Positions 1 to 64,000 of a stretch of 64,000 bases of DNA are shown here, piece by piece; within the stretch, counting starts at the first letter, position 1; the number at the start of each line of letters is the position of its first letter. This DNA comes from a candidate division CPR2 bacterium GW2011_GWC2_39_35. GTDB taxonomy: Bacteria > Patescibacteriota > CPR2. The position numbers and the translations under genes were made by a program. The notes below the pieces were generated by a model. It did no database searches, was not told the origin of the DNA, and saw only the letters and a list, made by a program, of their open reading frames with translations. The DNA is taken from assembly GCA_000995065.1 (NCBI GenBank), contig LBWX01000002.1, positions 223,708 to 287,707 on the forward strand, written 5' to 3'.

Positions 1-1
1 A

Positions 2-718
2 ATGCGGACCCCATTGGCTCAGATAGAAGGTTTTCTTTTTCTCGCCATGAAGCAGCTAGAAGAAGTAAGAGATATTAGTCCGGAAACTAAAAACAATATC
101 GAAATGGCTCATAATTCGGCAATTAACCTTATTAATCTTACAAACGATATCTTAACAGTCTTTAAACTGGATAGTAATAAAATGGAAGTCGTCTTAAAAC
201 AGGTCAAATTAAGTGATATTATTGGCGGCGTCATCAGCAATTATGAAAAAGATGTGGCAAAAAAGAATCTTAAAATTCATTATAAAAATCAATGTAAAAA
301 TGAATCCAAAATAATTACCGATGAAAGTAAATTAACTCAGATTTTATCAAATTTGGTTCAAAACGCAATTAAATTTACCGAAAGAGGATCTGTAGAAATT
401 GTTCTTAAAGAAGATAATAAAAGTTTTATTATAAAGGTTTCGGATACGGGATATGGGATCGACCACTCTGCTTTAAAACATGTTTTCGAGCGCTTTTACA
501 GGCCGGAAAATTGGGAAACCAGAAAGACTCAAGGTACGGGCCTAGGGCTTTACATCGTAAAAAACTTAGTTGAAAGATTGAGCGGAGAAATCGCTGTAGA
601 GAGCGCCAGGGACATCGGTTCAACTTTTACCTTAACCCTACCGAAGGAATACAAGAACAGCGATGACTTAAAAAAGGCTTCCGAGGAAGAGCTAAAAAAT
701 TTTATTGGAACTTTCTAA
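2..718 (+). CDS. Sensor histidine kinase, C-terminal part (gene starts upstream of window)
   Basis: The translation starts inside the H-box context (LRTPL). HATPase_c motifs are present: N-box NLVQNAIKFT, G-boxes DTGYGI and GTGLGL. Confidence 0.8.
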   Translation: MRTPLAQIEGFLFLAMKQLEEVRDISPETKNNIEMAHNSAINLINLTNDILTVFKLDSNKMEVVLKQVKLSDIIGGVISNYEKDVAKKNLKIHYKNQCKNESKIITDESKLTQILSNLVQNAIKFTERGSVEIVLKEDNKSFIIKVSDTGYGIDHSALKHVFERFYRPENWETRKTQGTGLGLYIVKNLVERLSGEIAVESARDIGSTFTLTLPKEYKNSDDLKKASEEELKNFIGTF

Positions 719-753
719 AATAACGATATAATAGAATAAAGGTAGGAGAAAAT

Positions 754-1131
754 ATGGCTAAAAAAGAAAAAATACTTGTTGTTGATGACGATAAAGGGCT
801 GTGTCAGCTTTATAAATTAACCATGGAACAAGAAGGTTACGAGGTTTTTACGGCAAATCAGGGAGAGGAAGGTCTAAGCAGAGCCTTGGAGATTAAACCG
901 GATCTTATCCTGCTTGATATAATGATGCCTATGATTCATGGTTTAAATGTCTTAGATATCTTAAAGGCAACTCCCGAAACAAAAGATTTGAAGGTTATTG
1001 TTTTATCGGCACTGTCTGACGAAGAGACAAAGAATAAGGCGAGAGAATTTGGTGCCTCAGATTATATTGTCAAATCTCAATCTACAATGGCTGAGGTTAT
1101 TGGAAGAGTCGCCGACATCCTAAATGCATAA
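754..1131 (+). CDS. Single-domain response regulator (CheY-like receiver)
   Basis: VVDDD near the N-terminus, a conserved LLDIMMP (phospho-acceptor Asp context) and a K near the C-terminus. A ribosome-binding site GGAGAA lies upstream. Confidence 0.8.
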   Translation: MAKKEKILVVDDDKGLCQLYKLTMEQEGYEVFTANQGEEGLSRALEIKPDLILLDIMMPMIHGLNVLDILKATPETKDLKVIVLSALSDEETKNKAREFGASDYIVKSQSTMAEVIGRVADILNA

Positions 1132-2091
1132 ATGCAAAAGATTTTAAGAAAAGAAAAATTAACAGAATTTTTAGAATACTTGGAGGTCAGGTATGATGTT
1201 TATGCCTTAGCAAAAAGTGGGGGAGAGCATGAATATCATTACGAAAAAGTTACCGCCAGGGATTATTCATATACGATAGGAATTTCTGAGGTTACTCCCA
1301 AACATTTCTTTTTGCCGGCAAGCCACGAGATGTTTAAGGCTCTGGGAACTTCTAGTAAAAAGAAAGTTATTTTTGGTGTCCATTACTTTGATATCGAAGC
1401 TATTTCTCTTTTAGATAAAGCTTTTAAATTTCCTATTACCGATCAGGAATTTTTTACTTTAAAAGAGAAGGTAATCATAATTGGGATGGATTACACCCCG
1501 GCGCCAAAAGAGGGTCACGATCTTTATTTGCAAATTTTAGAAGATGAATATGCGGTTACTGCCGGTTCCGGTGTAGGAGCGCGCCTCGCAAAACTTAAAT
1601 TTTTTGAGGAAGCTAAGGCTCATCCTAAAAAAGATTCCTGTCAAACTGAGGATGTGGTTAAAGATTCAAGATTGGCGGCGGCCATCAGGGAAAGCAAGGA
1701 CAGCAAAATTTGGGATGATTTATCCAAAAGATGTTTTGGCTGCGGCACCTGCAGTTACGTTTGCCCTGTTTGCTACTGCTTTGACATAAAAGATACCTTT
1801 GATCTTAAAGGAAACGCCAAAAGAGAAAGGTGTTGGGATTCCTGCATGCTTTCTAATTTTGCTACTATTGCTGGAGGATATGATTTTCGGCCGGAGCTAA
1901 GGAATCGGATTTATAACTGGTATTATCATAAATTTGTTAGAATGCCGAAAGAGCTAAAAAGGGTAGGCTGCGTTGGTTGTTCCAGATGCGTTAGCTTCTG
2001 TCCGGCTCGGATTAATATCCGCGAAGTCTTAAGTGATGTCTTAAAGGAATACGAGAAGAAACATGCCAAAAAATTTATATTATCCAAATAA
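1132..2091 (+). CDS. hydB: Hydrogenase-associated Fe-S subunit (sulfhydrogenase beta / AsrA-like)
   Basis: Two CxxCxxCxxxCP ferredoxin motifs (CFGCGTCSYVCP and CVGCSRCVSFCP). It is the first gene of a four-gene hydrogenase operon. Confidence 0.65.
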   Translation: MQKILRKEKLTEFLEYLEVRYDVYALAKSGGEHEYHYEKVTARDYSYTIGISEVTPKHFFLPASHEMFKALGTSSKKKVIFGVHYFDIEAISLLDKAFKFPITDQEFFTLKEKVIIIGMDYTPAPKEGHDLYLQILEDEYAVTAGSGVGARLAKLKFFEEAKAHPKKDSCQTEDVVKDSRLAAAIRESKDSKIWDDLSKRCFGCGTCSYVCPVCYCFDIKDTFDLKGNAKRERCWDSCMLSNFATIAGGYDFRPELRNRIYNWYYHKFVRMPKELKRVGCVGCSRCVSFCPARINIREVLSDVLKEYEKKHAKKFILSK

Positions 2092-2887
2092 AGCTAAAAT
2101 AATTTTTATTGAAGAGCAAGCGCCAGGAATGAGACTTTTCGGGATTAGATTTTCGGATAAAAATATCCATCAAAGTTTTAATTTTGTACCGGGTCAATTT
2201 GTTTTCTTGTCGCTCTTGGGTCACGGTGAATTTCCGGTTTCCATTAGCTCTCATCCAAATGAAAAAGATTGTTTAGAGCTTCTTATTAGAAATGTAGGGG
2301 CGGTTACGGGTGCCCTTTTTGGCTTAAATGTTGGGGCAGAAGTTGGTATAAGAGGCCCTTTTGGCAATGGCTTTGATATCCGGAAACTTTATGGAAAAGA
2401 TTTGGTAGTAGTTGCCGGAGGATGCGGTGTCGCTCCTCTTAGATCCTTGATGAAAGGGGTCCTTATTGAAAGAAAGAAGTTTAATAAGATATACTTCTTG
2501 TATGGGGCTAGAACTCCTAAGGACATGCTGTTTAAAAAAGACATTCAGGCTTGGCGAAAGCAATGCGGCGTTTATCTTACTGTAGATGAGCCGGATTCTA
2601 GTTGGAAAGAAAATGTCGGCCTTATTACTACTCTTTTTGGGAGTATTAGGGTAGACAAAGCGGCAGTGGCTGTTACTTGCGGCTCTCCGGCCATGTTTAA
2701 GTTTGTTCTTGTCGAGCTTAAGGCCTTGGGACTTAAAGACAGTAATATCTATTTGTCGTTAGAACGGAGAATGAAATGCGGCATCGGAAAATGTCAGCAT
2801 TGCACTTGCGGCGATAAATATGTATGTTTGGATGGACCGGTGTTTGCATTTAGTGAGATAAAAGAAAACCCAGAGGTGTTATTATGA
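2063..2887 (+). CDS. hydG: FAD/NAD(P)-binding oxidoreductase subunit with C-terminal 2Fe-2S (sulfhydrogenase gamma / PyrK-like)
   Basis: PyrK/AsrB-like fold signatures (GGCGVAPL) and a C-terminal Cys cluster CGIGKCQHCTCG. It overlaps the upstream and downstream genes. Confidence 0.65.
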   Translation: MPKNLYYPNKAKIIFIEEQAPGMRLFGIRFSDKNIHQSFNFVPGQFVFLSLLGHGEFPVSISSHPNEKDCLELLIRNVGAVTGALFGLNVGAEVGIRGPFGNGFDIRKLYGKDLVVVAGGCGVAPLRSLMKGVLIERKKFNKIYFLYGARTPKDMLFKKDIQAWRKQCGVYLTVDEPDSSWKENVGLITTLFGSIRVDKAAVAVTCGSPAMFKFVLVELKALGLKDSNIYLSLERRMKCGIGKCQHCTCGDKYVCLDGPVFAFSEIKENPEVLL

Positions 2888-3627
2888 AACATAAAGTAAA
2901 AATTGCAATTTTTGACTTAACAGACTGCGAAGGCTGCGAGCTTCAGTTCTTAGCTTTCGTCGAGAAAGTTTTGGAAATGGACGATCAATTAGAAATTACA
3001 AACTGGCGTCTGGCAAAACAGAAGAATGTCGAAGGCCCTTTTGACGTCGCTTTTATCGAAGGAAGCCCCTTAACCGAAGAAGACATCGAACTAATAAAAG
3101 AGATTAAGAAGCATTCCAAAGCGGTTGTGGCACTTGGAAATTGTGCTTCATTGGCCGGAATTCCGGGTCTCATTAATGGTGAGGAAAGAGAACGGCTTGC
3201 TAAAAAGATCTATGGCCCAAATTACAAACTAAGAGTTAGGGAAGTCCGCCCCCTCAGCCATTATATTGATGTCGATTATGAACTTCGAGGTTGTCCAGTT
3301 ACCGAGAAAGAACTGGAAGAGCTAGTATCAAGCCTAATTTCCGGCAAAAAAGTCGTGCCAAAGACTTATCCGGTATGCTTAGAATGTAAGGCAAATGGTA
3401 ATCCTTGCTTATTTTTAGAAAATAAAGCCTGTCTGGGAGCTGTTACGAAAGGTGGTTGTGGGGCACTTTGTCCGTCTCATGGTCACCGTTGCTATGGCTG
3501 TTTGGGTCCGGTCAGAGAAAACAATACTGATGCCATAACAAACCGTTTATCCGAGACGGTGGGCAAGGACGAAGCAATACGCCAGCTCGAGATTTTTGTA
3601 AATAACCCGATGATGGAGGAAAAATGA
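2884..3627 (+). CDS. hydD: NiFe hydrogenase small (delta) subunit
   Basis: N-terminal DCEGCE proximal-cluster cysteines and a C-terminal Cys-rich Fe-S region (CPSHGHRCYGC). It is translationally coupled (ATGA overlap) to the large subunit. Confidence 0.75.
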   Translation: MKHKVKIAIFDLTDCEGCELQFLAFVEKVLEMDDQLEITNWRLAKQKNVEGPFDVAFIEGSPLTEEDIELIKEIKKHSKAVVALGNCASLAGIPGLINGEERERLAKKIYGPNYKLRVREVRPLSHYIDVDYELRGCPVTEKELEELVSSLISGKKVVPKTYPVCLECKANGNPCLFLENKACLGAVTKGGCGALCPSHGHRCYGCLGPVRENNTDAITNRLSETVGKDEAIRQLEIFVNNPMMEEK

Positions 3628-4862
3628 AAAGTTTAATGAATAACTATATTACTAAGATCGAAGGACACGGAAATTTAAAAGTAAATTTTAATAACGAAAA
3701 AGTGGAGCTTCATGTAGAAGAAGGCGAACGGCTCTTTGAGGGACTTATTCTGGGGAGATATTTTGAGGATGGACCGATAATAACAGCTAGGATCTGCGGT
3801 GTTTGCCCCACGGCTCATACTTTTGCTTCGATAACAGCTTTAGAAAATGCTTTGGATATTAAGGTGTCGGATCACATCGCCACTTTAAGAAAAGTCATGC
3901 TTTCTTTGCAGATTTTTCAAAGTCATGTGCTGCACTTATTCTTTTTGGCGATCCCCGATTATTTAGGAATTGACAATTCCTTAGAGCTTGCTACTGCTAA
4001 TCCGGAAGTTTTTAACACGGTTTTATCCTTAAAGAGGTTGGCCGATGAAGGCATCGAACTTATTGGCGGGCGGCCGATTCATCCGATTACTGCCGTAGTT
4101 GGCGGCTTTACGAAGTTACCGGAATATAAGGACTTAGATGAGTATAAAAAGAAAATCGAAAAGAGCTTGATTCATGCCATAGAGGCTGCCAAAATTTTTA
4201 AGACGGTCAAATATCCGGAAGTAGAAAACGAAAAAGAGTATCTGGCACTCTTGGGATCAAACTATCCGCTTACAGGAGAGGTCGTTGTTTCCTCTCTTGG
4301 TAAGGGTTTTGAGGTCAAAGATTATCAAAAAGTTGTTACCGAAACTGTTAAAAGTTATTCGACTGCCAAGTTTTCTACCAAGGATGGCAAAGGCTTTATG
4401 GTCGGTGCAATTTCCAGGCTTAATCTAAAATATCCGCTTTTAAATAAAGAGGCTTTTGGTTTGGCTGAGGGTGAATTCCCAACCCATAATCCATTTAAGA
4501 ACAACTTAGCCCAGGCTATAGAATTGGTCCATTATATGGAAGAGATCATCGAGCTCATTGGCTCTCTAAAGGACGCTGATTTAAGTCATGCCCGGGATCA
4601 ATTTGAGGTAAAAGCTGGAGTCGGGGCTGGCTGTATCGAAGCACCAAGAGGGCTCCTATTTCATTATTATGAGCTTAATTCAAAAGGCATTATCACTAAG
4701 TGCGACATCATAACTCCAACTGCTCTAAACCTAACGAGTATCGAGGATGATGCGGAAGCGGTTCTTAAAACTAACGGCGGTATCTCGCAAGCGAAAAGGG
4801 AGCATGAGCTAGAGATGCTAGTTAGAGCCTACGATCCATGCATTACGTGCTCGGTACACTAA
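3624..4862 (+). CDS. hydA: NiFe hydrogenase large (alpha) subunit, group 3
   Basis: N-terminal L1 motif RICGVCPTAH and C-terminal L2 motif DPCITCSVH. The protein ends exactly at the His of L2, with no C-terminal extension. Confidence 0.85.
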   Translation: MKSLMNNYITKIEGHGNLKVNFNNEKVELHVEEGERLFEGLILGRYFEDGPIITARICGVCPTAHTFASITALENALDIKVSDHIATLRKVMLSLQIFQSHVLHLFFLAIPDYLGIDNSLELATANPEVFNTVLSLKRLADEGIELIGGRPIHPITAVVGGFTKLPEYKDLDEYKKKIEKSLIHAIEAAKIFKTVKYPEVENEKEYLALLGSNYPLTGEVVVSSLGKGFEVKDYQKVVTETVKSYSTAKFSTKDGKGFMVGAISRLNLKYPLLNKEAFGLAEGEFPTHNPFKNNLAQAIELVHYMEEIIELIGSLKDADLSHARDQFEVKAGVGAGCIEAPRGLLFHYYELNSKGIITKCDIITPTALNLTSIEDDAEAVLKTNGGISQAKREHELEMLVRAYDPCITCSVH

Positions 4863-4865
4863 GAA

Positions 4866-4925
4866 GAATAAAGAATCAGGAATTAAGAATAAAGTAAGTC
4901 TTGTTAGATCATAATTCTTTATTCT
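4866..4925. terminator. Imperfect long hairpin between convergent hydA and hypC (bidirectional terminator candidate)
   Basis: agaataaagaat...attctttattctttattct inverted repeats. Confidence 0.45.
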
Positions 4926-5153
4926 TTATTCTGGGCAGTGGCAATGGTCGTGGCTTTTGGAGAGTTCTAATATTTCGAGAGCGTCGGCTTCCGGCATTTT
5001 ATTGACGCCCAAATCTCCGTGAGCCATGATCCAGTCACCGACCTTAAGGTCTTGTATAAGCACAATATTCACTTTAAATAATTGGCCGTCGTGATCGACT
5101 TCGGCAAATTGGCCGTCTAATGTTTTTACTTGAACGGGAGTTGCTAAACACAC
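4926..5153 (-). CDS. hypC: Hydrogenase maturation factor HypC
   Basis: 75 aa beginning MCLATP (the HypC signature is MC(L/I)(A/G)(I/V)P). It is convergent with hydA. Confidence 0.8.
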   Translation of the reverse strand: MCLATPVQVKTLDGQFAEVDHDGQLFKVNIVLIQDLKVGDWIMAHGDLGVNKMPEADALEILELSKSHDHCHCPE

Positions 5154-5229
5154 TATTTTTGTTCCTTGTTATCTAAGGTTTATTATAAACTTTATTTTCA
5201 AAGTCGGCTAGAGAGATGTTTTGTTAGAA

Positions 5230-5278
5230 AGTCAAAACTCAAAATTCAAAAGGCAAAATTGCAGTTCAAAATTAAAAG
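5230..5278. repeat. Dispersed intergenic repeat, family 2 (TCAAAACTCAAAA..GCAAAATTGCAGTTCAAAATTAAAA)
   Basis: Near-identical copies at 16470-16520, 18451-18503 and 53041-53092. Confidence 0.7.
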
Positions 5279-5397
5279 GTATTCTTACCAAAGATAAGCG
5301 CCGGGGTGAGGGCGAAATTCAAATTGAAAAAAGTGACTTTTTCGGGTATAATCATGAAGTCAAAAAAGTTTTGTCTGTTTATTGTTTTCTGTTTTAT

Positions 5398-5473
5398 AGG
5401 CCCATAGCTCAGGGGTTAGAGCACCGTTCTTATAAAGCGGGGGTCGCGGGTTCAAATCCCGCTGGGCCTACCA
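5398..5473 (+). tRNA. tRNA with anticodon TAT (Ile, AUA-decoding), CCA encoded
   Basis: Manual cloverleaf: acceptor AGGCCCA/TGGGCCT, D-stem GCTC/GAGC, anticodon stem CCGTT/AGCGG (one G-U pair), loop CTTATAA, T-arm GCGGG-TTCAAAT-CCCGC, discriminator A then CCA. Confidence 0.7.
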
Positions 5474-5521
5474 TAGGAAAATTAGAGATTTTCCTGACAG
5501 CAAATAGCTAAAAGGGAATAT

Positions 5522-5956
5522 ATGTCAACTAAAAACCAAGAATATAAAGACGAAATCTTAGTGACACGGGTAGGGGCTCAGTGTCTTCTAGTGAAAGACA
5601 ACAAGATACTACTCGGCAAAAGAAAAAATGTTTTTGGTGATGGCCATTGGGGACTTCCCGGCGGTCATTTAGAAAAAGGGGAGACCATTCTTGAGGCAGC
5701 GGCCCGGGAGCTAGAAGAAGAGACAGGAGTAAAGGCGATTTCTAGCCAGGTTATCTCCGTTAGCGATGCAAATTTGGAAAACAATTATCATCTTCAAATT
5801 GGTGTATTGGTTACGAAATGGGATGGAGATCCTCAAATAAAAGAGCCAAATAAATGTAGCGAGCTCTCATTTTTTGCTTTAGAAGAATTGCCGGAACCAA
5901 TTTTTATTTCCGCAAAACCCCTAATCGAGAAATTTATTAAGAATGCTTTATATTAA
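5522..5956 (+). CDS. NUDIX hydrolase
   Basis: Nudix box GGHLEKGETILEAAARELEEETGV. Confidence 0.85.
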   Translation: MSTKNQEYKDEILVTRVGAQCLLVKDNKILLGKRKNVFGDGHWGLPGGHLEKGETILEAAARELEEETGVKAISSQVISVSDANLENNYHLQIGVLVTKWDGDPQIKEPNKCSELSFFALEELPEPIFISAKPLIEKFIKNALY

Positions 5957-5957
5957 A

Positions 5958-6034
5958 CTGGGATTAGCGCAACTTGAAAGCGCGCCGCGTTCGGGACACG
6001 GAGGTCGTGAGTTCGAATCCCGCATCCCCGACCA
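5958..6034 (+). tRNA. tRNA-Pro(CGG)-like with three mismatched stem pairs (possible pseudogene), CCA encoded
   Basis: Loop TTCGGGA gives anticodon CGG. D-stem GCGC/GCGC and T-loop TTCGAAT. Mismatches at 2-71 (U.C), 30-40 (C.A) and 52-62 (A.C). The T-arm is like that of tRNA-Pro(GGG) at 60872. Confidence 0.5.
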
Positions 6035-6090
6035 AGTTATTTAAAATTAAAGTTTTCTATTAGATTTGATTTACTGTTATAATATTTGTT

Positions 6091-6474
6091 ATGAAACGAT
6101 CTCCAATACCAAGTAAGGGCAAGTTAAGACTAAAGATGTTTTTAATTTTTTTAGTTATTGTGTATCTTTTTTTCTTGGTAGGTAAAACAGTCTATGAGAA
6201 TTATAAATTCAACAAGCAGCTTAGCGCGCTTCAGGATGAGATCAATGCGTCAGAAATAAAGATCAATAAAATGAAAGAAGATATCGAATATTTTAAGACG
6301 GATGAATATAGGGAGCGTGAAGCGCGGGAGAAATTAAACAAACAAAAACCGGGTGAAACCGTAATTGTAATTACTCCGGACGGAAAAGAGGCACCTAAAG
6401 CCAATATCAAGAAAGAAGAAGATCCGAATTACGTAAAATGGTGGGAATACCTATCAGGAAGACTTGAAAAATAA
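6091..6474 (+). CDS. Septum formation initiator (FtsB/DivIC-like)
   Basis: N-terminal transmembrane segment, a coiled coil, and the conserved EYREREAREKLNKQKPGETVIVI region. Confidence 0.75.
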   Translation: MKRSPIPSKGKLRLKMFLIFLVIVYLFFLVGKTVYENYKFNKQLSALQDEINASEIKINKMKEDIEYFKTDEYREREAREKLNKQKPGETVIVITPDGKEAPKANIKKEEDPNYVKWWEYLSGRLEK

Positions 6475-6598
6475 AAAATTTCTGATATAATTGGTCAGGA
6501 AGTAGGAAGTATCCCGAATCATCGGGAATAAAATAATGATATGTGCCGGTCCGATAAAAATGGAAAAGTCGTAAGGCAATCGAAAGAATAATAAATGA

Positions 6599-6673
<75 letters not shown>

Positions 6674-6891
6674 AAGTCAATAAACAAGTAACAATTTAAT
6701 GCCTTCAAAAGAGGTATTTTTTGATACCTAAATATTTGATATGTGCTAGACGTCAGTTTTTAAAAGCAATCTAAAGCGGATGCAATGATCGCCATTGAGC
6801 GTATAGTTGCCATTGATGATGGAGAGCAGCTATCTTCAACGAAGGAGTATGTCGAGATTGCGGATTAACCGACAAAAGATTTTACAGAGCT

Positions 6892-6928
6892 AGACGGCTC
6901 CCATTTGAATTACGGGAGTCGTCTTTTT
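6892..6928 (+). terminator. Rho-independent terminator
   Basis: AGACGGCTCCC-loop-GGGAGTCGTCT, an 11-bp stem with one G.U pair, followed by TTTTT. Confidence 0.6.
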
Positions 6929-7196
6929 GCTTTCTTAATATATTCTTAAGCTTTATATGGTAAAAACTTAACGTTACCGTTTTGCTGGTGATGGTTTTAG
7001 GGTTGGGAATTTAATAGACGAAAGAGTTCTTCATCGAAAAGGAAATCTTAAGACTTAAGAAACGTGAAATAGGGTTGGATTTTGGTTAATGATATCTTGA
7101 CCAATTTTCAGGTGGTTATAATAATCTTCTCCTTTTCCAATGGGAGAGTTAAAATATACTAAGATTTTAGGTTAATGAGAGGATTGGTGAAATGAA

Positions 7197-7826
7197 ATGG
7201 CAGATCTAAAACGAAAAATATTTATTGCTGCTGCTGTGATTGTGGCAATCGGTCTAATTTCTGGTATAAGTGCATATTATTATAGCTATTATCAGGATCA
7301 TAAGACCAAAACCCAAAAGGAAACTTCTAAAGATGAAAGCAAGATAAAAAAAGAAGTCAATCAAGTAGATGAAAGCACGTTTCCTAACTCAATTGCTTCA
7401 TTTAATTATTATCCTACAGGCTGGTATGTAAAAGAAAAGGGAGAGGACGTATCAATCCAAGACAGGCCTGGGACTGTGTGGTTGGGAGGTGGGATAGCGC
7501 CAAAAAACGTGCAAGATATCACTTATACAGGACGCATTATTTCCGTGGTGAAAAAAGAACTGGATGGTAAACCTTTTAACGAATGGCTTAGGGATGAGAA
7601 TGAAAATCATGTCATTAAGAATGGCTATCCAGTCCCAGAGCACATTGATGGTTTAGACGGTTTCCGTTTCGTATATTCAGAAGAAATATCTGCCGATATG
7701 CCTTTTATTTATGTATCTAACGGTTTTTCAGTTTACATCATTCGCTTCGAATCGAGCGGAGGAGAATCGGATTCGGAAGGCCTAAGAGTCTTTGAGGAAG
7801 TCATAAAGAGCTTAAATCTAAATTAA
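7197..7826 (+). CDS. Hypothetical membrane-anchored protein
   Basis: N-terminal transmembrane helix and a ribosome-binding site. No recognised domain. Confidence 0.5.
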   Translation: MADLKRKIFIAAAVIVAIGLISGISAYYYSYYQDHKTKTQKETSKDESKIKKEVNQVDESTFPNSIASFNYYPTGWYVKEKGEDVSIQDRPGTVWLGGGIAPKNVQDITYTGRIISVVKKELDGKPFNEWLRDENENHVIKNGYPVPEHIDGLDGFRFVYSEEISADMPFIYVSNGFSVYIIRFESSGGESDSEGLRVFEEVIKSLNLN

Positions 7827-7844
7827 ATAATCTTGATTTGAGGA

Positions 7845-9494
7845 GTGATATGCTTGAAATGGTATTTAAGATTCATTATTTTGCTGTGCGTCTTGGTTTC
7901 GGTATTATTACCGATAAATCCCGATTATGCTAATGCGGAAAGTGTTCATTTAAAGGTTCCTTTTATTCCCCAAGTGCCGCCTGGCCATTGGGGTTACAAA
8001 AGTAACATCGATCATGGCACGTATAATTGCGGGCAGACTTCGGCATTGATGGTAATGTCTTATTATAAGGTTGAACTGCCTGTTTCTGACAAGATCGCTG
8101 AAATAGACAACTGGTTAGCTCAAAAGTATAACGATCCGAAATATTCTGATCATAATAGCTGGTATACGGATACTGATCAACTTGCCGTATTGGCCAAGGA
8201 GTACGGAGGTTTTAAAGAAGCCAGGGCAGAAAATAATTGGAATATTGATAAACTAAAAACCGAGCTTATTAACGGTTGTCCCGTGATAGTAGCGGTACAT
8301 ATACGTATGAATTCGTCTTCTGGTGGACATTTTATGGTCTTAACAGGAATAGATGATGATTATGTGTATGTTAATGATCCAGGCCTAACAAAAGGCATCG
8401 ATAATAAGTATCCTATCTCACAGTTTAAAAGATCTTGGGCAGTTCAAAATAATGCCGTAGTTACTATTCATGAGAAGAAGAATATCGCAATTACCTTCCT
8501 CTTTGATACCACTCACAGCGTTAATGAAAAGGAAATTGAGGCTGCTAAAAGAAACGCTATTTCCGTAGTGAAGGAGCTAGCATTCTTCAAGCCTTATGTC
8601 GCTGCGGCTGATTATCGCGACGTTGTTGAAGAAGGCAAGCAAAATTCTCTGTACGGTATAGAAGGTGATTATCCTTTTAAACCAAGGTTATGTTTTACTC
8701 AGGACTTAAGGCTGGCTGAATCAACCATTAATTCCATCGCTATTGGACCAGCGGGAAGCGGTGGTAACAAGGAGGCAGAGTCAGTTTGCTCAGCTTTAAA
8801 AAGGGGAGTTTCGGGTAATGAGCTTGGCAGCTGGCCTATTGGCTCGGAGCAAAATGTAATTATTTATGGTAATGCAGGCGGTCATATAGAGAGTAAGCCG
8901 GATTCTAATGATGGAAAAGAACCGGTTACCGGCTATTATCGAAGTGATGTTGTACGCGAAGCCTTTAGAAGAGGTGTCTCAAATAGAACGATTATTTTCG
9001 GAGTAGCAACAAGTAACCAGTTTGGTGTGGTTGATGAATTTTCGCGTTACTCGAGGCTTACGGGCGGTTTTGCATCGCTTCTTAACGAAACATCCGATTA
9101 TACGCCCGAATTAGTAGCAAAAAGGGTAGCTAAAGAGATAGAAAATCGTAAGAACCTTGCTTGTGAGAATGTCGAGGTTAGGTTGCCGTCAAAACTGATT
9201 GACTTGACTAGCTTTGAGAATTCTTTTGAAGTTGATCTTGGCTTGCCATCCTCAATTAGTAGAGCGGAGGTTGATGATCTCTCGATTAGGCTTAATTTTG
9301 GAATTCCGCAATGCAAAGTTATGCCGGGAGGTAATAATCAAACTCTTAGGCTATGGTTTGAAAACGAGAGGGCAAGAAAATATCTAAAGAATGGAGCTCA
9401 AGAGATAAAGGTCTATGGTTTTTCCGTAGACAAAGAAGAAAACATAAGATATTTCTTAGGTTCAGCAAATGCGGAGGTGATACATTCGAAATAA
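7845..9494 (+). CDS. Secreted protein with N-terminal C39-like (papain-fold) cysteine peptidase domain
   Basis: YNCGQTSALMVMSYY (catalytic Cys context of Peptidase_C39_2) and GGHFMVLTGIDDDYVYVNDP (His). It has a signal peptide. The likely true start is TTG at 7854 (AGGAG nine nt upstream). Confidence 0.65.
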   Translation: MICLKWYLRFIILLCVLVSVLLPINPDYANAESVHLKVPFIPQVPPGHWGYKSNIDHGTYNCGQTSALMVMSYYKVELPVSDKIAEIDNWLAQKYNDPKYSDHNSWYTDTDQLAVLAKEYGGFKEARAENNWNIDKLKTELINGCPVIVAVHIRMNSSSGGHFMVLTGIDDDYVYVNDPGLTKGIDNKYPISQFKRSWAVQNNAVVTIHEKKNIAITFLFDTTHSVNEKEIEAAKRNAISVVKELAFFKPYVAAADYRDVVEEGKQNSLYGIEGDYPFKPRLCFTQDLRLAESTINSIAIGPAGSGGNKEAESVCSALKRGVSGNELGSWPIGSEQNVIIYGNAGGHIESKPDSNDGKEPVTGYYRSDVVREAFRRGVSNRTIIFGVATSNQFGVVDEFSRYSRLTGGFASLLNETSDYTPELVAKRVAKEIENRKNLACENVEVRLPSKLIDLTSFENSFEVDLGLPSSISRAEVDDLSIRLNFGIPQCKVMPGGNNQTLRLWFENERARKYLKNGAQEIKVYGFSVDKEENIRYFLGSANAEVIHSK

Positions 9495-9497
9495 ATA

Positions 9498-9529
9498 AGG
9501 GGGGCAGGGATAGTCTATTTACGAAAAGT
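9498..9529 (+). terminator. Rho-independent terminator
   Basis: GGGATAGTCTA-loop-TAGACTATCCC, a perfect 11-bp stem, followed by a T-rich run. Confidence 0.6.
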
Positions 9530-9644
9530 AGACTATCCCTTCTTCATTTGGCAAAAGCTTAGGATTTACGGGGGGAGGTTTGTGTGGTAAAATATAGTTC
9601 TTCAAGACATGGGTTGTAAATTCTATTGAAAGGGTGGGAAGCCG

Positions 9645-10592
9645 TTGAAATTATCGAGGTTTTTTTGCTTTGTTTTTGTTGTACATTCTCGAAAGACAAA
9701 GATAGCTGCTTTTGTAGTTGCTGCTTTGGTTGTGGCCTTAATAAGCTTTGGTGCTTTGCAAACAAATAAAAACACCGTTAAGGAAAAGAAGGTCGTAGCT
9801 TCAACACCCAAAGAGGTAACGCAAACAACCGTGCATTGCTCCGATCCTGGCCCGAACGGTGAGATTAAGGATTGGGAGAAAGAAGGTATGCCTGGTCCGG
9901 GGGTCTGTAACTACTTCGTGTTGTACGGTATCACCAAACACCTTGATGTTTATGATTTTTACGCGCTTATGGCATCAAAGCAAAAGTACGATAACTTTGC
10001 AGTTATCGAGCTTAATGATCAGGGGTTAGCTGATGGTGTGCCACCTGATGCAGAGGACTTAGAATGGCGAGTTCCTCGTAAAGTTAGGGTGGTTGCTTAT
10101 CCAGACCTTGAAAGCTACACTGGTCCAGAGGTTGGCGGGCGTTTGTATCGCTTAAATCCCAAGGTAGCTGACACATCGGAAGGCGAATGGCTACTTGAGA
10201 TCTGCGAGGAAGGTTTAGCGGTGGCTTATGTCCTTGTTAAGGGTAAAACTATACCTGAGCCAGAAACCCAAACGGTAAAAGTCAAATATGACTACGTAAA
10301 AAAGCCTTTTATTGAGGAAGGTAGCTACGAGGGAGCCGAAGGCTGGAACATCCAGTTTAAAGGCAGAACAGCGATAATTACAAAAAGTGTGGGGCTTGTG
10401 CCGACTTGTTTGGAAGCGACACACCGTGTAATTTACTATACCCCTCCGCCTGAATCAAAAAGAAGTAAAAAGATGTACGTGGTTTTGGCCAAAGGCCGTT
10501 ACCATCTCGGCAAAAAACTGACCAAGACAAAGTACATTGTTGTTACTGGAGATAAGTATTCTCTTCCTTGGGAGAAGGCGGAAGTAAGGTAA
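9645..10592 (+). CDS. Hypothetical secreted/membrane-anchored protein (TTG start)
   Basis: N-terminal hydrophobic segment. No recognised domain. Confidence 0.45.
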   Translation: MKLSRFFCFVFVVHSRKTKIAAFVVAALVVALISFGALQTNKNTVKEKKVVASTPKEVTQTTVHCSDPGPNGEIKDWEKEGMPGPGVCNYFVLYGITKHLDVYDFYALMASKQKYDNFAVIELNDQGLADGVPPDAEDLEWRVPRKVRVVAYPDLESYTGPEVGGRLYRLNPKVADTSEGEWLLEICEEGLAVAYVLVKGKTIPEPETQTVKVKYDYVKKPFIEEGSYEGAEGWNIQFKGRTAIITKSVGLVPTCLEATHRVIYYTPPPESKRSKKMYVVLAKGRYHLGKKLTKTKYIVVTGDKYSLPWEKAEVR

Positions 10593-10680
10593 TGTGCCAA
10601 AGTGATTCATACTCTCATGTCTTGAAATACCCATCATTGTAGATTCTTTAACAGAAACTGCGGCGATGGGTCTTTCTTTT

Positions 10681-11103
10681 TTATAGTTTCTGTAATAGCT
10701 TTCTAAAATATTTTCTTAAATTTGGATAGGTAAGTTTGTCTTCAACTTCATGAATCGGCACCCAGTCTACTTGGTCGCCTTCGTATTCTATGTTGGTCTC
10801 GGTGTTTAAAGGTCGCAGCAAAAACATGTGGACAACAACGTTTTTGTCTTCAAAGTCGTTGTAATATTCGTCGGGCGGTAGAGATTTAATCATTTCTGTA
10901 TCAATGCCGGTTTCTTCTTTAATTTCCCTAATGGCGGCAAATTCAAAGTCTTCGCCTTCGTCAACATGCCCCTTGGGGAAAGCCCAGTCATTGTGAAATT
11001 TGCGGTACAGTAAAAGCACGTACTTTTGGCCGTTTTCTTCCCGAAAAACTATGCCTCCGGCTTCTACAATTCTGCCTTTCTTGTCAAAAACTTTCTTTTT
11101 CAT
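10681..11103 (-). CDS. NUDIX hydrolase
   Basis: Nudix box PKGHVDEGEDFEFAAIREIKEETG. Confidence 0.85.
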   Translation of the reverse strand: MKKKVFDKKGRIVEAGGIVFREENGQKYVLLLYRKFHNDWAFPKGHVDEGEDFEFAAIREIKEETGIDTEMIKSLPPDEYYNDFEDKNVVVHMFLLRPLNTETNIEYEGDQVDWVPIHEVEDKLTYPNLRKYFRKLLQKL

Positions 11104-11273
11104 GGTTTAAGTATATACAAAAATTAGGCTTACGGCTAGGGAGATTCTTATTGAAAAACTCTATTTTTCATGCTAGAATATTCAAGTCAGAAAAGAGTCA
11201 GTGATCAAGGATCAGAGAAAGAGGCTAATTCGATATTTTTGTTCATTGCTCATTGTTTTTTGTTCCCTGACGT

Positions 11274-11350
11274 GGCAGGGTAGCTCAGTCGGTTAGAGCG
11301 TGGGAATCATAACCCCAAGGTCGCGAGTTCGATCCTCGCCCCTGCTACCA
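11274..11350 (+). tRNA. tRNA(CAT): elongator Met or Ile2-type, CCA encoded
   Basis: Acceptor GGCAGGG/CCCTGCT, loop ATCATAA, T-arm GCGAG-TTCGATC-CTCGC, A31.C39. Confidence 0.75.
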
Positions 11351-11710
11351 TTTTTCGCCGATGGAGAGAAAAATGGCGGGCCATCCGAAGATCAAAGATT
11401 TTCACTGGTTGCTAATGACCGATAGCTAATGATTAGTCATAGACTACATTTGGCACATAGTACCCTAGCATAACCATTTTACTCAAATTTGTAAAAATTA
11501 AATACAAGAGCAAGTTAATAATCACCGGAAGGTGATTTTTGTTCAATCGACTCTTGAGTAAAAAATTTATTCACTATCAATTTATTACAAAATGAGTTAC
11601 AATTTTTAAGCAGAAGAATTCTAAAATTATCTTTTTATTTTGTTTGTTGATTCGTTATAATGTATATGTTAAACTAACATACTGAAATTTGTAAAAGGAG
11701 AAGAAAGTTA

Positions 11711-13585
11711 ATGGCAAATATTCCCAAAGTTCCAAAAATACCCAAAAAAGCGAGTGAAAGTAAGGCTTCCAAGGGCTTTATATATTTTCTTATTGGGCTT
11801 GCATTATTATTCGGAATTTACAGTCTTAACGACGGTGATAAGTCTAATATCGAGAGAGTTCCAATCTCTCAGGTTGTTCAAGAGGTGAAGCAAGATCAAG
11901 TTAAAAAAATACAGGACGATAAGGGTAACTTGACGGTTGAACTTAGAGATGGTAAAAAACAAAAGACGCAGATAGGCTCCGGCCAGTCTGTTACCACGCT
12001 TCTAAAAGATTACGGCGTCGATCCGGCCAAAGTTGAAACTTTAGACGTAGTAGAGAGTACTGATGCGAGCATGTGGGTCAATATTATTCTTTCGATTCTG
12101 CCGTTTGCGGTAATTGGTTTCTTTCTATACTTCATGATGAAGCAGGCGCAAGGTTCTAATAATCAGGCCATGATGTTTGGCAAGTCGAAAGCCAGACTTT
12201 TTGGACCGGATAAAAAGAAAGTAACTTTTGCCGATGTGGCTGGGGTCGAGGAAGCAAAACAAGAACTGAACGAGATTGTAGACTTTCTTAAAAATCCCAA
12301 AAAGTTTACCGATCTTGGCGCCAAAATTCCAAAAGGTGTTTTGATGGTTGGTTTGCCCGGAACGGGTAAAACCTTGCTTTCTAGAGCTGTAGCCGGCGAA
12401 GCTGGCGTGCCGTTTTTCTCCATTTCAGGTTCTGAGTTTGTGGAAATGTTCGTGGGCGTTGGTGCCTCTAGAGTAAGAGATTTATTCCAAAGAGCCAAAA
12501 AGAACGCTCCGTGTATTATCTTTATCGATGAAATTGATGCTGTCGGCAGGCAGCGAGGTGCCGGTCTTGGTGGATCTCACGATGAAAGAGAACAGACCTT
12601 AAACCAAATCCTAGTAGAGATGGATGGTTTTGAGCAGGATACGAATGTTATTGTGATGGCAGCTACCAACCGGCCGGACGTTCTTGATCCGGCGCTACTT
12701 AGACCCGGCCGATTTGACAGAAGGGTTGTTTTAGACGCCCCCGATCTTAAGAGCCGCGTTTCTATTTTGGAAGTTCATGCTAAGGGAAAACCTCTCGAAA
12801 AAGATGTCGATCTAGAAGAAATTGCCAAGCATACCCCGGGATTTTCCGGGGCGGATCTGGCTAACTTGGTAAACGAAGCGGCAATTTTAGCCGGCAGAAG
12901 AAACTTAAAAAAGGTGAGTCAATCTGAGCTTACCGAAGCAGTAGAAAAAGTTCTTTTAGGTCCCGAGCGAAAATCTCATATATTGTCTCCAAAAGAAAAA
13001 GAGATTACGGCTTATCATGAGGCTGGCCACGCTATTGTCGGTCATCTATTACCGCATTGCGATAAAGTTCACAAGGTGTCGGTAGTGTCTAGAGGACAAG
13101 CTGGCGGCTATACCTGGAGTATTCCGGACGAAGATAAATACATGCACTCGAAGGTGGATTTCGAAGATCAAATTGCGATGATGCTTGGCGGACGAATTGC
13201 CGAAAAGGTAATTTACGGTGCTGACAATGTGACGACCGGAGCCGAGAACGATCTTCGGCAAGCGACAAAACTCGCCCGAAAAATGGTGGTTGAGTATGGC
13301 ATGTCAGAAAAAATGGGTGCCAGAGTATTTGGCCACAAAGAAGAAATGGTCTTTTTAGGCCGAGAACTTGGTGAACACACCAAGGATTATTCTGAAGCCA
13401 CAGCTAACAAAATTGATGATGAAGTAACCCGAATCATCGGTGAAGGTATTCGTAAAGCTGAAAAGATCATTAAAGACCACACAGAAAAACTAAAAACCAT
13501 CTCCAAGGAACTCTTAGAAAAAGAGATCCTAAACGCTGCCGAATTCGAAAAGATCATGGGCGGGCCAAAGAAAGTAGCAGCATAA
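11711..13585 (+). CDS. ftsH: ATP-dependent zinc metalloprotease FtsH
   Basis: N-terminal transmembrane segment, AAA Walker A GLPGTGKT, second region of homology, and the HEAGH zinc site. Confidence 0.95.
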
Positions 13586-13648
13586 TTTAGGTGGATGGGT
13601 TAATTGGTCATGGGGTTAACGGGTAGATAGGAAATTAGGCTAATAAAA

Positions 13649-13674
13649 AACGGGGCTTAACGGCCCCGTTTTGT
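13649..13674. terminator. Bidirectional rho-independent terminator between ftsH and the EamA gene
   Basis: aaaaAACGGGGC-ttaac-GCCCCGTTtttgt. Confidence 0.6.
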
Positions 13675-13721
13675 GTTTAGTCATTGCGAGGAGTCCGGCG
13701 ACGTGGCAATCTTGCTTCGCT

Positions 13722-14588
13722 TTATAGAGAAATAATAATAAGGCCACTTACTATTATAAGTCCTGCTAAATATTGTTTTGTCTGAAGTTTTTCTTTATAA
13801 ACAAGCTTTCCGTAAATAATGGAAACCATTGGTCTTGCCGATCCCACGGCTGTAACGAGACTTACCGGGGCTACTCTTACGCCGTAGTTGTAAACAAGAC
13901 CGCCAAAACCGGCAAGAATGGCAACAAAGAAAATATATTTCATACTGCTTTTATCACTTAAAGAAAAGCTCCGGTTGGTAGCTAAAATATAAACTGCTGC
14001 ACCAATTGCAACACCAGTTTCAACTAATAGCGCAGCTAAAATTGGTCCGAAGGTATTAATGGGGATCTTAATTAGAAAAAAGTAAGCCCCAAGCCCTAAG
14101 CTGCCAGCTACTGCCAGCGGTACTCCGCTTGAGTAAGAAAAAAGGTGGGATTTCTTAATCTCCTTAAAATTAATCGATATCAGAATATTTCCTAAAACAA
14201 TTAAAAAAACTGCTATTACTTGTATTGTGTTTAAGGTTTCTTTAAAGAAGATCAAGGCGAGGATAATAGTAAAGATTGCAGATGATCCCGTGATTGGTGT
14301 TACCACGCCTACTTTCCCAAGCTTAAGTGATTGATATAAAGCAATGAGCGGGATTGCTCCGAGGCTTGACACCAAAATAGTAGTGATTATTGTTTGAGGA
14401 TCTAAGAAAATATTTTCATGATTGCTGAGCAGAAAAACCAGAAGTAGTAATATGCTAATAAAGACATTGCGATAAAATAACAGTTTCTGACTTCCATCTT
14501 TCTTAGCAGGCACTTTTGAAATCGCATTTGAAAGACCATAGCTAAGCATAGACATTAGTCCAAATAAAATACCAAGCGCTGTATTCAT
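13722..14588 (-). CDS. EamA/DMT-family transporter
   Basis: About 10 transmembrane segments with the duplicated EamA pattern. Confidence 0.7.
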   Translation of the reverse strand: MNTALGILFGLMSMLSYGLSNAISKVPAKKDGSQKLLFYRNVFISILLLLVFLLSNHENIFLDPQTIITTILVSSLGAIPLIALYQSLKLGKVGVVTPITGSSAIFTIILALIFFKETLNTIQVIAVFLIVLGNILISINFKEIKKSHLFSYSSGVPLAVAGSLGLGAYFFLIKIPINTFGPILAALLVETGVAIGAAVYILATNRSFSLSDKSSMKYIFFVAILAGFGGLVYNYGVRVAPVSLVTAVGSARPMVSIIYGKLVYKEKLQTKQYLAGLIIVSGLIIISL

Positions 14589-14778
14589 AAAGAAATTTTA
14601 GCTTGATTAAGTTATTTTGTCGATGCGATTTAGATTCATGATTTGTGTCGATAAACGGAGAATCTTAGGATAATTATTCTAGTCCGGGTAATTCTAAAGT
14701 TTTTTCATTTATTCTTTGCTGTTTCGAGATCTCTATTTCGCTCTTCAAAAGATAAGCGCAAAGTGCTAAAATAGCGAG

Positions 14779-16461
14779 GTGAGAAAATACCTCTACGAGA
14801 TCTCGAGAAAGAAGCTTACCGTTGGATCAGCGGCTATTATTTTGAGCTTTACTTCGCTGGCTTCTAATATTTTAGGTTTGTACCGAGAGCGAATTATAGC
14901 TTCCATGTTTGGTACCAACTATTTTGCCGAGATTTACGGCGCCAGTTTTAGACTGCCGGATCTCATCTTTAATATTCTTATCTTAGGGGCCTTATCGGCC
15001 GCTTTTATCCCGATTTTTATAGAAAGATTAGTGGAGGACGAGGATAAAGAGTCGGCTTGGCGGCTTGCAAATTCCTTTTTAAATTTGCTTCTTATTGTTG
15101 CGGTTGTTGGGGCAATCTTAATCGCCATTTTAGCGCCATACATCGTGCCCTTACTTGTGCCTGGTTTTAAACATAAACAGGTTGGAGTGGACATGATGCA
15201 AATTACCGTGAACACCACGAGACTTCTTTTATTGTCCCCAATCTTTATGTGTATTTCGGGGGTATTTTCGGGCATCTTAAACTCTTTTAAGAGGTTTGTA
15301 GCTTATTCGATCGCACCATTAATCTATAATTTATCAATTATTATAGCCGCTATTTTTCTGGCAGAGGGACACCAAGTTCCGGTTTATGGGCTAGCAGTTG
15401 GTGTAATAATCGGTGCTTTTTTCCATGCTGCTATTCAAATTCCGGCTGTAATAGATGCGGGTTTTAAATACCGTTTCATTCTAGATTTAAAAGATAATGG
15501 TCTTCGAAAAATCGTGAGGCTTATGGGGCCCAGAACCTTCACTATTGGGGTTACGCAAATTAATTTACTAGTTGATACCATAAAAGCGTCTTATCTTGTT
15601 GGGGGCATTGCGATTCTAAACTACGCTAATAATATTCAGACTTTGCCGACGGTGGTTTTTGGAATTGCCATTGCAACGGCGGCTTTTCCATATCTTTCGG
15701 AGGCGCTATCTTCTAAGAGACAAGAAGATTTTAGAAAAGCTTTTTCCTGGAGCTTTAAAAGGATTTTGTATTTTATGATTCCGGCCTCGGTGGGTATCAT
15801 TGTTCTAAGAGCGCAGATTGTAAGACTGATTTTTGGAATCGGAAATTTTGATTGGTCTAGCACGGAGCCTACGGCTTATGTTTTGGGTATTTTTGGCTTC
15901 GGTCTGGTAGCCCAAGGACTTCTTCCTCTTTTAACACGCACTTTTTACGTTCTTCAAGACACAAAGACTCCTCTTAAGATTGCTATTATTGGAATGGTAA
16001 TAAACGCTCTTGGGACAATATTCTTGCCCGGACTTTCTTTAACACTGCCGCAAATTATTTACAATCCATCAATCGGATTTTATGTGTTATGGTACCAATT
16101 TACATTGGGGGTCGGTGGTATTGCTTTGGCGTTTATAGCGGCTGGCTTTGTAACAATGTTTATGTCTTATATAGTTCTTCATAAACGACTTGGCAATTTA
16201 CATGACGCAGATATTATTAAAGATTTTGTTAAAATTTTGCTAGCATCAATAATAATGGGTATTGTCGCTCATTACGCTTTATACCTTTTTGATCCGTTAG
16301 TTCAAAACTCGGGCGGTAAGATCGCTAAGGGACTACTTCCGCAAACAATTTTATCGATTATTTTGGCCGTTATTTCTTATTTTAGTTTGACCTTAGTTAT
16401 GAAAATCGGGGAGTCCCGGGAAATATTAAGGAAAATTCAGAAAGTATTGGCGAAAAGCTGA
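14779..16461 (+). CDS. murJ: Lipid II flippase MurJ (MviN)
   Basis: 14-TM MOP-family signature and the N-terminal SRxLGxxRE motif. Confidence 0.85.
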   Translation: MRKYLYEISRKKLTVGSAAIILSFTSLASNILGLYRERIIASMFGTNYFAEIYGASFRLPDLIFNILILGALSAAFIPIFIERLVEDEDKESAWRLANSFLNLLLIVAVVGAILIAILAPYIVPLLVPGFKHKQVGVDMMQITVNTTRLLLLSPIFMCISGVFSGILNSFKRFVAYSIAPLIYNLSIIIAAIFLAEGHQVPVYGLAVGVIIGAFFHAAIQIPAVIDAGFKYRFILDLKDNGLRKIVRLMGPRTFTIGVTQINLLVDTIKASYLVGGIAILNYANNIQTLPTVVFGIAIATAAFPYLSEALSSKRQEDFRKAFSWSFKRILYFMIPASVGIIVLRAQIVRLIFGIGNFDWSSTEPTAYVLGIFGFGLVAQGLLPLLTRTFYVLQDTKTPLKIAIIGMVINALGTIFLPGLSLTLPQIIYNPSIGFYVLWYQFTLGVGGIALAFIAAGFVTMFMSYIVLHKRLGNLHDADIIKDFVKILLASIIMGIVAHYALYLFDPLVQNSGGKIAKGLLPQTILSIILAVISYFSLTLVMKIGESREILRKIQKVLAKS

Positions 16462-16469
16462 AATATGAT

Positions 16470-16520
16470 TTCAAAGTTCAAAACTCAAAATTCAAAGTTT
16501 CAGTTCAAAATTAAAAATTA
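16470..16520. repeat. Dispersed intergenic repeat, family 2
   Basis: ttcaaaactcaaaattcaaagtttcagttcaaaattaaaa; matches the copy at 5230. Confidence 0.7.
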
Positions 16521-16633
16521 AGCACTAAGTAGCAACTCATTTGTGCGCGGAAAAATTTTGAATTTTGTGAATGATTATAAAAAAGCGAATATTTTTGCTT
16601 CAAAAAAGACACGAATTACTATATAATATACCG

Positions 16634-18430
16634 ATGAATATTCGAGACTTCTGTATCATCGCCCACATAGACCACGGCAAATCGACGTTAGCCGATCGAC
16701 TTTTGGAATTTACGGACACTGTGTCTAAGAGAGAAATGAAAGAGCAGCTCTTAGACCAGATGGATTTGGAGCGGGAACGAGGCATTACTATTAAGCTTCA
16801 GCCGGTACGGATGAATTATAATTACGGCGGCGAAACTTACGAGCTGAATCTAATTGATACTCCGGGTCACGTTGATTTTACTTACGAGGTTTCTAGGTCC
16901 CTGGCGGCGGTTGAGGGGGCCGTTCTTTTGGTGGACGCCACTCAAGGCATTCAGGCTCAGACCTTAACTAACCTTCGATTAGCTCAGGAGCAAAACCTAA
17001 AAATTATCCCGGTGATAAATAAAATCGATCTTCCCTCTGCCGAAATAGATAAAGTGGTAGAGGAAATGGTTAATGTTATCGGGGTGTCCGAAGAAGAAAT
17101 TATCCTGGCATCCGGCAAGGATGGCTCCGGTGTTAAAGAGCTTTTAGATGCTATTGTAGAGCGCATTCCAGCACCAACTATGTCTCAGTCGGTACATAGC
17201 GATGTCAAAGCTTTAATTTTTGACTCTGTTTTCAATTCGTATAAAGGAGTTATTACATACGTAAGGCTAGTTGAGGGTAGGATTAAAAAAGGAGATAAGC
17301 TAAAATTTATGGCAACCGGAAAAGAAGCAGAAGCTATAGAAGTCGGTTGTTTTAAACCTCAGCTTTCGCCAACCGATACTATCGAGGAAGGCGAAATTGG
17401 CTATATTGTAACAGGATTAAAATCGGTGCGAGACGCCAAGGTAGGAGACACAATAACAAAAGCTGTGAATTCAAGGTCTGGCCTTGAGATCAGAGAGCTG
17501 GCGGGGTTTAAGGAGATCAAGCCATTTGTTTTTGCGTCAATTTTTATGATAGACGGCGAGCCAGCCGATCTTCGGGATGCTTTAGAAAAATTGCAGCTAA
17601 ATGATGCTTCTCTTACTTTTGATCCGGAAAATTCCCCCGCCTTGGGGCTTGGGTTTAGATGCGGTTTTCTCGGCCTTTTGCATTTAGACATAGTAAAAGA
17701 AAGATTAGAACGTGAATATAACTTAAATTTACTGGTTACAACGCCGAGTGTGTCTTATGAAGTCACCCAGCAAGGCGGCAATAAACTTCGGATCCACAGT
17801 CCTTCTGAGCTTCCTGACCCGGCAACCATCGAAGAAATTGCCGAGCCTTATGTAAAATTGGAAATCATTACCCCCTCGAATTATGTGGGGACGGTGATGG
17901 AGCTTGCGAATGACGCCAGAGGCGTTTATCGCGATATGTCTTATCTGGAGGAAACAACCGCGATCTTAGCCTACGAGATTCCGCTTGCCGAAATCATTAC
18001 GAATTTTTATGATGATCTTAAGAGGGTGACTTCCGGTTACGCTTCTTATAATTACGAATTTATCGGGGATATTCCGGGCGATTTGGTAAAACTTGATATT
18101 TTGGTGGCGGGCGAAAAAGTGGATCCATTATCTCTTATTGTACCTAGAGAAAAAGCTCAGTACATTGGCCGGCCGATCCTAGAAAACTTGAGAAATGTCA
18201 TACCGAAACAGATGTTTGAAGTTTCTTTGCAAGCAGCAATTGGTTCCAAGGTGATAGCCAGAGAAACCATCTCGGCACTCCGAAAAGACGTAATCGCCAA
18301 GCTTTACGGCGGCGACTATTCAAGGAAACGAAAACTTTTAGAAAAGCAAAAAGCCGGTAAAAAGAAGATGAAAAAAATCGGCCGGGTAGACATTCCTCAA
18401 GAAGCCTTTTGGGCGATGCTTAAGAAGTAG
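16634..18430 (+). CDS. lepA: Elongation factor 4 (LepA)
   Basis: MNIRDFCIIAHIDHGKSTLADRLL G1 motif, DTPGH, NKID, and the LepA C-terminal domain. The start codon was chosen in-frame at M22 of the ORF track. Confidence 0.95.
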   Translation: MNIRDFCIIAHIDHGKSTLADRLLEFTDTVSKREMKEQLLDQMDLERERGITIKLQPVRMNYNYGGETYELNLIDTPGHVDFTYEVSRSLAAVEGAVLLVDATQGIQAQTLTNLRLAQEQNLKIIPVINKIDLPSAEIDKVVEEMVNVIGVSEEEIILASGKDGSGVKELLDAIVERIPAPTMSQSVHSDVKALIFDSVFNSYKGVITYVRLVEGRIKKGDKLKFMATGKEAEAIEVGCFKPQLSPTDTIEEGEIGYIVTGLKSVRDAKVGDTITKAVNSRSGLEIRELAGFKEIKPFVFASIFMIDGEPADLRDALEKLQLNDASLTFDPENSPALGLGFRCGFLGLLHLDIVKERLEREYNLNLLVTTPSVSYEVTQQGGNKLRIHSPSELPDPATIEEIAEPYVKLEIITPSNYVGTVMELANDARGVYRDMSYLEETTAILAYEIPLAEIITNFYDDLKRVTSGYASYNYEFIGDIPGDLVKLDILVAGEKVDPLSLIVPREKAQYIGRPILENLRNVIPKQMFEVSLQAAIGSKVIARETISALRKDVIAKLYGGDYSRKRKLLEKQKAGKKKMKKIGRVDIPQEAFWAMLKK

Positions 18431-18450
18431 GCTAATTGGTTCATGACTAA

Positions 18451-18503
18451 TTCAAAATGCAAAACTCAAAAGGCAAAATTACAGTTTAAAGGTTAAAATT
18501 GAA
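18451..18503. repeat. Dispersed intergenic repeat, family 2
   Basis: ttcaaaatgcaaaactcaaaaggcaaaattacagtttaaaggttaaaa. Confidence 0.65.
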
Positions 18504-18669
18504 AGATTTTCTAAAAAGGGTTTTTTTGTTTGAGATCGACAGCTGTCGGTGAAGAAGCAATATAATTGATTGCTTAGTTAAGAGTCGAATCTAATTAAAA
18601 TAAGGCCTCGGAGAAAAGTTTAGGTAAGCGTTTAATCACTTAACTAAAATCTAATCTTTAGCCTTATTG

Positions 18670-18699
18670 GGATTCGGACCCTGAACGGTCCGAATCCCG
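18670..18699. terminator. Perfect 12-bp hairpin (GGGATTCGGACC-ctgaac-GGTCCGAATCCC) between convergent lepA and a small membrane protein gene
   Basis: Perfect inverted repeat. There is no clear T-tract, so it may be a terminator or an RNA stability element. Confidence 0.4.
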
Positions 18700-18724
18700 T
18701 TCCACATAATCGCATAGCCTTTAT

Positions 18725-19024
18725 TTAAGGATGTGTCAGAAAATATAGAGCCATGCCGAGAGTTTCCAGGGTAAGCAAGACTGCGTATAAAATCTTTGCG
18801 GGCCATGGAATGCTTACGCTCTTATCCTTGATGTGATGATGCTCTATTACTAATGGTGTGGCAACTGTTGCTAGCAACAGTGAAACCTTTACGGTTTCAT
18901 TTGATTGGATCGGCAGAGCCAGCGATCCACAATAGACGCACATGATAAGCATCAGCATCAGGTTAGAAGAATGGACGCTTAAGCGATCTTGCATTTTACT
19001 AAGAACAACTCTAGCTGCAGTCAT
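18725..19024 (-). CDS. Hypothetical small membrane protein
   Basis: 99 aa with two or three hydrophobic helices. Confidence 0.4.
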   Translation of the reverse strand: MTAARVVLSKMQDRLSVHSSNLMLMLIMCVYCGSLALPIQSNETVKVSLLLATVATPLVIEHHHIKDKSVSIPWPAKILYAVLLTLETLGMALYFLTHP

Positions 19025-19191
19025 TGTTAAGTTACCTCCTTTCGTATCGGGATTTTAGATTGGCTTTATTATAGCAAAAAATTCCTATTTTGTTAATAGA
19101 ATAGAAAAGTAATACTAACCTAATTGTCATATTATTTGTGATATTTTTAGTTAAGATTGTTTTGGTTAGAAACTATAGTTATAATATCAGA

Positions 19192-19650
19192 ATGGACTCT
19201 TTATTTTTTCAATATTGTCCAAAAATTGCTGTATTTAGTCAGGATGGATCAAGCGTTCTTTTGTGTCGTCGAAAAGGGGAGGCGGACTACGATGGCGTGT
19301 TCTCATTCATTGGTGGCAAGATGGAGCACAAGGATTTGTCAATTATCGATGCACTGAGTAGGGAGAAGACCGAAGAGGTCGGCGAATTGTTTCGGATAAA
19401 AGTTCTGCCTCATTACAGCATTGATACTTTTTTCGTAAAGAAGGATGGCAGTCGCATGATTCTTCCTCATTATTATGCCGTGCATCAATCGGGTGAAATC
19501 AATTTAAGCGAAGAATATGATGATTATCGTTGGGTTCCTTTAAACTCCCTTGATGAATTTGAGCCAAAGATTGAAAATATTGCTTGGATTGCAACACTTT
19601 TAAGCCGCGCTGCGACAATTGCAGAGGATGAGGATTTTGTTGCCGTTTAG
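19192..19650 (+). CDS. NUDIX hydrolase
   Basis: Nudix box GGKMEHKDLSIIDALSREKTEEVGE. Start placed at the in-frame Met MDSLFF. Confidence 0.75.
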   Translation: MDSLFFQYCPKIAVFSQDGSSVLLCRRKGEADYDGVFSFIGGKMEHKDLSIIDALSREKTEEVGELFRIKVLPHYSIDTFFVKKDGSRMILPHYYAVHQSGEINLSEEYDDYRWVPLNSLDEFEPKIENIAWIATLLSRAATIAEDEDFVAV

Positions 19651-19686
19651 TTTTAAGCTGTGGCTTTGACATTTGAGTTTTGACCT

Positions 19687-21816
19687 TTGAACTTATATAA
19701 TTACCCTATGTTTGAAGTCATAAGTTGGTATTTAGCCATTTTTTTAATTGGCGCCTTGGCAGCGCCTTTAGGTTATTTTCTTTTCGGGCGACTTAAAGAT
19801 TACGGCTACCCATTTTACCGGATAATTGGACTTGGGTTTATTACCTATATTGCCTGGATTTTAGGTAGTCTTAGAATTCTGCCATTTTCTAACTTGAGTA
19901 TTCTAGTGAGTATATTCTTTTTAGCATTATCATCTTTCTTAATTGTTCATTTTAAGAAAATTCACGTAACGAAGGATTTCTTTAGGAAAGCTCTTTTATA
20001 CGAAATTATGTTTATTGTTTTTTGTTTTTTGTTTATTGCTTATAAGCTGTATCACTCCGAAATCAAAGACATCGAAAAGTTTATGGATTTTGCTTTCCTA
20101 AACGCCCTGCTTCGCACTAGCTATTTTCCGCCTCAAGATCCGTGGTTTGCTGGCGAGCCCATCAATTACTATTATTTTGGACATCTGGGGGCGGCGGTTC
20201 TTACCAAGCTAACCCTCATAAAATCCGGAGTTACCTTTAACTTGATGGTGGCTACAAATTATGTTTTTTACGTTACCGGTATTTTTTCCTTAGCTTATAA
20301 TCTTACCAAGAAATATTTTTGGTCATTTCTTGCTATTGTTATAGCGGCTTTTATGGGTAATATCAGTTTTATTATCGGCGTTTTATCGAAAGCTGAATTT
20401 AAGGCTACAAATATTATAAAAGTTCTTTTTCAGGAACAAACTTCGGTTTGGTGGGCGGAGGCGACTCGTATCATCCCCGGCACCATAAACGAGTTTCCTT
20501 TGTATAGCTTTCTTTTAGGTGATCTCCACGCTCATTATCTGGATTTGCCGTTTGTACTAACCGCTATTCTCGCTTTATTTCTAATCCTAAAAGAAGAAAC
20601 TGATCTTATTTTCAAGGTATTTTTAGGAATCCTCTTTAGTATTCTTTTTATAACAAACAGTTGGGATTATTTAATTTACGCCGTTTTTCTAATCCTAGTT
20701 CTTCTATACAGAAATGGCTTCAAAAAAGAAGGGATTTTAGAGTCATTAAAATTTGGATCGATAGTCGGGGGAGTAAGCCTAATTGGCCTGCTGCCGTTTT
20801 ATTTAAATTTTGCACCTGGTTCCCAGGGCATAAAGATAGTGACGGCGCCAAGGACCGAAATAGAACATTTCTTAATTCTTTTTTCACTCCAGATGTTTGT
20901 AGTCGCCATTTTCCTAGGGTTAAGGTTTTATAAAAAAGTGAAGGGGAAGAAAGATTTCATTCTGCCATTTCTTATTATTCTCGGTGTCGGGGCTTTTATT
21001 TTTAAGTCGGCCCAGATTCTGCCATTTTTATTTATCTTGAGTTTTCTTCTTTCTATCCTCATCTTAGAAGACAAAAAGATTAATGAGGAGGCCAAATTTA
21101 ATTATGTTTTAATTGGGATGTCCTTTTTTATAATTTTATTTTGCGAGGTTTTTTATCTGAAGGACATTTACGGGATTGATTTTCAGCGAGCTAACACCAT
21201 CTTCAAGCTCTATTATGAGCTTTGGATTTATCTGTCCCTTAGCGTGGTTTGGGTAGCTTACTATCTATGGGAGAAAAAGGAAAAGATAAATTATGTGTTT
21301 TTCCCCGTGGCTTTTATTTTATTATTAGCTTCGATCTATTATCTTCCTAATAGCGTTAAGGTTTCGGCGGATGGATTTCAAAAAAAATTAGGACTTGATG
21401 GCACTAAATACATCGAAAATAAATACCCTTATGATTATATGGCGATAGAATGGCTTAATAAAAGTGTAAAAGGCAGCAAGATTATTGCGGAAAAGCCTGG
21501 CAATAGTTATACCGATGATTCTAGGATATCAAGCTATACCGGCCTCGCTACTCCTTTGGGATGGCTGGGTCACGAATGGGGCTGGCACGGCTCTGCGGAC
21601 GGACTTGTTCCAAGAAGAGATGATGTGGCCAAATTGTATCAAACGAATGACGAAAAAGAAGCTTGGGAAATCATCGATCGATACAAAATTGATTATATTT
21701 ATATGGGCGAACTGGAAAGAAAAGATTTGGCCATAAACCCGAACTCACCCATAAATAAGCTGGGAGAGACGGTTTATAAGAATAAGAAAGTGGAAATAAT
21801 AAAAGTAAAGCGATGA
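19687..21816 (+). CDS. DUF2298 / Chlor_Arch_YYY-family polytopic membrane protein (putative GT-C-like glycosyltransferase)
   Basis: About 700 aa with many transmembrane segments, a conserved NYYYFGH motif, and a C-terminal soluble domain. Confidence 0.65.
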   Translation: MNLYNYPMFEVISWYLAIFLIGALAAPLGYFLFGRLKDYGYPFYRIIGLGFITYIAWILGSLRILPFSNLSILVSIFFLALSSFLIVHFKKIHVTKDFFRKALLYEIMFIVFCFLFIAYKLYHSEIKDIEKFMDFAFLNALLRTSYFPPQDPWFAGEPINYYYFGHLGAAVLTKLTLIKSGVTFNLMVATNYVFYVTGIFSLAYNLTKKYFWSFLAIVIAAFMGNISFIIGVLSKAEFKATNIIKVLFQEQTSVWWAEATRIIPGTINEFPLYSFLLGDLHAHYLDLPFVLTAILALFLILKEETDLIFKVFLGILFSILFITNSWDYLIYAVFLILVLLYRNGFKKEGILESLKFGSIVGGVSLIGLLPFYLNFAPGSQGIKIVTAPRTEIEHFLILFSLQMFVVAIFLGLRFYKKVKGKKDFILPFLIILGVGAFIFKSAQILPFLFILSFLLSILILEDKKINEEAKFNYVLIGMSFFIILFCEVFYLKDIYGIDFQRANTIFKLYYELWIYLSLSVVWVAYYLWEKKEKINYVFFPVAFILLLASIYYLPNSVKVSADGFQKKLGLDGTKYIENKYPYDYMAIEWLNKSVKGSKIIAEKPGNSYTDDSRISSYTGLATPLGWLGHEWGWHGSADGLVPRRDDVAKLYQTNDEKEAWEIIDRYKIDYIYMGELERKDLAINPNSPINKLGETVYKNKKVEIIKVKR

Positions 21817-21879
21817 ACTAACTTCCTTTAAAGCAATTTATGTAATATAATCTTAAAGCAATATTAGTGAGTATGCTGG

Positions 21880-22040
21880 ACAAGATGTCAAAATCCACAT
21901 TACAAATGTCAAATAAAATATCTTCGAGTCCGAGCGGCCCCAGAGCCGAAGGCCTAATGCCAAATGCATAAATTTTGACATTAAGTCATTTGTTATTCAT
22001 TTGATATTTGGGCTTTGACATTTGGATTTAATAGTATAAT
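21880..22040. repeat. Dispersed intergenic repeat, family 1 (CAAATGTCAAA / TTTGACATTTG words, long imperfect palindrome)
   Basis: Shares tgtcaaaatccaNattacaaat with 29927-29948. Inverted TTTGACATT words lie downstream. Confidence 0.7.
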
Positions 22041-22068
22041 CAAAAATTAATCTAGGATTAACGAAAAT

Positions 22069-22854
22069 ATGACCATCTTTCATGCAATAATATTAGGAGC
22101 CATCCAAGGTATTACCGAATTACTGCCGATCTCATCTTCGGCTCATTTACTTTTAATACCTAATTTTTTTGGCTGGCCAGATTTGGGTTTGGAGTTTGGG
22201 GCGGCGCTTCATCTTGGAACTTTTCTGGCTATTGCAATTTATTTTAGACAAGATCTTTCTAGATATATAAAAGGCTTTTTAAAAAGCCTAAAAAATAAAA
22301 AAGCTCAAAGTGTTGACGAGAAATTGGCTTGGTATTTGATCTTAAGCAGTGTCCCGGCAGCTTTTTTCGGGCTAATCTTAGAAGATTTGGCCGAAAAAGC
22401 TTTTAGGGCGCCAATTATAACGGCTAGCACTCTCGTTCTGGGAGCGGCTTTTTTGTGGTACGCTGATCATCACGTAAAGCTCGAAAAAAAGCTCGAAAAG
22501 ATTACTTTTAGAGACAGTCTTATAATTGGCGCAAGTCAGGCGATCGCACTTGTGCCGGGGTTTTCTCGCTCCGGAGTGACTATTAGCTTTGGCAGGATTC
22601 TGGGCTTGAGTCGGGAAGGAGCTGCTAGATTTTCTTTTCTACTGTCGGCGCCCATTACCTTTGGGGCGTCGTTATTTGAGCTTAGAAAAATTGATCATAT
22701 GGGCCCTATTTTTTTGTTTGGCATTTTAAGCGCTTTGATATTTGGCTTTTTAGCCATCAAATATCTACTTACATATGTTCAAAAAAGCAATTATAATGTT
22801 TTTGTTTATTACAGAATCGGATTAGCAATATTGGTGCTATTGGTCTTACTTTAG
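22069..22854 (+). CDS. uppP: Undecaprenyl-diphosphatase UppP (BacA)
   Basis: ILGAIQGITELLPISSSAHL and the downstream PGxSRSG motif. Confidence 0.9.
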   Translation: MTIFHAIILGAIQGITELLPISSSAHLLLIPNFFGWPDLGLEFGAALHLGTFLAIAIYFRQDLSRYIKGFLKSLKNKKAQSVDEKLAWYLILSSVPAAFFGLILEDLAEKAFRAPIITASTLVLGAAFLWYADHHVKLEKKLEKITFRDSLIIGASQAIALVPGFSRSGVTISFGRILGLSREGAARFSFLLSAPITFGASLFELRKIDHMGPIFLFGILSALIFGFLAIKYLLTYVQKSNYNVFVYYRIGLAILVLLVLL

Positions 22855-23040
22855 AGTAATCAAGTGAATTAGAAATCTTAATAAATCAAAAGATTTAGAA
22901 TGTCTAATTTCTAATTTACCTAATTGACGTAATAAAAATCCCAATGACTAATGACCAATATACAAAGAAATATTTTAGACATTTATGAATTGGGATTTGA
23001 TTAGAAATTAGTAATCAGAGCAATTAGAAATTTAACTCAT
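22855..23040. repeat. Intergenic word-repeat region (TTAGAAAT / ATTTCTAA words, direct and inverted)
   Basis: aattagaaat...atttctaattt...gattagaaattag...aattagaaattt. Confidence 0.5.
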
Positions 23041-23041
23041 C

Positions 23042-23653
23042 ATGGAGCATCTTCTTTCTTACATAACCAATATAGTTACCGGAGCCATTGAGCATATGGG
23101 TTATTTTGGTGTGGCCTTTCTTATGGCCTTAGAAAGCGCCTGCATTCCGGTGCCCTCGGAGCTTATTATGCCATATGCCGGATTTCTGGTTTCTAAGGGT
23201 AGTTTTGGGTTTTGGCAGATTGTTTTCTGGGGTACGGTTGGTCAAACATTCGGATCAATAGTTACCTATTGGATAGGAGCTACTGAGGGTCGGATTCTCT
23301 TAGAAAAATATGGTAAGTACGTGCTTATAAAAAAGAGCCATATTGAGCATGCTGATAAATGGTTTGATAAGTTTGGGCCAAGAGTGGTGTTTTTTGGACG
23401 GATGGTACCGGTAATTAGAACTTTTATTTCGTTACCCGCCGGACTTTCTGAAATGTCTTTTTCGAAGTTCGTCCTATATTCGGTTTTAGGTATTATTCCT
23501 TGGACGATTTTTCTTGGCTACCTGGGCGTTTATCTGGGGGATAATTGGAATTCGCTTAAAGTGTATTTCCACGGTGCTGATGCTATTGTGTTTGGGGCTA
23601 TAATTGGGGGGGCAGGCTACCTTATCTATAAGAACCTGTCTCGCAAAGCGTAA
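23042..23653 (+). CDS. DedA-family membrane protein
   Basis: VTT/SNARE-associated domain motifs ESACIPVPSE and FGRMVPVIRTFISLPAG. Confidence 0.8.
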   Translation: MEHLLSYITNIVTGAIEHMGYFGVAFLMALESACIPVPSELIMPYAGFLVSKGSFGFWQIVFWGTVGQTFGSIVTYWIGATEGRILLEKYGKYVLIKKSHIEHADKWFDKFGPRVVFFGRMVPVIRTFISLPAGLSEMSFSKFVLYSVLGIIPWTIFLGYLGVYLGDNWNSLKVYFHGADAIVFGAIIGGAGYLIYKNLSRKA

Positions 23654-23672
23654 GTCGGGCGGAGAAAATGAA

Positions 23673-24302
23673 ATGAATTTAGACTATTTTATCCAAATTA
23701 TCGGGGGGTATATCGAAACTTATGGTTACCTCGCTGTTTTTTTGTTAGCGCTTTTAGAGAATTCAATTTTCTTGGGCCTTGTTATTCCCGGTGAAACTTT
23801 TGTCATTTTAGCCGGTTTTTATGCCGCTCAAGGAAGATTAAGCTTAACGCTTGTCATCTTCCTCGCACTTCTGGGTGGAATTTTGGGCGGGCAGCTTGGA
23901 TATCTTTTGGGTCGTGAGGGCGAGAAAAGGCTGCTTTACAAATATAAAGACCATCTAAATATTAACGAAAAGTACAAAGCCGTTAAAAAGTTTATGAAAA
24001 TGCACGGCAATAAAACGATTTTTTTTGCTCGTTTTACAGCATTCCTTAGAGCCATTGCGCCATTTGTGGCCGGAACTTTAAAAATGCCTTATCTTAAGTT
24101 TACTTTTTGGGATGTTTTAGGGGCGTTCGTTTGGTCGATTACTATTCCCATTCTTGGGTATTATTTCGGCCAAAATTATAAAGTGCTGCATCAATATTTG
24201 GGAGATGTCGGGGTGATTTTAATTGTTGTTCTAGTTATACTAGTTTGGATTAATTTAAGAAGAAAGGCAGTCGATGAAGATTTCGAAAGAAATTCTAAAT
24301 AA
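23673..24302 (+). CDS. DedA-family membrane protein (second, tandem paralog)
   Basis: LENSIFLGLVIPGE and FFARFTAFLRAIAPFVAG. Start placed at the in-frame Met MNLDYF. Confidence 0.8.
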   Translation: MNLDYFIQIIGGYIETYGYLAVFLLALLENSIFLGLVIPGETFVILAGFYAAQGRLSLTLVIFLALLGGILGGQLGYLLGREGEKRLLYKYKDHLNINEKYKAVKKFMKMHGNKTIFFARFTAFLRAIAPFVAGTLKMPYLKFTFWDVLGAFVWSITIPILGYYFGQNYKVLHQYLGDVGVILIVVLVILVWINLRRKAVDEDFERNSK

Positions 24303-25533
24303 TGGTGCGACTTTAGTTCTGGCTCCCGTCGAAGGAGTTAAATCGACTTCGATATTTTATTTTATTAAATCAGGTTCCAGAAAAGAAAACGAGAAAAATA
24401 ACGGCATCGCTCATTTTATCGAGCACATGATGTTTAAGGGAACTACAAAAAGACCGACGGCCCTAGATATTTCTCAGGAGATCGATAGCATCGGCGCTTA
24501 TTTTAACGCTTTTACAGATAGAGAAAACACGGCCTATTATGTAAAAACAGCCGGGGAGCATCTGGGAAAAGCCTTAGACGTTTTATCGGATATGGTCTTA
24601 AGCTCTACGTTTGACGGGTCTGAAATTGAGAAAGAAAAAGGAGTCATCGTGGAAGAGATTCGAATGTATAAGGATAATCCATCTTGGCATATTGGAGACA
24701 TCTACGAAAGCCTTATTTATCAAAATTCGACTTTAGGACTTCCGATAGCCGGAGAGGAGAATACAGTAACTTCTTTTAATCGCCAAACATTCCTGGATTT
24801 TTACGGGGCAAACTATGGTGCCGAGAACATCATTCTCATACTGGTCGGAAACTTAGAAAACGAAAAGGGGAAGGCAAAAGAATTTTTAAATAAGTTTAGG
24901 GCCGGTACGGGCACTAGGGAAAATAATCCGGTGCCGCTACAGGAAAAACCGCGTTTAATTTTAGAAAGGCGAGATGTTCAGCAGGGGCAGTTTCATCTTG
25001 GAGTACCGGGATACAGCTTTACTCATCCGGATAAGTTCTCGCTGCGTTTAATGTCTATCATCTTGGGAGGAAATATGAGCTCGAGGCTTTTTTCCGAGGT
25101 CAGGGAAAAGAGAGGTCTTGCTTATTCCATCCATACGACCACAGAAGGCCTAAGCGACACCGGACATGTAACGACTTTGGCCGGCGTAGAACGATCTAAA
25201 ATATATGATGCATTAAAACTCATTCTCGAGGAGTACCAAAGAATCGGTGATGATGCAACCGAGGAAGAACTTCAGAGAGCCAAAGATTATTATAAGGGTT
25301 CGTTTGTGATTAGCCTGGAAGACACCAGTCGGATTGCCACGTTTTTGGCGTCCCAAATCTTTTATCAGGGCGACGCGCTTTCTATCGAAGAAATACTTGA
25401 AAAGATAGAAGAAGTGAAGCTCGGGGACGTAAAAAGAGTGTCTAAAGATATCTTTAAAAAAGAAAAACTCAATTTAGCCGTAATTGGACCCTATGAAAAT
25501 CGGGAAAAATTTGATAAAATACTTGAGATATAG
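24274..25533 (+). CDS. M16-family zinc peptidase (pitrilysin-like)
   Basis: Inverted zinc motif HFIEHMMFKGT with a downstream Glu. Confidence 0.8.
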   Translation: MKISKEILNNGATLVLAPVEGVKSTSIFYFIKSGSRKENEKNNGIAHFIEHMMFKGTTKRPTALDISQEIDSIGAYFNAFTDRENTAYYVKTAGEHLGKALDVLSDMVLSSTFDGSEIEKEKGVIVEEIRMYKDNPSWHIGDIYESLIYQNSTLGLPIAGEENTVTSFNRQTFLDFYGANYGAENIILILVGNLENEKGKAKEFLNKFRAGTGTRENNPVPLQEKPRLILERRDVQQGQFHLGVPGYSFTHPDKFSLRLMSIILGGNMSSRLFSEVREKRGLAYSIHTTTEGLSDTGHVTTLAGVERSKIYDALKLILEEYQRIGDDATEEELQRAKDYYKGSFVISLEDTSRIATFLASQIFYQGDALSIEEILEKIEEVKLGDVKRVSKDIFKKEKLNLAVIGPYENREKFDKILEI

Positions 25534-25653
25534 TTCAAAACTCAAAACTCAAAATTATTGAGTTCGTTTAGAAATGAGGGTTAAGGAAGAGGCATTGCCA
25601 GCTTCGACAATGGCAATTTTTACAATTTAATTTAACGAAAGGATAAATAAGGA

Positions 25654-26247
25654 ATGATTCAAGAGAGAACTTTTATTGCCATTAAGGCAGAAGCTATTCA
25701 GAGACACTTAATCGGAGAAGTAATTTCCAGATTCGAGCGTCGTGGTTTAAAACTGGTTGGTATGAAGATGATTGTGGCTACCAAAGATATTGTTGGCAAA
25801 CACTATCCGGATAGTGACGATTGGTATATTCCAACCGGAACCAAGGCTTGGGAAGGTTACAAAAAAAGAGGCGTTGAAATAAAAGAAACTCCAAAAGAAT
25901 TAGGAGTTAAAATCAGAGAGCAACTCATGGATTACTTTGTTGACCGGCCGCTTATTACCATGGTTTGGGAAGGGCCTCACGCTGTCCAGTTAGGCCGAAA
26001 AACTGTTGGAGTTACCAATCCTTTAGAAGCAGCTCCCGGAACCATCAGAGGCGATTTTTCCGTTGATTCTTATGAGTTAGCCGATGGCTTAGGAAGAGTC
26101 GTCCAGACATTGGTGCATGCTTCCGGATCGACAGAAGAAGCGGAAGACGAAATCAAACTTTGGTTTAAGCCGGAAGAATTAATCGATTATGATATGATTA
26201 CCGGCCGTCTTGTTACCGGCAAGGATTGGGGAAAAGTCAAGAAATAG
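25654..26247 (+). CDS. ndk: Nucleoside diphosphate kinase with a ~50-aa insertion
   Basis: ERTFIAIK start, the GEVISRFERRGLKLVGMK region and the active-site histidine in HASGSTEEAEDEIKLWF. It is 197 aa against about 140 for typical Ndk. Confidence 0.7.
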   Translation: MIQERTFIAIKAEAIQRHLIGEVISRFERRGLKLVGMKMIVATKDIVGKHYPDSDDWYIPTGTKAWEGYKKRGVEIKETPKELGVKIREQLMDYFVDRPLITMVWEGPHAVQLGRKTVGVTNPLEAAPGTIRGDFSVDSYELADGLGRVVQTLVHASGSTEEAEDEIKLWFKPEELIDYDMITGRLVTGKDWGKVKK

Positions 26248-26344
26248 ATCAAAAATCAAAGCTCAAAGATCAAAGATCAAGGATGCAGATAAGATTTTAG
26301 GAATTCATTTTTGATCCTTTATCTTTAATCTTTGAGCTTTCGAT
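26248..26344. repeat. Long imperfect palindrome of ATCAAAG words immediately upstream of tRNA-Arg
   Basis: atcaaagctcaaagatcaaagatcaagg ... gatcctttatctttaatctttgagctttcgat. Confidence 0.55.
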
Positions 26345-26421
26345 GCCCCCGTAGCTCAGTCGGATAGAGCGAGGCACTCCTAACGCCTAGGCCAGAGGTT
26401 CGATTCCTCTCGGGGGCACCA
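26345..26421 (+). tRNA. tRNA-Arg(CCT), CCA encoded
   Basis: Acceptor GCCCCCG/CGGGGGC, loop CTCCTAA, T-arm AGAGG-TTCGATT-CCTCT, A31.C39. Confidence 0.8.
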
Positions 26422-26587
26422 TTTAAAAAATAAAATCTCAAAGCTCAAAGATCAAACATTCGGACAATCTTAATATCGACGGTTGATGTGTTGAGGATTA
26501 TGATATTAACACGTGGGACTTAAAGCTTTGGAGAGAGAATCTAAATCTAGCGAAAAGTTAGGCATTACCTAATATTTCAAATTTAAA

Positions 26588-26878
26588 CTAATTCGATGAT
26601 CCATAAATTTCTTTAACTTTCTCTAAGAAATGATCAGACGCTTTAAGGAGAACTTTATTATCAATGCCTTCTAGCTCTAAAAGGGAAAGAGTAAGCAAGT
26701 AGATATCGGCTACTTCTTCCTTAAAATGACCTGGTCTATCCTCATTCTCTTTTAACCTGGTTAGCTTGATTAAATGCTTGCCGATCTCTTCTAAGACATG
26801 GTAAAATTTTCCTTTTTCGTCATGATGGCTTCCATATAATTCCAATATTTCGCTAACATCCTGTTTGATTTTATCCAA
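26588..26878 (-). CDS. MazG-like nucleotide pyrophosphohydrolase (small, all-alpha)
   Basis: EExxE...EExxD pattern (EEIGKHLIKL ... EEVADIYLLTL). Confidence 0.55.
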   Translation of the reverse strand: MDKIKQDVSEILELYGSHHDEKGKFYHVLEEIGKHLIKLTRLKENEDRPGHFKEEVADIYLLTLSLLELEGIDNKVLLKASDHFLEKVKEIYGSSN

Positions 26879-26980
26879 ATAAAGCTCCTATCTTATTTTT
26901 AAATATTATATTCTAAATTCGACGCTTAACAAACTGAAATTTTGCCTTTTCCCTTTTGCATTTTGAGTTATAATATATTT

Positions 26981-27502
26981 ATGCAGTTATCAGTCGAGTT
27001 AAAACCGGGCGAAGAGGAGATCCAAAATATCGAGTGCAGTCTTTACGCTGAGAGATCGTGGTCTATTTACGGTTTGCCATTTTTTACCCTTTTTGGCATC
27101 ATAGGTGTTTTTAATTCGAGATCTTATGTGGTTCTTTTGTCTTTTGTCTTTTTGGTGATTCTTTGGAGTTGGGGCCTTTACCGCTGGCTCTTGTGGTACT
27201 TTACAAATTATATTCTTACCAACCAGAGATTTATTGTAATCGATCAACTTGGAATATTTAAAAAAGAGGTAAAGGAGCTTAGCCTCGATAGGATTTTAGA
27301 TATCACTTATGACCAGCATGGGATGGCGGCCAACATGGCTCATTATGGCGATCTACATATCATTGGAATTGGGCTGACGCTAGATATCTATGACGTCAAG
27401 CATCCAGCCAAAGTAAGGGATATGATCTTGGACGCCAGGCCCAAGGGAAGCAAACTTACAACAAAAGATGTTGTTAATCTCTTAAAAACTAACAAACCGT
27501 AA
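26981..27502 (+). CDS. Membrane protein with bacterial PH (bPH_2/YdbT-like) domain
   Basis: Two transmembrane helices followed by the ILTNQRFIVIDQ ... DRILDITYDQ region. Start set at an internal Met because the upstream ORF extension runs through a promoter-like AT-rich region. Confidence 0.5.
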   Translation: MQLSVELKPGEEEIQNIECSLYAERSWSIYGLPFFTLFGIIGVFNSRSYVVLLSFVFLVILWSWGLYRWLLWYFTNYILTNQRFIVIDQLGIFKKEVKELSLDRILDITYDQHGMAANMAHYGDLHIIGIGLTLDIYDVKHPAKVRDMILDARPKGSKLTTKDVVNLLKTNKP

Positions 27503-27559
27503 AATTGTTTTTTTGTAATAATTGGGTTATTATATATTTGTAAGGAGGAACTGACTAAA

Positions 27560-28486
27560 ATGGGTAAAATATCAAACCTTTCTAAGGTTATAAATTTTGT
27601 AAAAAAGAAAGTTTTTTTGTATTCGCTTAGCGGCTTTTTAGCTTTAGTTGTCGCTTTAATTATTATTTTCGGGATCGGGATTTATAAATATGGCTGGAAC
27701 AATGCTGCTGCCAAAGTGGCGACAAGGATTGTGCCTTACCCGGCAATTATTGTAAATGGCGACTCGGTTACGGTTGCTGACTATCAAAATCGTCTCGATG
27801 CTTTAAAAAATTATCAAAAAGAATACAAAAAAGTTGATTTTAATTCCGAGGATGGTAAAAAAGTTTTAGCTGATATCAAAAGTCAAATTACCGATCAAAT
27901 TAAGGAAGATTTGATTATTTCTGACTACGCTTTAAAAAATAAGATGAGTGTGGGTGATTGGGAAGTAGACGCCGAATATACAAGATTGGTTGATGCAAAC
28001 GGTGGCGAAGAAAATTTAAAAACTGTTCTTTTAAAGTATTATGGCTGGAGTACCGATGAATTTAAGGGCCAGTTAAAAGCCAAGATGTTAAGACAAAAGG
28101 TTGCTGAAAAAGTGACAGGGGATGATGTTTTAAACAAGGAAGCAAAAACCAAGGCCGAACAAGTTCTTGCGGAAGTAAAAAACGGCGGTGATTTTGCCGA
28201 GCTGGCTAAAAAATATAGCCAGGATACTTCGGCCGCCGAGGGTGGTGATTTAGGTTTCTTTGGAAAAGGGAAAATGGTTAAGGAATTTGAAGATGCCGCT
28301 TTTGCTCTAAAGAAAGATGAAGTTTCGGGAGTTGTAAAAACTGTTTACGGGTACCACATCATCAAAGTAACGGATGTAAAAAAGGATGAAGTTAAGGCAA
28401 GCCATATTCTAATTAAAGGTAAAAGCTTTCAGGATTGGCTAAACGAACAGATAAAGGCTGCTAAAGTTAAGAGCTACTTGAAGTAG
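27560..28486 (+). CDS. PpiC-type peptidyl-prolyl cis-trans isomerase (parvulin; PrsA/SurA-like), membrane-anchored
   Basis: GGDLGFFGKGKMVKEFEDAAFALKKDEVSGVVKTVYGYHIIKV. Confidence 0.85.
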   Translation: MGKISNLSKVINFVKKKVFLYSLSGFLALVVALIIIFGIGIYKYGWNNAAAKVATRIVPYPAIIVNGDSVTVADYQNRLDALKNYQKEYKKVDFNSEDGKKVLADIKSQITDQIKEDLIISDYALKNKMSVGDWEVDAEYTRLVDANGGEENLKTVLLKYYGWSTDEFKGQLKAKMLRQKVAEKVTGDDVLNKEAKTKAEQVLAEVKNGGDFAELAKKYSQDTSAAEGGDLGFFGKGKMVKEFEDAAFALKKDEVSGVVKTVYGYHIIKVTDVKKDEVKASHILIKGKSFQDWLNEQIKAAKVKSYLK

Positions 28487-28513
28487 TTTCTTGAAAATCA
28501 AATGCAAAAAGCC

Positions 28514-28541
28514 AGCCACAGGAGAGTTTCTGTGGCTTTTT
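28514..28541 (+). terminator. Rho-independent terminator
   Basis: AGCCACAG-gagagtttc-CTGTGGCT followed by TTTT. Confidence 0.7.
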
Positions 28542-28544
28542 AAT

Positions 28545-28660
28545 TCCAAATGTCAAAGCTCAAATGTCAACTCAAATCCTAATTCCAAATGTCAAAAATT
28601 TAAGCATTAATTCATTTGACATTCATTTGTAATTTGGATTTTGGCATTTGTCATTTTTGC
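28545..28660. repeat. Dispersed intergenic repeat, family 1
   Basis: Three direct CAAATGTCAA words followed by inverted TTGACATTCATTTG and GCATTTGTCATTTTTG. Confidence 0.7.
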
Positions 28661-28681
28661 CTGATTGAATTTTTAGCGTAA

Positions 28682-29917
28682 ATGGAATATAATTATTCGG
28701 ATATGAAGACAGAGTTAATCTTACCCGCAGGAGACTTATATAAAGCCAAAATTGCTTTTCTGTATGGTGCGGATGCATGTTATGGCGGCTTAGCGAAATA
28801 TTCGCTTCGGAAAGCCGAAGTGGATTTCGATTTTGATACCTTAAAAGAAGCGATTCGCTATGCCCATTCATTCGGCAAAAAATTTTTTGTCACGTTTAAT
28901 ATTTTTGCCCACAATTATAATCTCGAAAAAATCGAAGAGGATATCAAAAAAGTGGCAGAGTTTAAACCGGATGCCATTATTGCTTCAGATCCGGGTATTA
29001 TTCAATTTGTAAGAGAAAACAGCGACATTCCAGTTCATCTGAGTACTCAGGCCAACACAACAAATTGGCAGTCCGTTAAATTTTGGCAGGACTTAGGAAT
29101 AAAGCGAATTGTACTCGCAAGAGAACTAGCTTTAAAGGAGATTCAGGAAATTCACAACAAAGTGCCGGACGTCGAACTTGAGGTTTTCGTCCATGGCGCC
29201 ATGTGTATCTCGTATTCTGGTAGATGTCTTCTTTCTGCAGTCATGACGGGTCGGGAAGCGAATCAGGGCGATTGCGCCCAGCCATGCCGCTGGCTTTATA
29301 AAGGCCAAATAGAAGAGAAGATGCGTCCCGGGGATTTTTTTCCGGTTAGAGAAGACGAAAACGGCACTTATATCTTTAATTCTAAAGATTTAAGGCTAAT
29401 CGAACATCTGCCGGAGCTTATTAAAGCCGGTGTTACTGGTTTTAAGGTGGAAGGAAGGAACAAGAGCGAGTATTATGTTGCAGTGATTGCCAGGGCTTAT
29501 AAAAAAGCGTTGGAGGCCTTTAAGGCAGGCAAATTTTTAGATTGTTTAGAGGAATTAAGGGCTGAAACCGAAACTATAAATTATCGGGATTACACAACCG
29601 GATTTTTATTTGGTGAAGCTAAAAAAGGTGAAGTGTATCCGGATCGAGTGCAGATTCGAACCCATAATTTCTTAGGCGTTATCGAAGAATATGATAACGG
29701 GTTTGCCAAAATTCCGATTAGGAACCAATTTAAAATTAGTGACGAGATAGAGATTATCACTCCCAACAAGATCTTTAAAGAGAAAGTAGGGGCAATTCTA
29801 GACCGGAACAAACAAGTAGTAGAGGTTGCCAATCCCGGTGCCAAAGAACACATAGCGTATGTTAAACTATCGAGGGAATATCCGAAGTACGCTATGGTTA
29901 GGAAAAGACTTAAATAA
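28682..29917 (+). CDS. Peptidase U32 family protein
   Basis: ELILPAGDL ... YGADACYGG N-terminal TIM-barrel signature and the conserved Cys-containing CISYSGRCLLS region. Confidence 0.8.
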   Translation: MEYNYSDMKTELILPAGDLYKAKIAFLYGADACYGGLAKYSLRKAEVDFDFDTLKEAIRYAHSFGKKFFVTFNIFAHNYNLEKIEEDIKKVAEFKPDAIIASDPGIIQFVRENSDIPVHLSTQANTTNWQSVKFWQDLGIKRIVLARELALKEIQEIHNKVPDVELEVFVHGAMCISYSGRCLLSAVMTGREANQGDCAQPCRWLYKGQIEEKMRPGDFFPVREDENGTYIFNSKDLRLIEHLPELIKAGVTGFKVEGRNKSEYYVAVIARAYKKALEAFKAGKFLDCLEELRAETETINYRDYTTGFLFGEAKKGEVYPDRVQIRTHNFLGVIEEYDNGFAKIPIRNQFKISDEIEIITPNKIFKEKVGAILDRNKQVVEVANPGAKEHIAYVKLSREYPKYAMVRKRLK

Positions 29918-30045
29918 ATGTCAAATGTCAAAATCCAAATTACAAATCAAATCCTAATGTCAAATTCTTTAATTTCATTTGTTATTAAGTCATTAAACAT
30001 TCATTTGGCATTTGAAATTTGAGCTTTGACATTTTAATGGCTCGT
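29918..30045. repeat. Dispersed intergenic repeat, family 1
   Basis: aaatgtcaaatgtcaaaatccaaattacaaatcaaatcc ... inverted ttgacatt copies. Confidence 0.7.
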
Positions 30046-30109
30046 CAAATTAGAGTTTAATTAAAAACAATATTTGTTCACCCATTAAAGCTTAAGAGGA
30101 ATATAAGAT

Positions 30110-31213
30110 ATGTCTTTTACGAACAGATTGAACAATTTAGTAGATCAGCTTAAGCGGAATGATCTAGATGCGCTTATTGTTACTAACCTGAAGAATATTT
30201 ATTATCTAACCGGCTATTTCGCGCTTGCCGGTGATTCAATTCAAAGTTTTAGGGATCCAGAAGCAGTCCTTATGGTCACCAAAAAAGAATTAATTATTAT
30301 GGCTGATAAAAGAAGTGCCGGATCAGTTAAAAATGTTAAAGAAACACGATTTCTTGAATTCCCTTATCCTTTTAGTCATAAGGCCCTGGATAAAATTTTA
30401 AGTGAACTTGGTGGCGTTAAAAATGTTGGTTTTGAGGCCGATAGCTTAATTTACGGTGAGGCCAAAGATCTTTTAGGGGGCAAGAAATATAATTTTATTG
30501 ATGCATCGGAGATTATTAAAAATTTAAGAACAACAAAAGATCCTCAGGAAATAGAGTATTTGACAAAAGCAGCCGAGGTTACAGATCTGGCTTTTCAACA
30601 TATTGTAAAAAAAATAAATTTAGGTATGACCGAAAAAGAGATTTCTAGGGAAATTCAAGCTTTTTTATTTAAAGAAGGCGACGGTGTTGCTTTCGGGCCG
30701 ATAGTAGCTTCCGGGGTTGGGTCGGCTATTCCGCATTACAGGCCGACAGATAAAAAGATTAAGAAAGGCGACATGCTTCTTCTTGATTTTGGCGGTGCTT
30801 ATAAAGGTTACTTGGGAGATATGACTCGGACGATTTTTCTTGGTAAACCCACTGAAAGGCAAAAAGAGGTTTATAATCTCGTTTTAAAAGCTCAACAAGA
30901 AGCGTTAAAAACTATAAGGCCTGGCATTAGGGCCTCAAAACCTCATGAAACTGTGCTTCGCTTTTTTGGTACAGAAAATTTGGCTGAAAATTTTCTTCAC
31001 GGCACCGGTCATGGAGTTGGCCTTAATATTCACGAAGCACCATCTTTAAGTCCGAGAGGAGACTCAAAAATTAGAGAAGGTATGGTCTTTTCAGTAGAGC
31101 CCGGGCTATATTTTGAAAACTGGGGCGGCGTTCGGATTGAGGATGTCGTTACTGTAACTAAAGATGGATATCGAAATCTGACAAGATCGAGTAAAGAGAT
31201 GATTATCATCTGA
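30110..31213 (+). CDS. M24-family Xaa-Pro aminopeptidase
   Basis: Metal ligands DxGGxYxGY...D...HGTGHGVGLNIHE...E...E. Confidence 0.85.
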   Translation: MSFTNRLNNLVDQLKRNDLDALIVTNLKNIYYLTGYFALAGDSIQSFRDPEAVLMVTKKELIIMADKRSAGSVKNVKETRFLEFPYPFSHKALDKILSELGGVKNVGFEADSLIYGEAKDLLGGKKYNFIDASEIIKNLRTTKDPQEIEYLTKAAEVTDLAFQHIVKKINLGMTEKEISREIQAFLFKEGDGVAFGPIVASGVGSAIPHYRPTDKKIKKGDMLLLDFGGAYKGYLGDMTRTIFLGKPTERQKEVYNLVLKAQQEALKTIRPGIRASKPHETVLRFFGTENLAENFLHGTGHGVGLNIHEAPSLSPRGDSKIREGMVFSVEPGLYFENWGGVRIEDVVTVTKDGYRNLTRSSKEMIII

Positions 31214-31364
31214 GTGGCATTTTAACTATATGACGAAGGCTAATTTATATAATTGAATCCAGAATATTGTATTTAGAATTTAGAATGGGAATGCAGAATA
31301 TAGGGACAAATAATTCTAAAATTCTTTATTCCTTTTCTAGATGCTAGATTCCAAATTCTATATT

Positions 31365-31610
31365 CTAAGTTTCCTTCCTCACCACAAAAACCTCTTGCAC
31401 GGCGCCATGGCCTTTTAGGAGATATTTTTCTCCAGTCTCGGTTTTATATTGAAATGTTAGTTCGGTTTTGGTAAACGATCTGCTTGGCTTAATGGGTCCC
31501 GGGATTACGCTCACAATATCTTCGGCCTTAGCAAATTCTTGCAGGACTCTTAGTCCGCCATCAATTATACTATGCTCTCTCTTTATTTTATTAAAGCGAT
31601 ATTTCATCAT
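31365..31610 (-). CDS. Short ORF resembling the C-terminal part of RibD_C/DHFR-family reductases (possible gene remnant)
   Basis: 81 aa with weak similarity only. It is flanked by unusually long non-coding sequence. Confidence 0.25.
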   Translation of the reverse strand: MMKYRFNKIKREHSIIDGGLRVLQEFAKAEDIVSVIPGPIKPSRSFTKTELTFQYKTETGEKYLLKGHGAVQEVFVVRKET

Positions 31611-31853
31611 CTGATTATATTCGATTTTTTCTTATTTATGAACAATTTAATAAAAACTTAAGCATTTTTTAATTAATCGTTAAAGATAATGCCAGATAAT
31701 GCAATAAAGGGTTCTTTGTGAAGTAGTTGCGTTCAGCTGAAACTGCAGATATTTTAAATTATCCAACAAATAGATATTAAACATTTCTATGTTTACCCGG
31801 ATATTATTTATAAGTTGAATGAGTAAACCTAATATGATTAAATGATTAGGAAT

Positions 31854-32528
31854 ATGAGAATATTACTAACAGAAGATAATAAGGATTTAGCCAAATCTAT
31901 TAAGGCTGCCTTAGAATCTGAGTGCTATGAGGTTGACTTGGCAGGTGATGGTGAAAAGGCATCTTTTTTGGCGCGGACAAACGATTATGATCTCATCATT
32001 TTAGACATTAACCTTCCAAAAAAAGACGGGAAGCAAGTTTGCACTGAGATCAGAGAGGATGGCAAGATTGTGCCAATACTCATGCTATCTGTAATATCAG
32101 AAATTGGCACCAAAGTAGATTTGCTCGATACTGGAGCTGACGACTATCTGACAAAACCATTTTCCCAAAAAGAGCTTTTGGCAAGAATTAGGGCCCTTCT
32201 AAGGCGACCCCAGGAGATTAAAGGCGAGGTTTTGGAAGTCGGGGATCTTATTGTTGACACGAAAAAGCACATTGTTAAGAGAAAAGGCAGCAATATCGAT
32301 CTTACGATAAAAGAATACATTTTGCTTGAGTATCTGATAAAAAATGCCGAATCTGTACTTACCCGAAGTATGATCTTGGAGCATGTATGGGATATGAATG
32401 CTGATCTTTTTTCGAATGCTATAGAAGTTCATATTTCAAACTTGAGAAAAAAGATTGATCTTGCCGGCATGAAAAAACTAATCCATACTGTGCCTGGCAG
32501 GGGGTATAAACTGGAGCTCAAAAAATAA
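31854..32528 (+). CDS. OmpR/PhoB-family response regulator
   Basis: Receiver domain (ILLTEDN, DLIILDINLP) plus a winged-helix trans_reg_C domain. AGGAA lies 4 nt upstream of the chosen ATG. Confidence 0.85.
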   Translation: MRILLTEDNKDLAKSIKAALESECYEVDLAGDGEKASFLARTNDYDLIILDINLPKKDGKQVCTEIREDGKIVPILMLSVISEIGTKVDLLDTGADDYLTKPFSQKELLARIRALLRRPQEIKGEVLEVGDLIVDTKKHIVKRKGSNIDLTIKEYILLEYLIKNAESVLTRSMILEHVWDMNADLFSNAIEVHISNLRKKIDLAGMKKLIHTVPGRGYKLELKK

Positions 32529-32791
32529 TTAATATTTTCTTAATATCTTTTTAAGGATTATCTAGTAATGTGGGCTTAGGTCGAGAATTATTAAATTAAT
32601 AAGGAGGAGGGGAAATGAAAGAAGTTCTTTTAAAGGCCCTTGTCGACAAAAATTCTAGATCCACAGCCGAACTTACAAAAGTTGCAGTGTCCGAAACTAC
32701 CAGTATGCCTTGGAGCGATGTCGCCGTTCCGTAAATCTTTTTTAAAACAGACCCGGTTTTTTCGTTTTATGGTTTTTATGGTACAATAATC

Positions 32792-34189
32792 TTGAAAATG
32801 AACCAGTTTTTCTACAACTTGGTTAAACCAAGGTCTAAAGATGAGGACACTAAGCGGCAAGAGTTTATCTTAAATATTTTGCTGGCTGGTGTTCTTGTTT
32901 TGGCATTTATGGCTTTTTTATCGGCCTTTTTTGCATCAATAGCTGTGGGAGAATACCGGGGGGTTCCCGTATTATTTATCTTAATATTATTTCTAATTTT
33001 TCTGGGTTTATATAAGTTATCAAGGCTCGGATATTATCGGACATCTTCCTACATACTTATCTCTTTTTTCCTCATTCCTTCTGCTTACACGGCTCTTTAT
33101 TATGGATTTGAGACGCCCCAGGTTCTTTTAACTTATTCAGTCGTTATAATTATGTCAGGTATTTTAATCAGTACTCGTTTTTCCTGGATAGTGACCTTGG
33201 CTATTACCACGCTCACTCTGGGATTTGCCTATTTACAAATCCAGGGAACGATAAAGCCGAATCTATATTGGAAGAAAGAAACAGCCGGAGTCGATGATGC
33301 TTTTGTTTTTGTTTTTTCCTTTATAAACATTATGATAGTGGCTTGGCTTTCGAATAGAGAGATTGAAAAATCCTTAAAAAGGGCGAGACGTTCCGAAGCG
33401 GCGTTAAAAAAGGAAAGGGATCTTTTAGAAGTTAAGGTTGAGGAAAGGACAAGGGCTTTAAAAGAATCTCAGGCCGAGAAAATGACTCAATTATCAAGGT
33501 TTGCAGAATTCGGTCGTCTGGCTTCGGGCGTTTTTCATGACCTAATTAATCCTCTTACTATCGTGTCTCTAAACTTAGAGAACATCAAAGATTCTAGTCA
33601 TAAGGAGTTAAACAATGTAAATTCAAGTATTAAAAGAGCAACGGATGCCAGCCGGAGGATGGAAAGCTTTATTTTGGCAATTAAAAGACAGCTTAGCCAG
33701 CAGGGGTCGCTAGAGAAGTTTAATGTATGCGAAGAAATAAGGCAAGTGGCCCAGATTCTATCTTTCAAAGCTCAAAAAGCCGATGTTTCAATAAAGCTTA
33801 AAGGCAAAAATGATGTTTTTCTCTATGGCAATTCCTTAAAATTCTATCAGGTGGTCTCTAACATTATTTCTAATGCTATCGATGCCTATTATGAATTTGG
33901 ATCGGCACATAACCGTATTGTTTCGGTTGATTGTGTAAGGAAGGGTAAAAAATTTAGAATTACCATTCAGGATTGGGGCAAGGGAATTGCGTCTCAGAAT
34001 AAAGAAAAGATTTTTACCCCCTTTTTTACTACCAAGGATGTCGAGAATGGTACCGGCATTGGACTCTCGATTGCCAAGGAGGCTGTAGAAAAGGATTTTG
34101 GCGGGACTATTAGTGTAAACAGTACAGTAGGCAAAGGTACGGTTTTTACAATCGATTTACCTATAATAGAGCCTAAAAAGGATGATTAA
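32792..34189 (+). CDS. Membrane sensor histidine kinase
   Basis: Multiple N-terminal transmembrane segments, HisKA H-box FHDLINPLT, and HATPase_c motifs (N, G1 DWGKGI, G2 GTGIGL). Confidence 0.85.
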   Translation: MKMNQFFYNLVKPRSKDEDTKRQEFILNILLAGVLVLAFMAFLSAFFASIAVGEYRGVPVLFILILFLIFLGLYKLSRLGYYRTSSYILISFFLIPSAYTALYYGFETPQVLLTYSVVIIMSGILISTRFSWIVTLAITTLTLGFAYLQIQGTIKPNLYWKKETAGVDDAFVFVFSFINIMIVAWLSNREIEKSLKRARRSEAALKKERDLLEVKVEERTRALKESQAEKMTQLSRFAEFGRLASGVFHDLINPLTIVSLNLENIKDSSHKELNNVNSSIKRATDASRRMESFILAIKRQLSQQGSLEKFNVCEEIRQVAQILSFKAQKADVSIKLKGKNDVFLYGNSLKFYQVVSNIISNAIDAYYEFGSAHNRIVSVDCVRKGKKFRITIQDWGKGIASQNKEKIFTPFFTTKDVENGTGIGLSIAKEAVEKDFGGTISVNSTVGKGTVFTIDLPIIEPKKDD

Positions 34190-36140
34190 AAGTAATCTTA
34201 AAGATGCAATTAATTTAGCCACTTCTTTTTTACTGGCCGAGCAAAGAGCAGATGGTAGTTTTTTAGATTATGCCTGGGAAGCTCATGGGGGTGGATCCAA
34301 ATGGGAGAGGCATACCATTTTTTCTGCTGCGATTGTTCTTTTAAGTTTGTCCGAGCTTACGGAGTCCGAGGATCTAAAAGCTTTAAAGAAGAGAGCGGCA
34401 AATTTTCTTTTGGCCCAAAAAAGCAATCGTTGGTCTTTTAACTATTGGACTAAAGGTTCTAACGAGCAAAAAACGATGCCATATCCGGATGATCTCGATG
34501 ATACTAGCTGCGCCCTAGCGGCTCTTTTAAAATATGATAAAAGATTAATTGACGGCAAAGTAATGGCGCATCTTATAAAAATTTTAACGTCTTTAGAGGC
34601 CGAGGAAGGAGGACCGTATTATACGTGGTTTAAAGAGGGTAAGAATTCTAAAAATTGGAAGGATATTGATCTTGCGGTTAACTCCAATGTTGGTTTTTTG
34701 TTATCTCTTTTCGAGATTTCTCTGCCAAATATCGAAAAGTTAATGGAAGACCATATATTCAAAGAAGATTTTTCCTCGCCTTATTATGCATCGCCCTTTT
34801 CTCAAATTTATTTCATTTCTAGAACTTATAATGGAAAATTAAAAGAAAACATAATCAACTATCTTTTAAAAAGAGATACAAATGGGATTTGGAATAATCC
34901 TTTTGATACTGCATTGGCTCTTAATTCTCTTATCAATTTAGGTTGCAAGTCGAAAGAATTGGAAAACGGGATTAATTATCTTTTAAAAAGCCTCAAAAAA
35001 GAAAGCCGGAAATCTTACCCGTTTGTGGTGGAATCCGTAAAAAACAGAAAGATGATTTTAAGTGGCTCTCCGGCAATAACTATTGCTATGTCCTTAGAGG
35101 CTATCGAAAAATACCGGAAAATTTTAGAAGCGGACAACGGACTTAAAGATAAGAGCGTCTTGAAAATGAGTGAGCCTATGAGTATTAAAAATGAAATCTT
35201 AAAAAAGTCAAAAGACCGTTTTAAATCTACCGATCCCGAGTTTAAAAAGTTTGCAGTGGGCTATATTGATCGGATTGTGGGTGGAAACACGGGCGATCTC
35301 ATTGCCTTATTTCCTTACGAATTTAGAGAGTCATTAGGCCCTGTGGGCAAAAAAGTAAGCAATAAGATGATTATTAGTTTGGGATTAGCTAACTTAAATG
35401 GTTGGACAGCTTATACTATTTACGATAATTTTTTTGATGGGGAGGGTGATCCTAAGAGTCTCTCTCTAGCTAACCTTTGCTTAAGAGAGTTAGCGCTACT
35501 ATATAAAGGTGTTTTACGTCAAAATAAAGATTTTATACCGATATTTGTTAAAATAATGGATAGAATTGACGAGGCTAATTATAAGGAAACAAAGAACGGT
35601 TATTTTGAGGTTAAAAAGGACATCATATCAATTCCCAGAGCATTACCAGAGTACGGCGACCTTTCGGGTTTGGCCCAAAAATCATTAGGCCATGGACTTG
35701 GCCCCATGGCTATTCTTTGCTTCCTGGGTTATGGTAATGAGAGTTTAGAGTTTAAAGGATTTTTAGATTGGCTCATTAACTATCTTGTTACGCGCCAGTT
35801 AAATGATGATCTTCATGATTGGGAAGAAGATTTAAAGGCCGGCCGGATTACCGAAGTAGTCGCCGCTCTGATAAAGAATTGGCAATTAAAGACTAAAAAA
35901 GAGAAAATCAACATAAGGAAGGATTTACTAGAACTTCAAAAGATATTTTGGTACGAGGTGATCGAGGGCATGGCTCAGGAAATATTGATTCACGCGGAGG
36001 CTGCAAAAAAATCTATCGCCAAAATAAAGATTATTAAAAATCCTCAACGTCTTAATAATTTCTTAGTTCCATTAGAGGAATCCGCCAAAAAATCCCTTTC
36101 AGAAAGGGAAAATATGATTAAGTTTTTATCTAGTTATTAG
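34182..36140 (+). CDS. Alpha/alpha-toroid (prenyltransferase/terpene-cyclase-like) protein; overlaps the histidine kinase stop
   Basis: N-terminal QRADGSF (QxxDGxW/F-like) repeat, DLDDTS (nt 34491-34508) matching the class II DxDDT(A/S) motif, and DDLHD (DDxxD-like) near residue 540. Function unproven. Confidence 0.4.
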   Translation: MIKSNLKDAINLATSFLLAEQRADGSFLDYAWEAHGGGSKWERHTIFSAAIVLLSLSELTESEDLKALKKRAANFLLAQKSNRWSFNYWTKGSNEQKTMPYPDDLDDTSCALAALLKYDKRLIDGKVMAHLIKILTSLEAEEGGPYYTWFKEGKNSKNWKDIDLAVNSNVGFLLSLFEISLPNIEKLMEDHIFKEDFSSPYYASPFSQIYFISRTYNGKLKENIINYLLKRDTNGIWNNPFDTALALNSLINLGCKSKELENGINYLLKSLKKESRKSYPFVVESVKNRKMILSGSPAITIAMSLEAIEKYRKILEADNGLKDKSVLKMSEPMSIKNEILKKSKDRFKSTDPEFKKFAVGYIDRIVGGNTGDLIALFPYEFRESLGPVGKKVSNKMIISLGLANLNGWTAYTIYDNFFDGEGDPKSLSLANLCLRELALLYKGVLRQNKDFIPIFVKIMDRIDEANYKETKNGYFEVKKDIISIPRALPEYGDLSGLAQKSLGHGLGPMAILCFLGYGNESLEFKGFLDWLINYLVTRQLNDDLHDWEEDLKAGRITEVVAALIKNWQLKTKKEKINIRKDLLELQKIFWYEVIEGMAQEILIHAEAAKKSIAKIKIIKNPQRLNNFLVPLEESAKKSLSERENMIKFLSSY

Positions 36141-36784
36141 TTAATAAGCTCTTTATCCAGAGCTTCTTTTTTTAGTTTTGCGTAGAGCTTCGTTAGGGTT
36201 TTAGAGAAGCCGATTCGGGGTAATTGCATTTCGTCTAACGATTCTATATTAGCCTTAACATCGCTCCATCCTTGGTTAGAAACTAGCCTCTGAAGAGTAC
36301 CGCTTAGCCTATCTAAACCTTGAGTAATTTTTGATTCCAGTGATTCATGTTTCTCGTACTCTTCCCATAACAAGCTTAACTCTTTTCGAAGCATTGTTGG
36401 GAGATCAGAGAATATCTCTTGAGCCGCTTTATCCTCAAGCTCTTTTTTGTTGAGCCGTCCCGCATGATCCCAGGCCGAGATATCGCCGGATTTAATCTCG
36501 ACAAGGTCATGCATCAAGGCCATTTTAAAGATCTTTTCGAGGTCTAATTGGGTATCAAATTCTTGTTCAAGCTCATTCCTTAAGAGCCAGCAATTAAGGG
36601 CTACGGACCAGGAATGCTCGGCTGAATTTTCGCGCCTTTGGGGGGTGGCGTCAACCGCCCTTTCTATTTTTTTAAGTTCGGTGCAAAGCTTAATAAAGTC
36701 ATAAATTGAATCAATGTTTTTATCCATGTAAGCCATTATATCACAAGCCTTACCCTTTTCTACAATAATAAACCTATTATACAA
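36137..36784 (-). CDS. HD-domain phosphohydrolase (YfbR-like 5'-deoxynucleotidase family)
   Basis: HSWSVA ... HDLVE metal-binding H...HD...D pattern. Confidence 0.7.
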   Translation of the reverse strand: MYNRFIIVEKGKACDIMAYMDKNIDSIYDFIKLCTELKKIERAVDATPQRRENSAEHSWSVALNCWLLRNELEQEFDTQLDLEKIFKMALMHDLVEIKSGDISAWDHAGRLNKKELEDKAAQEIFSDLPTMLRKELSLLWEEYEKHESLESKITQGLDRLSGTLQRLVSNQGWSDVKANIESLDEMQLPRIGFSKTLTKLYAKLKKEALDKELIN

Positions 36785-36906
36785 TTCTTTTTACAAAGCC
36801 AAAACAGTTGAGTAGATAATGCTTGTTGCCATTGGCTTGACAAGGAAATTGGTTTGGGATACCGTGCTAAGAAACATTAGGGGTTTTATAATCTTTCGGA
36901 GGATAT

Positions 36907-39072
36907 ATGCGGGGCACTCTAAACAAATACTTTGGATATAATAACTTTTTGCCGCTTCAGGAAGACGTCATAAAGGATGTTCTTAAAGGACAAGATGTCT
37001 TGGTTTTGATGCCGACTGGTGGGGGAAAGTCGCTTTGCTATCAGCTTCCGGCTTTAATCCTTAATGGTATAACGATTGTGGTATCGCCTCTTATTGCCCT
37101 CATGAAGGATCAGGTGGATGCTTTAGTCTTAAACGGTGTTCCGGCGGCTTTAATAAACAGCTCTCTCGATTTTTCCCAGATCGATACAATAAAAGCACAA
37201 CTTCAAAAGGGCGAGTTTAAAATTCTTTATGTGGCTCCGGAAAGGTTGATGATGCCGGTATTCCTTCAATTTTTAAAAGGGCTTAAAGTGAGTCTTTTTG
37301 CCGTAGATGAAGCCCATTGCATTTCCGAATGGGGGCATGATTTTCGGCCGGAATATCGTCAGCTTAAGAGCCTTAAGGAGAATTTTCCAAACATTCCTAT
37401 TATTGCCCTTACGGCAACGGCGACAAGCAAAGTGCAAAGTGACATTGCCAGTGAGCTCAATATTCCCGACTCCAAACGTTACAAAGCCAGTTTTTTAAGA
37501 AAAAATCTTCAAATTAAAATTAAGTCCAAAGCAAATGTTTACGAGCAGCTCCTGGGTTACCTAGAAGAGCATCGAAAAGATTCCGGCATTATTTACTGCC
37601 AAAGCCGAAAGCAAGTTGATAGTTTGACCTTTGATCTTAGTGCATCGGGATTTAGAGCACTTCCGTATCACGCCGGCCTAACTGCCAAAGAAAGGAGTAG
37701 CAACCAAGAGCGGTTTATAAAAGATGATGTGGAAATAATTGTCGCTACCATTGCTTTTGGCATGGGTATCGATAAACCGAATGTGCGTTTCGTCGTCCAC
37801 TATGACTTGCCAAAAAATGTCGAAGGCTATTATCAGGAGATAGGAAGGGCCGGACGAGACAGTCTTAAAAGTGATTGCCTTCTCTTTTTTAACTATGGCG
37901 ATAAGGCAAAAATCGAGCATTTTATCAGGCAAAAAGAAGATCTAAGGGAAAGGGAGATTGCTAATCTTAAACTTAAGGAGATGGTCAACTATTGCATCAA
38001 CAATAATTGCCGACACAAAGTCTTGCTTCAATATTTTGGCGAGGATTTTACTGAGACGAACTGCGGGGCGTGCGATATCTGTTTAGAGCCCAGAGAAACC
38101 TTTGACGCCACCATTGAGGCTCAAAAAGTAATCTCTTGCGTTCATCGGGCTAAGGAACGATTTGGTATGAATCATATTATAGATATTTTGATTGGTTCCA
38201 AGAGCCAGAAGATCATTGGGAGAAATCACGATAAATTATCAACTTATGGTATTGGCAGAGATCACTCTAAATCGAAATGGCAGCTTATAGTTAGGGAGCT
38301 AATTCGGGCCGGATATCTTGATTTGGAGGGAGATGAGTATCCGGTTTTAAGGTTAAATACTAAAAGCAAGCTGGTGCTTGCTGGAAAAGAAGAAGTAACG
38401 ATCGTTAAGCCAAAGATAGAGCTCGGAAAAACTAAAACGCAAAGGCAAGTTAAGATTGATTCTAAAGATATTGATTATGAACTTTTTGAAATTTTACGAG
38501 CTTTAAGAAAAACCTTAGCCGACAAAGAAGGTTTGCCGCCATACATTATTTTTCCTGACACAACTCTAAATGAAATGGCAGTATATTATCCCGGGAGCCT
38601 AGAAGGGCTAAAAAGCATTAGTGGTGTTGGAGAGGCTAAGCTTCAAAGATATGGGGAATTATTTTTAAAAAGCATAACCGAGTATTGTGATAATAAAGGC
38701 ATTGAGACGAAAGCGTCAATAATAAAGCATCAATTTTCGGCTAAAAGAACAATAAGGCCTTCGGAAGCTAATTCTGGTACCATCAGAGAAACCCTAGCCT
38801 TTTATCGCCAAGGTCTGACCTTGGCAGAAATGGCGGCTAAAAAATCGGTGGTTGTTGGCACCATCGTCTCTCATTTAGAAAAAATTATTTTATCAGGGGA
38901 AGAAATAGATATTAATCGTTTTGTTTCTCTTAAGGATCAGAAAATAATCGAAAAAGCTATGGCGGAGGTGGGTCCCGGAATGCTTCGTCCCATCAAAGAT
39001 ACGCTTGGCGGCAAATTTTCTTACGAGCAGATCAGGCTGGTAAGAGTAGCTTTGGGCCAGAAACAAAATTAA
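36907..39072 (+). CDS. recQ: ATP-dependent DNA helicase RecQ
   Basis: Helicase motifs (PTGGGKS, DEAH, SAT), RecQ zinc-binding Cys cluster, RQC and a C-terminal HRDC domain. Confidence 0.95.
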   Translation: MRGTLNKYFGYNNFLPLQEDVIKDVLKGQDVLVLMPTGGGKSLCYQLPALILNGITIVVSPLIALMKDQVDALVLNGVPAALINSSLDFSQIDTIKAQLQKGEFKILYVAPERLMMPVFLQFLKGLKVSLFAVDEAHCISEWGHDFRPEYRQLKSLKENFPNIPIIALTATATSKVQSDIASELNIPDSKRYKASFLRKNLQIKIKSKANVYEQLLGYLEEHRKDSGIIYCQSRKQVDSLTFDLSASGFRALPYHAGLTAKERSSNQERFIKDDVEIIVATIAFGMGIDKPNVRFVVHYDLPKNVEGYYQEIGRAGRDSLKSDCLLFFNYGDKAKIEHFIRQKEDLREREIANLKLKEMVNYCINNNCRHKVLLQYFGEDFTETNCGACDICLEPRETFDATIEAQKVISCVHRAKERFGMNHIIDILIGSKSQKIIGRNHDKLSTYGIGRDHSKSKWQLIVRELIRAGYLDLEGDEYPVLRLNTKSKLVLAGKEEVTIVKPKIELGKTKTQRQVKIDSKDIDYELFEILRALRKTLADKEGLPPYIIFPDTTLNEMAVYYPGSLEGLKSISGVGEAKLQRYGELFLKSITEYCDNKGIETKASIIKHQFSAKRTIRPSEANSGTIRETLAFYRQGLTLAEMAAKKSVVVGTIVSHLEKIILSGEEIDINRFVSLKDQKIIEKAMAEVGPGMLRPIKDTLGGKFSYEQIRLVRVALGQKQN

Positions 39073-39194
39073 TTTTTAAAATGAATTGGAATAGCCATAG
39101 CAATTAAGTGTTTGCCGTTTTATCTGATGACATCTTTATTTATGGATAAATTATCTAAAGGCAAATTTTACTGGAAAGCCAAAGCGAGACCGAA

Positions 39195-41006
39195 CTAATC
39201 GAGAACATATTTGATAAGCTCATCCGGCTCGCCAGCTTGATGGCCCCAAAGTTTTGCATAGAGACCATTTTGTTTTATTAACTTGTCATGCGTCCCGTCT
39301 TCAACAATTTGGCCTTCGCTGAGCACCAGTATCCGATCCAGGTGCTTAATAGTTGATAGTCGGTGAGCAATAACGATCGCCGTTTTGTCTTTCATCAGCT
39401 CCCACAGACCTTCCTGTATGTATTTCTCCGATTCCGAATCAAGAGAACTCGTTGCCTCATCCAAAACAAGTATGGGAGCTTTCTTTAAAAGGGCTCTGGC
39501 AATGGCCACTCTTTGCCTTTGACCGCCTGAGAGTTTGATGCCGCGTTCTCCAACCAAAGTTTCGTATCCTTGGGGAAGTTGCTTGATAAATTCATCTGAA
39601 TGAGCAATTTTTGCTGCCTTAATAACTTCTTCTTTAGTGGCTTTTTCATTTCCGTAAGCAATATTTTCAAATAAGGATCGATGAAAAAGTAGGGGTTCTT
39701 GGGGGACATAAGAAATTGCTTGGCGAAGCGAACTTTGAGTAACAGCTCTTATCGGTTGGCCGTCAATAAGGATATCTCCGGACTCAGGATCGATAAACCT
39801 TAAAAGTAATTTTGTGATTGTCGTTTTGCCGCCTCCGCTTGGTCCAACCAGGCCAACCTTCTCTTTGGTTTTGATATCCAAAACAAAGCTCTTTAAAAAG
39901 CTATCATCATCTTCGTTGTGATCGTCAAAATAACTAAAATTGACGTTTGCAAAAGAGATGTCTCCTCTTTCTACCTTTAGCTCCTTGGCATTTTCGGCGT
40001 CTCTAATGGCTGGCGGTTCAGTAAAAAGTTGGGTAAATTCCGCCGCTTCGCTTACGGAGGATTCTAAATTGCGATAAATCTTATTGATATGCCAAAATAC
40101 TCTTGTTACTTGAGCGTAATATGAGAAAACAACAACGATCGCACCGGCATTTAAGCCGAGGGTTTGGGCAAAAAATATGGCAGCTGCTAAGCCGGCAACA
40201 TTCGTAAAGACGTAAATTGGTGAAACGACAGTATCGTAACGTAAGTTGTGAAAATCGGCTGCTTCTTTGAACTTTTTAGTGTAAAGGTCGACGTGTTCCC
40301 CAAAGACCTTGTATTCATAATCTTCTTTCGCAAAAGATTTGATCGCCAGAATATTAGTCAAAGAGTCAGATCTACGGCCGGCCAATTTACTTCCGGCATC
40401 GTGTCTTTGGGCAACAAGCTTGACTCTTTTTTTGATTATCGGTATGGCTATCGCAATCATTATAAAGATGCAAACAATCAAAATAGTGGGAATCCACGGA
40501 GAATACCGCCATAATATAAAAAAAGCAAACAGCATAGGGATAATTTCTGAAAATATATTAAAGCTAAAAACGTCAATTACCTTTTCAAAGTTCAATGGAT
40601 AGGCAATAGATTTTTTTGTTAATGTACCGACAAAATTATTGGAAAAAAAATCGTAATCTTTCTCGGCTAGTAACTTGAAAGATTTTTTAGCCAGGGTATT
40701 GATGCCCTTTGTTTCCACTTTTATCAAAAAGTGTATCCCTATTCGCCAAAGGACCTCGCCAAGCATCCATCCAAAGGCAAATAGGAAAATATAGGTTGCC
40801 GATAAAGAAAGAGAAATTTGTCCTTGGCCTACAAACGTGTCGACTAGGTGGGCTACAATCAGCGGAGGAACGTAAACAACAAGAATGCTGCCGATGCCGG
40901 GCACAATCATGGCAATAATCGATTGCCATGGGTTGGCACGCAGTTGGCCCCAGTAATCCTTAATGACTTGATTTACCGCTTTTTTTGTAATCAGTTTTTC
41001 GTTCAT
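39195..41006 (-). CDS. ABC exporter, fused permease/ATPase (MsbA-like)
   Basis: Six N-terminal transmembrane segments, Walker A GPSGGGKTT, signature LSGGQRQRVAIARAL, and Walker B ILVLDEATS. Confidence 0.9.
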   Translation of the reverse strand: MNEKLITKKAVNQVIKDYWGQLRANPWQSIIAMIVPGIGSILVVYVPPLIVAHLVDTFVGQGQISLSLSATYIFLFAFGWMLGEVLWRIGIHFLIKVETKGINTLAKKSFKLLAEKDYDFFSNNFVGTLTKKSIAYPLNFEKVIDVFSFNIFSEIIPMLFAFFILWRYSPWIPTILIVCIFIMIAIAIPIIKKRVKLVAQRHDAGSKLAGRRSDSLTNILAIKSFAKEDYEYKVFGEHVDLYTKKFKEAADFHNLRYDTVVSPIYVFTNVAGLAAAIFFAQTLGLNAGAIVVVFSYYAQVTRVFWHINKIYRNLESSVSEAAEFTQLFTEPPAIRDAENAKELKVERGDISFANVNFSYFDDHNEDDDSFLKSFVLDIKTKEKVGLVGPSGGGKTTITKLLLRFIDPESGDILIDGQPIRAVTQSSLRQAISYVPQEPLLFHRSLFENIAYGNEKATKEEVIKAAKIAHSDEFIKQLPQGYETLVGERGIKLSGGQRQRVAIARALLKKAPILVLDEATSSLDSESEKYIQEGLWELMKDKTAIVIAHRLSTIKHLDRILVLSEGQIVEDGTHDKLIKQNGLYAKLWGHQAGEPDELIKYVLD

Positions 41007-41125
41007 TCTAAGTTTGTTTCCCTACTACTAAATTAAATTATAGCAATTAATAGTTGAGTGTTAAAGAATTTGAAAGATAAAGAAGCTGAAAAATATTTTT
41101 TAAAAAAAATAGTGCTTAATAATAA

Positions 41126-41158
41126 AACCGCCGGTTGCGTGAACCCGACGGTTTTTTT
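41126..41158. terminator. Hairpin with flanking A- and T-tracts (bidirectional terminator candidate)
   Basis: aaaaCCGCCGG-ttgcgtgaac-CCGACGGttttttt. Confidence 0.45.
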
Positions 41159-41183
41159 ATTTGGATTACGGAATATGCTAAGC

Positions 41184-41996
41184 TTACTCAACCTGAAATG
41201 AACGCAGAAAGATTTCTGCTTGACTGATGGTTTGCCACAGTTTTTTTCTCTTCTCCCTAAGTTTCCGCCTCTCGTCTAAACTAAGATGTGTTAGGGAAAG
41301 CCCTGAAACATTGCGGTTAGGTACGATATTATCCAGAGAACCCACATGCGCTATTTTATCGTAATAATCATTGATATAGGCTATCTGCCTGTCAGTTAAC
41401 AGGTGACCGTACACTTTGAGAAGAATTTTTATTCTTTCAAATTCCATGGTAAGTTGCATCCAGCTCTCACTTGGACAAGGCTCGACATCTTCAGGCTTAA
41501 GATCGTTTGCAAGCTTCTCTGCTGTATCCCTTGTAAACCAACCTCCCCATGGCTGATCCCTTGAAGCACGGCGCGCAAGTTCAGCAATCTCATCTTCATA
41601 GATTTCGTCTTCGCGCTGGTATTCGTGTTCTTCGATTGCATCGGCAATGAAATAGAATAGAATCCAGTGCACAGGAAAATCTTTGGAAAGAAATAGGAGA
41701 AGATCTTCTGCACTTTCTGCGAGCTTAGTTGCAAGCTTGTTGCTAAAAACAAACTCATCAAGCAGTTCCCGGGTGTCTTGGTGTCGTATTGTTTTTATCG
41801 TGTCTTCCATTAACCGTTCGTATGGATTTCTCAGGCCAGTAACCGCCGTGGCAAAGAGCATTGCCTTAAAGATATCGTACAAATCGAGCGCATCTTGTGC
41901 CAAGAGTATTGTCTTCCCCTTTCTGTTCTCGTCAAGTTCAACAGTGACTTTGCCAATTACTTCTTCTAATGTCTGACACAAGGGATCATCAATCAT
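41184..41996 (-). CDS. Hypothetical protein (first gene of the accessory island)
   Basis: 270 aa, acidic, no recognised domain. Confidence 0.4.
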   Translation of the reverse strand: MIDDPLCQTLEEVIGKVTVELDENRKGKTILLAQDALDLYDIFKAMLFATAVTGLRNPYERLMEDTIKTIRHQDTRELLDEFVFSNKLATKLAESAEDLLLFLSKDFPVHWILFYFIADAIEEHEYQREDEIYEDEIAELARRASRDQPWGGWFTRDTAEKLANDLKPEDVEPCPSESWMQLTMEFERIKILLKVYGHLLTDRQIAYINDYYDKIAHVGSLDNIVPNRNVSGLSLTHLSLDERRKLREKRKKLWQTISQAEIFLRSFQVE

Positions 41997-42171
41997 AATC
42001 TTATTCCTTCCACTCGGAGGTTTATATTCAATTGCTAAGATTGCATGGCAATTTGCCGATGTTACAGGATATCACAAAAAGACGTTTTTGTACATAATTT
42101 CGAAGGAATTTCGAGTCGCTCCTGAATTTAACATCAAAACTGCAGTGGAAAAGAAGATAATTGCTTTAATC

Positions 42172-42251
42172 TAGTCATCCCTGTGGAAGCGGGGATTCGG
42201 GAAGAGCGTATCTAGAAAAGGTCTGGATTCCAGACTCCGCGGGAATGACAA
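42172..42251 (-). mobile_element. MITE-like element, diverged copy 1 (terminal inverted repeats GTCATCCCTGTG ... CGCGGGAATGACAA)
   Basis: Its ends align with the reverse complement of the copy at 50276-50359. It lies in the divergent promoter region of the island. Confidence 0.5.
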
Positions 42252-42491
42252 GCATTTAATTTGTAAATAATCCAAAACGCTAGAATTCCGAACATCCTCC
42301 AACAAGCTACATTCGAATTACCAATCCTTAGTATCAATAATGTACTCACGAATTAATAAAATAAGAATAAGCTTAAAAATCACTGTACTTTTTTGAGCTG
42401 TGCTTTTGATTTTCCGCCTAACATTGAAGGAACATTGAAGGAAAAATCTTTGACCAATAGTTAGATAAATGATATAATTTCAGACTAATAG

Positions 42492-45224
42492 TTGCGGTAC
42501 AGTTACTTGAAAACTGAATATTTATCAGTGAACATAGGAGATTTAGGATTAGGAAAAGGAGTGGATTTCGTGAAAGAGATAGTAGTAGAGCAAGGCGCAG
42601 GGGATGAAGAAAAAAGAATGATTGAAAACATGCGAGGGATAGCAGTGGATGATGCGGAATTCGTAATAATGGCAGAAGAAAAGAAAGACACAGTGAATAA
42701 AAAACTATGGCTTGAAAACATGACGCGGATAACCGAAGATGATCTTCAATTCGTTTCGGGCACGGCTTGGAGGTTCTATAAACAGAATTCCATACTATTG
42801 GGAATGCTGGGTATAGACTTTTGTAGCCTGGAAGATGCGGCTTTCGGCGGTATGGAGGATGCGTGTAAAAGATACGATGAGACAAGAGGAAAAAGCTTGC
42901 GAGGATTCTATTACATTCGGGTTGTCGGAAGCATGTGGGATTTCATAAGAAGCCGCTCGCTTATCTCCAGATCAGCTCTAAAGGCCATAAAGGAAGTTCA
43001 GAGCTATGTTGCAAGCCAAAGCCAAGATGGCCGTGTAGTAACAAGCTCGGAGATATATGAAATATTTTCCGAGGCTCACGTAATGGCAATGGCGCAATCT
43101 AATAACAGGGTCGCTTTTCCGCTGTCGCTGGATCAAATTGTGTTGTATGGCGGCCAAGGGGGCAGGGTACAGGCTGAGACTTCTTATCATAACCTCATTT
43201 CTGATGATAGCGATACTGAAGACGATGCGACTTACCAGCAGGCTCTTGAAGAGCTTCGTGATGTCATCAAAGAGGTTAGTCTTAACTATGGTTCGTCGCC
43301 CGAGGTGAAGGAAAGAGCATTGTCGTTAATGGAAAAACGGTATAATTTCGATAGCGACTCAAAAGCTCCTTCGTTTAGGGAGCTAGGAGATGAATTCGGT
43401 TGTACCGAAAGTCGAGTAAGCCAAATTCACAGTAAGCTAATCAGCAAGCTGAAGGATGAAGAACCTGCATTGGATATTCTTAGGGACCTGGCGAGCAGGA
43501 TTAGCCGTCAAGGCATCTCTTCTCGTCAATCTGTTCGGATAGTATCCTTTGGTCAGCCGGACCTGACTCCTCCTCCGCACATTCGCCAGAAAAGAAGAAT
43601 ATCTAAACGTGAAGATGTCTACGACAAAAATGTAGCATCAGAGGAAACGTTGTTGGAGGCGGAGGATATTGAAGTCGAAGGAGTATCCGATGACAGCAGC
43701 ACCCCTCAGGATACTAAAGCTGTTTTTTTGTTTGATTCAGACATCAGGGCCTATAAGATTATGCTCGATTTATTGAAGAAGAGCAAAGATGGATTGGTGC
43801 GACTCAAAGAAAAGCATAAGGTTACTGATGAAGTACTTCTAAAGCTTAGGCGCAAGGGCTTTGCGATAATGCAAAGTGACGGCTCTGTGCTGGTGCAGAA
43901 GAAGAAATACATCAGGATGCCAGATCCTGAGTCAGAGTCCAGGCAGGATAAAGCTGTTTTTTCTTCGAGGAAAGCTAGGATTAAAGATAGCGAACCAGGG
44001 AAACGAGGGGCGCGAAAACTCACTGATTCTGATTGGGAGGAGCGCCACAAAGAGACGCTCGCGAAACTTTATGAGCGTTTCCCAGACGGATGTGTCGTTG
44101 GCGGACTGGGGACGATCTTTATCGAACTGAATATGAGAGGAGGTTTCAATTATCTTAAGAGATTCAAAGAAGACTCCGGTTTTCTGGAGGAGACTAGTCG
44201 CCTAAGGCATAGTTTTTCTGAGAAGGCAGAAGCTTATCTGGAATCTATAGGCAAGATCCTAATCAAGACGGAACCGGAGGATGTGCCCGAAGAGTCCAAA
44301 AACATAACTGCCACATCCGGAAAACCCGGAAGACAAAAGCTCTCTTCTGACCATTGGAGTGCTCGTCATAAAGAGACGCTAAAAAAACTCTACGACCAAT
44401 TCCCCGATGGATGGGTCATTGGTGGACTGAGTACGGTCTTTAAGGATCTGGGCATTGTCGGAGGACAGAGTTATCTTCAGAGGTTCAGAGACGTATCTGG
44501 TTTCCTTCTAAAGGTCAATGGATGGAAACATTGTTTCTCTGATGAGGCAATTGCCTATCTGGAATCGATTGGGCTAACCATTATCGAGCCAGAAGAGGAC
44601 GACTCGCTGGAAACCGATGATATCTCGACTTCAGGATCAAGAAGAGGCGGAAGGCGGAAGCTTACTGATGCAGACTGGGATGTTCGTTTGAGAGTCACGG
44701 TAGAGAAGCTTCATGAACGATTCCCAGATGGGTGGATAGTCGGTTCCCTGACTGAGATCTTTAGAGACTTAGGCATCAAGGGAGGATACAACTATCTTCA
44801 CAGGTTCAGAGAGTCCTTCTACATTCGCAAGGTTAAACATAGACAACATCGCCTTACCGATATTGCCAGCAGGTATCTCGAATCGATTGGAAAGAATATA
44901 ATCGAATCGGATCCAGGGAAGTACGATCAGGAACGATTCTTGCGGTCTTCCCAAAAGGCGGTCGAGATTTTAACGCCCATGGTTAAAACTATGAAGCAAG
45001 ATGACTGGCTTGCTGAGTTCTTGAGTAATGTTGTGCAAGAGAACGGTGGCTTTTGTTACAAAACGGATCTTGAAACTACTTGCAAAGACAAATATGGTTT
45101 TGTAAAAAAAGTCATGCTTAAGACTGCACGAAATGACGGGTACGTCAGCGAGGAAAGTGGCGGTAGCGGCGAGATAACCGAAAAAGGACAGGAGTTCTTA
45201 AGACAGAAGGGCTATATTAACTAA
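42492..45224 (+). CDS. Sigma-70-family-like protein (regions 2 and 4) fused to a ~590-aa C-terminal extension with three ~95-aa tandem repeats
   Basis: Region 2-like YDETRGKSLRGFYYIRVVGSMWDFIRSRS and region 4-like FRELGDEFGCTESRVSQIHSKLISKLK. Three repeats of LTD.DWE.RHKETL.KLYE.FPDGWV.GGL.T.F..LGI.GG..YL.RF...SGFL......S..A.AYLESIG. The gene looks locally GC-richer. Confidence 0.55.
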   Translation: MRYSYLKTEYLSVNIGDLGLGKGVDFVKEIVVEQGAGDEEKRMIENMRGIAVDDAEFVIMAEEKKDTVNKKLWLENMTRITEDDLQFVSGTAWRFYKQNSILLGMLGIDFCSLEDAAFGGMEDACKRYDETRGKSLRGFYYIRVVGSMWDFIRSRSLISRSALKAIKEVQSYVASQSQDGRVVTSSEIYEIFSEAHVMAMAQSNNRVAFPLSLDQIVLYGGQGGRVQAETSYHNLISDDSDTEDDATYQQALEELRDVIKEVSLNYGSSPEVKERALSLMEKRYNFDSDSKAPSFRELGDEFGCTESRVSQIHSKLISKLKDEEPALDILRDLASRISRQGISSRQSVRIVSFGQPDLTPPPHIRQKRRISKREDVYDKNVASEETLLEAEDIEVEGVSDDSSTPQDTKAVFLFDSDIRAYKIMLDLLKKSKDGLVRLKEKHKVTDEVLLKLRRKGFAIMQSDGSVLVQKKKYIRMPDPESESRQDKAVFSSRKARIKDSEPGKRGARKLTDSDWEERHKETLAKLYERFPDGCVVGGLGTIFIELNMRGGFNYLKRFKEDSGFLEETSRLRHSFSEKAEAYLESIGKILIKTEPEDVPEESKNITATSGKPGRQKLSSDHWSARHKETLKKLYDQFPDGWVIGGLSTVFKDLGIVGGQSYLQRFRDVSGFLLKVNGWKHCFSDEAIAYLESIGLTIIEPEEDDSLETDDISTSGSRRGGRRKLTDADWDVRLRVTVEKLHERFPDGWIVGSLTEIFRDLGIKGGYNYLHRFRESFYIRKVKHRQHRLTDIASRYLESIGKNIIESDPGKYDQERFLRSSQKAVEILTPMVKTMKQDDWLAEFLSNVVQENGGFCYKTDLETTCKDKYGFVKKVMLKTARNDGYVSEESGGSGEITEKGQEFLRQKGYIN

Positions 45225-45298
45225 ACTGTATAGGCGAGGTGACAAAAGGGACCGGTTCTTAATTTGAAGCTAATACTACTTAATGTTTTATTAAGTAA

Positions 45299-45790
45299 AT
45301 GCTTCATTTTAAGAATCGGTCCCGAATTATTTATGGGTTTTACTTCTCAATTACTCATGAAGACGATGAAATGAGAGGCCTTATTAGCAAAACCGACCAC
45401 AAGACACTGGCTCTTTGGAGTATTGATTGTGCGGAAAGAGTTATGCACTATTTTGAAACAGAATACACCGATGATCCTCGGCCTCGCGAAGCTATCAACA
45501 CTCTTCAGGAATGGATTAAAACGAGTAAATTCAGTATGAGGATTATCCGTCAAGCATCGTTAGCCTCACACGCCGCAGCCAAAGAGATTGGCAATGATAG
45601 TCCGGCTGCATCCGCAGCACATGCAGCTGGACAAGCCGTTGCGACTGCTCATGTATCAACGCATTCTTATGGACCTGCCGTATATGCTCAACAAGCTGTT
45701 TTTAAAGCTACAAACTCGTTAGACGCTGTTCAAAAAGAGAGGGATTGGCAATTTCAGCATTTGCTAGACCTTGGGGCCAAGAAGTACTAA
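45299..45790 (+). CDS. Putative immunity-protein-like all-alpha protein (LALW..DCAE..PRPRE family, Ala/His-rich)
   Basis: HKTLALWSIDCAERVMHYFE, DDPRPREAINTLQEWI, and the AASAAHAAGQAVATAHVSTH repeat typical of small orphan 'immunity protein' ORFs. The likely start is the internal MRGLIS. Confidence 0.5.
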   Translation: MLHFKNRSRIIYGFYFSITHEDDEMRGLISKTDHKTLALWSIDCAERVMHYFETEYTDDPRPREAINTLQEWIKTSKFSMRIIRQASLASHAAAKEIGNDSPAASAAHAAGQAVATAHVSTHSYGPAVYAQQAVFKATNSLDAVQKERDWQFQHLLDLGAKKY

Positions 45791-46075
45791 TTGCGACAAA
45801 TAAGTACTTAGCAGATTAGATTATTTGCATCATTAATAAAATAAGCTACCGAGAAATAGCTTATTAAGTATGCGTTCCATTTGGCGAGCCGAGATGTGCT
45901 TGAACTACTTCGTTTAACCGTGTTAATTTCAGACGTTCGTACTAGTATCTAGTTTCCATAATATGTATGATCAAATTAGATTAATAATGGGGTTATATGT
46001 GGGAGAAAATTAAAGATACTGTACTTTTGCATCAAGCGCAAAGCATAGTATTGTCTTTGATCGTTATTATCGGTA

Positions 46076-46426
46076 TTGCAGGCACCAGCTACTTTGTATT
46101 TCAAAAAGGTAATTCAAAATAATAATACGAAAGAAGGCACTCCTAGCAGTAGTACGGGGTCGTGCAGTGGGTTAGTCAAGTTTGGTGCCGTCTCAGTGGA
46201 GAAAGATCCGGCAGGAGATTCGGGGGCGTGGTTACGATTCGGCTATACGGCCGAAAAGGAGCTTAATTGTCAGTACACGATCACCTTCTACGACAGTCGA
46301 GAAGAGATAATCCGAACAATCCCAAATGTTGAAGATACCTTTCAATCTCCGAGCGGCCAGATCTATAATGGCTACAGCAGTACACCCTACCAATCAGGCA
46401 TGTCTGCAAAAGTTATCGTCAACTAG
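46076..46426 (+). CDS. Hypothetical small secreted protein (start uncertain; an overlapping upstream 41-aa transmembrane ORF sits in the -1 frame)
   Basis: 116 aa with a Ser/Thr-rich N-terminus and no known domain. Confidence 0.35.
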   Translation: MQAPATLYFKKVIQNNNTKEGTPSSSTGSCSGLVKFGAVSVEKDPAGDSGAWLRFGYTAEKELNCQYTITFYDSREEIIRTIPNVEDTFQSPSGQIYNGYSSTPYQSGMSAKVIVN

Positions 46427-46516
46427 TTTATAGTTCAGAGATTATAAAAACGCAAATACCGTGCTCAAAAGAGAACCGTCCCCTAAAAGTCTTACTGGAA
46501 CTATTCAATACTTACT

Positions 46517-47530
46517 TCATTCCTTTGAAGTGTATTTGAAGTTCACATCACGTTGTTTGGTAGGGAGCTGAAAACCGTCAATTTCAAAGGGATATGCAAG
46601 CACCCCGCCGGGGAAAGTCGCGTCGGGGCTGTAGCTCTTCCAATAGAAGAACGAGGTTGGCTGAACCCAATGCAGATTTTGGTTGCCCTGTTTTACGGTC
46701 AGATTTTTTGATTTGTCTGGCACCTTGAAACAAAATGAAGCAAAGGAGTGCTCGCCCACGTTCCCGGCATATCCGACCAGCTCCCCTCGTTTTACCGTCC
46801 GACCAATGAGCGCTTTGCAGGCTTTGGCGTTACCTTTCGAGGGAACTACATAATCATCAACTGGATAGAAAAGATGCCCTTCGGCCTGGTTATTTTTAGC
46901 GCCCCATTCAACATCATCACAATCTGAATTTTGGTAGTGCCCTTGCATTAAAGGCGAAGTATATAAATGATAAAGAATAATAGTCATTCCTGGCCAGTCA
47001 GGACTAGCAGATTCAAAAGTCAGCTCGATATCATTCATCGGTGTGTATTTTTTCCCGTCTGCTCCAATCCCAGATTCGCTGCTTTGATTCTTGAAACCAA
47101 CCAATGTCATATCTATTGGCGCAAGTAATGGTGCCTTGCTCTTAAGTTCGAATTCCATGCCACGCTTACCAGAATATGGCGTCGTCTTTGAATGAGAACC
47201 AACTTTGGGGCCGAGAGTAACAATATCTGAGTCAGCCCCTGTACCACCATACATTTCCGTATGAGTATTAATACCTTCCATGTTGGATGGGGGTGAAGTA
47301 ATCGCGGATACGCTTGTTGTGGGTACAGTTGGGATAGAAGTTGGCGAAGACATAGTGCTTGGTATCGATTTTTTGCTCTGTTTTTTTCCAGCCTTATTCA
47401 CTATTCCAAGACCAGCCAAAGCAAGTACAATTACAATAATAATTAAAATAAGCCCCATCCACCAATATTTTTTTAAGAAAGGTTTTTTGCTTGAAGGCTC
47501 ATTTTTCTCTTGATTGTTATCCAGCTCCAT
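46517..47530 (-). CDS. Membrane-anchored LytM/M23-like domain protein with degenerate active-site motifs
   Basis: Transmembrane helix, Ser/Thr/Pro-rich linker, and VKRGELVGYAGNVGEHSFASFCFKV resembling the M23 C-terminal G.V.kGq.IG.vG.TG.stGPHLHFE but lacking the HxH. Confidence 0.35.
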   Translation of the reverse strand: MELDNNQEKNEPSSKKPFLKKYWWMGLILIIIVIVLALAGLGIVNKAGKKQSKKSIPSTMSSPTSIPTVPTTSVSAITSPPSNMEGINTHTEMYGGTGADSDIVTLGPKVGSHSKTTPYSGKRGMEFELKSKAPLLAPIDMTLVGFKNQSSESGIGADGKKYTPMNDIELTFESASPDWPGMTIILYHLYTSPLMQGHYQNSDCDDVEWGAKNNQAEGHLFYPVDDYVVPSKGNAKACKALIGRTVKRGELVGYAGNVGEHSFASFCFKVPDKSKNLTVKQGNQNLHWVQPTSFFYWKSYSPDATFPGGVLAYPFEIDGFQLPTKQRDVNFKYTSKE

Positions 47531-47616
47531 TTGCTATAACTATACCACAAAATTAGCTTATTTTAGTATGCGTTCTATTCGGCGAGGTTAGTAGCGTTGG
47601 AACCTGCTCAAAATTC

Positions 47617-48306
47617 CTAACTTATATCCAAATCCCAAAGGATTGTCTTGAATAGTTCGTCACGATATTGGTTTAAAAAGTCATGATTTCCGTCAAGATT
47701 GATAATTCGGCTATTCTTTATGAGCCTAAGATTGTTGAAATCCATAACCTCGTCATTGATTGCATAAATAAGGGTAAGTTCGGTTTTCTTCGCTAGATTG
47801 TTGTAAAGTGAAACTACATCTGTTGTAAATCTTTCAGCCCAGTATTCTGGAGGGATGACAGTCACAGAACCATCGCTTCTACGTCTTCGGGTAATGTTGT
47901 AGAAATCTAATTGATTATCGGCAAGAGCCGTATAACGTTTCTGTAAATCTTCGATTTTAGTTTGAAAAAATGGTGATACTCCGATCACTTTTTCTACCTT
48001 GTCCGAGTTTTGACAGAGAGTTGGTATTAGGCTTCCCTGTGAATGCCCGATGATAATAATACTTTTGTATCTCTCGTCCCTGACTAGCTCATTGATGTGT
48101 TTCTGAAGGATGGACGCCTGGTCAGAAAAAGGTACAGCAAAAAGCTCCTTAGAATCCCCATCAAACTTATTGTAATTAAATTGTTTTGTTACAAATCCCC
48201 GTGATTCTAGCATAGACGCTAAAAAGGAAAATAGTCCTCGGGCATCTTTCATAACCCCAAAGCCATGCGAAAATAATATTACTGTATCTTGTGGTTTGTA
48301 TTTCAT
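47617..48306 (-). CDS. Alpha/beta-hydrolase fold protein
   Basis: Nucleophile elbow IIIGHSQGS and N-terminal HGFG. Confidence 0.6.
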   Translation of the reverse strand: MKYKPQDTVILFSHGFGVMKDARGLFSFLASMLESRGFVTKQFNYNKFDGDSKELFAVPFSDQASILQKHINELVRDERYKSIIIIGHSQGSLIPTLCQNSDKVEKVIGVSPFFQTKIEDLQKRYTALADNQLDFYNITRRRRSDGSVTVIPPEYWAERFTTDVVSLYNNLAKKTELTLIYAINDEVMDFNNLRLIKNSRIINLDGNHDFLNQYRDELFKTILWDLDIS

Positions 48307-48493
48307 GTCTAGATATTAGCAAAAAAAGTGCTTTGCAGAAAGGCTATTTTGCGTCATTAACAGAAATAAGCTGACCAAAGTCAGCTTATTCAGGATCTTA
48401 GGACAACCGGCCCCTAAGGCTTTCCTATTTTAACCACCACCAAAGGTGGTTGTGAAAATATGGCGATCCGAGTAGCGCAGGAACTAAATTAGA

Positions 48494-49879
48494 CTAAATA
48501 GTTGTAAAATAAGTTTTAAATTCACCTCTTTTGGCAATGATTTCCTTCAACTTTGCGCTATCGATACCCAACACACTTAGCAGTGATATTTTCATATATA
48601 TCTCTAGAACGATATTTACTCTAAACAATTCGACTGACGTAAGCAACTTATTTGAGCTCATTTTTAATGCATGCACGTAATTATTCCTAGTGTTTACAAT
48701 CTTTTTAATAATTTCATCATCCAATCCAATAGCTCCAGCATCTATGCAAAACGCCTCAATATCCTTCATTTTTCCCCTTAAAGAAAATTCAAAACCAAAA
48801 GCTGCCATGCTTTTTAATTTTTCTGCGTCGTCTTCAGATAGCGGCGCCGTTACTTTTTTCAACCATTCTTTATGCTCTTTCTTCCGCTTGTCAGTTACTG
48901 GATTGAGAAATCTTTTATGGAAAGATTCAACCGAAGATATCAGAGATAAAAATTTTGTAATGTCGGAAGCATTACCACTCCGACATGTTTTGATTGATTC
49001 CCATATTTCTCTTATTTCTTCATAATTATTAAACCAATATTTAATCATATTTTTCTTGATTTCATCTCTGATGTCCTCAAATTCAAATAACAACGAATAA
49101 GCACTTTCTCTCTCTGGCAATTGAAATGTGGCTGGAGAACTCAAGGATATTATGCTTAAAGTTGGGCTAATTTTTTTGCGAGGTCCTTTAAGATCTGAAG
49201 AAAAAATAATTTGATTAGTTTGCTCTTTAAATAAAAAGTTAAAAAATTCCTCAACAACTTTTAACATTATGACGGCTGACCAATAAGTCTGCTCATTAGA
49301 GAACTCAATTCTAATTAAATCATTATGAACTGCCCTAAATGATCTATCATATTGAAAATCAACTTGAAAATTCGTACTCATTTTCAAAGTACCATATGGC
49401 GGCAGTTCTACATCAAAATAATAGTTTTTTTTGTTCTTAAAACTTCTTGAATCACCATCAAAGTCTAGCAAGTTATCGTTAAAGAAAGTGTGAATGCCAG
49501 GTATTTCGCACTCAATATTCTTGATTTTCACTGGTATTTCCTTGTTACTCCAATTCTGTACAACGGCTAGCATCGAAGTAAAGTAAAGATCACTTTTACT
49601 GTAGAAGGGAATTCTTTTGTAGCCATTGAGATCGAATAATTTTATGCGAGAAAAATCACTTTTAGCTGCCGCATAATTAAATTTTTTAGGAAAATCTTCT
49701 AAATTTTTCCCTTGAATGTTCAATTCGAGGGATAAATCTGGAAAGCTTAGAAAGCCGTTCTTTTTTATTCCATTTCCAAAGGACCACATTCTTTTTTCTT
49801 TATAAGCATACAGTCCGTCAACTTTCGTGGTTAAGTCAATGTATGGTTCTTTAGAGAAAATTGTATTATTCTTTGCCAT
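48494..49879 (-). CDS. Hypothetical protein with C-terminal HEPN-like Rx4H motif (Abi/ApeA-like defence candidate)
   Basis: KIVNTRNNYVHA (R-x4-H) about 55 residues from the C-terminus in a predicted helical region. No other recognisable domain. Confidence 0.35.
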   Translation of the reverse strand: MAKNNTIFSKEPYIDLTTKVDGLYAYKEKRMWSFGNGIKKNGFLSFPDLSLELNIQGKNLEDFPKKFNYAAAKSDFSRIKLFDLNGYKRIPFYSKSDLYFTSMLAVVQNWSNKEIPVKIKNIECEIPGIHTFFNDNLLDFDGDSRSFKNKKNYYFDVELPPYGTLKMSTNFQVDFQYDRSFRAVHNDLIRIEFSNEQTYWSAVIMLKVVEEFFNFLFKEQTNQIIFSSDLKGPRKKISPTLSIISLSSPATFQLPERESAYSLLFEFEDIRDEIKKNMIKYWFNNYEEIREIWESIKTCRSGNASDITKFLSLISSVESFHKRFLNPVTDKRKKEHKEWLKKVTAPLSEDDAEKLKSMAAFGFEFSLRGKMKDIEAFCIDAGAIGLDDEIIKKIVNTRNNYVHALKMSSNKLLTSVELFRVNIVLEIYMKISLLSVLGIDSAKLKEIIAKRGEFKTYFTTI

Positions 49880-50043
49880 ATTTCACAAAAATTAGCATAC
49901 CGATCGGCATGCTAATTGCTTAGTAGGTCGACCGGTGGTTAATCGGTCTGTTATTTATTATTATTTGCCCTTCGACAAGCTCTCCTCGAGTCTGAGCGAC
50001 CTCGGAGTCGAAGACAGGGCATTTTCCGCCTTGCGGCGTAAAA

Positions 50044-50120
50044 TGGCGACCCGGACCAGACTCGAACTGGCGACCTCCTGCGTGACAGGCAGGCGTTCTA
50101 ACCAACTGAACTACCGGGCC
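50044..50120 (-). tRNA. tRNA-Asp(GTC), CCA encoded
   Basis: Reverse complement GGCCCGG..GCTT.., anticodon arm CCTGC-CTGTCAC-GCAGG, T-arm CGCCA-GTTCGAG-TCTGG, 3' GGTCGCCA. Confidence 0.85.
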
Positions 50121-50223
50121 TTAATTAGGAAGAAGGAATAATTAAGAAGCAAAAATTCTTCCTTATTACTTTTTCCTGTTTTGAACCTTCATAATATACC
50201 AAAAAAAGGGGGGAATGTAAAGA

Positions 50224-50386
50224 ATATGTCCCTGAACCACCCTCACTTTTTCAAAAACAAGAAAAATAACTCTAGTTGTCATTCCCGCGTAGGCGGGAAT
50301 CTAGGAAACTCATTACATTTCCAAGCCTTCTGGATCCTAAGTTTTCACGGGGATGACAAAAAGTGAGAGTAGTTCAGGATATGTCC
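50224..50386 (+). mobile_element. Composite MITE-like element: inner 84-nt element (50276-50359, terminal inverted repeats TTGTCATTCCCG / CGGGGATGACAA) nested within 28-nt outer inverted repeats
   Basis: Outer inverted repeats atatgtccctgaaccaccctcacttttt and aaaagtgagagtagttcaggatatgtcc. Internal hairpin ATTCCCGC-gtag-GCGGGAAT. A second, diverged copy lies at 42172-42251. Confidence 0.55.
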
Positions 50387-50396
50387 TGCGGGGGTG

Positions 50397-50729
50397 TTAT
50401 TTTTTTGCTCTCAAGGCTTTTTTAAAATTGCCGTCAAATTTATCTAAAAATTCATGGAGTTCGATTAGTTCGTCGGCGGAAATCTCTTCGGCTTCCTCAA
50501 ATTTCTTTAATTCGCCTCGTATAAGATCTAATTTATTTTTTTGAGGGTTCATAATGACGGTGGCCATTACCGCCAAGTCGCAATGCTGGCAGTTCATTTC
50601 CAATAAATAAGAAAAATTAAAAGTCCCCAAATACTTGATTTCGTTTTTGTCGTATGCCTTACCGCAAAGAGGGCATTTAAGCGTGCTTTTTAGTTTTTCT
50701 AGGATTTTGTTAAATTCTTTTTCGCTCAT
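50397..50729 (-). CDS. Zinc-ribbon (CxxC...CxxC) small protein
   Basis: CPLCGK ... CQHCD. Confidence 0.45.
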   Translation of the reverse strand: MSEKEFNKILEKLKSTLKCPLCGKAYDKNEIKYLGTFNFSYLLEMNCQHCDLAVMATVIMNPQKNKLDLIRGELKKFEEAEEISADELIELHEFLDKFDGNFKKALRAKK

Positions 50730-50741
50730 GCCGGTATTCTA

Positions 50742-52445
50742 TCACACCTCTACTTTGTTTTCATCTTTTTTCACGCATTTTGGCGTTACGTACCAGCCGA
50801 TGTATTGTCCAAACATCACTCTAGTTTGGGATTCTAGGGCCGGAAAAGTACTAAGACAAATAACTATCGGAGGTAAAAACAGCCATTGTGAAATCATAGA
50901 AACCATTTTTAATTTAGAGTATTTCTTGGGTCTCTTGGGAAGCAGGATGATGCTAATCCACATGGAAATTACGAGACCAATGGCTGTAACAGTTAGAATT
51001 CGGCTAGCCACAATAGGTAGATTATGGGCGATGGCGCTGGTATCTCCAAATTCGGGATTTAAAAAGAGGGGAAGCCAGGCGACAAAGGCGACAATCAGAG
51101 ATCCGGTGGCAAGTTGTACCGTGCCTTCGTAATGGCGCCAAACCTGAAGCAGGCGATACCAAAGCGGGATGTTAGTATTATTGATAGCGTTAATAACAAT
51201 GTAGGGGAAATCGGAGACGCCATAATACCAGCGCCGTCTTTGAAGATACTGGGCTTTTAAAGTTCTTAAATAGGAATTAGACAATACGGCGTCGCAGTAA
51301 ACAGGGACAAAGATAGGAATCACGGAATATTCTCCATCGAAAGAGAAGAAAGAGCGCCAATATTGTTTTCCATCTTCAACGATGCTAAATCTATCCCAAT
51401 AATCAACAATTTCTAAAGCTTTAAGGCTCATGGCGTGGCCGGCAAAGTTTCTGAGCCTTCTAAGCCTAATGGATTCTATCATCTGCCAAAAAGATGAATT
51501 AACGGCCATTACTCTATTTGGAGCCGGTGTATCCCAAAGATTATTATGGAATAGGGGGATAGACTGAAAACTCTTATTATGTCGATCCGGCGTGGTAACG
51601 AACTTATAGGCAAGGGCGGCCAAGTAATCCGGATGAACCTTGGTATCGCAGTCTAAGGAAGAAACAATAACTTGCTCCGATTTGATGCCTTTTTCATGAA
51701 GCATTTTTCTTATCTCTTTTGCGGCCCAGGATACGGCTGCTCCCTTAACCTTTCCTTCGTCTGGCAGGCCATCCGGGTGTTCTAGGGTTAAGAATTCGAA
51801 AAATTTGCCGTGATTGTATTTTTTACGTAGAATTTGGGCGTTTTCCCTAAATCTTTCTTTGTCTCTCTCCTCGCCTACTAAGCAGTAAATTACCTTGTTC
51901 AAGGGATAATTACTTTTCAGGAGCGCCTCAGCGGCCGGCTCTAAAGCCTCTATCTCTTCTTTATGGGTGGGAAAAATAATTACTTGATAAACTTCTTGCC
52001 AATCGGCAATCGAATCCTGATTTCCATGAAGATGGCTTAAGTCCCTAATTTTGTGGAGCAGGAGGTTGTATTCTGCTCTTAGTTTTTTGGCTTTTCTAAA
52101 GCTTAATTTTTCCATTCGTTTCTTTAAAGATCCAAGCTCTTTTTGGGTTTTCTTATATGCGGCGTCAACATTTTCGGTTTCTTTGCATCTTTTGAGCCAA
52201 TCGAAAGATAAGCTTACCTGAAAGTTTTTATAGGCAACCAGAATACTCTTGGAGACGTTTAAGGCCCTAAAGAACCAATACAGGTCGTAAGCAATGATGT
52301 AATACATTACTACAACCGGATTTATGATAGAAAACACAATCGGAAAGACGAGAACCGTCCAGGTTGTGGCTCCGGGAATAATTTCTAATAGTCTTATGAA
52401 TTTATGGTTTTCGGTTAATCGAGTTCTAAAATTTTGGGATATCAT
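50742..52445 (-). CDS. Processive family-2 glycosyltransferase (cellulose/chitin/hyaluronan-synthase-like), integral membrane
   Basis: DxD (DCDTKVH), Q(Y)LQRRRW (the QxxRW motif), and N- and C-terminal transmembrane segments. Confidence 0.8.
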   Translation of the reverse strand: MISQNFRTRLTENHKFIRLLEIIPGATTWTVLVFPIVFSIINPVVVMYYIIAYDLYWFFRALNVSKSILVAYKNFQVSLSFDWLKRCKETENVDAAYKKTQKELGSLKKRMEKLSFRKAKKLRAEYNLLLHKIRDLSHLHGNQDSIADWQEVYQVIIFPTHKEEIEALEPAAEALLKSNYPLNKVIYCLVGEERDKERFRENAQILRKKYNHGKFFEFLTLEHPDGLPDEGKVKGAAVSWAAKEIRKMLHEKGIKSEQVIVSSLDCDTKVHPDYLAALAYKFVTTPDRHNKSFQSIPLFHNNLWDTPAPNRVMAVNSSFWQMIESIRLRRLRNFAGHAMSLKALEIVDYWDRFSIVEDGKQYWRSFFSFDGEYSVIPIFVPVYCDAVLSNSYLRTLKAQYLQRRRWYYGVSDFPYIVINAINNTNIPLWYRLLQVWRHYEGTVQLATGSLIVAFVAWLPLFLNPEFGDTSAIAHNLPIVASRILTVTAIGLVISMWISIILLPKRPKKYSKLKMVSMISQWLFLPPIVICLSTFPALESQTRVMFGQYIGWYVTPKCVKKDENKVEV

Positions 52446-52452
52446 TTTTCTC

Positions 52453-52827
52453 CTAGACTAAATATACAAATAAAGATGTTTGAATTAAAAGTAGCAGCGA
52501 TATAAGGGCGCTAAGAACAGCTAAGGTGTAGGAAATAAACTGCTCAGAATTATAATATTTTGTGGCGATTATGCTATTGATAAAGAAAATAATAGTCCCC
52601 AACAAGGGCATATAATATAGCTTATACCAATGTCCGATAGTCTTAGAGTAAGAACTATAACGAATAGGAATCTCAAATTCGGTTGGCTTAATATTTAGAA
52701 TCAAGTAACTAAGCGTTGACAGCAAGATAATAATACTAACTATCCACGAAGTAATAATAATTTTATTTCGGATGATTAGTTTGAAATTATGTTTTAATAA
52801 TTCGATTTCTTGGCTAATTTTACGCAT
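52453..52827 (-). CDS. Small 3-TM membrane protein (likely co-transcribed with the glycosyltransferase)
   Basis: Hydrophobic helices; 8-nt gap to the downstream gene. Confidence 0.4.
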   Translation of the reverse strand: MRKISQEIELLKHNFKLIIRNKIIITSWIVSIIILLSTLSYLILNIKPTEFEIPIRYSSYSKTIGHWYKLYYMPLLGTIIFFINSIIATKYYNSEQFISYTLAVLSALISLLLLIQTSLFVYLV

Positions 52828-52845
52828 ATTTTTTTGATTAATGAT

Positions 52846-52920
52846 TTGGAGCCGATGGGCGGGATCGAACCGCCACTCTTCGCTTTACGAAAGCGCTGCT
52901 TTACCATTAAGCTACATCGG
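52846..52920 (-). tRNA. tRNA-Thr(CGT), CCA encoded
   Basis: Reverse complement GCCGATG TA GCTT..AAGC, loop TTCGTAA, T-arm GGCGG-TTCGATC-CCGCC, 3' CATCGGC-T-CCA. One G27.A43 mismatch. Confidence 0.75.
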
Positions 52921-53040
52921 CGGCATGCAACGTAAGGTATGTGGAGAGGTTAATCCATCCCCTTAACTTAAGTTAAATTGACAATAAAAAACAAGGCATT
53001 TCACCTCTTAAACATGATTATTTTAACATATATTTGAAGA

Positions 53041-53092
53041 AATTCAAAATTCAAAAATCAAAAGGCAAAATTTCAATGCAAAGTTTAAAATT
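53041..53092. repeat. Dispersed intergenic repeat, family 2
   Basis: aattcaaaattcaaaaatcaaaaggcaaaatttcaatgcaaagtttaaaatt. Confidence 0.65.
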
Positions 53093-53099
53093 TTAGACA

Positions 53100-53564
53100 T
53101 TAAAAGAAAAGACTTTTCTTTTCTAGATAATTAGCGCTTTTTTCGAATCCAAATTTTTCATAAAAGGGGAAGTTTTTAGAGCTGGTTCCTAGAGTAAATT
53201 GAGTTTTAGGAAATTTCTCCAAACATTTCTCAACTAATTTTTTTCCTATTCCTTGTCTTTGGTATGTTGGCAACACGGCTAAATCATAAATGACTGATCT
53301 TGTGGTTTTATCAGTCAGAACTCTAGCTATACCAATTAGCTTGTTATTATCCCACGCTGATAAAACATATGTCGAATTCTTAAAAGAATCATAAAGAACG
53401 TCGTCCTTATCTTCTGCGTCAATAAATAGAGTGTCGTTGGCAATGCTATCAACTATTTCCATAGTTGCAGGTTTGTTATCCGGAGATTTGATCCAGCCTA
53501 CTAAGTTAAAGAGATTATATAGTTGGTCTTTATTTAGATCGTTAGTTTCTTTAAATGTAATCAT
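53100..53564 (-). CDS. GNAT-family N-acetyltransferase
   Basis: Motif A QRQGIGKKLV. Confidence 0.75.
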   Translation of the reverse strand: MITFKETNDLNKDQLYNLFNLVGWIKSPDNKPATMEIVDSIANDTLFIDAEDKDDVLYDSFKNSTYVLSAWDNNKLIGIARVLTDKTTRSVIYDLAVLPTYQRQGIGKKLVEKCLEKFPKTQFTLGTSSKNFPFYEKFGFEKSANYLEKKSLFF

Positions 53565-53602
53565 ACTTAATACTTTATTCTTTATACTTAATTCTTCTTA
53601 AT

Positions 53603-53676
53603 TGGAGCGAGTGAGGGGAATCGAACCCCCGTTTCAACCTTGGGAAGGTCGCGTTCTGCCATTGAACCACACTCGC
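53603..53676 (-). tRNA. tRNA-Gly(CCC), CCA encoded
   Basis: Reverse complement GCGAGTG TG GTTC..GAAC, loop TTCCCAA, T-arm GGGGG-TTCGATT-CCCCT. Confidence 0.8.
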
Positions 53677-53798
53677 AGAGTTAGGAAACAATTAATAATA
53701 AACAACTAAAAAGTTAGAAAAGACTTTTAGTTCTTTAAATTGTTAAGCTTTGTTTCTAATATTTTACATCAATTTTCAATCAGCCATAAGCAACTTGC

Positions 53799-54269
53799 TT
53801 ATTTTATTGTCTTTTCAATCAGATCGATTACGGCTTGTTCTTTGGTAGAAATAAATGCAAATGCAATTGATAATAGAACGTGGTCGATGTATAAGTCCAC
53901 CCTTTTTTCTATTTCAAAGACCTCATCGGCTGTTAGCTCGACATTTTTGGCAAGGACTCGTAAGTGTCTCCAAAGCCTGTCTCTAAATAAGACGAAAACA
54001 TCTAATACGGTTTCTAAATTTTTTCCTTCGGGGGCTCTTTTGAAGCCAATCTCGGTTCCAATTTCGACAATTCTTTGCTCGTGGAGTCTGGCCTCGGTTC
54101 GAAGATTTACAAGAGTCGCTTCAAAAATCCTGGATCCATACTCCGTAATGTCTTCTTCAATATCAGGATAATTAAGCTTCGATTCTTTAACGCTGTCTTT
54201 CCAATATAAAAAAAAATCTTCTTTTGTTTCTTCTAGTTTAGAGGCTAGTGTTTTAAGGTTGTTGTACAT
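53799..54269 (-). CDS. Hypothetical protein
   Basis: 156 aa, helical, no recognised domain. Confidence 0.4.
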   Translation of the reverse strand: MYNNLKTLASKLEETKEDFFLYWKDSVKESKLNYPDIEEDITEYGSRIFEATLVNLRTEARLHEQRIVEIGTEIGFKRAPEGKNLETVLDVFVLFRDRLWRHLRVLAKNVELTADEVFEIEKRVDLYIDHVLLSIAFAFISTKEQAVIDLIEKTIK

Positions 54270-54433
54270 TGTTTCCCCGAATTAGATTTAATTATAGAAT
54301 TTTTTAAAGTTAAACTCAAGCAGAGATGGTTTGCGGCTACCAGCAATTAACAACGGAACCCCAGGGCTTCTTACTAACACTTGAAATTTTCTTTCTTTTG
54401 TTGTAAACTTCATATGTTTATTGGAGCAAAGAA

Positions 54434-55099
54434 ATGGAAAAGCCTACATTAAAGGCGAAAAGTAGAGAAGACGGGATAAAAGCAAAAGCCCTAAGAAGAG
54501 CTGGTTTAATTCCGGGTGTTATTTATGGTAAAGGAACCAAGAATATCCCGATAGCATTTGATAAGCTCGAATTTGTCAAATTATATCGAGAAGCTGGTCA
54601 TACGATGCTTGTTCATCTTAAAATTGACGATGATAAGGCAAAAAATGTTCTTATTCATCGTCTAGAAAACGATGCTGTAAAGGGTCATGTGCAGCATGTT
54701 GATTTTTATGCTGTAAAAATGACGGAAAAGATTGTAACCTTGGTTCCGTTAAACTTCGTTGGCGAATCTGAAGCAGTTGAGACTCTTGACGGCACCATGG
54801 TAAGACAAAAGGATGAGGTTGAGGTTGAGGCGTTGCCGGGAGATTTACCGCAGCACATTGACGTCGATATTACTAAGCTTGCTGCTTTTGACGATGTGAT
54901 TCATATCGAAGACTTAGAAGCACCGGAAGGGGTTAAGATTCTGGGCGACCCAGAAGAAACCATTGCTTTTGTTGAACCGCCAAGGTCCGAAGAAGAAATG
55001 GCTGAACTTGAAGAGCCGATTGAAGAAGCATTGCCGAGTGAAGAAGAAGGAGAAGTAGCTGAGAAAGCTGCAGAGGAAGAGACTAAAGAAACTGAATAG
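54434..55099 (+). CDS. rplY: Ribosomal protein bL25 (Ctc form, acidic C-terminal tail)
   Basis: N-terminal LKAKSREDGIKAKALRRAGLIPGVIYGKG and the beta-barrel region. Confidence 0.85.
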   Translation: MEKPTLKAKSREDGIKAKALRRAGLIPGVIYGKGTKNIPIAFDKLEFVKLYREAGHTMLVHLKIDDDKAKNVLIHRLENDAVKGHVQHVDFYAVKMTEKIVTLVPLNFVGESEAVETLDGTMVRQKDEVEVEALPGDLPQHIDVDITKLAAFDDVIHIEDLEAPEGVKILGDPEETIAFVEPPRSEEEMAELEEPIEEALPSEEEGEVAEKAAEEETKETE

Positions 55100-55120
55100 A
55101 CATTAAGACAATATTAAAAA

Positions 55121-55145
55121 AACGGGCATTATTGCCCGTTTTTTG
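55121..55145 (+). terminator. Rho-independent terminator after rplY
   Basis: AACGGGCA-ttat-TGCCCGTT followed by TTTTT. Confidence 0.7.
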
Positions 55146-55158
55146 TTATACTAAAATC

Positions 55159-56289
55159 ATGAAAGAAAAGCCAAGAAAACATCCTAAAAATAATAGGGAA
55201 GAAAAGCCAAAAGATATTAAAGGAAACCGGTTTACAAGGTTTGTAAAAAAGCATAAGATTTCGATTATTGCTGTTGTCAGTAGTTTGTTTTTGGCATTGG
55301 GCATCATTGTGGCGGCTTATTGGCCCAAAGGCGAAATTGATTTGGGTATTCCAAAGGAAGGCAAGCCAAAAAAAGTTACAAAACAAGAAGAGCCAAAATA
55401 TGAGATGCCGCTTTCCGGAGTCAAGGTTACAAACGAGAATCTAACCAAGCGCCGTCCTTTTGCGGTCTCTATTGAGAACTCTCCCGAAGCAAGGCCTCAA
55501 TCAAGCCTTAATATGGCTGATATAGTGTACGAAACGGTAGCTGAAGGCGGTATTACAAGATTCCTGGCTTTTTATCAGCAGAACGAGCCCAATGAAATTG
55601 GCCCTGTAAGGTCTGCTAGAACATATTTTCTAGACTGGGTGATGCCTTACGATGCAGTTTTTGTGCATGCCGGAGGAAGTGAAGCGGCTTTAAACCTCAT
55701 CCGCTCGTTAGGGATTAAGGAGATTGATGACTTAAAAGGCGATAAGGCTTTTTGGCGGGACAATTCAAGATATGCGCCCCATAATGACTATACTAATTAT
55801 AGTAAGATTAAAAATGTGGCTTTAAAAAAAGGATTTGATCTCGATTATAACGTAGCGGGATATAGCTTTAAGGATGACCTTAAAAAAGAAGAAAGGCTCG
55901 AGGCTCAAACCATCAATGTTAGTTTTTCCAGCGCTTCATATAATGTTTCCTGGCAGTACAATAAGGAGCGAAACTTGTACAATAGATTAATTGCTGGCAC
56001 GCCTCATTTAGACAGGGTGACGGACAAGCAAATAATGGCAAAAAACATTGTTGTTCAGGAGGTGCTGCAGTTTCCATCAAGCACAGCAGAACAGCATTCG
56101 AAAAAGACCGTCGGATCGGGTAATGCCACTATCTTTTTAGATGGTCAGGCGGTCAAAGCAATATGGAAAAAGGCAGATAGGAAATCGCCAACCAGGTTTT
56201 ATGATGCAGCCGGAAACGAAATTAAGTTTAATCGGGGCCAAACATGGTTTGAGGTTATAACTCAGTTTGGTTCGGTTAAGGCAGGCTAA
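55159..56289 (+). CDS. DUF3048 (YerB-like) domain protein, membrane-anchored
   Basis: PFAVSIENSPEARPQSSLNMADIVYE..GGITRFLAF. The start is placed after the terminator, at the in-frame Met MKEKPRK. Confidence 0.65.
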   Translation: MKEKPRKHPKNNREEKPKDIKGNRFTRFVKKHKISIIAVVSSLFLALGIIVAAYWPKGEIDLGIPKEGKPKKVTKQEEPKYEMPLSGVKVTNENLTKRRPFAVSIENSPEARPQSSLNMADIVYETVAEGGITRFLAFYQQNEPNEIGPVRSARTYFLDWVMPYDAVFVHAGGSEAALNLIRSLGIKEIDDLKGDKAFWRDNSRYAPHNDYTNYSKIKNVALKKGFDLDYNVAGYSFKDDLKKEERLEAQTINVSFSSASYNVSWQYNKERNLYNRLIAGTPHLDRVTDKQIMAKNIVVQEVLQFPSSTAEQHSKKTVGSGNATIFLDGQAVKAIWKKADRKSPTRFYDAAGNEIKFNRGQTWFEVITQFGSVKAG

Positions 56290-56652
56290 GAGAAGATGGA
56301 TAAAGAATTTGTAAAAAACAAAATAGTTAGTTTAAGGGTGTTTTTTCTCGTCTTTGCCTACAAAGGACATTTAAGGATCAGGAGCGTCCATGACCATCTT
56401 TTCTCAAAAGGAGGAACATACAGGCGTTGGTCGGAAAACCCTTATTCCGATTCTGTTCATAAGGCAGTTTTGCTGGCTTATCTGCTTTCCTTAATTATTT
56501 TTACCTACTTTAATCCTCGATAACTAATTATTTTTCCCTCAAAAAGAACAAAAATTTTGTTCTTTTTTGTTTTTTGTTGTATGATGTCTAAGGGAAGAAG
56601 TTTAGCTTTTCCTTAAACTTTGTTATAATGCGCTTAAATAAGGAGTCTAAAG

Positions 56653-57243
56653 ATGCTCGAACAATTATTTGGCTCAAAAACTAGAGTAAAACTCTTAAGT
56701 CTCTTCTTTAACAATCCCCATCGTTCGTTTTACGTGAGGGAGATTACTCGTAAAGTAGATGAACAGATTAACTCTGTAAGAAGAGAACTGGCTAACTTGC
56801 AAGATCACGGGATTGTTGCGTCTCTTGCCAAGAACGGCAAGCTCTACTATGGTCTTAACAATAAATATGAATTTGCCAAAGAATTTAAATCTATTTTTAA
56901 GGCGGCGGACGTACCTCAGAAAGAGGATAACGAGGAAAAATTAGTTGTTCGATTTAAGCGAACGGGAAGTGTCGATATCGTTTTAATGATGGGATATTTT
57001 GTTCAGGATAGCGAGAGCCCCTTAGACTTGTTTATAGTTGGCAAATTGGATAAGAAAAAATTAAGAAACGTGGTAAGCGAGCTCGAAAAAGACGCTGGTA
57101 AGGAACTTAATTTTTGTGTGATGACCAAAGACGAGTATGAGTATCGAAGTACCTTGTACGATCGTTTTATTATAGATGTCATGGCTCATCCCAAAATCAC
57201 TTTAATTAATAAGCTGGAAAATGTTGGAGCGGCAAATGAATAA
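56653..57243 (+). CDS. Winged-helix DNA-binding domain protein (putative transcriptional regulator)
   Basis: N-terminal KTRVKLLSLFFNNPHRSFYVREITRKVDEQINSVRRELANLQDHGIV (ArsR/Lrp-like wHTH). Confidence 0.45.
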   Translation: MLEQLFGSKTRVKLLSLFFNNPHRSFYVREITRKVDEQINSVRRELANLQDHGIVASLAKNGKLYYGLNNKYEFAKEFKSIFKAADVPQKEDNEEKLVVRFKRTGSVDIVLMMGYFVQDSESPLDLFIVGKLDKKKLRNVVSELEKDAGKELNFCVMTKDEYEYRSTLYDRFIIDVMAHPKITLINKLENVGAANE

Positions 57244-58282
57244 AGAAAGAGTAACGGTTGATATAAGTGTTTGGTCTGTATTAAAAGTAATATTAGCTCT
57301 TATTTTAGTAGCGCTAGTTTACTATCTAAGAGAAATAATTATACTGGTTTTTATTGCTTTTATTTTGACAACGACCTTAGAGCCAACTATCGATAGACTC
57401 CAGAGGAGAAAAGTTCCGAGGGGACTCGCCATTGCAGGGTCGTTTGCCGTAATTATTAGCATCGTCTATTTAGCTTTTGCTTCTATTATTCCTAAGCTGT
57501 CTGAACAAATAAGTGTTCTAGCCGGTAATTTGCCAACTATTGTTCAGCAATTAGGAAATCAGCTTTTTGCAAACAATCCTCAATTGGCGTCTGATTTATC
57601 CAATCAGGCAATAGAATATGCTAAAAATTTTAGGGCTTCGGTGCCTTCTGGTTTGGTGAGCGGCTTTTTTTCTACGGCGGCAGGTGTTTTTGGCTTTTTT
57701 GTAAGCGTAATTGCGGTCCTAGCCCTTACTTTTTATATGCTTTTAGAGAAAGTGGGTGCAGGAAGACCAATCTTTAAATATATCCCTGTTAATGAAAAAA
57801 ATAGGGCTATTCACATTTTTGATAAGATAACAAAGAAGCTAAGTAATTGGCTTAAAGGGCAGTTTGTTTTGTCTGGTTTTATCGGTGTTATTACTTATAT
57901 TGTGCTCATGGTAGTCGGCCTTAGAGATATGGCTTTGGCTTTAAGTCTATTTGCGGCTCTTATGGAGCTTATCCCTGTAATCGGTCCTTTTATCGCGCTA
58001 ATTCCGGCGGCTCTTCTGGCGCTCACAATTTCTCCGGCGACAGCTATAGCAGTCATGATTGCCTATCTAATAATTCAGCAGATAGAAAACCACATTTTAG
58101 TGCCTCAAGTAATGAGAAAAGCGGTGGGATTAAGTCCGCTCGTTATTCTTGTCGGAATTCTGATCGGCGCTAAAGTTTTAGGAATAATTGGAATCTTGCT
58201 AGCCGTACCCATTATTGCTTCTCTCCATGTTATTCTAGAAGAACTTTATGGGGCAAATAGCAAAACTCAAACACGACATTAA
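57221..58282 (+). CDS. AI-2E family transporter (PerM/UPF0118)
   Basis: Eight transmembrane segments and a conserved proline-rich ELIPVIGPFIALIPAA segment. Confidence 0.8.
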   Translation: MLERQMNKERVTVDISVWSVLKVILALILVALVYYLREIIILVFIAFILTTTLEPTIDRLQRRKVPRGLAIAGSFAVIISIVYLAFASIIPKLSEQISVLAGNLPTIVQQLGNQLFANNPQLASDLSNQAIEYAKNFRASVPSGLVSGFFSTAAGVFGFFVSVIAVLALTFYMLLEKVGAGRPIFKYIPVNEKNRAIHIFDKITKKLSNWLKGQFVLSGFIGVITYIVLMVVGLRDMALALSLFAALMELIPVIGPFIALIPAALLALTISPATAIAVMIAYLIIQQIENHILVPQVMRKAVGLSPLVILVGILIGAKVLGIIGILLAVPIIASLHVILEELYGANSKTQTRH

Positions 58283-58313
58283 CACTACGTAAAAGATATT
58301 TTAAGGAGGATAC

Positions 58314-58937
58314 TTGGAAATTATTTGGTATGGACAAAGTGCCTTTAAACTGACGGGAAAAAATATAACGATTTTTATGGATCCTTATTCTGAACCAGAA
58401 AAATACAAATGGAAACCAATCAAAACCGCGGCCGATGTGGTTATTATTACTCATGATCATTGGGATCATAACAATGTAGCGGCCATATCCGGTGATCCTG
58501 TGGTTTTTGATATGCCTGGAGATTACGAAGTAAAAGGAATTACCTTTAAGGGTATAGAATCCAGACACGGCGCGGATGTTGATCTTCCAAATACTATGTT
58601 TGTGATTAAAATTGATGACATGACGGTGGCACATTTGGGTGATCTGGGCGAATCGTTATCATCTACCCAATTGGAAAAACTAAACGGAGTGGACGTATTG
58701 CTGGTGCCAGTTGGGGGAACATATACACTAGATGACGAAGAGGCAGTTGGAGTGGTGAACCAGATTGAACCCAAAATTATTATTCCAATGCATTATGGGC
58801 CGAATCATCCAGAATTGCTGCCAGTTGATAATTTTGTAAAAGAGATCGGTATGGAGCCGGAGAAAACAGCCAAGCTAAAAATCGTAAAGAAAGATTTGCC
58901 CGAAGAGCCGAAATTAGTAATCTTGGAAATACAATAG
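58314..58937 (+). CDS. Metallo-beta-lactamase-fold hydrolase (UPF0173-like)
   Basis: IITHDHWDH metal-binding motif and the N-terminal MEIIWYGQSAFKL. Confidence 0.75.
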   Translation: MEIIWYGQSAFKLTGKNITIFMDPYSEPEKYKWKPIKTAADVVIITHDHWDHNNVAAISGDPVVFDMPGDYEVKGITFKGIESRHGADVDLPNTMFVIKIDDMTVAHLGDLGESLSSTQLEKLNGVDVLLVPVGGTYTLDDEEAVGVVNQIEPKIIIPMHYGPNHPELLPVDNFVKEIGMEPEKTAKLKIVKKDLPEEPKLVILEIQ

Positions 58938-59079
58938 ATAGGTTAATAGGCTAATGGGTGGATGGCTAATAGGTTTGCAAGTTACTAGGTAAAGGGCTTC
59001 ATCTTGGCGTCATCCAGGACCTCCTCATTTTAGAGTTAAGAGTCAAGAAGAAAGAGCAAAGTAAAATTAGGAGCTAAAT

Positions 59080-59658
59080 ATGAAAGTTTTAGGGATAGTC
59101 GGATCTTTTAGAAGCGGAGGTAATACCGAGATTACGGTAAGAGAAGCCTTAGAGCGTGCCAAAGAAAAGGGAGCAGAAACCGACATCATTTTGTTAAAAG
59201 ACTATCAGATAAATCCATGTCGAGGTTGCGGGGCCTGCAAAGACGGCGAATGTATTCAAAAAGATAATATGAAGAAACTTATTCCTAAAATAACGAGCGC
59301 TGACGCTATTATTATCGGGAGCCCGGTTTATTATGGCGGCATTACGGGCGGTCTTAAATGTCTCTTAGATCGTTTTCGTCCATTAAAGCTTAATGGTGAC
59401 CAATTAAAGAATAAAATTGGCGGAATTATTGTTGTTGGAAATCGCTGGGGGCATACAAACGTTATGGAAACAATCAACCATTTCTTTTGCGCTCAAGGCA
59501 TGTTATCTGTACCAATTTTTACTCATCCTGGCATGGGGGCTCAAATTATTGCTTCTCAAATTGGCGACGCTGCAAAGAACGAAGATAACCTTGTTGTATC
59601 GAGAATGGTCGGGGAGAGAGTGGTAGAAATTTTTGAGGCTATGAATAAAAATGAATGA
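59080..59658 (+). CDS. NADPH-dependent FMN reductase / iron-sulfur flavoprotein-like
   Basis: Flavodoxin-like GIVGSFRSGGNTE and a compact Cys cluster CRGCGACKDGEC. Confidence 0.7.
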   Translation: MKVLGIVGSFRSGGNTEITVREALERAKEKGAETDIILLKDYQINPCRGCGACKDGECIQKDNMKKLIPKITSADAIIIGSPVYYGGITGGLKCLLDRFRPLKLNGDQLKNKIGGIIVVGNRWGHTNVMETINHFFCAQGMLSVPIFTHPGMGAQIIASQIGDAAKNEDNLVVSRMVGERVVEIFEAMNKNE

Positions 59659-59835
59659 TTTAAAAAGTATTCTAACTCCTAAATAATTGGGAAAGTGATG
59701 ACATATATGATATTGCATTGCATTGGGCTGACAAATCAATCGAAAATTGTCTTGAGTCAGAAAAATTATGGAAGCTAGTTAGAAAATAGCTAAAGGACCA
59801 AGTAGAAAAATCAAGAATCTACAAAAATTAGAAAT

Positions 59836-59860
59836 TCAAAAACCCCCTTCCGGGAGTTTT
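59836..59860. terminator. Short GC hairpin with flanking A/T tracts (terminator for rpmB on the minus strand)
   Basis: aaaaaCCCCCttccGGGAGtttt. Confidence 0.45.
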
Positions 59861-59884
59861 ATCAAGTTTTTTTACGAATTAAGT

Positions 59885-60082
59885 TTAAGCAGCTTTTGCT
59901 GCGTTTTTTGATTGCGTTTTAATGCATTTGGCGCAGGCTTTAACTCTTAAAGTCTTGTTATCAACAACCACGGTGGTTTGCTGAATATTTGGGAGCCAAC
60001 GTCTTTTAGTTTTTCGGTGAGAGTGGCTGACGGAAAAGCCGGAAATTGCTCCTTTGCCACAGATTGTGCAAACATTTGCCAT
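59885..60082 (-). CDS. rpmB: Ribosomal protein bL28
   Basis: MANVCTICGKGAISG...SHSHRKTKRRWLPN. Confidence 0.85.
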   Translation of the reverse strand: MANVCTICGKGAISGFSVSHSHRKTKRRWLPNIQQTTVVVDNKTLRVKACAKCIKTQSKNAAKAA

Positions 60083-60155
60083 TTATTTCTCCTTGAATAT
60101 AATTGTATTAATACGAGAAAAATGATATCATAATTAAGTTAAAAAGTCAATTATT

Positions 60156-60779
60156 ATGGAAACTACATTCGCATCATTTCTCTTTAAATTTCTGATAATG
60201 GCTGTTGCTTTTTTTGTGGCTATTACGATTCACGAATTTGCTCATGCCTGGACAGCAAATTATCTGGGAGATGACACAGCAAAACATCATGGTCGGATAT
60301 CTTTAAATCCCATTGTTCATTTTGATCCAATAGGCTCATCCATGATTCTTATAGGGCTTTTGCTTCAGGCGCCTTATGTTTTCGGATGGGGTAAGCCGGT
60401 TCCTGTAAATCCGAACCGTTTTAGTAACCCTAAAGTAGGATGGGCCTTGGTTTCTTTTGCCGGACCGTTAGCTAACCTTGTGTTAGTTTTATTTTTTAGC
60501 TTGGCCGCTAAAGTGTCGGGCAATTTTGCTATTGCCAGTTTGCTCGAAAACTTTATTTGGATAAACATCATCTTAGCTGTATTTAATCTAATGCCAATAC
60601 CTCCTCTCGACGGCTCTAAAATACTGTATGCGTTTTTACCTAAAAATGTTGATATTTATCAGCTTGAAGCTGCCGGGCCTTTTATTCTCTTATTTCTTCT
60701 TTTTACAGGAGCGCTTCATAGCATTATGTGGCCGGTTGTGACAATGGTGATGAGTATAGTCGGGATATATTCAATCTAG
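60156..60779 (+). CDS. M50-like site-2-protease-family membrane metalloprotease
   Basis: HEFAHA (HExxH) within a transmembrane helix and a downstream LDG motif (PPLDGSK). Confidence 0.8.
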   Translation: METTFASFLFKFLIMAVAFFVAITIHEFAHAWTANYLGDDTAKHHGRISLNPIVHFDPIGSSMILIGLLLQAPYVFGWGKPVPVNPNRFSNPKVGWALVSFAGPLANLVLVLFFSLAAKVSGNFAIASLLENFIWINIILAVFNLMPIPPLDGSKILYAFLPKNVDIYQLEAAGPFILLFLLFTGALHSIMWPVVTMVMSIVGIYSI

Positions 60780-60787
60780 AGGTCTTG

Positions 60788-60870
60788 CGGTAATAGTAGC
60801 ATAGTTGGCCTAATGCGCTGGACTGTGGGGGTCCAGAGATCGCCCGTACGGGGGTCCCCCGTATTAGTAA
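60788..60870 (+). pseudogene. Degenerate tRNA-Pro-like sequence ending in a perfect 17-nt palindrome (TACGGGGGTCCCCCGTA)
   Basis: D-arm GCAT-AGTTGGCCTA-ATGC and anticodon-arm CTGGA..GGG..TCCAG parallel the adjacent tRNA-Pro(GGG). The anticodon loop is 9 nt or carries G33. There is no T-arm and no pairing acceptor. Confidence 0.45.
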
Positions 60871-60871
60871 T

Positions 60872-60947
60872 CGGAGCGTGGCGTAGTTGGTAGCGCGCTG
60901 GGCTGGGGGTCCAGAGGTCGTGGGTTCGAATCCCGCCGCTCCGACCA
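60872..60947 (+). tRNA. tRNA-Pro(GGG), CCA encoded
   Basis: Acceptor CGGAGCG/CGCTCCG, D-stem GCGT/GCGC, anticodon arm CTGGG-CTGGGGG-TCCAG, T-arm GTGGG-TTCGAAT-CCCGC. Confidence 0.85.
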
Positions 60948-61057
60948 TTTTACGCCACTGAAGCGGGAAATGGTCCAAATTAAGAATTATGTTTGGTTTA
61001 TGGCTTCAAGTGGCAGGCCGGGGACAGGAAACAGTAATCAGTTAACAGGAATTAGAA

Positions 61058-61600
61058 ATGCTTGAAAAAAAATGGCAACTTCTAAACTCGGAAAGTGTTT
61101 TAGATTGCAAATGGCTGAAAGTAGAGAAAAATAGCTACAAAACTCCTGCCGGACGTGAGATACCTGAGTATTATGTGGAGGCTGATGCTGATTCGGCGGT
61201 AATTTTTTGTATAACCGAGGATGATAAGGTCTTAATTGAAGAGCAGTATCGAGCTGGTCTGGGAAAAGTAAGCTTAGATCTGCCGGGAGGACGGATTGAT
61301 GATGGTGAAGATGCCTCAGAAGCTATTAAGCGCGAGCTTTTAGAAGAAACTGGTTACGAAGCTCAGAATGTCGAGTTTCTAGGAAAATTTTCAAAAAATC
61401 CCGCCCGATCAAGAAATTTTCACTATATTTACTTTGCCGAGAATGTCAAAAAGGTAAGCGATCCTCACACGGATGATAGAGATGATATAAAATTACTGCA
61501 GGTACCATTAGAAGAGATATTTGATTATCTAAATGATGGTAAAATCGAATGTATCGGTTGTGCAGCGGCAATTAGTCTTGTAAAAAATAGATTTAATTAA
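61058..61600 (+). CDS. NUDIX hydrolase (ADP-ribose pyrophosphatase-like)
   Basis: Nudix box GGRIDDGEDASEAIKRELLEETGY. Confidence 0.85.
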   Translation: MLEKKWQLLNSESVLDCKWLKVEKNSYKTPAGREIPEYYVEADADSAVIFCITEDDKVLIEEQYRAGLGKVSLDLPGGRIDDGEDASEAIKRELLEETGYEAQNVEFLGKFSKNPARSRNFHYIYFAENVKKVSDPHTDDRDDIKLLQVPLEEIFDYLNDGKIECIGCAAAISLVKNRFN

Positions 61601-61611
61601 AAGGAAATCAT

Positions 61612-62034
61612 ATGGCAGGCATTTTAGACATTTACACTGATGGTGGAGCCAGGGGAAATCCAGGCCATTCCGGGATAGGGGTAGTTTTTAAAGTAAATGG
61701 CGAAGTGGTTGCCAATTTTAAAGAATATATTGGTATTACCACCAACAATCAGGCCGAATATCAGGCGGTTCTTTTAGCCATAAAGCATTTAAAAAATTTT
61801 CCTCATGAAGCCGTAAATTTTTATTTAGATAGCCAATTAGTAGTTTGTCAGGTGAACGGCACTTATAAGGTAAAGAACGCCGAATTAAGGCCATTGTATC
61901 AGCAAATTAAGGATATGCTATTTTTTGAAAACGTCAAGTTTGCCTATATTCCTCGTGAGAAAAATCAGGAAGCAGATAGGCTCGTAAATCAAGCCATAGA
62001 TGGGTATCTCAATAATAAAACTACTAGCCAATAA
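61612..62034 (+). CDS. rnhA: Ribonuclease HI
   Basis: DIYTDGGARGNPG (catalytic Asp), NNQAEYQAVLLAI, and DSQLVVCQ... Confidence 0.85.
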   Translation: MAGILDIYTDGGARGNPGHSGIGVVFKVNGEVVANFKEYIGITTNNQAEYQAVLLAIKHLKNFPHEAVNFYLDSQLVVCQVNGTYKVKNAELRPLYQQIKDMLFFENVKFAYIPREKNQEADRLVNQAIDGYLNNKTTSQ

Positions 62035-62136
62035 CTCATAGACAAACAAAACACTTGTCAGATAAATAGAAAAAATGAGATTATATTTATAGGAGCGTTT
62101 TTTTAATACAATGCTACCATTGTTTATTTTTGAAAA

Positions 62137-63708
62137 ATGGAAAACAAAACAAATACAATTGAGAAAGTTGACGTTACCCTGAAAGACATCGTAAAGGAAT
62201 CTGAGGGTAAGGTAAAAAAACCGTCTAGGATAAAGCCGCATCATAAAAAAATTGCCGCTTGGATGGTTATTTTAATTGTGGTCTTTTCGCTTCTTATTAT
62301 TGTGGCCGGCGCTATTTATGCTCATCAATCAATTTATGAGAATAAGGTTTATCCGGGAGTTGTTGTTTGGGGTGAGCCGGTTGGCGGTAAAACCGTAAAT
62401 GAAGTCCAGCAGCTAATAACAGACAAGGTTAAAAATTATAAGGTTACTTTAGCTAGCCCAGATCAAACTTATGAGCCAACGGCCGACGAACTTGGACTTG
62501 TGTTTAACATCGAAACTATGGCTCTAAGCGCTTATTCTAAGGGAAGGACGGGATCGTTCACAAATAATATTGTTACCAGAACGAGGCTTTTAGGCATGAA
62601 CATCGAATGGAATCCGGCAAAAAACTTCTTTCGGGCTAAAGAACTTGAGATTTCGCCGAGCTTTACTTTTTATGAAACGAAACTGGATAATTATATTGCA
62701 AAGATTTCCGAGAACCTGACTATTAAGGAAAAAGATTCGGAAGTTAAGGTAAATGGGGGAAGCATAGAGATTGTCCCGGCCGTATACGGACGCCAGGTAG
62801 AGACAGAAGATTTGAGCAAGGATTTAAAGGGTGCTGTTAAGAGACTTCAGTCTAAAATGATCGAGATAAAAACAATATCGGTTAAACCTAAAATTGTTGA
62901 TACGGCTGCTGATAAGGTAGTAAGTGAGGCTCAGGAAATAACTAACCGCCCGGTTGCTCTTACTTATCTTGCTGAGACTTATAAGCCCGACAAAGAAACC
63001 ATTACTTCTTGGGTCGTGTTTGTAAAAGAAGAAAGCTCCGAGAACTATAAATTAGTAGTTGATCCCGCTAAGATGAAAAATTATTTCTCATTTTTGTCAT
63101 CTAAGATTTATGCGGCTCCGGTACATAAGAAAGTAAAAGTCGAAAACGGGGGTGCCCAGACTGTAACTCAGGAAGGGAAGGACGGTATCGCATTAGACGA
63201 AGGCTTGCTTGGCAGACAAATCGCTGATGCATTACCAAAAAGTGAGGCCATCAATATAGCTATTCCGACTTATGCCATAAAATATAAAACTGAATACGAA
63301 AACGTGTTGGTGGCAGATTGGGCTAAATATATTGAGATTAATATTTCTACTCAGACAATGACGGCTTATGAGCAGGGCGGCAAAATTGTCGGCCAGTGGA
63401 AAGTAACCACCGGAGCAAGCTATACCCCCACACCGGTTGGAACATGGCTCATTCATGGAAAAACGGCGGTTACAAGGATGACGGGGGGAACGCCCGGAAT
63501 TGATTATTATGACCTACCGAATGTTCATTGGGTGAGTTGGTTTAAGGGCGGCGGGTACTCTATCCACGAAGCCTATTGGCGAACCAGTTTTGGCGGCATG
63601 GATTATACCTGGAATGGGTCTCACGGGTGCGTTAATTCGCCAATTGATGTGGCCAAATTTATTTACGACTGGGCGCCGGTTGGAACTCCGGTGGTAGTAC
63701 ACTATTAA
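62137..63708 (+). CDS. L,D-transpeptidase family protein (YkuD catalytic domain), membrane-anchored
   Basis: N-terminal transmembrane segment and the C-terminal catalytic SHGCVNSP motif with the upstream His. Confidence 0.8.
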   Translation: MENKTNTIEKVDVTLKDIVKESEGKVKKPSRIKPHHKKIAAWMVILIVVFSLLIIVAGAIYAHQSIYENKVYPGVVVWGEPVGGKTVNEVQQLITDKVKNYKVTLASPDQTYEPTADELGLVFNIETMALSAYSKGRTGSFTNNIVTRTRLLGMNIEWNPAKNFFRAKELEISPSFTFYETKLDNYIAKISENLTIKEKDSEVKVNGGSIEIVPAVYGRQVETEDLSKDLKGAVKRLQSKMIEIKTISVKPKIVDTAADKVVSEAQEITNRPVALTYLAETYKPDKETITSWVVFVKEESSENYKLVVDPAKMKNYFSFLSSKIYAAPVHKKVKVENGGAQTVTQEGKDGIALDEGLLGRQIADALPKSEAINIAIPTYAIKYKTEYENVLVADWAKYIEINISTQTMTAYEQGGKIVGQWKVTTGASYTPTPVGTWLIHGKTAVTRMTGGTPGIDYYDLPNVHWVSWFKGGGYSIHEAYWRTSFGGMDYTWNGSHGCVNSPIDVAKFIYDWAPVGTPVVVHY

Positions 63709-63805
63709 ATAGGAAATAGGAAATAGGAAATAGGAAATAGGAAATAGGAAATAGGAAATAGGAAATAGGAAATAGGAAATAGGAAATAGGAAATAGGAAA
63801 TAGGA
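63708..63805. repeat. Tandem heptanucleotide repeat (AATAGGA) x14
   Basis: A perfect 98-nt microsatellite starting at the stop codon of the L,D-transpeptidase gene, followed by the inverted word TCCTAATT. Confidence 0.95.
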
Positions 63806-64000
63806 ATCTCATTCCTAATTATCCTTAAAGCCCTGATCTTTGAAACAAAAAAAGACCTTTTGGTCTGTCATTTATATTCTTAAAATGAATGACAAGAGAG
63901 AAAGAATTTTTTGCGACCTCGCCGGGCAAGGGTAGCAGCAGAGCAAATGGATTTTCGATACATGATCGTTTTTCTCATTTGAATAACTGCTATCCTTTAT

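What the first reader, a model, noticed from the sequence alone, without database searches (positions are those of the whole stretch)
41100..50390. Accessory island at the 3' end of tRNA-Asp, bounded by two copies of a MITE-like element
A 9-kb block separates housekeeping genes (ABC exporter upstream, glycosyltransferase downstream). It contains only poorly characterised, mixed-orientation genes:
- a hypothetical protein;
- a sigma-like protein with tandem repeats;
- an immunity-protein-like gene;
- a small secreted protein;
- a degenerate M23-like protein;
- an alpha/beta hydrolase;
- a HEPN-motif protein.
The block abuts the 3' end of a minus-strand tRNA-Asp. A roughly 84-nt element with inverted terminal repeats sits at both edges (42172-42251 and 50276-50359). 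The sigma-like gene looks GC-richer by eye. No integrase is present, so this would be an old or degraded integration.
Basis: partly seen in the sequence, partly recalled or inferred. Interest (0 to 1): 0.75.

Follow-up and report, generated by a model that had tools for sequence, protein, structure and literature searches.

The report
Gene cassettes strung behind tRNA-Asp
In this tiny groundwater (CPR2) bacterium, the stretch behind the tRNA-Asp gene is a swap-prone string of single accessory genes separated by a repeated spacer that begins with a tRNA-end look-alike, whereas the two "MITE-like" elements are worn copies of a hairpin repeat common across bacteria and do not bound the block.

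Summary
The sequence features are real, but the single MITE-bounded island is not supported. The window comes from a candidate-division CPR2 bacterium.

**MITE-like elements.** 42174-42249 and 50278-50357 are decayed inverted doublets of the NTS/SRM hairpin (REPIN-like), a repeat found across many phyla. Copy B lies 5' of tRNA-Asp and is conserved at that spot in relatives, so it predates the block.

**New boundary marker, R2.** This ~120-nt module holds:
- a 25-nt look-alike of the tRNA-Asp 3' end;
- a covarying hairpin;
- a promoter ending about 6-8 nt before the next ATG.

On the minus strand the order is tRNA-Asp, ApeA-like HEPN gene, remnant+R2, hydrolase, remnant+short R2, degenerate-M23 protein, remnant+R2 (50.04 to 45.79 kb). 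In relatives the real tRNA-Asp 3' end occupies the remnant's position, and R2 separates unrelated accessory genes in arrays.

**Evidence of turnover.**
- One co-occurring strain is otherwise substitution-free over 19 kb, but has a different gene in the HEPN slot.
- The M23-like gene has far lower synonymous divergence from a sister species than its neighbours.

**Rest of the block.** 41.1-45.8 kb holds an orphan sigma-like/three-repeat protein with an Imm5-like gene, and has no detectable boundaries. No integrase was found, so the insertion mechanism is inferred.

The parts
39195..41006 (-). ABC exporter, the conserved flank. It has its own promoter-like site at 41064-41037.
   Evidence: Pfam ABC_membrane plus ABC_tran. 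It is 75% identical to the CPR2 GWC1_39_9 and Howlettbacteria orthologues. Promoter scan scored 11/12.
41184..41996 (-). p270, a lineage-specific protein with a weak C-terminal HTH (YlxM / sigma region-4-like).
   Evidence: Pfam UPF0122 at E 4e-5 over residues 188-215 only. No tblastn match in the relatives' loci.
42174..42249 (.). NTS/SRM hairpin doublet A (the 'MITE-like' copy A). It is decayed and sits in a divergent intergenic region.
   Evidence: Termini located and fold z -3.4. Its arms show 7 and 4 mismatches out of 28 to the published NTS consensus. No target-site duplication is visible in the flanks.
42450..42478 (+). Near-consensus sigma-70-type promoter (TTGACC-17-TATAAT) for the sigma-like/Imm5 operon.
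   Evidence: Promoter scan 11/12 with a TG extension. Sequence read.
42570..45224 (+). sig884, an orphan protein. It has an N-terminal FliA/WhiG-like sigma-70 domain and three tandem 107-aa repeats (residues 483-800). The likely start is GTG at 42570, behind AAGGAG.
   Evidence: NCBIfam TIGR02479 at E 2.8e-16, below the curated cutoff. No homologue beyond itself in 5.8e9 clusters. In 1.84e9 representatives only the sigma part matches, at E >= 6e-9. Repeats are 44-49% identical. GC 45.0%.
45299..45790 (+). Imm5-like putative immunity protein. It lies 75 nt after sig884, and no toxin gene is adjacent. Strains differ by an indel at 45627-45640.
   Evidence: Pfam PF21805 at E 8e-40. Indels seen in L003 and L155.
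45789..45906 (-). Terminal boundary module: tRNA-Asp-3'-end-like remnant c (45882-45906) plus R2-1 (45789-45881). No gene follows it.
   Evidence: nhmmer E 5e-27. Sequence and alignments. It is 90% identical to the distal module of L138.
45907..46516 (.). 610 nt with no ORF on the array strand. It may be a decayed cassette. It contains the doubtful antisense ORF 46076-46426 ('small secreted protein').
   Evidence: Stops occur in all three minus-strand frames. GC 46%. Public annotations call it inconsistently.
46517..47530 (-). p337: a membrane-anchored protein with a Ser/Thr/Pro linker and a highly conserved ~250-aa domain of degenerate M23/LytM fold.
   Evidence: Core pLDDT is mostly 80-94. 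Foldseek top hits are lysostaphin and LytM (E 3e-3 to 1e-2, prob ~1). The HxxxD and HxH motifs are not kept (alignment). 489 homologues, 52-85% identical among the listed hits, from CPR and DPANN sources. dS 0.53 to the sister species, against 1.75 for ABC.
47531..47604 (-). Boundary module: remnant b (47580-47604) plus a shortened R2' that has lost the hairpin. A TATAGT -10 box sits 8 nt before the p337 ATG.
   Evidence: nhmmer partial hit at E 1.3e-5. Sequence.
47617..48306 (-). abh229, an alpha/beta-hydrolase-like protein. Its first 93 nt carry all the substitutions that distinguish the strain alleles.
   Evidence: Weak Pfam and NCBIfam hydrolase/lipase hits. SNP cluster at 48214-48300.
48307..48485 (-). 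Boundary module: remnant a (48461-48485), a 66-nt insert with two hairpins (48395-48460), and R2-2 (48307-48394). The -10 TAATAT box is at 48313-48318, 6 nt before the abh229 ATG.
   Evidence: nhmmer E 5e-28. Sequence. Hairpin fold z -3.3.
48494..49879 (-). HEPN461, an ApeA-like HEPN nuclease (candidate anti-phage defence gene). It occupies the strain-variable slot next to the tRNA.
   Evidence: Pfam HEPN_Apea at E 8e-15. PADLOC Cas13-ApeA at E 8e-23 and PDC-S58 at E 3.5e-21 over residues 97-455. RX4H motif RNNYVH present. GC 32.3%, z -2.2. Replaced by another gene in L003.
49880..50043 (-). Leader 'R3' between tRNA-Asp and HEPN461. It is not R2. It holds GC-rich hairpins and a CTAAGCA...GCTAATTTTTGT motif.
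   Evidence: Sequence. It is 73% identical to the region upstream of an unrelated gene in L011. L146 has a similar leader after its tRNA-Asp.
50044..50120 (-). tRNA-Asp (GTC), the anchor of the array.
   Evidence: ARAGORN. Rfam tRNA at 68 bits.
50278..50357 (.). NTS/SRM hairpin doublet B (the 'MITE-like' copy B). It lies 5' of tRNA-Asp and 3' of p110.
   Evidence: Its left arm is 2/28 mismatches from the NTS consensus and is the only SRM-pattern match in the window. An NTS hairpin sits at the same relative place in L135 and L141.
50397..52445 (-). p110 plus a family-2 glycosyltransferase, the conserved flank.
   Evidence: 52% and 61% aa identity to L007, 31% and 38% to L135. Pfam Glyco_trans_2_3.

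Best explanation
The 9-kb block is a composite variable region. It is not one island bounded by MITEs.

**Right half, 45.79-50.04 kb (read on the minus strand)**
- This half is a string of single-gene units anchored at the 3' end of tRNA-Asp.
- The units are an ApeA-like HEPN nuclease, an alpha/beta-hydrolase and a secreted degenerate-M23 protein.
- Each unit is followed by a boundary module, R2.
- R2 begins with a 25-nt look-alike of the tRNA-Asp 3' end (...TCGCCA).
- R2 continues with a conserved terminator-like hairpin.
- R2 ends with a -10-type promoter box only about 6-8 nt before the next start codon, which implies near-leaderless transcripts.

**Proposed origin (inferred)**
- New genes enter at the junction between the tRNA-Asp 3' end and R2.
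- Each entry pushes the earlier copy of 'tRNA end + R2' distally.
- Units are later exchanged between strains and species by recombination that uses R2 or the flanking genes as homology.
- Whether a dedicated recombinase is involved is unknown.

**Left half, 41.1-45.8 kb**
- It holds lineage-specific genes: p270, plus an orphan sigma-like/three-repeat protein co-directional with an Imm5-like gene behind a strong promoter.
- It has no recognisable boundaries.

**The two 'MITE-like' elements**
- They are decayed doublets of the pan-bacterial NTS/SRM (REPIN-type) hairpin.
- They are older than the block and are not its edges.
For: **Shown**
- Three R2 copies lie in direct orientation exactly in the gaps between the units: nhmmer E 5e-28, 5e-27 and 1.3e-5 (sequences).
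- In L135, L141 and L138 the real tRNA-Asp(GTC) 3' end occupies the columns where the remnants lie, with the same junction TCGCCA|AAT(A/G)GAAC.
- The R2 hairpin is maintained by compensatory change. Six of 11 pairs changed on both sides, 89.9% of cells are paired, and 0 of 500 shuffles reach the covariation score.
- A pattern scan of metagenomes found 16 loci. Many hold ORF-R2-ORF-R2 arrays with ORFs butting the module on both sides.
- The genes behind R2 in those arrays are unrelated accessory types: several GNATs, a radical SAM/SPASM protein, an EEP nuclease and a ferredoxin.
- Strain swap: L003 matches the window over 29202-48213 with no substitutions (only a 6-nt indel and runs of N). It then has 9 SNPs in 48214-48300 and unrelated sequence with another ORF end beyond the abh229 ATG.
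- Several independent assemblies break at 48218.
- Comparative turnover: L138 has tRNA-Asp (95% identical) - R2 - GNAT - a module 90% identical to remnant c + R2-1. In the window that same interval holds three different units.
- Exchange between species: p337 has dS 0.53 against L007, compared with 1.75 for ABC and saturation for GT and p110. R2 directly precedes the p337 homologue in L007 and L135.
The ends match the published NTS and REPIN sequences.

**Inferred**
- That the remnants derive from the tRNA.
- That the -10 box close to the ATG gives near-leaderless transcripts.
- The order of insertion events.
Against: - No integrase, transposase, RAYT or GIY-YIG gene was found among the window's scanned ORFs or in the pre-computed table for 29-36 kb. 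The insertion step therefore has no identified enzyme.
- The remnants match true tRNA-Asp 3' ends at only about 15-17 of 25 positions. That is not significant on its own, so the argument rests on their fixed position next to R2.
- The remnants resemble each other more than they resemble the tRNA. R2 plus remnant may therefore spread as one unit, rather than arising anew at each insertion.
- The unit next to the tRNA (HEPN461) is led by a different leader (R3), not by R2.
- In L007, R2 copies also flank an ABC exporter and a P-type ATPase, with no tRNA within 21.8 kb. R2 is therefore not restricted to tRNA-Asp arrays or to accessory genes.
- The alternative allele in L003 has no significant R2 in its 49-nt spacer.
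- The L155 mosaic could be an assembly chimera.
- All comparison loci are metagenomic, and many are short.
Confidence: 0.6

Rival explanations
1. First reader's model. A single old, degraded integrative element of about 9 kb inserted at the 3' end of tRNA-Asp. The two MITE-like copies mark its ends.
For: The block abuts the tRNA 3' end. The two related inverted-repeat elements are the only ones in 64 kb. The genes are accessory-like.
Against: - Copy B lies 5' of the tRNA, outside any 3' insertion.
- NTS hairpins sit at the same place relative to tRNA-Asp or p110 in L141 and L135, which have different genes there.
- The copies are about 60-70% identical, mutually inverted, and lack target-site duplications.
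- No tRNA repeat lies near 41-42 kb.
- p337 lies next to ABC in the sister species.
- GC ranges from 45% down to 32% within the block.
Confidence: 0.04
2. R2 is only a common intergenic terminator-plus-promoter repeat of these genomes, a functional analogue of Correia, REP or BIME elements. It happens to derive from the region downstream of tRNA-Asp. It plays no part in gene gain. The variability here is ordinary homologous recombination in a fast-evolving region.
For: - R2 carries a covarying hairpin and a promoter-like box.
- In L007 it flanks housekeeping-type transporters away from any tRNA.
- The L003 swap has a recombination endpoint inside abh229, not at R2.
- No recombinase was found.
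Against: - All three copies in 64 kb lie inside the 4.3-kb stretch behind tRNA-Asp.
- Every tRNA found within about 0.8 kb upstream of an R2 copy in the five loci is tRNA-Asp.
- The tRNA-end look-alike is carried along with R2, although a terminator or promoter does not need it.
- The arrays hold unrelated accessory genes, and the content between tRNA-Asp and the conserved distal module differs between the window and L138.
Confidence: 0.25
3. The block reflects large-scale rearrangement (inversions and translocations) between tRNA genes and NTS hairpins, not gene insertion. The apparent 'island' is native DNA brought together by shuffling.
For: - Synteny around ABC, GT and tRNA-Asp is scrambled among L007, L011, L135, L138 and L141.
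- The GT block is inverted relative to tRNA-Asp-R2-p337 in L135.
- NTS hairpins sit at the edges of the conserved blocks.
Against: - Rearrangement does not explain the orphan status of sig884.
- It does not explain the strain-level replacement of HEPN461 within otherwise identical DNA.
- It does not explain the low dS of p337.
- It does not explain the repeated tRNA-end remnants.
Confidence: 0.1

Closest known systems
tRNA-anchored genomic islands with serial partial tRNA repeats, for example the hypervariable islands of Prochlorococcus flanked by tRNA genes and repeated tRNA 3' portions (own knowledge: Coleman et al. 2006, Science)
   Same: Accessory genes lie directly behind a tRNA 3' end. 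Several direct copies of the tRNA 3' portion lie within the island. Content differs between close strains. Composition is mixed.
   Different: The repeated unit here is longer. It includes a conserved hairpin and a promoter as well as the tRNA end. It delimits single genes of 0.7-1.5 kb. No integrase or phage genes are present. The host is a CPR bacterium.
Integron cassette arrays and CALINs, which are attC clusters lacking an integrase (own knowledge: Cury et al. 2016, NAR)
   Same: Co-directional arrays hold unrelated small accessory genes, with GNATs prominent. A structured repeat of roughly 60-140 nt lies between every pair of genes. Arrays occur without an adjacent integrase.
   Different: R2 has no attC core sites (RYYYAAC/GTTRRRY), by inspection only. 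It carries its own promoter, whereas integron cassettes are mostly promoterless. It begins with a tRNA-end look-alike. The array head is a tRNA gene rather than attI/intI.
Neisseria NTS/dRS3 hairpins and REPINs, with their Ssn (GIY-YIG) or RAYT partners (PMC11893778; bioRxiv 10.1101/2021.07.10.451892)
   Same: The arms of the two 'MITE-like' elements carry the NTS sequence GTCATTCCCGCG-NNN-GCGGGAATC. The best arm has 2 mismatches of 28. The arms are arranged as inverted doublets 76-80 nt long, like REPINs. They lie in intergenic DNA next to variable genes.
   Different: Only two partly decayed copies lie in 64 kb. No Ssn or RAYT gene is in the window. The host is a CPR bacterium, a group not named in the main text of the Ssn paper.
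ApeA single-gene anti-phage defence, a HEPN tRNA-anticodon nuclease activated by deoxydinucleotides (bioRxiv 10.64898/2026.01.26.701840)
   Same: HEPN461 matches Pfam HEPN_Apea and the PADLOC ApeA and PDC-S58 models over most of its length. It keeps an RX4H motif. It is a stand-alone gene in a variable slot.
   Different: No activity, oligomer or ligand pocket was tested. There is no sequence match to solved structures at E <= 1.
Promoter- or terminator-bearing dispersed repeats such as Neisseria Correia elements (own knowledge)
   Same: A short dispersed intergenic repeat that supplies a hairpin and promoter signals to neighbouring genes.
   Different: R2 has no terminal inverted repeats. It is strictly oriented with the downstream gene. 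It starts with a tRNA-end look-alike and forms arrays behind tRNA-Asp.

Membership tests
Integrase-mediated tRNA-integrated genomic island | Lies directly at the 3' end of a tRNA gene | tested here: met
   tRNA-Asp is at 50044-50120 (-). The first unit starts 164 nt after its 3' end.
Integrase-mediated tRNA-integrated genomic island | Direct repeat of the tRNA 3' portion at the distal boundary | tested here: inconclusive
   No repeat lies at 41-42 kb. Three degenerate 25-nt look-alikes lie at 48461-48485, 47580-47604 and 45882-45906. They match at about 15-17 of 25 positions and are placed exactly where true tRNA-Asp ends lie in relatives.
Integrase-mediated tRNA-integrated genomic island | Integrase/recombinase gene in the island | tested here: not met
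   No recombinase family appears in Pfam scans of all block proteins and the other scanned window ORFs of at least 100 aa. None is listed in the pre-computed table for 29-36 kb either.
Integrase-mediated tRNA-integrated genomic island | Presence/absence or content variation between close strains | tested here: met
   The L003 strain has a different gene in the HEPN461 slot, within otherwise substitution-free DNA.
MITE | Terminal inverted repeats | tested here: met
   GTCATYCCYGYG lies at both ends of both copies.
MITE | Target-site duplication flanking the element | tested here: not met
   Flanks are CTA/AAG for copy A and GTT/AAA for copy B. No duplication is present.
MITE | Parent insertion sequence with the same terminal repeats | not testable with these tools
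   No transposase is in the window, and genome-wide data are not available.
NTS/SRM hairpin, REPIN doublet | Match to the NTS consensus CGTCATTCCCGCGMAVGCGGGAATCYRG or to the SRM pattern | tested here: met
   B-left has 2/28 mismatches and matches the SRM pattern (1 hit in the window against 0.1 in shuffles). A-right has 4, A-left 7 and B-right 13 mismatches (consensus from PMC11893778).
NTS/SRM hairpin, REPIN doublet | Two hairpins in inverted orientation less than 130 nt apart | tested here: met
   The elements are 76 and 80 nt long with hairpin arms at both ends. The same architecture appears in all 128 element copies read in the 120 loci.
NTS/SRM hairpin, REPIN doublet | Cognate Ssn (GIY-YIG) or RAYT gene in the genome, and many copies per genome | tested here: inconclusive
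   Neither gene is in the 64-kb window. Only 2 copies were seen. The whole genome could not be searched.
Integron / CALIN cassette array | attC sites with conserved core sites, and an IntI integrase | tested here: not met
   Inspection of the R2 consensus shows no RYYYAAC/GTTRRRY pair. No integrase was found. No attC covariance model was available.
ApeA (HEPN) defence protein | HEPN_Apea domain with an RX4-6H motif, full-length match to ApeA models | tested here: met
   Pfam PF18739 at E 8e-15 (55.9 bits against a cutoff of 24.4). PADLOC Cas13-ApeA at E 8e-23 and PDC-S58 at E 3.5e-21 over residues 97-455. RNNYVH motif present.
ApeA (HEPN) defence protein | tRNA anticodon cleavage, ring oligomer, ligand activation | not testable with these tools
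   These are biochemical properties described in bioRxiv 10.64898/2026.01.26.701840.
Sigma-70 family (FliA/WhiG group) | Regions 2 and 4 scoring above the family cutoffs | tested here: inconclusive
   TIGR02479 matches at E 2.8e-16 over model positions 28-221 of 224, but scores 59.9 bits against a cutoff of 189.6. Pfam Sigma70_r4 scores 21.5 bits against 24.1.
Peptidase M23 (LytM/lysostaphin) | M23 fold | tested here: met
   The top 8 Foldseek PDB hits are all M23 proteins (E 3e-3 to 2.5e-2, prob 0.99-1.0, TM on target up to 0.55), and most further hits at E < 0.1 are too. Model core pLDDT is mostly 80-94. No Pfam hit.
Peptidase M23 (LytM/lysostaphin) | Zinc-binding HxxxD and HxH motifs | tested here: not met
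   The family alignment shows MEFEL in place of HxGxD and HSF in place of HxH. This reading is by eye, not from a structural superposition.
Imm5-like immunity protein of polymorphic toxin systems | Imm5_like domain, with the cognate toxin encoded next to it | tested here: inconclusive
   The domain is met (PF21805, E 8e-40). No toxin domain is in the neighbouring genes. The upstream gene is the sigma-like orphan.

The most novel reading that the evidence does not exclude
R2 (tRNA-Asp-end look-alike + hairpin + promoter) could be the recombination site of an undescribed gene-cassette capture system in CPR bacteria. The system would use the 3' end of tRNA-Asp as its primary attachment site. It would be integron-like in outcome, giving arrays of unrelated single accessory and defence genes. 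It would differ in that every cassette carries its own terminator and near-leaderless promoter, and the recombinase acts in trans and is not yet identified.
Probability: 0.2. Interest if true: 0.8.

Novelty: new variant of a known kind. Interest (0 to 1): 0.55.

Why it matters
CPR/Patescibacteria have very small genomes, and little is known about how they gain and lose genes. This locus gives a concrete, testable case.
- It is a hot spot behind tRNA-Asp where single accessory genes sit between copies of a portable terminator/promoter module.
- One of those genes is a candidate ApeA-type anti-phage nuclease.
- One slot demonstrably differs between co-occurring strains that are otherwise substitution-free over 19 kb.
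- One gene appears to have been exchanged between species.

If R2 proves to be a true recombination site, it would be a new cassette system in a major uncultivated lineage. If not, it still defines a promoter/terminator module useful for annotating CPR2-like genomes.

The work also shows that the NTS/SRM (REPIN-type) hairpin known from Neisseria reaches into CPR bacteria. In addition, it flags a strikingly conserved degenerate-M23 surface protein found in sequences from both CPR bacteria and DPANN archaea.

Tried and rejected
- **tRNA-Asp direct repeat.** I searched 38-50 kb with a 23-mer at up to 3 mismatches and with k-mers of 10-14. Only an 11-mer at 42409 turned up, which is at chance level. 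The degenerate remnants were found later through R2.
- **Synteny with the nearest ABC orthologues** (L007, L011, L010). These genomes are too rearranged to define an empty site.
- **Rfam.** Nothing was found in 36-55 kb except the three tRNAs at E <= 1.
- **RNAalifold on the R2 alignment.** It gave no structure because of loop misregister. I replaced it with explicit pair counting.
- **R2 in viral contigs.** No hits, so there is no sign of a phage attP.
- **Sequence searches of solved structures** for p337 and HEPN461. No useful hit.
- **PHROGs.** Only weak hits to sigma factors and to TM segments.
- **L146 tRNA-proximal ORF.** It has an RX4H-like motif but no Pfam hit and no BLAST similarity to HEPN461, so I do not claim it as HEPN.
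- **L003 alternative spacer.** No significant R2, only a 16-nt match at E 0.18.
- **GIY-YIG/Ssn in the window.** A motif regex and tblastn with the L134 GIY-YIG protein found none.
- **Literature.** Searches for MITEs, integrons or tRNA islands in CPR found nothing relevant.
- **Composition.** GC and codon usage alone do not mark the block as foreign. The extremes reach only about 2 sd and point in opposite directions.

Full report
**Source and layout**

The ABC exporter of the window is encoded identically on contigs of several Rifle-aquifer assemblies of a candidate-division CPR2 bacterium (GCA_000995385.1, GCA_003500505.1, GCA_001771075.1). Its nearest orthologues, at 75% identity, are named CPR2 GWC1_39_9 and Howlettbacteria.

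Every other scanned ORF of the window that has a Pfam match matches an ordinary cellular family: FtsH, LepA, MurJ, BacA, NDK, hydrogenase subunits, L25 and similar. None shows a mobile-element, toxin-immunity or defence domain. The block at 41-50 kb stands out by content. It holds:
- p270;
- a sigma-like protein with repeats;
- an Imm5_like protein;
- a 337-aa protein;
- a weak alpha/beta-hydrolase;
- a HEPN_Apea protein.

**Checking the observation**

tRNA-Asp(GTC) is at 50044-50120 on the minus strand. The two inverted-repeat elements are at 42174-42249 and 50278-50357. Their 12-nt termini occur four times in the window against 0.64 expected, and the plus strand of each folds better than shuffles.

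The two copies are only about 60-70% identical and are mutually inverted. Neither has a target-site duplication. Copy B lies on the 5' side of the tRNA, so the tRNA itself sits inside the interval bounded by the elements.

The sigma-like gene is the GC-richest long ORF (45.0%, z 1.7; GC3 z 2.0). The HEPN gene is among the GC-poorest (32.3%, z -2.2). Composition is therefore mixed and only mildly deviant. No integrase, transposase, RAYT or GIY-YIG domain appears in any scanned ORF or in the pre-computed table for 29-36 kb.

**What the 'MITE-like' elements are**

The hits span Alpha-, Beta- and Gammaproteobacteria, Bacteroidota, Planctomycetota, Chloroflexota, Acidobacteriota, Rickettsiales and two Patescibacteria.

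All 128 element copies read share one plan. It is GTCATTCCCGCG-loop-CGGGAATCCAG, then 20-45 variable bases, then the inverted copy.

The literature search identified the arm as the Neisseria NTS, CGTCATTCCCGCGMAVGCGGGAATCYRG. The NTS contains dRS3 and is cut as single-stranded DNA by the GIY-YIG nuclease SsnA. More generally it is an 'Ssn-related motif' (PMC11893778). The inverted doublet is the Neisseria REPIN attributed to a RAYT transposase (bioRxiv 10.1101/2021.07.10.451892).

In the window, arm B-left differs from the NTS at 2 of 28 positions and is the only SRM-pattern match. The other arms differ at 4, 7 and 13 positions, so the copies are decayed.

A single NTS hairpin sits just after the p110 homologue in L135. 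A hairpin 96% identical to B-left sits 490 nt 5' of tRNA-Asp in L141. Copy B is therefore an old resident of this intergenic spot, not the edge of a recent insertion.

**The second repeat, R2**

Comparison with relatives exposed a different repeat. A profile built from its copies finds three in the window, all on the minus strand and all inside 45.79-48.49 kb. The consensus, taken from 26 copies, has four parts:
- GGTTCCAGCGCTACTCGnTTCGCCA, the tRNA-end look-alike;
- AATGGAACAnATACTT;
- the hairpin AATAAGCTGAC-TTTG-GTCAGCTTATT;
- TATTAATGACGCAAAA...TCTGCTAAGCACTTTTTGTGnTAATAT, followed about 6-8 nt later by the ATG of the next gene.

The hairpin is kept by compensatory change. Six of 11 pairs changed on both sides, and 0 of 500 shuffles reach the observed covariation.

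In L135, L141 and L138 the first 25 positions are the true 3' end of a tRNA-Asp(GTC) gene, with the same junction TCGCCA|AAT(A/G)GAAC. Elsewhere those positions hold a degenerate look-alike. It matches at about 15-17 of 25 positions, which is not significant alone. Its weight comes from its fixed position.

**Anatomy of the right half, read on the minus strand**

1. tRNA-Asp (50120-50044).
2. A 164-nt leader that is not R2.
3. HEPN461 (49879-48494).
4. Remnant a (48485-48461), a 66-nt insert, and R2-2 with TAATAT 6 nt before the ATG.
5. abh229 (48306-47617).
6. Remnant b (47604-47580) and a shortened R2 without the hairpin.
7. p337 (47530-46517).
8. 610 nt with no ORF on this strand.
9. Remnant c (45906-45882) and R2-1 (to 45789). 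R2-1 faces the 3' end of the convergent Imm5 gene.

**R2 elsewhere**

A metagenome scan found 16 loci, while viral contigs gave none. Many loci hold two or three R2 copies in direct orientation, 0.3-3 kb apart, with ORFs ending at the start of the module and beginning at its end.

The genes behind R2 are unrelated:
- several different GNAT acetyltransferases;
- a radical SAM/SPASM protein;
- an EEP nuclease/phosphatase;
- a ferredoxin;
- a deoxyribosyltransferase-like protein;
- unknowns.

Every tRNA found within about 0.8 kb upstream of an R2 copy is tRNA-Asp (window, L135, L138, L141, L146).

R2 is not confined to such arrays. L007 has four copies with no tRNA within 21.8 kb, two of them flanking the ABC exporter.

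**Evidence for turnover**

1. **Strain swap.** L003 comes from another sample of the same site. It matches the window from 29202 to 48213 with no substitutions, differing only by one 6-nt indel and runs of N. It then has nine substitutions in the first 93 nt of abh229, two of them non-synonymous. Upstream of the abh229 ATG it is unrelated and ends a different ORF.
2. **Assembly breaks.** Independent assemblies break at 48218 and at 49917. One MAG (L155) carries HEPN461 with four of the nine variant bases. Two alleles therefore co-exist, with a recombination endpoint inside abh229. The L155 mosaic could be an assembly chimera.
3. **Comparison with L138.** Its tRNA-Asp is 95% identical to the window's. 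L138 has tRNA-Asp - R2 - GNAT - a module 90% identical to remnant c + R2-1. The same interval in the window holds three different units.
4. **Exchange of p337 between species.** p337 is 85.5% identical in protein and 85.8% in DNA to its L007 counterpart. Its dS is 0.53, against 1.75 for ABC and saturation for GT and p110. This points to exchange after the two species diverged. R2 directly precedes the p337 homologue in L007 and L135. In L134 and L136 the gene has quite different neighbours and no R2 was detected.

**The genes**

- **HEPN461** matches Pfam HEPN_Apea and the PADLOC ApeA and PDC-S58 models over most of its length, and it has RNNYVH. ApeA is a stand-alone abortive-infection HEPN nuclease that cuts tRNA anticodon loops (bioRxiv 10.64898/2026.01.26.701840). 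Function here is inferred from family membership.
- **p337** belongs to a family of 489 detected proteins without a Pfam domain. The listed hits are 52-85% identical, and their source names include Patescibacteria and Nanoarchaeota/'archaeon'. Its model (core pLDDT mostly 80-94) matches LytM and lysostaphin. The zinc motifs are replaced, so 'degenerate M23-like' is a fair description.
- **sig884** probably starts at GTG 42570, behind AAGGAG and a TTGACC-17-TATAAT promoter. It has a FliA/WhiG-like sigma region scoring below the cutoff and three 107-aa repeats. It has no homologue beyond the sigma part among 1.84 billion representatives.
- **The Imm5_like gene** follows sig884 75 nt later, with no toxin nearby.
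- **p270** has only a weak HTH.
- None of the left-half genes occurs in the relatives' loci. No boundary of the left half could be defined.

**Interpretation**

The right half is best read as a tRNA-Asp-anchored string of single-gene units. They are separated by a portable module that supplies a terminator-like hairpin and a promoter close to the start codon.

The repeated tRNA-end look-alikes suggest successive entry at the junction between the tRNA 3' end and R2. The strain and species comparisons show that units are replaced and exchanged.

It cannot yet be decided whether entry uses a site-specific recombinase acting in trans or only homologous recombination on R2 and the flanks. No recombinase is in the window, and the one resolved endpoint lies in a flanking gene.

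The main rival is that R2 is just a common terminator/promoter repeat with no role in gene gain.

**Comparison with known systems**

The closest known pattern is a hypervariable tRNA-flanked island with repeated tRNA 3' portions, as in Prochlorococcus (own knowledge). The array form recalls integron cassettes or CALINs. However, R2 lacks attC core sites by inspection, carries a promoter, and starts with a tRNA-end look-alike.

The hairpin doublets are members of the NTS/SRM-REPIN kind. I rate the whole as a new variant of a known kind. Searches of the held literature found no description of such arrays in CPR bacteria, but that search was narrow.

Noticed in passing
window 46517-47530 (-); homologues P0257-P0376: The p337 family is very strongly conserved. 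There are 489 detected proteins and no Pfam domain, and the listed hits are 52-85% identical over 60-100% of the protein. Source names include both Patescibacteria and Nanoarchaeota/'archaeon'. The proteins have a TM anchor, a variable Ser/Thr/Pro linker and a degenerate M23-like domain. Gene neighbourhoods differ in every genome looked at.
   Followed up: partly
window 42570-45224 (+): The sigma-like orphan: its C-terminal 560 residues, including three 107-aa repeats, have no detectable relative among 1.84 billion representative proteins. It is co-directional with an Imm5-like gene 75 nt downstream.
   Followed up: partly
window 53100-53564 (-), between tRNA-Gly 53603-53676 and tRNA-Thr 52847-52921: A low-GC (32.5%) GNAT acetyltransferase starts 38 nt after the 3' end of tRNA-Gly. 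In L135 the same two tRNAs are 13 nt apart with nothing between them. This looks like a second single-gene insertion directly behind a tRNA.
   Followed up: partly
window 5226-5277, 16465-16516, 18446-18536, 26243-26301, 26425-26459, 53038-53128; inverted copies at 19646-19698 and 26931-26970: A family of A-tract intergenic repeats (TCAAAAnTCAAAA...GGCAAAATT...). Several lie next to tRNA genes (tRNA-Ile, tRNA-Arg, tRNA-Thr).
   Followed up: no
window 63693-63825: A perfect heptanucleotide tandem array, (AAATAGG)n, of about 16 copies near the end of the window.
   Followed up: no
window 5522-5956, 10681-11103, 19138-19650, 61058-61600: Four NUDIX hydrolase paralogues in 64 kb. Two of them start 49 and 111 nt after a tRNA gene (tRNA-Ile and tRNA-Pro).
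   Followed up: no
window 45627-45640 (inside Imm5-like gene): An indel hot spot. L003 lacks 6 nt here. L155 lacks 14 nt, a frameshift that shortens the product to 130 aa. The site lies in an alanine-rich GC-rich stretch.
   Followed up: partly
window 49880-50043 (-); L011 636-722; L146 about 760-880: A second leader type ('R3': GC-rich hairpins, then CTAAGCA..TTAGC-hairpin-GCTAATTTTGT, then ATG). It is shared upstream of unrelated genes in three CPR2-like genomes, twice directly after tRNA-Asp.
   Followed up: partly
L135 5204-5230; L141 1131-1158; window 50278-50357: NTS hairpins sit at the edges of blocks that are inverted or relocated between relatives (the p110-GT-tRNA-Thr-tRNA-Gly block against tRNA-Asp-R2-p337). 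They may mark rearrangement breakpoints.
   Followed up: partly
L134 11129-11380: A small (83-aa) stand-alone GIY-YIG protein, possibly Ssn-like, is encoded right after the p337 homologue in a related CPR genome. No NTS termini were found in that 20-kb locus.
   Followed up: no
L007 1710-2825 and L011 2220-2999: In the two nearest relatives the region upstream of the ABC exporter also holds conflict-type genes (an RVT_1 reverse transcriptase and AbiEii). The ABC neighbourhood is therefore variable in all three genomes.
   Followed up: no

Follow-up and report, generated by a model that had tools for sequence, protein, structure and literature searches.

A divergent sigma-70-family module with a long C-terminal extension of predicted winged-helix repeats in a candidate division CPR2 bacterium

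Sigma factors are normally compact and, to our knowledge, large domains are rarely fused to them outside the ECF group. Members of the FliA/WhiG family illustrate this compactness with lengths of ~240-280 aa. Phage T4 MotA is said to exert 'sigma appropriation' through a winged-helix domain acting at sigma region 4. The winged-helix domains of PafBC work directly at sigma region 4, a mode of action named 'sigma adaptation' (PMC8635444). Fused C-terminal extensions are described for ECF41, ECF42, ECF56, ECF238, ECF294 and other ECF sigma factors (PMC7826278, PMC3426412). Extension types named in PMC7826278 include SnoaL-like, TPR, Cys-rich, DUF1835 and transmembrane ones, whose target is the sigma core; the term 'DNA-binding' is absent from the main text of that paper. 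The metagenomic sigma factor P0078, a 373-aa protein with regions 2 and 4, ends in a winged helix of the MarR/HTH_24-like type.

The window analysed here, a 64-kb stretch of DNA from a groundwater bacterium of candidate division CPR2, codes for a protein of 884-910 aa that, judged from its sequence, is a very divergent FliA/WhiG-type sigma module followed by a 560-residue tail seen nowhere else. Like the ECF factors with extensions, it has a sigma core and a covalent C-terminal domain without an adjacent anti-sigma gene. The ECF factors covered by the two papers cited above belong, however, to group 4, with regions 2 and 4 only, whereas the CPR2 protein resembles group 3 and has predicted winged helices in tandem. 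Membership in the ECF group was rejected, as the best models are of group 3, a region-3-like segment aligns, and the extension is a predicted winged-helix array without Pfam match. The resemblance to PafBC and MotA would lie in a winged-helix reader at or beside sigma region 4 that adds or replaces upstream promoter recognition; those are separate proteins docking on the housekeeping sigma, while the putative readers are here fused in cis and present in at least three copies. P0078 is the sole one of 133 sigma relatives to display a recognisable C-terminal winged helix, but that winged helix is one domain only, which Pfam picks up (E ~5e-5), with no repeats and no similarity to the repeat profile. 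A sigma factor with a tandem winged-helix array was found neither in the literature searched nor among the 133 closest relatives.

The gene is an uninterrupted ORF of 2.7 kb, present exactly as claimed in the preliminary description (Table 1), which encodes 910 aa if translation begins at TTG. The GTG at position 42570 is the likelier start because AGGAG is found 8 nt upstream, and the TTG is disfavoured because the promoter-like site in front of it leaves no space for a leader. The resulting 884 aa is also the length called by JGI and in most NCBI records. The same protein is encoded by at least 14 contigs obtained from several samples and with several assemblers, and the gene shows no nucleotide difference across the seven public loci compared among them. 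Its occurrence is limited to one species of candidate division CPR2.

Table 1. Coordinates in the window of the sigma-like gene, its segments and its surroundings (aa numbered from the TTG).
Feature	Position	Strand	Remarks
Divergently transcribed orphan gene	41184..41996	-	270 aa; short YlxM / sigma-region-4-like HTH at aa 188-215 (E ~3e-5 to 4e-5)
Tandem 11-nt direct repeat, AACATTGAAGG x2	42420..42441	+	Perfect; 8 nt in front of the -35 of the promoter-like site
Sigma-70-type promoter-like site	42450..42478	+	TTGACC, 17-nt spacer, TG-extended TATAAT; 11/12, by match to consensus alone
Full ORF	42492..45224	+	910 aa from TTG; probable true start GTG 42570 (884 aa), preceded by AGGAG
Divergent sigma-70-family module	42714..43466	+	aa ~75-325; TIGR02479, PDB matches, alignment, conservation count
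Sigma region 2	42825-42980	+	aa ~112-163
Region-3-like segment	42981-43166	+	aa ~164-225
Sigma region 4	43299-43466	+	aa ~270-325
Linker, ~85 aa	43467..43721	+	aa 326-410; mixed-charge, Ser/Arg/Glu-rich, no predicted structure
Basic segment	43722..43916	+	aa 411-475; net charge +9, pI 10.1
Repeat unit 1	43989..44309	+	aa 500-606; Gly/Arg/Lys-rich basic arm, predicted winged-helix core (44019-44252), acidic linker
Repeat unit 2	44310..44630	+	aa 607-713; core 44340-44573
Repeat unit 3	44631..44948	+	aa 714-819; core 44661-44891
C-terminal tail	44997..45221	+	aa 836-910; repeat-like register GGFCY / YGFVKKV / TEKGQEFLRQKG
Imm5_like putative immunity protein gene	45299..45790	+	PF21805 (E 8.2e-40); 75 nt past the stop codon

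The N-terminal third had been described as sigma-70-like on account of region 2 and region 4 signatures within the first ~320 residues, and both quoted motifs are there (RGFYYIRVVGSMWDFIRSRS, aa 137-156; ELGDEFGCTESRVSQIHSKLISKLK, aa 297-321). It matches the NCBIfam model FliA_WhiG (TIGR02479) with E 2.8e-16 over aa 112-322, or E 1.5e-17 when the module is excised, and TIGR02937 with E 1.4e-7. Solved structures are matched with E 2.6e-8 to 4e-5, including WhiG (6pfv, 2.6e-8) and FliA (6pmi, 2.7e-6), and an exhaustive phmmer search extends the similarity to 133 sigma factors. The similarity is significant and collinear over regions 2 and 4, which places the module in the sigma-70 family; FliA/WhiG is its best family, the alignment running collinearly through regions 2, 3 and 4.

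The scores are nevertheless low. Pfam Sigma70_r4 reaches 21.5 bits against a gathering score of 24.1 and Sigma70_r2 13.6 bits against 24, while Sigma70_r3 has no match in the protein. TIGR02937 gives 31.3-35.9 bits against a curated cutoff of 42.9, and TIGR02479 gives 59.9-64.1 bits against an NCBIfam subfamily cutoff of 189.6; among the 17 closest relatives E goes down to 7.6e-84. The only significant models are full-length sigma models, every one of them far under its curated cutoff. The sigma assignment of the preliminary description thus came close to failing on the two Pfam regional models, both sub-threshold, and stands on the full-length ones. Of 48 family-consensus positions the module has 25 identical (52%) and 32 similar, against 74-96% for the genuine members when each is left out in turn, and region 2 bears the atypical substitutions D112S, G117A, F136L, A140Y, D156S and R163L. 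On the other side, six of the seven positions invariant in the 17 genuine relatives are kept, the invariant Arg, Gly and Asp of region 2 are retained, and the canonical helix-turn-helix motif TESRVSQIH of region 4.2 is wholly intact. On these comparisons the N-terminal third truly belongs to the sigma-70 family, as a complete, very divergent module closest to FliA/WhiG. Its binding to RNA polymerase is not assured, because of the modest retention of consensus positions and the scores below all curated cutoffs. The protein also departs from FliA/WhiG factors by its CPR host, by its extension and by the absence of flagellar or developmental context among the genes scanned: none of the 23 window ORFs compared with Pfam is flagellar or anti-sigma-like. 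Its size and architecture are as unusual as first proposed, the lengths of the 133 sigma relatives having a median of 252 aa and not exceeding 688 aa.

The extension carries three tandem repeats, as previously reported. Smith-Waterman scores between their cores are 196-231, against ~24 +/- 4.5 for shuffles (z 35-50), but the period initially put at ~95 aa measures 107 aa, made of a 78-aa core and a 29-aa linker. The cores begin at aa 510, 617 and 724, are 78, 78 and 77 aa long, and share 37-43 identical residues (47-55% identity). The domain, at first unrecognised, turns out on structure comparison to be a predicted winged helix, recognisable by structure prediction alone. The model has the H1-b1-H2-H3-b2-b3 topology and is structurally similar to known winged helices, with RuvB domain III as top match and MukF, cullin WHB and Rpa2 WH among the other neighbours. 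In Pfam, units 1 and 2 had no match at E <= 5 and unit 3 gave noise alone, nothing relevant was found in the PDB with the repeat profile, and a viral fold library returned nothing specific. Homology to RuvB_C was rejected (Smith-Waterman z 0.1-1.4 against E. coli RuvB domain III, hhalign probability 0.6%). Set beside generic winged helices (MarR, DtxR/MntR, TubR, MukF, PadR, RuvB domain III), the repeat has no Pfam or PDB sequence membership and differs by one more helix at its C-terminal end, in which YLESIG is invariant.

Strain variation offers nothing for selection tests, since the gene does not vary among the cluster members or the seven loci compared; the divergence between repeats was therefore used instead. 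Inter-repeat dS is at least 1.1 (saturated), and dN amounts to 0.35-0.42 in the cores versus 0.73-0.95 in the linkers. The repeats are 55-61% identical in nucleotides, and differences between cores affect 0.53-0.64 of third positions versus 0.24-0.34 at positions 1 and 2, an excess that indicates coding-type divergence under purifying selection. The duplications are old and the repeats are selectively maintained, with cores more constrained than linkers.

The remaining parts of the extension are less clearly defined. The low-confidence model of the linker that follows region 4 has no secondary structure (pLDDT 24-35). A helix-strand-helix-strand-strand order is weakly predicted for the basic segment (pLDDT 51-61), which matches the repeat profile at a marginal level only (p ~0.016 against shuffles; controls 0.09-0.6); this segment may be a degenerate winged helix. 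A winged helix had also been guessed for the C-terminal tail. This was not confirmed: the tail scores 1.8-2.9 bits on the repeat profile, again marginal (p ~0.03 against shuffles; controls 0.09-0.6), its match to Pfam HTH_45 has E 0.08, and its model is of low confidence. The single-sequence AF2 model of the whole extension has a pLDDT of 42, too low to use.

Searches for relatives of residues 350-910 by exhaustive phmmer against 1.84 billion representative proteins retrieved only the protein itself, as did a search with the whole protein among 5.8 billion clusters. The three-repeat profile gave nothing at E <= 10, the GTDB genomes, JGI metagenomes and IMG/VR searched yielded no homolog of the extension, and tblastn against phages and plasmids yielded no relative. 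Because there are no homologs, neither co-variation nor conserved context is available to support any function.

The tandem 11-mer in front of the gene may serve as an operator or upstream site. As a recurrent site it was rejected, its other matches in the window carrying one mismatch and lying all inside coding regions. In a scan for canonical sigma-28 promoters most of the matches listed fall inside annotated ORFs, and overlapping A-runs inflate the counts. The sequence taken in the preliminary description for a MITE-like copy is an imperfect palindrome that is single-copy in the window, and a MITE was discarded. The gene was also said to lie in an accessory island, which is not borne out: the neighbourhood is the same on every gene-bearing contig, no integrase is found among the neighbours scanned, and the compositional deviation is mild. 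The immunity-like gene reported downstream is indeed Imm5_like and may be co-transcribed with the sigma-like gene. A polymorphic toxin, considered in view of this neighbour, was rejected: the N-terminus is a sigma module and Pfam reveals no toxin or trafficking domain in the whole protein or in the tail (E <= 1-5). The divergently transcribed gene was likewise dismissed as a conserved partner, having no homologs and no sigma-profile match. PADLOC gave no match for the sigma-like protein or its immediate neighbours, the only match being a HEPN/ApeA-like gene at 48494-49879; a known anti-phage defence system, such as the sigma-containing MzaA type, was set aside for want of a PADLOC match.

We tentatively favour the reading that the protein is an alternative sigma factor whose polypeptide also includes an array that binds upstream DNA. 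The N-terminal module, comprising regions 2, 3 and 4, would bind core RNA polymerase and read -10/-35-type elements like group-3 sigmas. With region 4 on the -35 element within the holoenzyme, the extension would exit through the flexible linker and thereby be placed upstream of -35, the usual site of activators and alpha-CTDs. There the basic segment and the three winged-helix units, each with its Gly/Arg/Lys-rich arm, would bind iterated upstream sites and so raise affinity and specificity for the promoter, with no need of a further activator protein. DNA binding by the array would be consistent with the basic arms that precede each core at a conserved position (GKRGARK, GKPGRQK and RRGGRRK), with putative recognition helices that are alike among the units (GFNYLKRFKEDS, GQSYLQRFRDVS and GYNYLHRFRESF) and with the pI 10.1 segment. 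The old age and selective maintenance of the repeats are consistent with it too, as is the partial precedent of P0078, and the functional analogy to PafBC is consistent with an upstream role. Against DNA binding, the repeat cores are not basic overall (net charge -4, 0 and +3). No DNA target of the array was identified, the nearest iterated motif being the 11-mer in two copies only. It is rather doubtful, but conceivable, that the protein embodies an undescribed architecture in which sigma regions 2-4 are combined with three to five sequence-specific winged-helix readers. Such a factor would be self-activating at composite promoters with iterated upstream sites and would have arisen de novo in a CPR bacterium of reduced genome, its winged-helix family having no detectable relatives among 15 billion proteins.

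The same extension could be a built-in regulatory or partner-binding module that folds back on the sigma core or recruits a partner as a switch, the main alternative, to which we give somewhat limited credit. Its winged helices would then be protein-protein interaction units, by analogy with the ECF C-terminal extensions. No recognisable anti-sigma-like gene is present beside the gene, and the repeat cores are neutral to acidic. Conservation within the repeat peaks at YLESIG, which lies in helix 4, and at the RFPDG loop, not at the putative recognition helix 3; this hints at a protein-contact or packing surface; MukF, RuvB domain III, cullin WHB and Rpa2 WH all use the fold for protein contacts, a point that also counts against the DNA-binding array. 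The regulatory role agrees less well with a sigma module that is group-3-like and not ECF, or with the range of ECF extensions named in the main text of PMC7826278. An array of five segments over 560 aa, with basic arms and a segment of pI 10, is moreover large for a simple autoinhibitor.

It is unlikely that a sigma-derived fold, through recruitment or decay, became a DNA-binding or regulatory protein peculiar to this lineage that does not bind core polymerase and that may have come with a mobile or conflict element. The sub-cutoff scores on TIGR02479 and on Pfam r2 and r4, the 52% consensus identity with atypical region 2 substitutions, and the singleton status in one species would all suit such an origin. 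So would the neighbours (orphans, Imm5_like and HEPN/ApeA-type genes), the slight resemblance of the protein to phage sigma families (phrog_351, E 1.4e-7) and a GC3 of 0.46, higher than in all other window genes >350 nt measured (0.31-0.43). The module has, however, six of seven invariant positions and the entire region 4.2 motif intact in a match that runs collinearly from region 2 through region 4, the context is fixed in all contigs, and there is no PADLOC match, phage or plasmid relative, integrase or element boundary.

SelB ends in four tandem winged helices that grip the SECIS hairpin. That the array studied here binds RNA in a comparable manner, and so keeps sigma, or the holoenzyme, attached to a structured transcript, seems very improbable: the likeness to SelB is one of architecture only, a core factor with a C-terminal tandem winged-helix array, and the imperfect hairpin found upstream (42160-42260, z -2.96) lies before the predicted promoter. 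Least credible of all is an artefact (mis-assembly, frameshift fusion, recent slippage expansion or a decaying pseudogene), which has nothing but the singleton status in its favour and is effectively refuted by the divergence between repeats and the identity over multiple contigs, in an unbroken ORF with GC3 even along the whole gene.

The weight of the finding is limited because it is a singleton, confined to one uncultured species, without homologs for comparative tests and with functional steps that we infer. It provides a clear-cut case of an orphan region that is large, built of repeats and maintained by selection, and whose fold is visible through structure prediction alone. An array that did read upstream DNA would demonstrate that one subunit can combine promoter recognition with activation. 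Such a merged design would interest the study of minimal genomes, CPR bacteria being poor in regulators, and the engineering of synthetic orthogonal transcription.

The N-terminal part of the protein, held in the preliminary description to be sigma-70-like, matches the NCBIfam model FliA_WhiG (aa 112-322, E 2.8e-16; E 1.5e-17 for the excised module) and the solved structures of WhiG (6pfv, E 2.6e-8) and FliA (6pmi, E 2.7e-6). Searched exhaustively with phmmer, 1.84 billion representatives yielded 133 proteins outside the query's cluster, most of them 230-280 aa long and all aligning to aa ~75-350 of the target only; the top 17 are all strong FliA/WhiG members. The target is collinear with these relatives through regions 2.1-2.4, a segment resembling region 3, and regions 4.1-4.2, where region 4.2 has a canonical TESRVSQIH; of the 7 positions that are invariant throughout, it retains 6. 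The Pfam models of region 4 and region 2 stay under their gathering scores and region 3 is not detected. The target reaches 60-64 bits against a FliA_WhiG cutoff of 189.6 bits, and is identical at 25 of the 48 positions conserved in at least 70% of the relatives, compared with 74-96% for genuine members. Due to this sub-cutoff score and low consensus identity, and despite the collinear similarity, the module is classified by sequence as sigma-70-family, most similar to group 3, and not as a FliA/WhiG member.

The C-terminal extension (aa ~326-910) has no match beyond the query's own cluster in any collection searched, and none to Pfam, PHROG, PADLOC or PDB sequence families. Its three tandem repeats are real and recur every 107 aa, not every ~95 aa as first estimated. 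The cores start at aa 510, 617 and 724, share 47-55% pairwise identity over 78 aa, and align with scores 35-50 standard deviations above shuffles. Each unit comprises a Gly/Arg/Lys arm conserved in its position (GKRGARK, GKPGRQK and RRGGRRK in units 1, 2 and 3), a core with a predicted winged helix fold and an acidic linker. The invariant residues are found in the RFPDG loop, the GG before helix H3, Y-L-x-R-F in H3 and, as their foremost cluster, YLESIG in H4. The repeats are preceded by a ~85-aa unstructured linker and then by a 65-aa segment that is strongly basic (pI 10.1) and has a weakly predicted winged-helix-like pattern; the 75-aa tail behind them resembles the repeat in register, at a statistically marginal level. 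The basic segment and the tail are possible fourth and fifth copies. A single-sequence structure model of the whole extension (pLDDT 42) was too poor for use. At the sequence level the repeat domain family is new.

Cluster look-up places the protein in groundwater MAGs of candidate division CPR2, whose records call it no more than a hypothetical protein; LepA from the window has at most 59% identity to any GTDB species representative, its best matches being Saccharibacteria/Patescibacteria MAGs. At least 14 contigs, drawn from several samples, encode it. Seven loci were compared and have the same neighbourhood, with zero nucleotide differences in the gene; an assembly artefact is therefore excluded, and it is unlikely that the target is an artefact. 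Since these loci show no strain variation in the gene, the repeats were analysed as internal paralogues. Their duplications are old and the cores are held under purifying selection, because synonymous sites between repeats are saturated (dS at least 1.1), dN is lower in the cores (0.35-0.42) than in the 29-aa linkers (0.73-0.95), and third codon positions differ far more often than positions 1 and 2.

Features of the target locus and of other parts of the window
Feature	Position	Strand	Description
Hydrogenase-like cluster	1132-4862		NiFe-hydrogenase large-subunit-like gene and 4Fe-4S dicluster gene
A-tract periodic repeats (TCAAAAnTCAAAA...)	starts 5226, 16465, 18446, 19646, 21987, 26243, 26425, 26931, 28542, 28613, 29917, 29998, 53038	both	35-90 nt, period ~7-8 nt
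Divergent orphan	41184-41996	-	270 aa, upstream of target; short YlxM/sigma-region-4-like HTH, aa 188-215
Imperfect palindrome	42170-42250		GTCATCCCTGTGGAAGCGGGGATTC ... GGATTCCAGACTCCGCGGGAATGAC; folds at -34.6 kcal/mol, z -2.96
11-nt tandem repeat	42420-42441		perfect, AACATTGAAGG x2; 8 nt upstream of promoter-like -35
Promoter-like site	42450-42478		near-consensus match, TTGACC + 17 nt + TG-TATAAT
Target ORF	42492-45224	+	910 aa from TTG
GTG codon	42570		preceded by AGGAG
Imm5_like gene	45299-45790	+	E 8e-40
HEPN/ApeA-type gene	48494-49879	-	461 aa; C-terminal HEPN_Apea E 8e-15; PADLOC Cas13-ApeA and PDC-S58, E 1e-21 to 1e-23; GC 0.32
tRNA-Asp	50044-50120		adjoins HEPN/ApeA-type gene
(AAATAGG)n microsatellite	63693-63811		~15 copies; begins at final bases of ORF 62137-63708

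The target ORF is present exactly as originally described. Its actual product is probably the 884-aa form called by JGI and most NCBI records, given the promoter-like site and the AGGAG before the GTG. Elsewhere in the window the 11-nt tandem is absent from intergenic DNA, and all its one-mismatch copies lie inside coding regions. The supposed MITE-like copy is the imperfect palindrome, single-copy in the window. A word-indexed search of 5.8 billion clusters gave no match to the divergent orphan, itself included. The immunity-like nature of the downstream neighbour is confirmed (Imm5_like); it has no recognisable toxin partner, and the target's tail gives no toxin-domain match. Two orphan ORFs, an alpha/beta hydrolase, the HEPN/ApeA-type gene, of unusually low GC and coding for a candidate defence RNase, and tRNA-Asp follow farther downstream. 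GC3 of the target (0.46) exceeds that of every other measured window gene over 350 nt (0.31-0.43). Location in an accessory island, as proposed, is plausible; no integrase among the neighbouring genes scanned, no element boundaries and no presence/absence polymorphism were found to substantiate it. Elsewhere, the A-tract repeats lie mostly between or just after listed ORFs and may have a terminator-like, promoter-like or structural role, and the hydrogenase-like cluster is found in a genome otherwise resembling a reduced CPR genome.

The target is a sigma-70-family protein whose winged-helix extension is novel, an orphan, and built of repeats. Only 5 of its 133 closest sigma relatives reach 400 aa and none carries the repeat. 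Among metagenomic distant relatives, P0012, P0063 and P0078 have C-terminal extensions of 170-260 aa; a winged helix is recognisable in P0078 alone (373 aa), a single MarR-like one, unique among the 133. P0044 (688 aa) consists in part of a tandem pair of FliA-like sigma modules, both complete. Literature searches turned up no sigma factor described as carrying winged helices in a tandem array.

Region 4 contacts the -35 element in the holoenzyme, and the extension would therefore emerge where upstream activators act. PafBC acts at domain 4 of SigA, a comparable position (PMC8635444). We tentatively privilege, as the best supported, the hypothesis of a sigma factor that carries its own array for reading upstream DNA: the N-terminal module would sit at the promoter and the extension would leave region 4 toward the activator position, its winged helices reading upstream DNA. 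The main rival, only slightly less likely, is that the extension is a regulatory or partner-binding module such as ECF sigma factors commonly have. It is favoured by the non-basic repeat cores (net charges -4, 0 and +3) and by H4, not H3, being the most conserved repeat surface. Fused C-terminal domains are known among ECF sigma factors, but the types described in the review consulted differ from a winged-helix array (PMC7826278). It is rather improbable that RNA polymerase binding has been lost from the sigma module, leaving a lineage-specific regulator that may derive from a mobile or conflict element. SelB-like RNA tethering by the array is unlikely. The sigma-70-family architecture is truly unusual, but the weight of the finding is limited, since the target stands alone in a single uncultured species and we infer every step of its function.

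Follow-up and report, generated by a model that had tools for sequence, protein, structure and literature searches.

A stand-alone Imm5-like gene of a candidate division CPR2 bacterium and its conserved relatives in bacteria and archaea

We have identified a stand-alone ("orphan") Imm5-like gene, with no toxin gene in cis, in the candidate division CPR2 bacterium GW2011_GWC2_39_35. The gene lies at 45299..45790 on the + strand of a 64,000-nucleotide stretch of contig LBWX01000002.1, hereafter the window, and encodes 163 aa plus a stop codon. Its product is a cytoplasmic all-alpha protein and a member of the Imm5/Imm5_like superfamily. Sequence comparison places the protein in a clade of patchy distribution that has crossed between bacteria and archaea several times, with identity remaining at about 70%. 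Our preferred reading, held tentatively, is pre-emptive or orphan immunity, in which the protein would bind stoichiometrically to a conserved, trans-acting toxin that works in the cytoplasm. A role outside immunity is nearly as likely as toxin neutralisation. The Imm5-like fold could plausibly serve an accessory function instead (binding of a metal, cofactor, nucleotide or small-molecule toxin, or an enzymatic activity), in which case the label "putative immunity protein" would be annotation by resemblance only.

The open reading frame proposed at this position by a first-pass annotation exists as described, on the + strand with 163 codons before the stop, and both motifs quoted for it are present. 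That annotation had recognised an immunity family from the raw sequence, and a Pfam profile search bore this out with a match to PF21805 (Imm5_like) at an E-value of 8.2e-40 and 136.1 bits, against a gathering cut-off of 25 bits; given this score, the quoted motifs are not a chance resemblance. The domain envelope spans residues 28-156 (45380..45766, +) and profile positions 2-127 of 129. Imm5 proper (PF14423) matched below threshold (18.5 bits against a 25-bit cut-off, E 0.0023), as did DUF6931 (PF22011), weakly, at E 0.003. PF14423 and PF21805 appear together in the precomputed annotation of many close homologues. The quoted stretch LALWSIDCAERV...DDPRPREA corresponds to residues 37-65 (45407-45493), an N-terminal signature, LALWSIDCAERVMHYFETEYTDDPRPREA (45407..45493, +), that comprises a helix, a short helix and a DxRPR loop. 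The Ala/His-rich helix AASAAHAAGQAVATAHVSTH covers residues 103-122 (45605..45664, +) and carries the conserved residues G111, H118 and H122. No model matching the 163-aa protein was found in NCBIfam or PADLOC, and a PDB sequence search with either the protein or a 72-sequence profile as the query returned no meaningful match to any chain.

Translation probably begins at the ATG at 45299, as residues 16-25 (FSITHEDDEM) line up with the N-terminal stretch conserved in the homologues (FSITxKDEEM); this ATG is also the sole start codon 5' of that stretch. GC content at third codon positions (GC3) of the gene is 0.366, against a window mean of 0.376. A value this close to the mean indicates that the gene is adapted to the host genome and is a long-term resident, and recent acquisition of the gene was rejected on the same ground. 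Long residence at the host's average composition would also suit a function outside immunity. A Rifle-aquifer metagenome scaffold (L081) is 99.83% identical to the window over 39299-48306, and the only difference in its first 8.9 kb is an in-frame 6-bp indel at 45635..45640 (+), at codons A113-V114. The indel removes these two residues from the family-invariant GQAVATAH helix, and P0001 is without the "AV".

The structure of the 163-aa protein was modelled with AlphaFold2 from 72 sequences (mean pLDDT 90, pTM 0.84). The model contains eight helices and zero strands, with disorder limited to residues 1-13. In the N-terminal signature, helices at residues 34-46 and 49-53 are followed by a loop at 54-60; around AASAAHAAGQAVATAHVSTH, a helix at 102-117 is followed by the start of a helix at 120-138. 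Foldseek gave chain B of 7jtu, the protein SsdAI, as the best PDB match (probability 1.00, TM 0.58/0.50), and by its other measures the match is moderate to weak (E 0.067, 11% identity, rmsd 7.1 A). SsdAI is the immunity protein of SsdA, a type VI secretion system toxin that deaminates cytosine in single-stranded DNA and falls in the DYW subgroup of deaminases (PMC7901873). It is exclusively alpha-helical and inhibits the toxin by means of a loop that carries two short helical segments and enters the active site (PMC7901873). The next credible match was to DUF416/YjaG (2q9r; TM 0.59/0.51, rmsd 4.4 A, probability 0.82), and matches to copper-storage, YtfE and globin folds had low probability. 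The best viral match was to a phage protein named "Imm-5-like domain-containing" (TM 0.65, rmsd 2.7 A). The closeness to immunity proteins extends to the predicted fold, whose nearest solved relative is a proven deaminase-toxin immunity protein, through a match that is weak at E 0.067. Sequence and modelled structure agree on the placement of the protein, with a structural score that is moderate. That a genuine immunity protein is the nearest match among solved structures speaks against a role outside immunity, as do the nearest Pfam relatives, Imm5 and, for one multi-domain relative (P0121), Imm6, both of which are deaminase-toxin immunity families.

The gene sits directly 3' of a 910-aa sigma-like repeat protein (42492..45224, +), as the first-pass annotation had it; the two are co-oriented and separated by a 74-bp spacer (45225..45298, +). 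A promoter and terminator scan of this spacer found no consensus promoter or terminator on the + strand, with site counts not above those of shuffled controls. Residues ~112-322 of the 910-aa protein gave FliA/WhiG-type sigma matches, all of them under the curated cut-offs, and Pfam added a weak Sigma70_r4 match (E 1.6e-4). Three internal repeats of ~105 aa could be read from the translation, at residues 507-592, 613-700 and 719-806, after which a ~100-aa tail closes the protein. This is an orphan architecture, with a FliA-like sigma region joined to three repeats and a tail. Encoded divergently from the sigma-like gene is a 270-aa protein (41184-41996, - strand) whose only recognisable feature is a YlxM/p13-like helix-turn-helix at residues 188-215 (E 4e-5).

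It had been suggested that the C-terminus of the 910-aa protein might be a novel toxin module, for which the Imm5-like gene would provide the cognate immunity. The co-orientation, the 74-bp distance and the absence of a detectable terminator in the spacer would fit such a pair, and for the C-terminal ~400 residues neither a known family nor a database homologue was found. A Pfam scan of the whole protein and of five sub-segments, with E-values admitted up to 5, found no toxin or trafficking domain, in agreement with the original remark that none was recognisable; LXG, WXG, PAAR, RHS and filamentous-haemagglutinin repeats were likewise absent. The tail gave sub-threshold noise only (Rho_RNA_bind, E 0.005; winged-helix HTH_45, E 0.07), a search with the last 192 residues (719-910) found no homologue in the database, and the C-terminus gave no usable structure in a single-sequence AlphaFold2 model (pLDDT 46). 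At its N-terminus the protein has a FliA-like sigma region and not a secretion or trafficking module, and three tandem repeats plus a tail are unlike the lone cassette with which polymorphic toxins typically end. No homologue of the 910-aa protein lies upstream of other Imm5-like genes in the loci examined, and an immunity protein that is 65-70% identical among archaea and bacteria cannot co-evolve with a protein unique to one genome. The toxin-module proposal therefore did not hold up, both on domain content and for want of a related upstream gene elsewhere, and we consider a cognate pair hardly credible. The 910-aa protein is a sigma-like protein of DNA-binding type; no test run marked it as a toxin, and it is not a conserved partner.

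Small all-alpha proteins can serve as anti-sigma factors, and the Imm5-like protein might accordingly be a co-transcribed regulatory partner, for example anti-sigma-like, of its neighbour. Adjacency, shared orientation and the short spacer devoid of consensus promoter or terminator are what one would expect of such a partner. However, no similarity to any anti-sigma family was found in Pfam or NCBIfam, and homologues stand beside unrelated genes, often with a divergent gene upstream. The adjacency is particular to this genome, which makes pairing with the sigma-like protein unlikely and leaves a regulatory partnership with a very slim chance.

The window as a whole is a bacterial chromosomal segment encoding FtsH, LepA, MurJ, an L,D-transpeptidase, RecQ and nine tRNAs, the last including a tRNA-Ile with anticodon TAT at 5398-5473 alongside two tRNA-Met(CAT) genes (ARAGORN). 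A scan of 10 further window ORFs, which included 9 of the largest, gave no match to a toxin family. The proposal that the gene is kept in a defence island did not survive a PADLOC scan, in which an ApeA-like HEPN gene (48494..49879, -), 2.7 kb away, was the only gene of defence type near the Imm5-like gene, the RecQ matches reflecting generic helicase homology. With a single gene of this type, we rejected the island. The ApeA-like gene matched Pfam HEPN_Apea at E 8e-15 and the PADLOC models Cas13-ApeA and PDC-S58 at E 1e-21 to 1e-23; its GC content is 0.323 (z = -2.6), and it adjoins a tRNA-Asp at 50044-50120. The identity of scaffold L081 to the window decays just before this gene, with 9 clustered mismatches at 48214-48300 and an end at 48306. 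On sequence, window 48214-50120 looks like a strain-variable, recently acquired islet. A polyimmunity array is absent, as the flanking ORFs at 46076-46426, 46517-47530 and 47617-48306 match no immunity family. The first of these, a 116-aa ORF on the + strand 3' of the Imm5-like gene, has no family match and shows the region's highest GC3 (0.496, z = 2.7). Gene calling on the sibling contig L081 did not include it, and for that reason it may be non-coding.

Relatives of the protein are numerous. Database searches returned 2292 homologues, and the 120 listed were 64-71% identical, save one copy at 99%; among the matches listed, lengths were almost all 150-175 aa. A profile search of 1.84 billion representatives yielded 3990 clusters at E < 1e-3, of which 96 fell below 1e-30. 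When one genome was scanned for each GTDB species, at least 205 loci were confirmed, and 80 of these were fetched. The fetched loci were chiefly from Chloroflexota, with others from Planctomycetota and Actinomycetota, and carriers among CPR bacteria included Gracilibacteria, Dojkabacteria, Peregrinibacteria and Nealsonbacteria. Archaeal carriers were many, among them Methanosarcina, Methanomicrobiales, Asgard, Bathyarchaeia, Micrarchaeota and Woesearchaeota. Two metagenome-assembled genomes, Candidatus ainarchaeum STA_81 and Chloroflexia MFD05942.bin.2.115, each hold the conserved Imm5-like gene twice, on different contigs (L049/L054 and L053/L057).

Mean pairwise identity over the domain was 0.70 within Archaea, 0.70 within Bacteria and 0.69 between the two, and the nearest neighbour of a sequence lay across the bacteria-archaea boundary in about half of cases. 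Flat identity together with cross-domain nearest neighbours points to a protein under strong constraint that was transferred repeatedly between the domains. Errors in the binning of metagenome-assembled genomes could inflate this transfer signal, and many of the loci lie on contigs of 0.1-2.7 Mb. Residue conservation was assessed in 111 full-length representatives clustered at 50% identity, which are 33-62% identical to the window protein. Conserved in at least 80% of them are W40, C44, F52, E53, D59, R61, P62, R63 and A65, and also W72, R84, H91, R95, R108, H118, H122 and Y129. By inspection, the signature at residues 37-65 is kept in every repeat of the 12-domain relative P0121, and across the sequences compared no other part of the superfamily is as widely conserved. 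Such conservation is atypical for immunity proteins, and the polar signature (Cys/His/Arg/Asp/Glu) looks more like that of a ligand, metal or active site than like one expected in an immunity protein that evolves fast. The ~70% identity across the bacteria-archaea divide without taxonomic structure, and the set of one Cys, three His, four Arg, Asp, Glu and Tyr residues that recurs in at least 80% of the 111 representatives, both argue for a function outside immunity. On the other side, no match to an enzyme or metal-binding family was found.

The neighbourhoods of the homologues were compared by calling ORFs in the fetched loci and clustering the neighbour proteins. No recurrent neighbour family emerged in 70 loci; the largest non-self cluster spanned 5-7 loci, and one of the largest neighbour clusters was an antisense ORF of the Imm5-like gene itself. 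The upstream gene was co-oriented in 41 of 66 loci and divergent in the other 25, and in only 9 of the 66 was it both co-oriented and within 50 bp. Co-oriented upstream proteins shared domains only between closely related genomes; the large ones were UvrB, ClpB, a PAS histidine kinase, radical SAM enzymes, a T2SS-F protein and Nre, together with three that had no Pfam match. When 65 upstream and 66 downstream neighbours were scanned with Pfam, the matches were scattered over housekeeping and miscellaneous families (radical SAM, CorA, ADH, APH, flavodoxin, methyltransferases, GNAT, AzlC), and PADLOC matched generic kinase, helicase and methyltransferase domains only. Independent gene calls on long contigs gave the same scattered contexts. 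In this clade the gene is almost always single-domain and appears to lie outside operons. Across about 70 contexts, no toxin domain was found in the immediate neighbours. The first-pass annotation had offered an orphan immunity gene as an alternative, and with no toxin partner in the window or beside the homologues, the orphan status was supported. It had also held that homologues consistently unlinked to toxin or defence contexts would refute the immunity assignment, and consistently unlinked is how they were found in this clade.

The lack of toxin or defence neighbours in the loci examined is equally a point in favour of a function outside immunity. Five RefSeq-annotated plasmid contexts, in which the Imm5-like gene is labelled "putative immunity protein", have GrpB, GNAT, APH, VOC, TetR, SDR and ABC genes as neighbours. 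The contexts from cultured strains are rich in genes for small-molecule resistance and stress (VOC, GNAT, APH, GrpB, TetR, DrrA-type ABC and DHFR-family), as an accessory function might predict, but this pattern is weak and may be mere accessory-genome background. Three divergent representatives (P0253, P0160 and P0204) are on contigs of only 0.9-2 kb that offer no usable context, and the Embleya record carries no annotation over the stretch with the homologue. A tblastn search of 50,697 phage genomes gave no match to the Imm5-like protein, and a scan of IMG/VR viral contigs with the clade motifs gave no confirmed relative. The tight clade is therefore not found on known phages, although the distant phage fold match exists. 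A tblastn search of plasmids with the Ala-rich, actinobacterial-type P0253 gave no match, probably as a result of the low-complexity filter.

The wider family includes giant proteins. P0121 (L086 7395-14627) is 2410 aa long and consists of 12 tandem Imm5_like units, and its contig, which carries many small ORFs without a known family and two further Imm5_like genes, looks like a mobile element or phage. P0141, at 3069 aa, combines 10 tandem Imm5_like units with a NUDIX domain. Single fusions occur occasionally, to the DinB-like DUF1706 and to DUF1801, and none to other immunity domains. Fusion partners of this kind (DUF1706, DUF1801, NUDIX) would suit a function outside immunity, but tandem arrays of 10 to 12 domains are hard to square with an enzyme. 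The arrays resemble the polyimmunity proteins known from toxin-less loci (PMC3482391), and this resemblance is the best contextual argument for the family as toxin-neutralising modules.

Among named systems, the window protein is a full-length, high-scoring member of PF21805 with the same ~150-aa single-domain size as its homologues. Nothing sets it apart from that family, whose own function is only putative, and a literature search by family names and accessions found no experimental study of Imm5_like or DUF6931. Within PF21805, the clade of the window protein is an unusually conserved branch that has been transferred between domains. Imm5 is a mostly alpha-helical protein with conserved R and D residues and the partner of DYW deaminases and CdiA-CT, and its adjacency to toxins has been found in Actinobacteria, Bacteroidetes, Firmicutes and Proteobacteria (PMC3482391). 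The window protein is likewise mostly alpha-helical, and its sequence is distantly similar to Imm5 (E 0.0023). D59, R61 and R63 are conserved in its family and may correspond to the R and D of Imm5. Unlike Imm5, the homologues showed no DYW-deaminase or CdiA-CT adjacency in 66 loci, the majority of them from Chloroflexota, CPR bacteria and archaea. The gene for SsdAI accompanies that of its toxin; the window gene is without a toxin partner. Both proteins are all-alpha, and in the model the short helix and conserved loop at residues 49-60 may be comparable to the inserted element of SsdAI. DUF416/YjaG (2q9r) and DUF6931 (PF22011) are all-alpha and similar in size to the window protein; both matches are sub-threshold and both families are of unknown function, so they add no functional information.

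Imm5 also occurs in polyimmunity proteins of toxin-less loci, and toxin-less polyimmunity and orphan immunity genes have been proposed to pre-empt toxins delivered by non-kin (PMC3482391). The window gene resembles these in being an immunity-family gene without a toxin, and giant Imm5_like proteins of 10 to 12 domains exist. Polyimmunity loci are tandem co-oriented arrays, whereas the window holds a single gene. Since no toxin linkage was found for the clade, the case for an immunity role is one of homology and family resemblance. That the protein confers immunity, and on which target it would act, we infer from family and fold. Under pre-emptive immunity, a conserved cytoplasm-acting toxin would arrive in trans, with a nucleic-acid deaminase of the DYW/BaDTF2 type as the prime candidate. 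The Imm5-like protein would bind it stoichiometrically and occlude its active site, and the short helix and DxRPR loop (residues 49-63) would be the likely contact element.

The window gene should not be taken as a sign that the sigma-like protein conceals a toxin or that a defence island is present. Its relevance lies in the family, since thousands of genes are annotated "putative immunity protein" through PF21805, and it poses a puzzle: a supposed immunity-type clade that is never toxin-linked in about 70 contexts is yet conserved across both domains. Either a very conserved trans-acting toxin exists, with implications for antagonism between the domains in which CPR and DPANN organisms would take part, or the annotation is misleading and needs revisiting. 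More speculatively, and with rather low probability, the clade may represent one orphan immunity determinant, under strong constraint and exchanged among Chloroflexota, CPR, methanogens, Asgard and DPANN or, conversely, may carry a wrong label, its Cys/His/Arg residues serving an undescribed ligand or metal function. In the former case, one conserved class of cytoplasm-acting toxin, perhaps a deaminase, would be deployed across the bacteria-archaea boundary in the anoxic subsurface.

Follow-up and report, generated by a model that had tools for sequence, protein, structure and literature searches.

The window analysed here, 64,000 nucleotides long, comes from a groundwater (Rifle) CPR/Patescibacteria genome whose nearest named protein homologues are from Saccharibacteria/Patescibacteria. 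Identical DNA occurs in GCA_000995395.1, GCA_001771115.1, GCA_003500505.1 and a 513-kb ENA scaffold. The window carries two short non-coding elements with inverted ends, copies A and B, each made of two opposed hairpin arms and a spacer (a doublet; Table 1). The segment between them encodes, among other products, a 461-aa protein (48494-49879, minus strand) matching HEPN ApeA and the PADLOC PDC-S58 and Cas13-ApeA models (E about 1e-21 to 1e-23), and a 910-aa protein (42492-45224, plus strand) whose residues 112-322 form a FliA/WhiG-like sigma region, the ~590 residues after it having no family match. Copy B separates the ORF of this sigma-factor-like protein from a divergent 270-aa orphan ORF, which adjoins the copy just outside the segment. 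On the minus strand, copy A comes after the stop codon of a 110-aa ORF (50397) and before a promoter-like site (50221-50193). The ATTCCC arms of the two doublets face each other across the segment.

Table 1 Features of the two doublets and their surroundings (positions in the window).
Feature	Position	Strand	Description
8-kb segment between doublets	42252-50275		910-aa protein, Imm5-like, orphan ORFs, alpha/beta hydrolase, HEPN ApeA-like, tRNA-Asp
Doublet A	50276-50359	+	Left ATTCCCGCG arm, 25-nt spacer, inverted ATCCCCG arm; architecture as in 13 viral and at least 120 genome doublets
A-left arm, TGTCATTCCCGCGTAGGCGGGAATCTAG	50277-50304	+	Intact NTS/SRM hairpin; GTC before palindrome, C after
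A-right arm, TTGTCATCCCCGTGAAAACTTAGGATCCAG	50330-50359	-	Decayed; 3' half of stem gone relative to variant TGTCATCCCCGTGAAAACGGGGATCCAG
Doublet B	42172-42251	-	Reversed, more decayed copy in divergent intergenic region 41997-42491
B-left arm, TTGTCATTCCCGCGGAGTCTGGAATCCAG	42224-42251	-	Stem broken by two substitutions
B-right arm, TAGTCATCCCTGTGGAAGCGGGGATTCGGG	42172-42201	+	Stem survives solely via two G.T pairs
Outer inverted repeat, left arm	50231-50251	+	21 nt, 90%; unique in window
Outer inverted repeat, right arm	50358-50378	+	Overlaps final 2 nt of doublet A; unique in window
T/U-rich tract, CTAGAGTTATTTTTCTTGTTTTTG (minus strand)	50252-50275	-	Directly after doublet hairpin; possible terminator tail
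Promoter-like TTTACA-17-(TG)TATATT	50193-50221	-	73 nt upstream of tRNA-Asp; 10/12 consensus matches, consensus match only
tRNA-Asp (GTC)	50044-50120	-	156 nt downstream of doublet A, minus strand

Copies A and B are homologous. Both are ~80 bp with TGTCAT...ATGACA ends and can be aligned end to end, B being the reversed, diverged copy in a divergent intergenic region that the initial annotation had described; their spacers hardly align. Two further features annotated on copy A are confirmed: the 12-nt terminal inverted repeats (50276-50287 and 50348-50359), which are complementary at 11 of 12 positions, and the internal 8-bp hairpin (ATTCCCGC-GTAG-GCGGGAAT, 50281-50300), which folds as single-stranded DNA at -8.9 kcal/mol (z = -4.6). 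Folds of the whole elements reach -32 and -29 kcal/mol (z = -3.9 and -3.2). Just one of the four arms across both copies, A-left, is intact, and the single-stranded DNA hairpins of A-right, B-left and B-right are weak or unfolded. A-right is a CCCCGT...ACGGGG variant in which the 3' half of the stem has been replaced (GGG to TTAG), and no stable single-stranded DNA fold was computed for it; the intact form of this variant is present in four other loci (L191, L196, L210 and L229). Across ~84 kb, comprising the window and 10 kb on either side, neither an SRM nor a hairpin-associated TGTCATYCC-type end was found beyond A and B. A Logan assembly contig of the same organism stops inside doublet A, at the equivalent of window position 50333 between the spacer and the right arm, which may be a repeat-induced assembly break.

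The intact arm closely resembles a repeat with a known enzymatic partner. The 28-nt Neisseria Transformation Sequence (NTS), CGTCATTCCCGCGMAVGCGGGAATCYRG, contains dRS3 and has a degenerate form termed SRM (PMC11893778, Nat Commun 2025). SsnA, a 94-aa GIY-YIG protein, binds the NTS hairpin and cuts just upstream of it, acting on single-stranded DNA only, on one strand only, and not on RNA; the GTC before the palindrome is needed for cleavage and the C after it for binding (PMC11893778). The motif usually lies on both sides of ssn genes, and the system reduces transformation by NTS-bearing DNA; insertion-sequence-like behaviour of the NTS-ssn unit is put forward in that paper as a hypothesis only (PMC11893778). 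A-left matches the strict NTS at 26 of 28 positions. Its two mismatches, T for C at the first base and T for M in the loop, fall at non-critical positions, and the critical GTC and C are retained. With two mismatches, A-left lies outside strict NTS membership, which allows at most one (PMC11893778), and the other three arms are more distant. A-left alone in the window fits the SRM pattern as published, HGTCWYN(0-2)YYVSBRHN(0-5)WNVSBRGN(0-2)RNCYNB, and the arms A-right, B-left and B-right fall outside it; 100 versions of the window simulated under a first-order Markov (dinucleotide-frequency) model contained 0.1 matches on average. Within copy A, the 21-mer ATTCCCGCGTAGGCGGGAATC is one loop base off the Neisseria REPIN master sequence.

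The doublet plan, a ATTCCCGCG hairpin, a spacer and an inverted ATCCCCGC hairpin, recurs far beyond this locus. Each doublet combines two related 28-nt hairpin motifs, GTCATTCCCGCG-loop-GCGGGAATC and GTCATCCCCGC-loop-GCGGGGATC, and a hetero-doublet of the form GTCATTCCCGCG-loop-GCGGGAATCC, 20-45 nt spacer, GGATCCCCGC-loop-GCGGGGATGAC fits both copies. An exact scan of viral contigs for the left-end hairpin GTCATTCCCGCGNAGNCNGGAATC returned at least 120 stretches, including Neisseria-like arrays, solitary hairpins and inverted pairs. Hetero-doublets of 68-98 bp are present in 13 viral contigs, and a looser doublet scan of one genome per species returned at least 120 stretches. Their hosts include Proteobacteria, Planctomycetota, Nitrospirota, Spirochaetota, Omnitrophota and Dehalococcoidia, among others. 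The gene-less hetero-doublet is common in CPR/Patescibacteria, whose MAGs account for 15 of the 120 among the matches listed. The second arm is a perfect hairpin in 75 of 125 doublets, with at least 10 different compensated stems, the main ones being ATCCCCGC/GCGGGGAT (36 doublets), ATCCCCGA/TCGGGGAT (9) and ATCCCTGC/GCAGGGAT (8), followed by ATCCCCGT/ACGGGGAT (6) and ATCCCGGC/GCCGGGAT (3). These compensatory changes indicate that the second-arm hairpin is itself under selection. By sequence and architecture, A and B are NTS/SRM doublets, a known kind of element in a new host, a CPR bacterium.

Two side observations concern the wider family. Ahead of many NTS hairpins (loci L015, L027, L085, L107, L194, L201, L226 and L242) stand, in tandem, one to three incomplete repeats of the hairpin's own 5' half and flank (for example, three copies of TGTCATTCCCGCGGTTCCTA); these may record slippage at the cleavage side, or DNA cut and rejoined there repeatedly. 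Separately, a doublet in a Patescibacteria MAG (L169:4837-4931) and one in a MAG labelled Gammaproteobacteria (L182:2285-2372) share the same arms, loops and spacer core, TTATAATGTAATT, which suggests recent horizontal transfer or a binning error.

Only one kind of gene was found linked to doublet-type hairpins, a GIY-YIG nuclease of 90-100 aa. Among the loci fetched, nine carry ssn genes enclosed by the two hairpin types and adjacent to the scan matches, and Ssn was the only small, non-housekeeping family to recur near the genome doublets. Clustering of neighbouring ORFs revealed no recurrent transposase-like family near the 120 genome doublets listed; in the viral set, the same clustering mostly picked up structural genes of phages and GTAs and was uninformative on the element. 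The hairpin types flank ssn in the same order as in the doublets. As ssn is bracketed by both hairpin types and Ssn alone is recurrent, doublets without a gene resemble the two ends of an NTS-ssn-NTS unit that lacks its gene. The locus studied here differs from the Neisseria system in having three decayed arms and no Ssn homologue in the window or the 10 kb on each side (~84 kb). An Ssn HMM search of 8-kb stretches around 15 CPR doublets was negative, and a low-GC Ssn sequence used as a protein query brought up Bacteroidota-type proteins only, none of them labelled CPR. The main text of PMC11893778 mentions no CPR host and does not describe the gene-less hetero-doublet as a unit.

We consider it likely that A and B belong to the NTS/SRM hairpin family as REPIN-like inverted doublets of a widespread repeat first recognised as Neisseria dRS3/NTS, that the family hairpin is cut by Ssn, and that the local copies are relics. 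This reading draws on the sequence identity, shared architecture, hairpin covariation, lack of target-site duplication and arm decay observed in these elements. The hairpin would form in single-stranded DNA, where small GIY-YIG Ssn nucleases would bind it and cut just upstream, the ssn gene usually sitting between the same two hairpins. Gene-less doublets would then represent both ends of an ssn unit, and the CPR copies are probably old, mostly inactive and persisting as neutral relics. What was annotated as an MITE-like element of unspecified type can now be placed in a hairpin repeat family with a biochemical partner, the Ssn single-stranded DNA nucleases. The genomes of CPR bacteria are very small, and these organisms probably rely on taking up DNA. 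If they also encode Ssn, control of transformation of the Neisseria NTS/Ssn type could extend to them. The biological stakes at this locus are modest, given that the copies are few and decayed.

The main rival to a role for Ssn is a REPIN-RAYT mechanism, in which the doublets would be copied by a domesticated Y1 (HUH) transposase via single-stranded DNA intermediates, with Ssn a separate user of the hairpin. The Neisseria repeat ATTCCCGCGCAGGCGGGAATC has been credited to two enzymes, SsnA (PMC11893778) and, in the accessible text of a preprint by Bertels and colleagues that assigns ATTCCCGCGCAGGCGGGAATC REPINs to it, Group-2 RAYT (bioRxiv 10.1101/2021.07.10.451892). That text contains no mention of Ssn, and the main text of PMC11893778 invokes RAYT and REP as an analogy only. 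Hairpins in inverted pairs spaced by under 130 bp, missing target-site duplications and hairpin covariation all fit REP/REPIN biology, and the geometry seen here, opposed REP-type sequences that can form one long hairpin, with the arms of copy A 60 nt apart, is that of a REPIN. The ATTCCC-N8-GGGAAT core and the long doublet hairpin are also shared with Neisseria dRS3/NIME arrays and the Neisseria REPIN (bioRxiv 10.1101/2021.07.10.451892). Those repeats, however, number in the hundreds, are arrayed and are accompanied by a RAYT gene, whereas the ~84 kb around this locus hold two isolated, diverged copies with no array and no RAYT. Pfam scans of the window ORFs, together with precomputed annotations of the flanks, revealed housekeeping genes and neither a Y1 transposase (Y1_Tnp) nor a small GIY-YIG protein, and near the 120 listed genome doublets Ssn recurs whereas transposase-like families do not. 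REP/BIME-RAYT and IS200/IS605 'peel and paste' systems, with which NTS has been compared (PMC11893778), likewise have extragenic hairpins recognised as single-stranded DNA, inverted pairs and no target-site duplication, but they represent another sequence family, and the enzyme linked to the doublets, here as in the literature, belongs to the GIY-YIG nucleases and not to the HUH/Y1 transposases. Overall, RAYT-driven copying seems rather improbable, although it remains the closest competitor.

The elements could instead matter mainly as RNA, with A serving as a terminator, an insulator or an FtrB/WsnRNA46-like small RNA and B as a regulatory structure of the divergent promoters. In permissive Rfam comparisons (window 50259-50375 and 42160-42269), both copies gave full-length matches to WsnRNA46 of Wolbachia (RF02625; 22.5 and 23.3 bits, gathering score 65.3) and A matched FtrB of Francisella (RF02748; 25.1 bits, gathering score 66). 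These scores are far below the gathering thresholds, and the copies are not members of either family. The FtrB consensus holds GUCAUUCCCGCGUAGGCGGGAAUCU, identical to A-left (the hairpins agree over 25 nt), and WsnRNA46 is a doublet with GTGTCAT...ATGACAC ends; what is common to both is the repeat module, not the whole RNA. NTS/SRM repeat modules seem to underlie at least these two Rfam families. Northern blotting has verified FtrB as an RNA of 115 nt, and as the Northern probe spans the shared, A-type hairpin, such modules can be transcribed. The suggestion in the initial annotation of structured small RNAs therefore holds to the extent that relatives are transcribed in other bacteria, but the matches of A and B themselves are weak.

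Local features also speak to an RNA role. As minus-strand RNA, doublet A forms a long hairpin (-29 kcal/mol, z = -3.2) directly followed by the U-rich tract CUAGAGUUAUUUUUCUUGUUUUUG, and the composite hairpin enclosed by the outer inverted repeat reaches -61.9 kcal/mol (z = -3.4). The B-right stem is retained solely by G.T (G.U) pairs. From its position and predicted folding, a function of copy A as a terminator or insulator is plausible: the copy, with its outer inverted repeat and U-rich tract, may have been co-opted to separate the 110-aa gene from the tRNA-Asp promoter. A consensus terminator scan, however, called no terminator at copy A, deletion of ftrB had no growth, stress-sensitivity or virulence phenotype, and three of the four arms here are decayed. 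As SsnA does not act on RNA, the constraint seen across the family fits recognition of single-stranded DNA rather than RNA. We regard an explanation mainly in terms of RNA as unlikely.

The bracketing of the 8-kb segment raises the question of whether the doublets have a role as borders, as the initial annotation had proposed for an island. The two copies do bracket an atypical segment, rich in defence-like, orphan and poorly conserved genes, and in Neisseria dRS3/NIME repeats also surround variable genes; that A and B mark a variable segment is plausible but unproven. The segment's GC content (about 0.35-0.44 against ~0.39 for the window) is only slightly raised, and two copies within 8 kb of 84 kb are not statistically remarkable. 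A relative of 61% protein identity is syntenic with the window between 57111 and 50412, and the synteny breaks off exactly at copy A; the intergenic DNA of this relative is too diverged to judge an empty site. All assemblies of the species, and a strain with a 98%-identical neighbouring glycosyltransferase, carry copy A unchanged, and no empty site was found for either copy. No genome without the 8-kb segment was found, nor were homologues of the 270-aa ORF beside copy B, which were sought to trace the border. The variable-segment reading goes no further than plausible because there is no att-like repeat, GC is barely raised, the spacing is unremarkable and no segment-less genome was found. 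A more far-reaching proposal is that the doublets act as functional borders of an accessory cassette of 8 kb and, in the manner of the Neisseria NTS-gene-NTS unit, would steer the cutting or recombination of incoming single-stranded DNA that carries the cassette during natural transformation, the family as a whole being a pan-bacterial single-stranded DNA-hairpin element that colonises CPR and prefers existing palindromes; we think this doubtful.

A tRNA-integrated island was also considered and rejected: no direct repeat of the tRNA-Asp 3' end occurs near copy B or elsewhere in the window, and across the family none of 125 doublets is associated with a tRNA gene. In the L135 strain, which is otherwise identical here, the tRNA-Asp T-arm and 3' half carry compensatory differences (window 50010-50075 versus L135:2700-2760; GCCAG...CTGGT versus GGCGG...CCGCT), and a 26-bp indel directly follows the tRNA gene. 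These differences look like a recombination junction at the tRNA-Asp 3' end.

The initial annotation had called A and B MITE-like, which is apt for a short, non-coding family with inverted-repeat ends and many copies elsewhere. A classical MITE would be a deletion derivative of an insertion sequence with a DDE transposase, moved by cut-and-paste through the 12-nt terminal repeats, and the small size, TGTCAT...ATGACA ends, AT-rich host sites and numerous copies in other genomes agree with such an origin. When 121 family members were screened for target-site duplications, a check that the annotation had suggested, there was no excess of duplications of 2-9 nt at any boundary offset, and A and B themselves have none. 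The apparent terminal repeats are the 5' flanks of two conserved, covarying hairpins, the sole linked gene encodes the small GIY-YIG nuclease, and no transposase-encoding insertion sequence with such ends was found. The CTAG that the annotation noted before both copies is present in plus-strand coordinates but is not a consistent flank; it lies at opposite ends of A and B in their own orientation and is therefore not a shared target site, and it is also contained in the repeat consensus (GGAATCYAG). Without target-site duplication or a nearby transposase, the MITE label is wrong on mechanism, and a classical MITE is very improbable.

MITEs such as the Neisseria Correia element and the Rickettsia palindromic elements (RPEs) are ~80-150 bp long, with inverted ends and many copies, and RPEs occur within ORFs. 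The doublets resemble these elements in size, inverted ends and many copies, and 4 of the 15 CPR doublets lie inside putative ORFs of at least 120 aa (L136:6950-7037, L164:961-1044, L214:5633-5708 and L249:7699-7784), an RPE-like trait; they differ from Correia-type MITEs in having neither target-site duplication nor a parent DDE insertion sequence. The weakest explanation, that the two intergenic regions hold unrelated operator sites or palindromes arisen by chance, can cite the 12-nt terminal repeat, which alone is not significantly over-represented in the window (8 matches versus 4.4 expected), but is refuted by the 24-nt left-end pattern (at most 3 mismatches), which matches in the window at A and B only with 0 expected, by the SRM match, and by the fit of both loci, end to end, to an architecture found hundreds of times elsewhere.

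Copy A differs from B in lying within an outer inverted repeat. The 28-nt arms given in the initial annotation demand an indel and extra mismatches, but a firm core of 21 nt at 90% stands. Among other doublets, complementary flanks with runs of at least 8 nt were found in 11.7%, versus 4.5% of random positions in the same loci, and runs of at least 10 nt in 4.2% versus 0.4% (L252, L202 and L243 are examples). Direct repeats at the flanks were equally frequent, owing to tandem arrays in L162 and L210. As most control positions fall in coding sequence and repeat counts are raised by tandem arrays, enrichment of outer inverted repeats as a family trait is only suggestive. In the Azospirillaceae locus L162 (2589-3042), four tandem 124-bp units each contain one doublet. 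In L243 (~1-3229), a doublet lies within a 12-nt inverted repeat that is itself between 11-bp direct repeats, ATCTGGTGATA, an arrangement that resembles a nested element with a target duplication.
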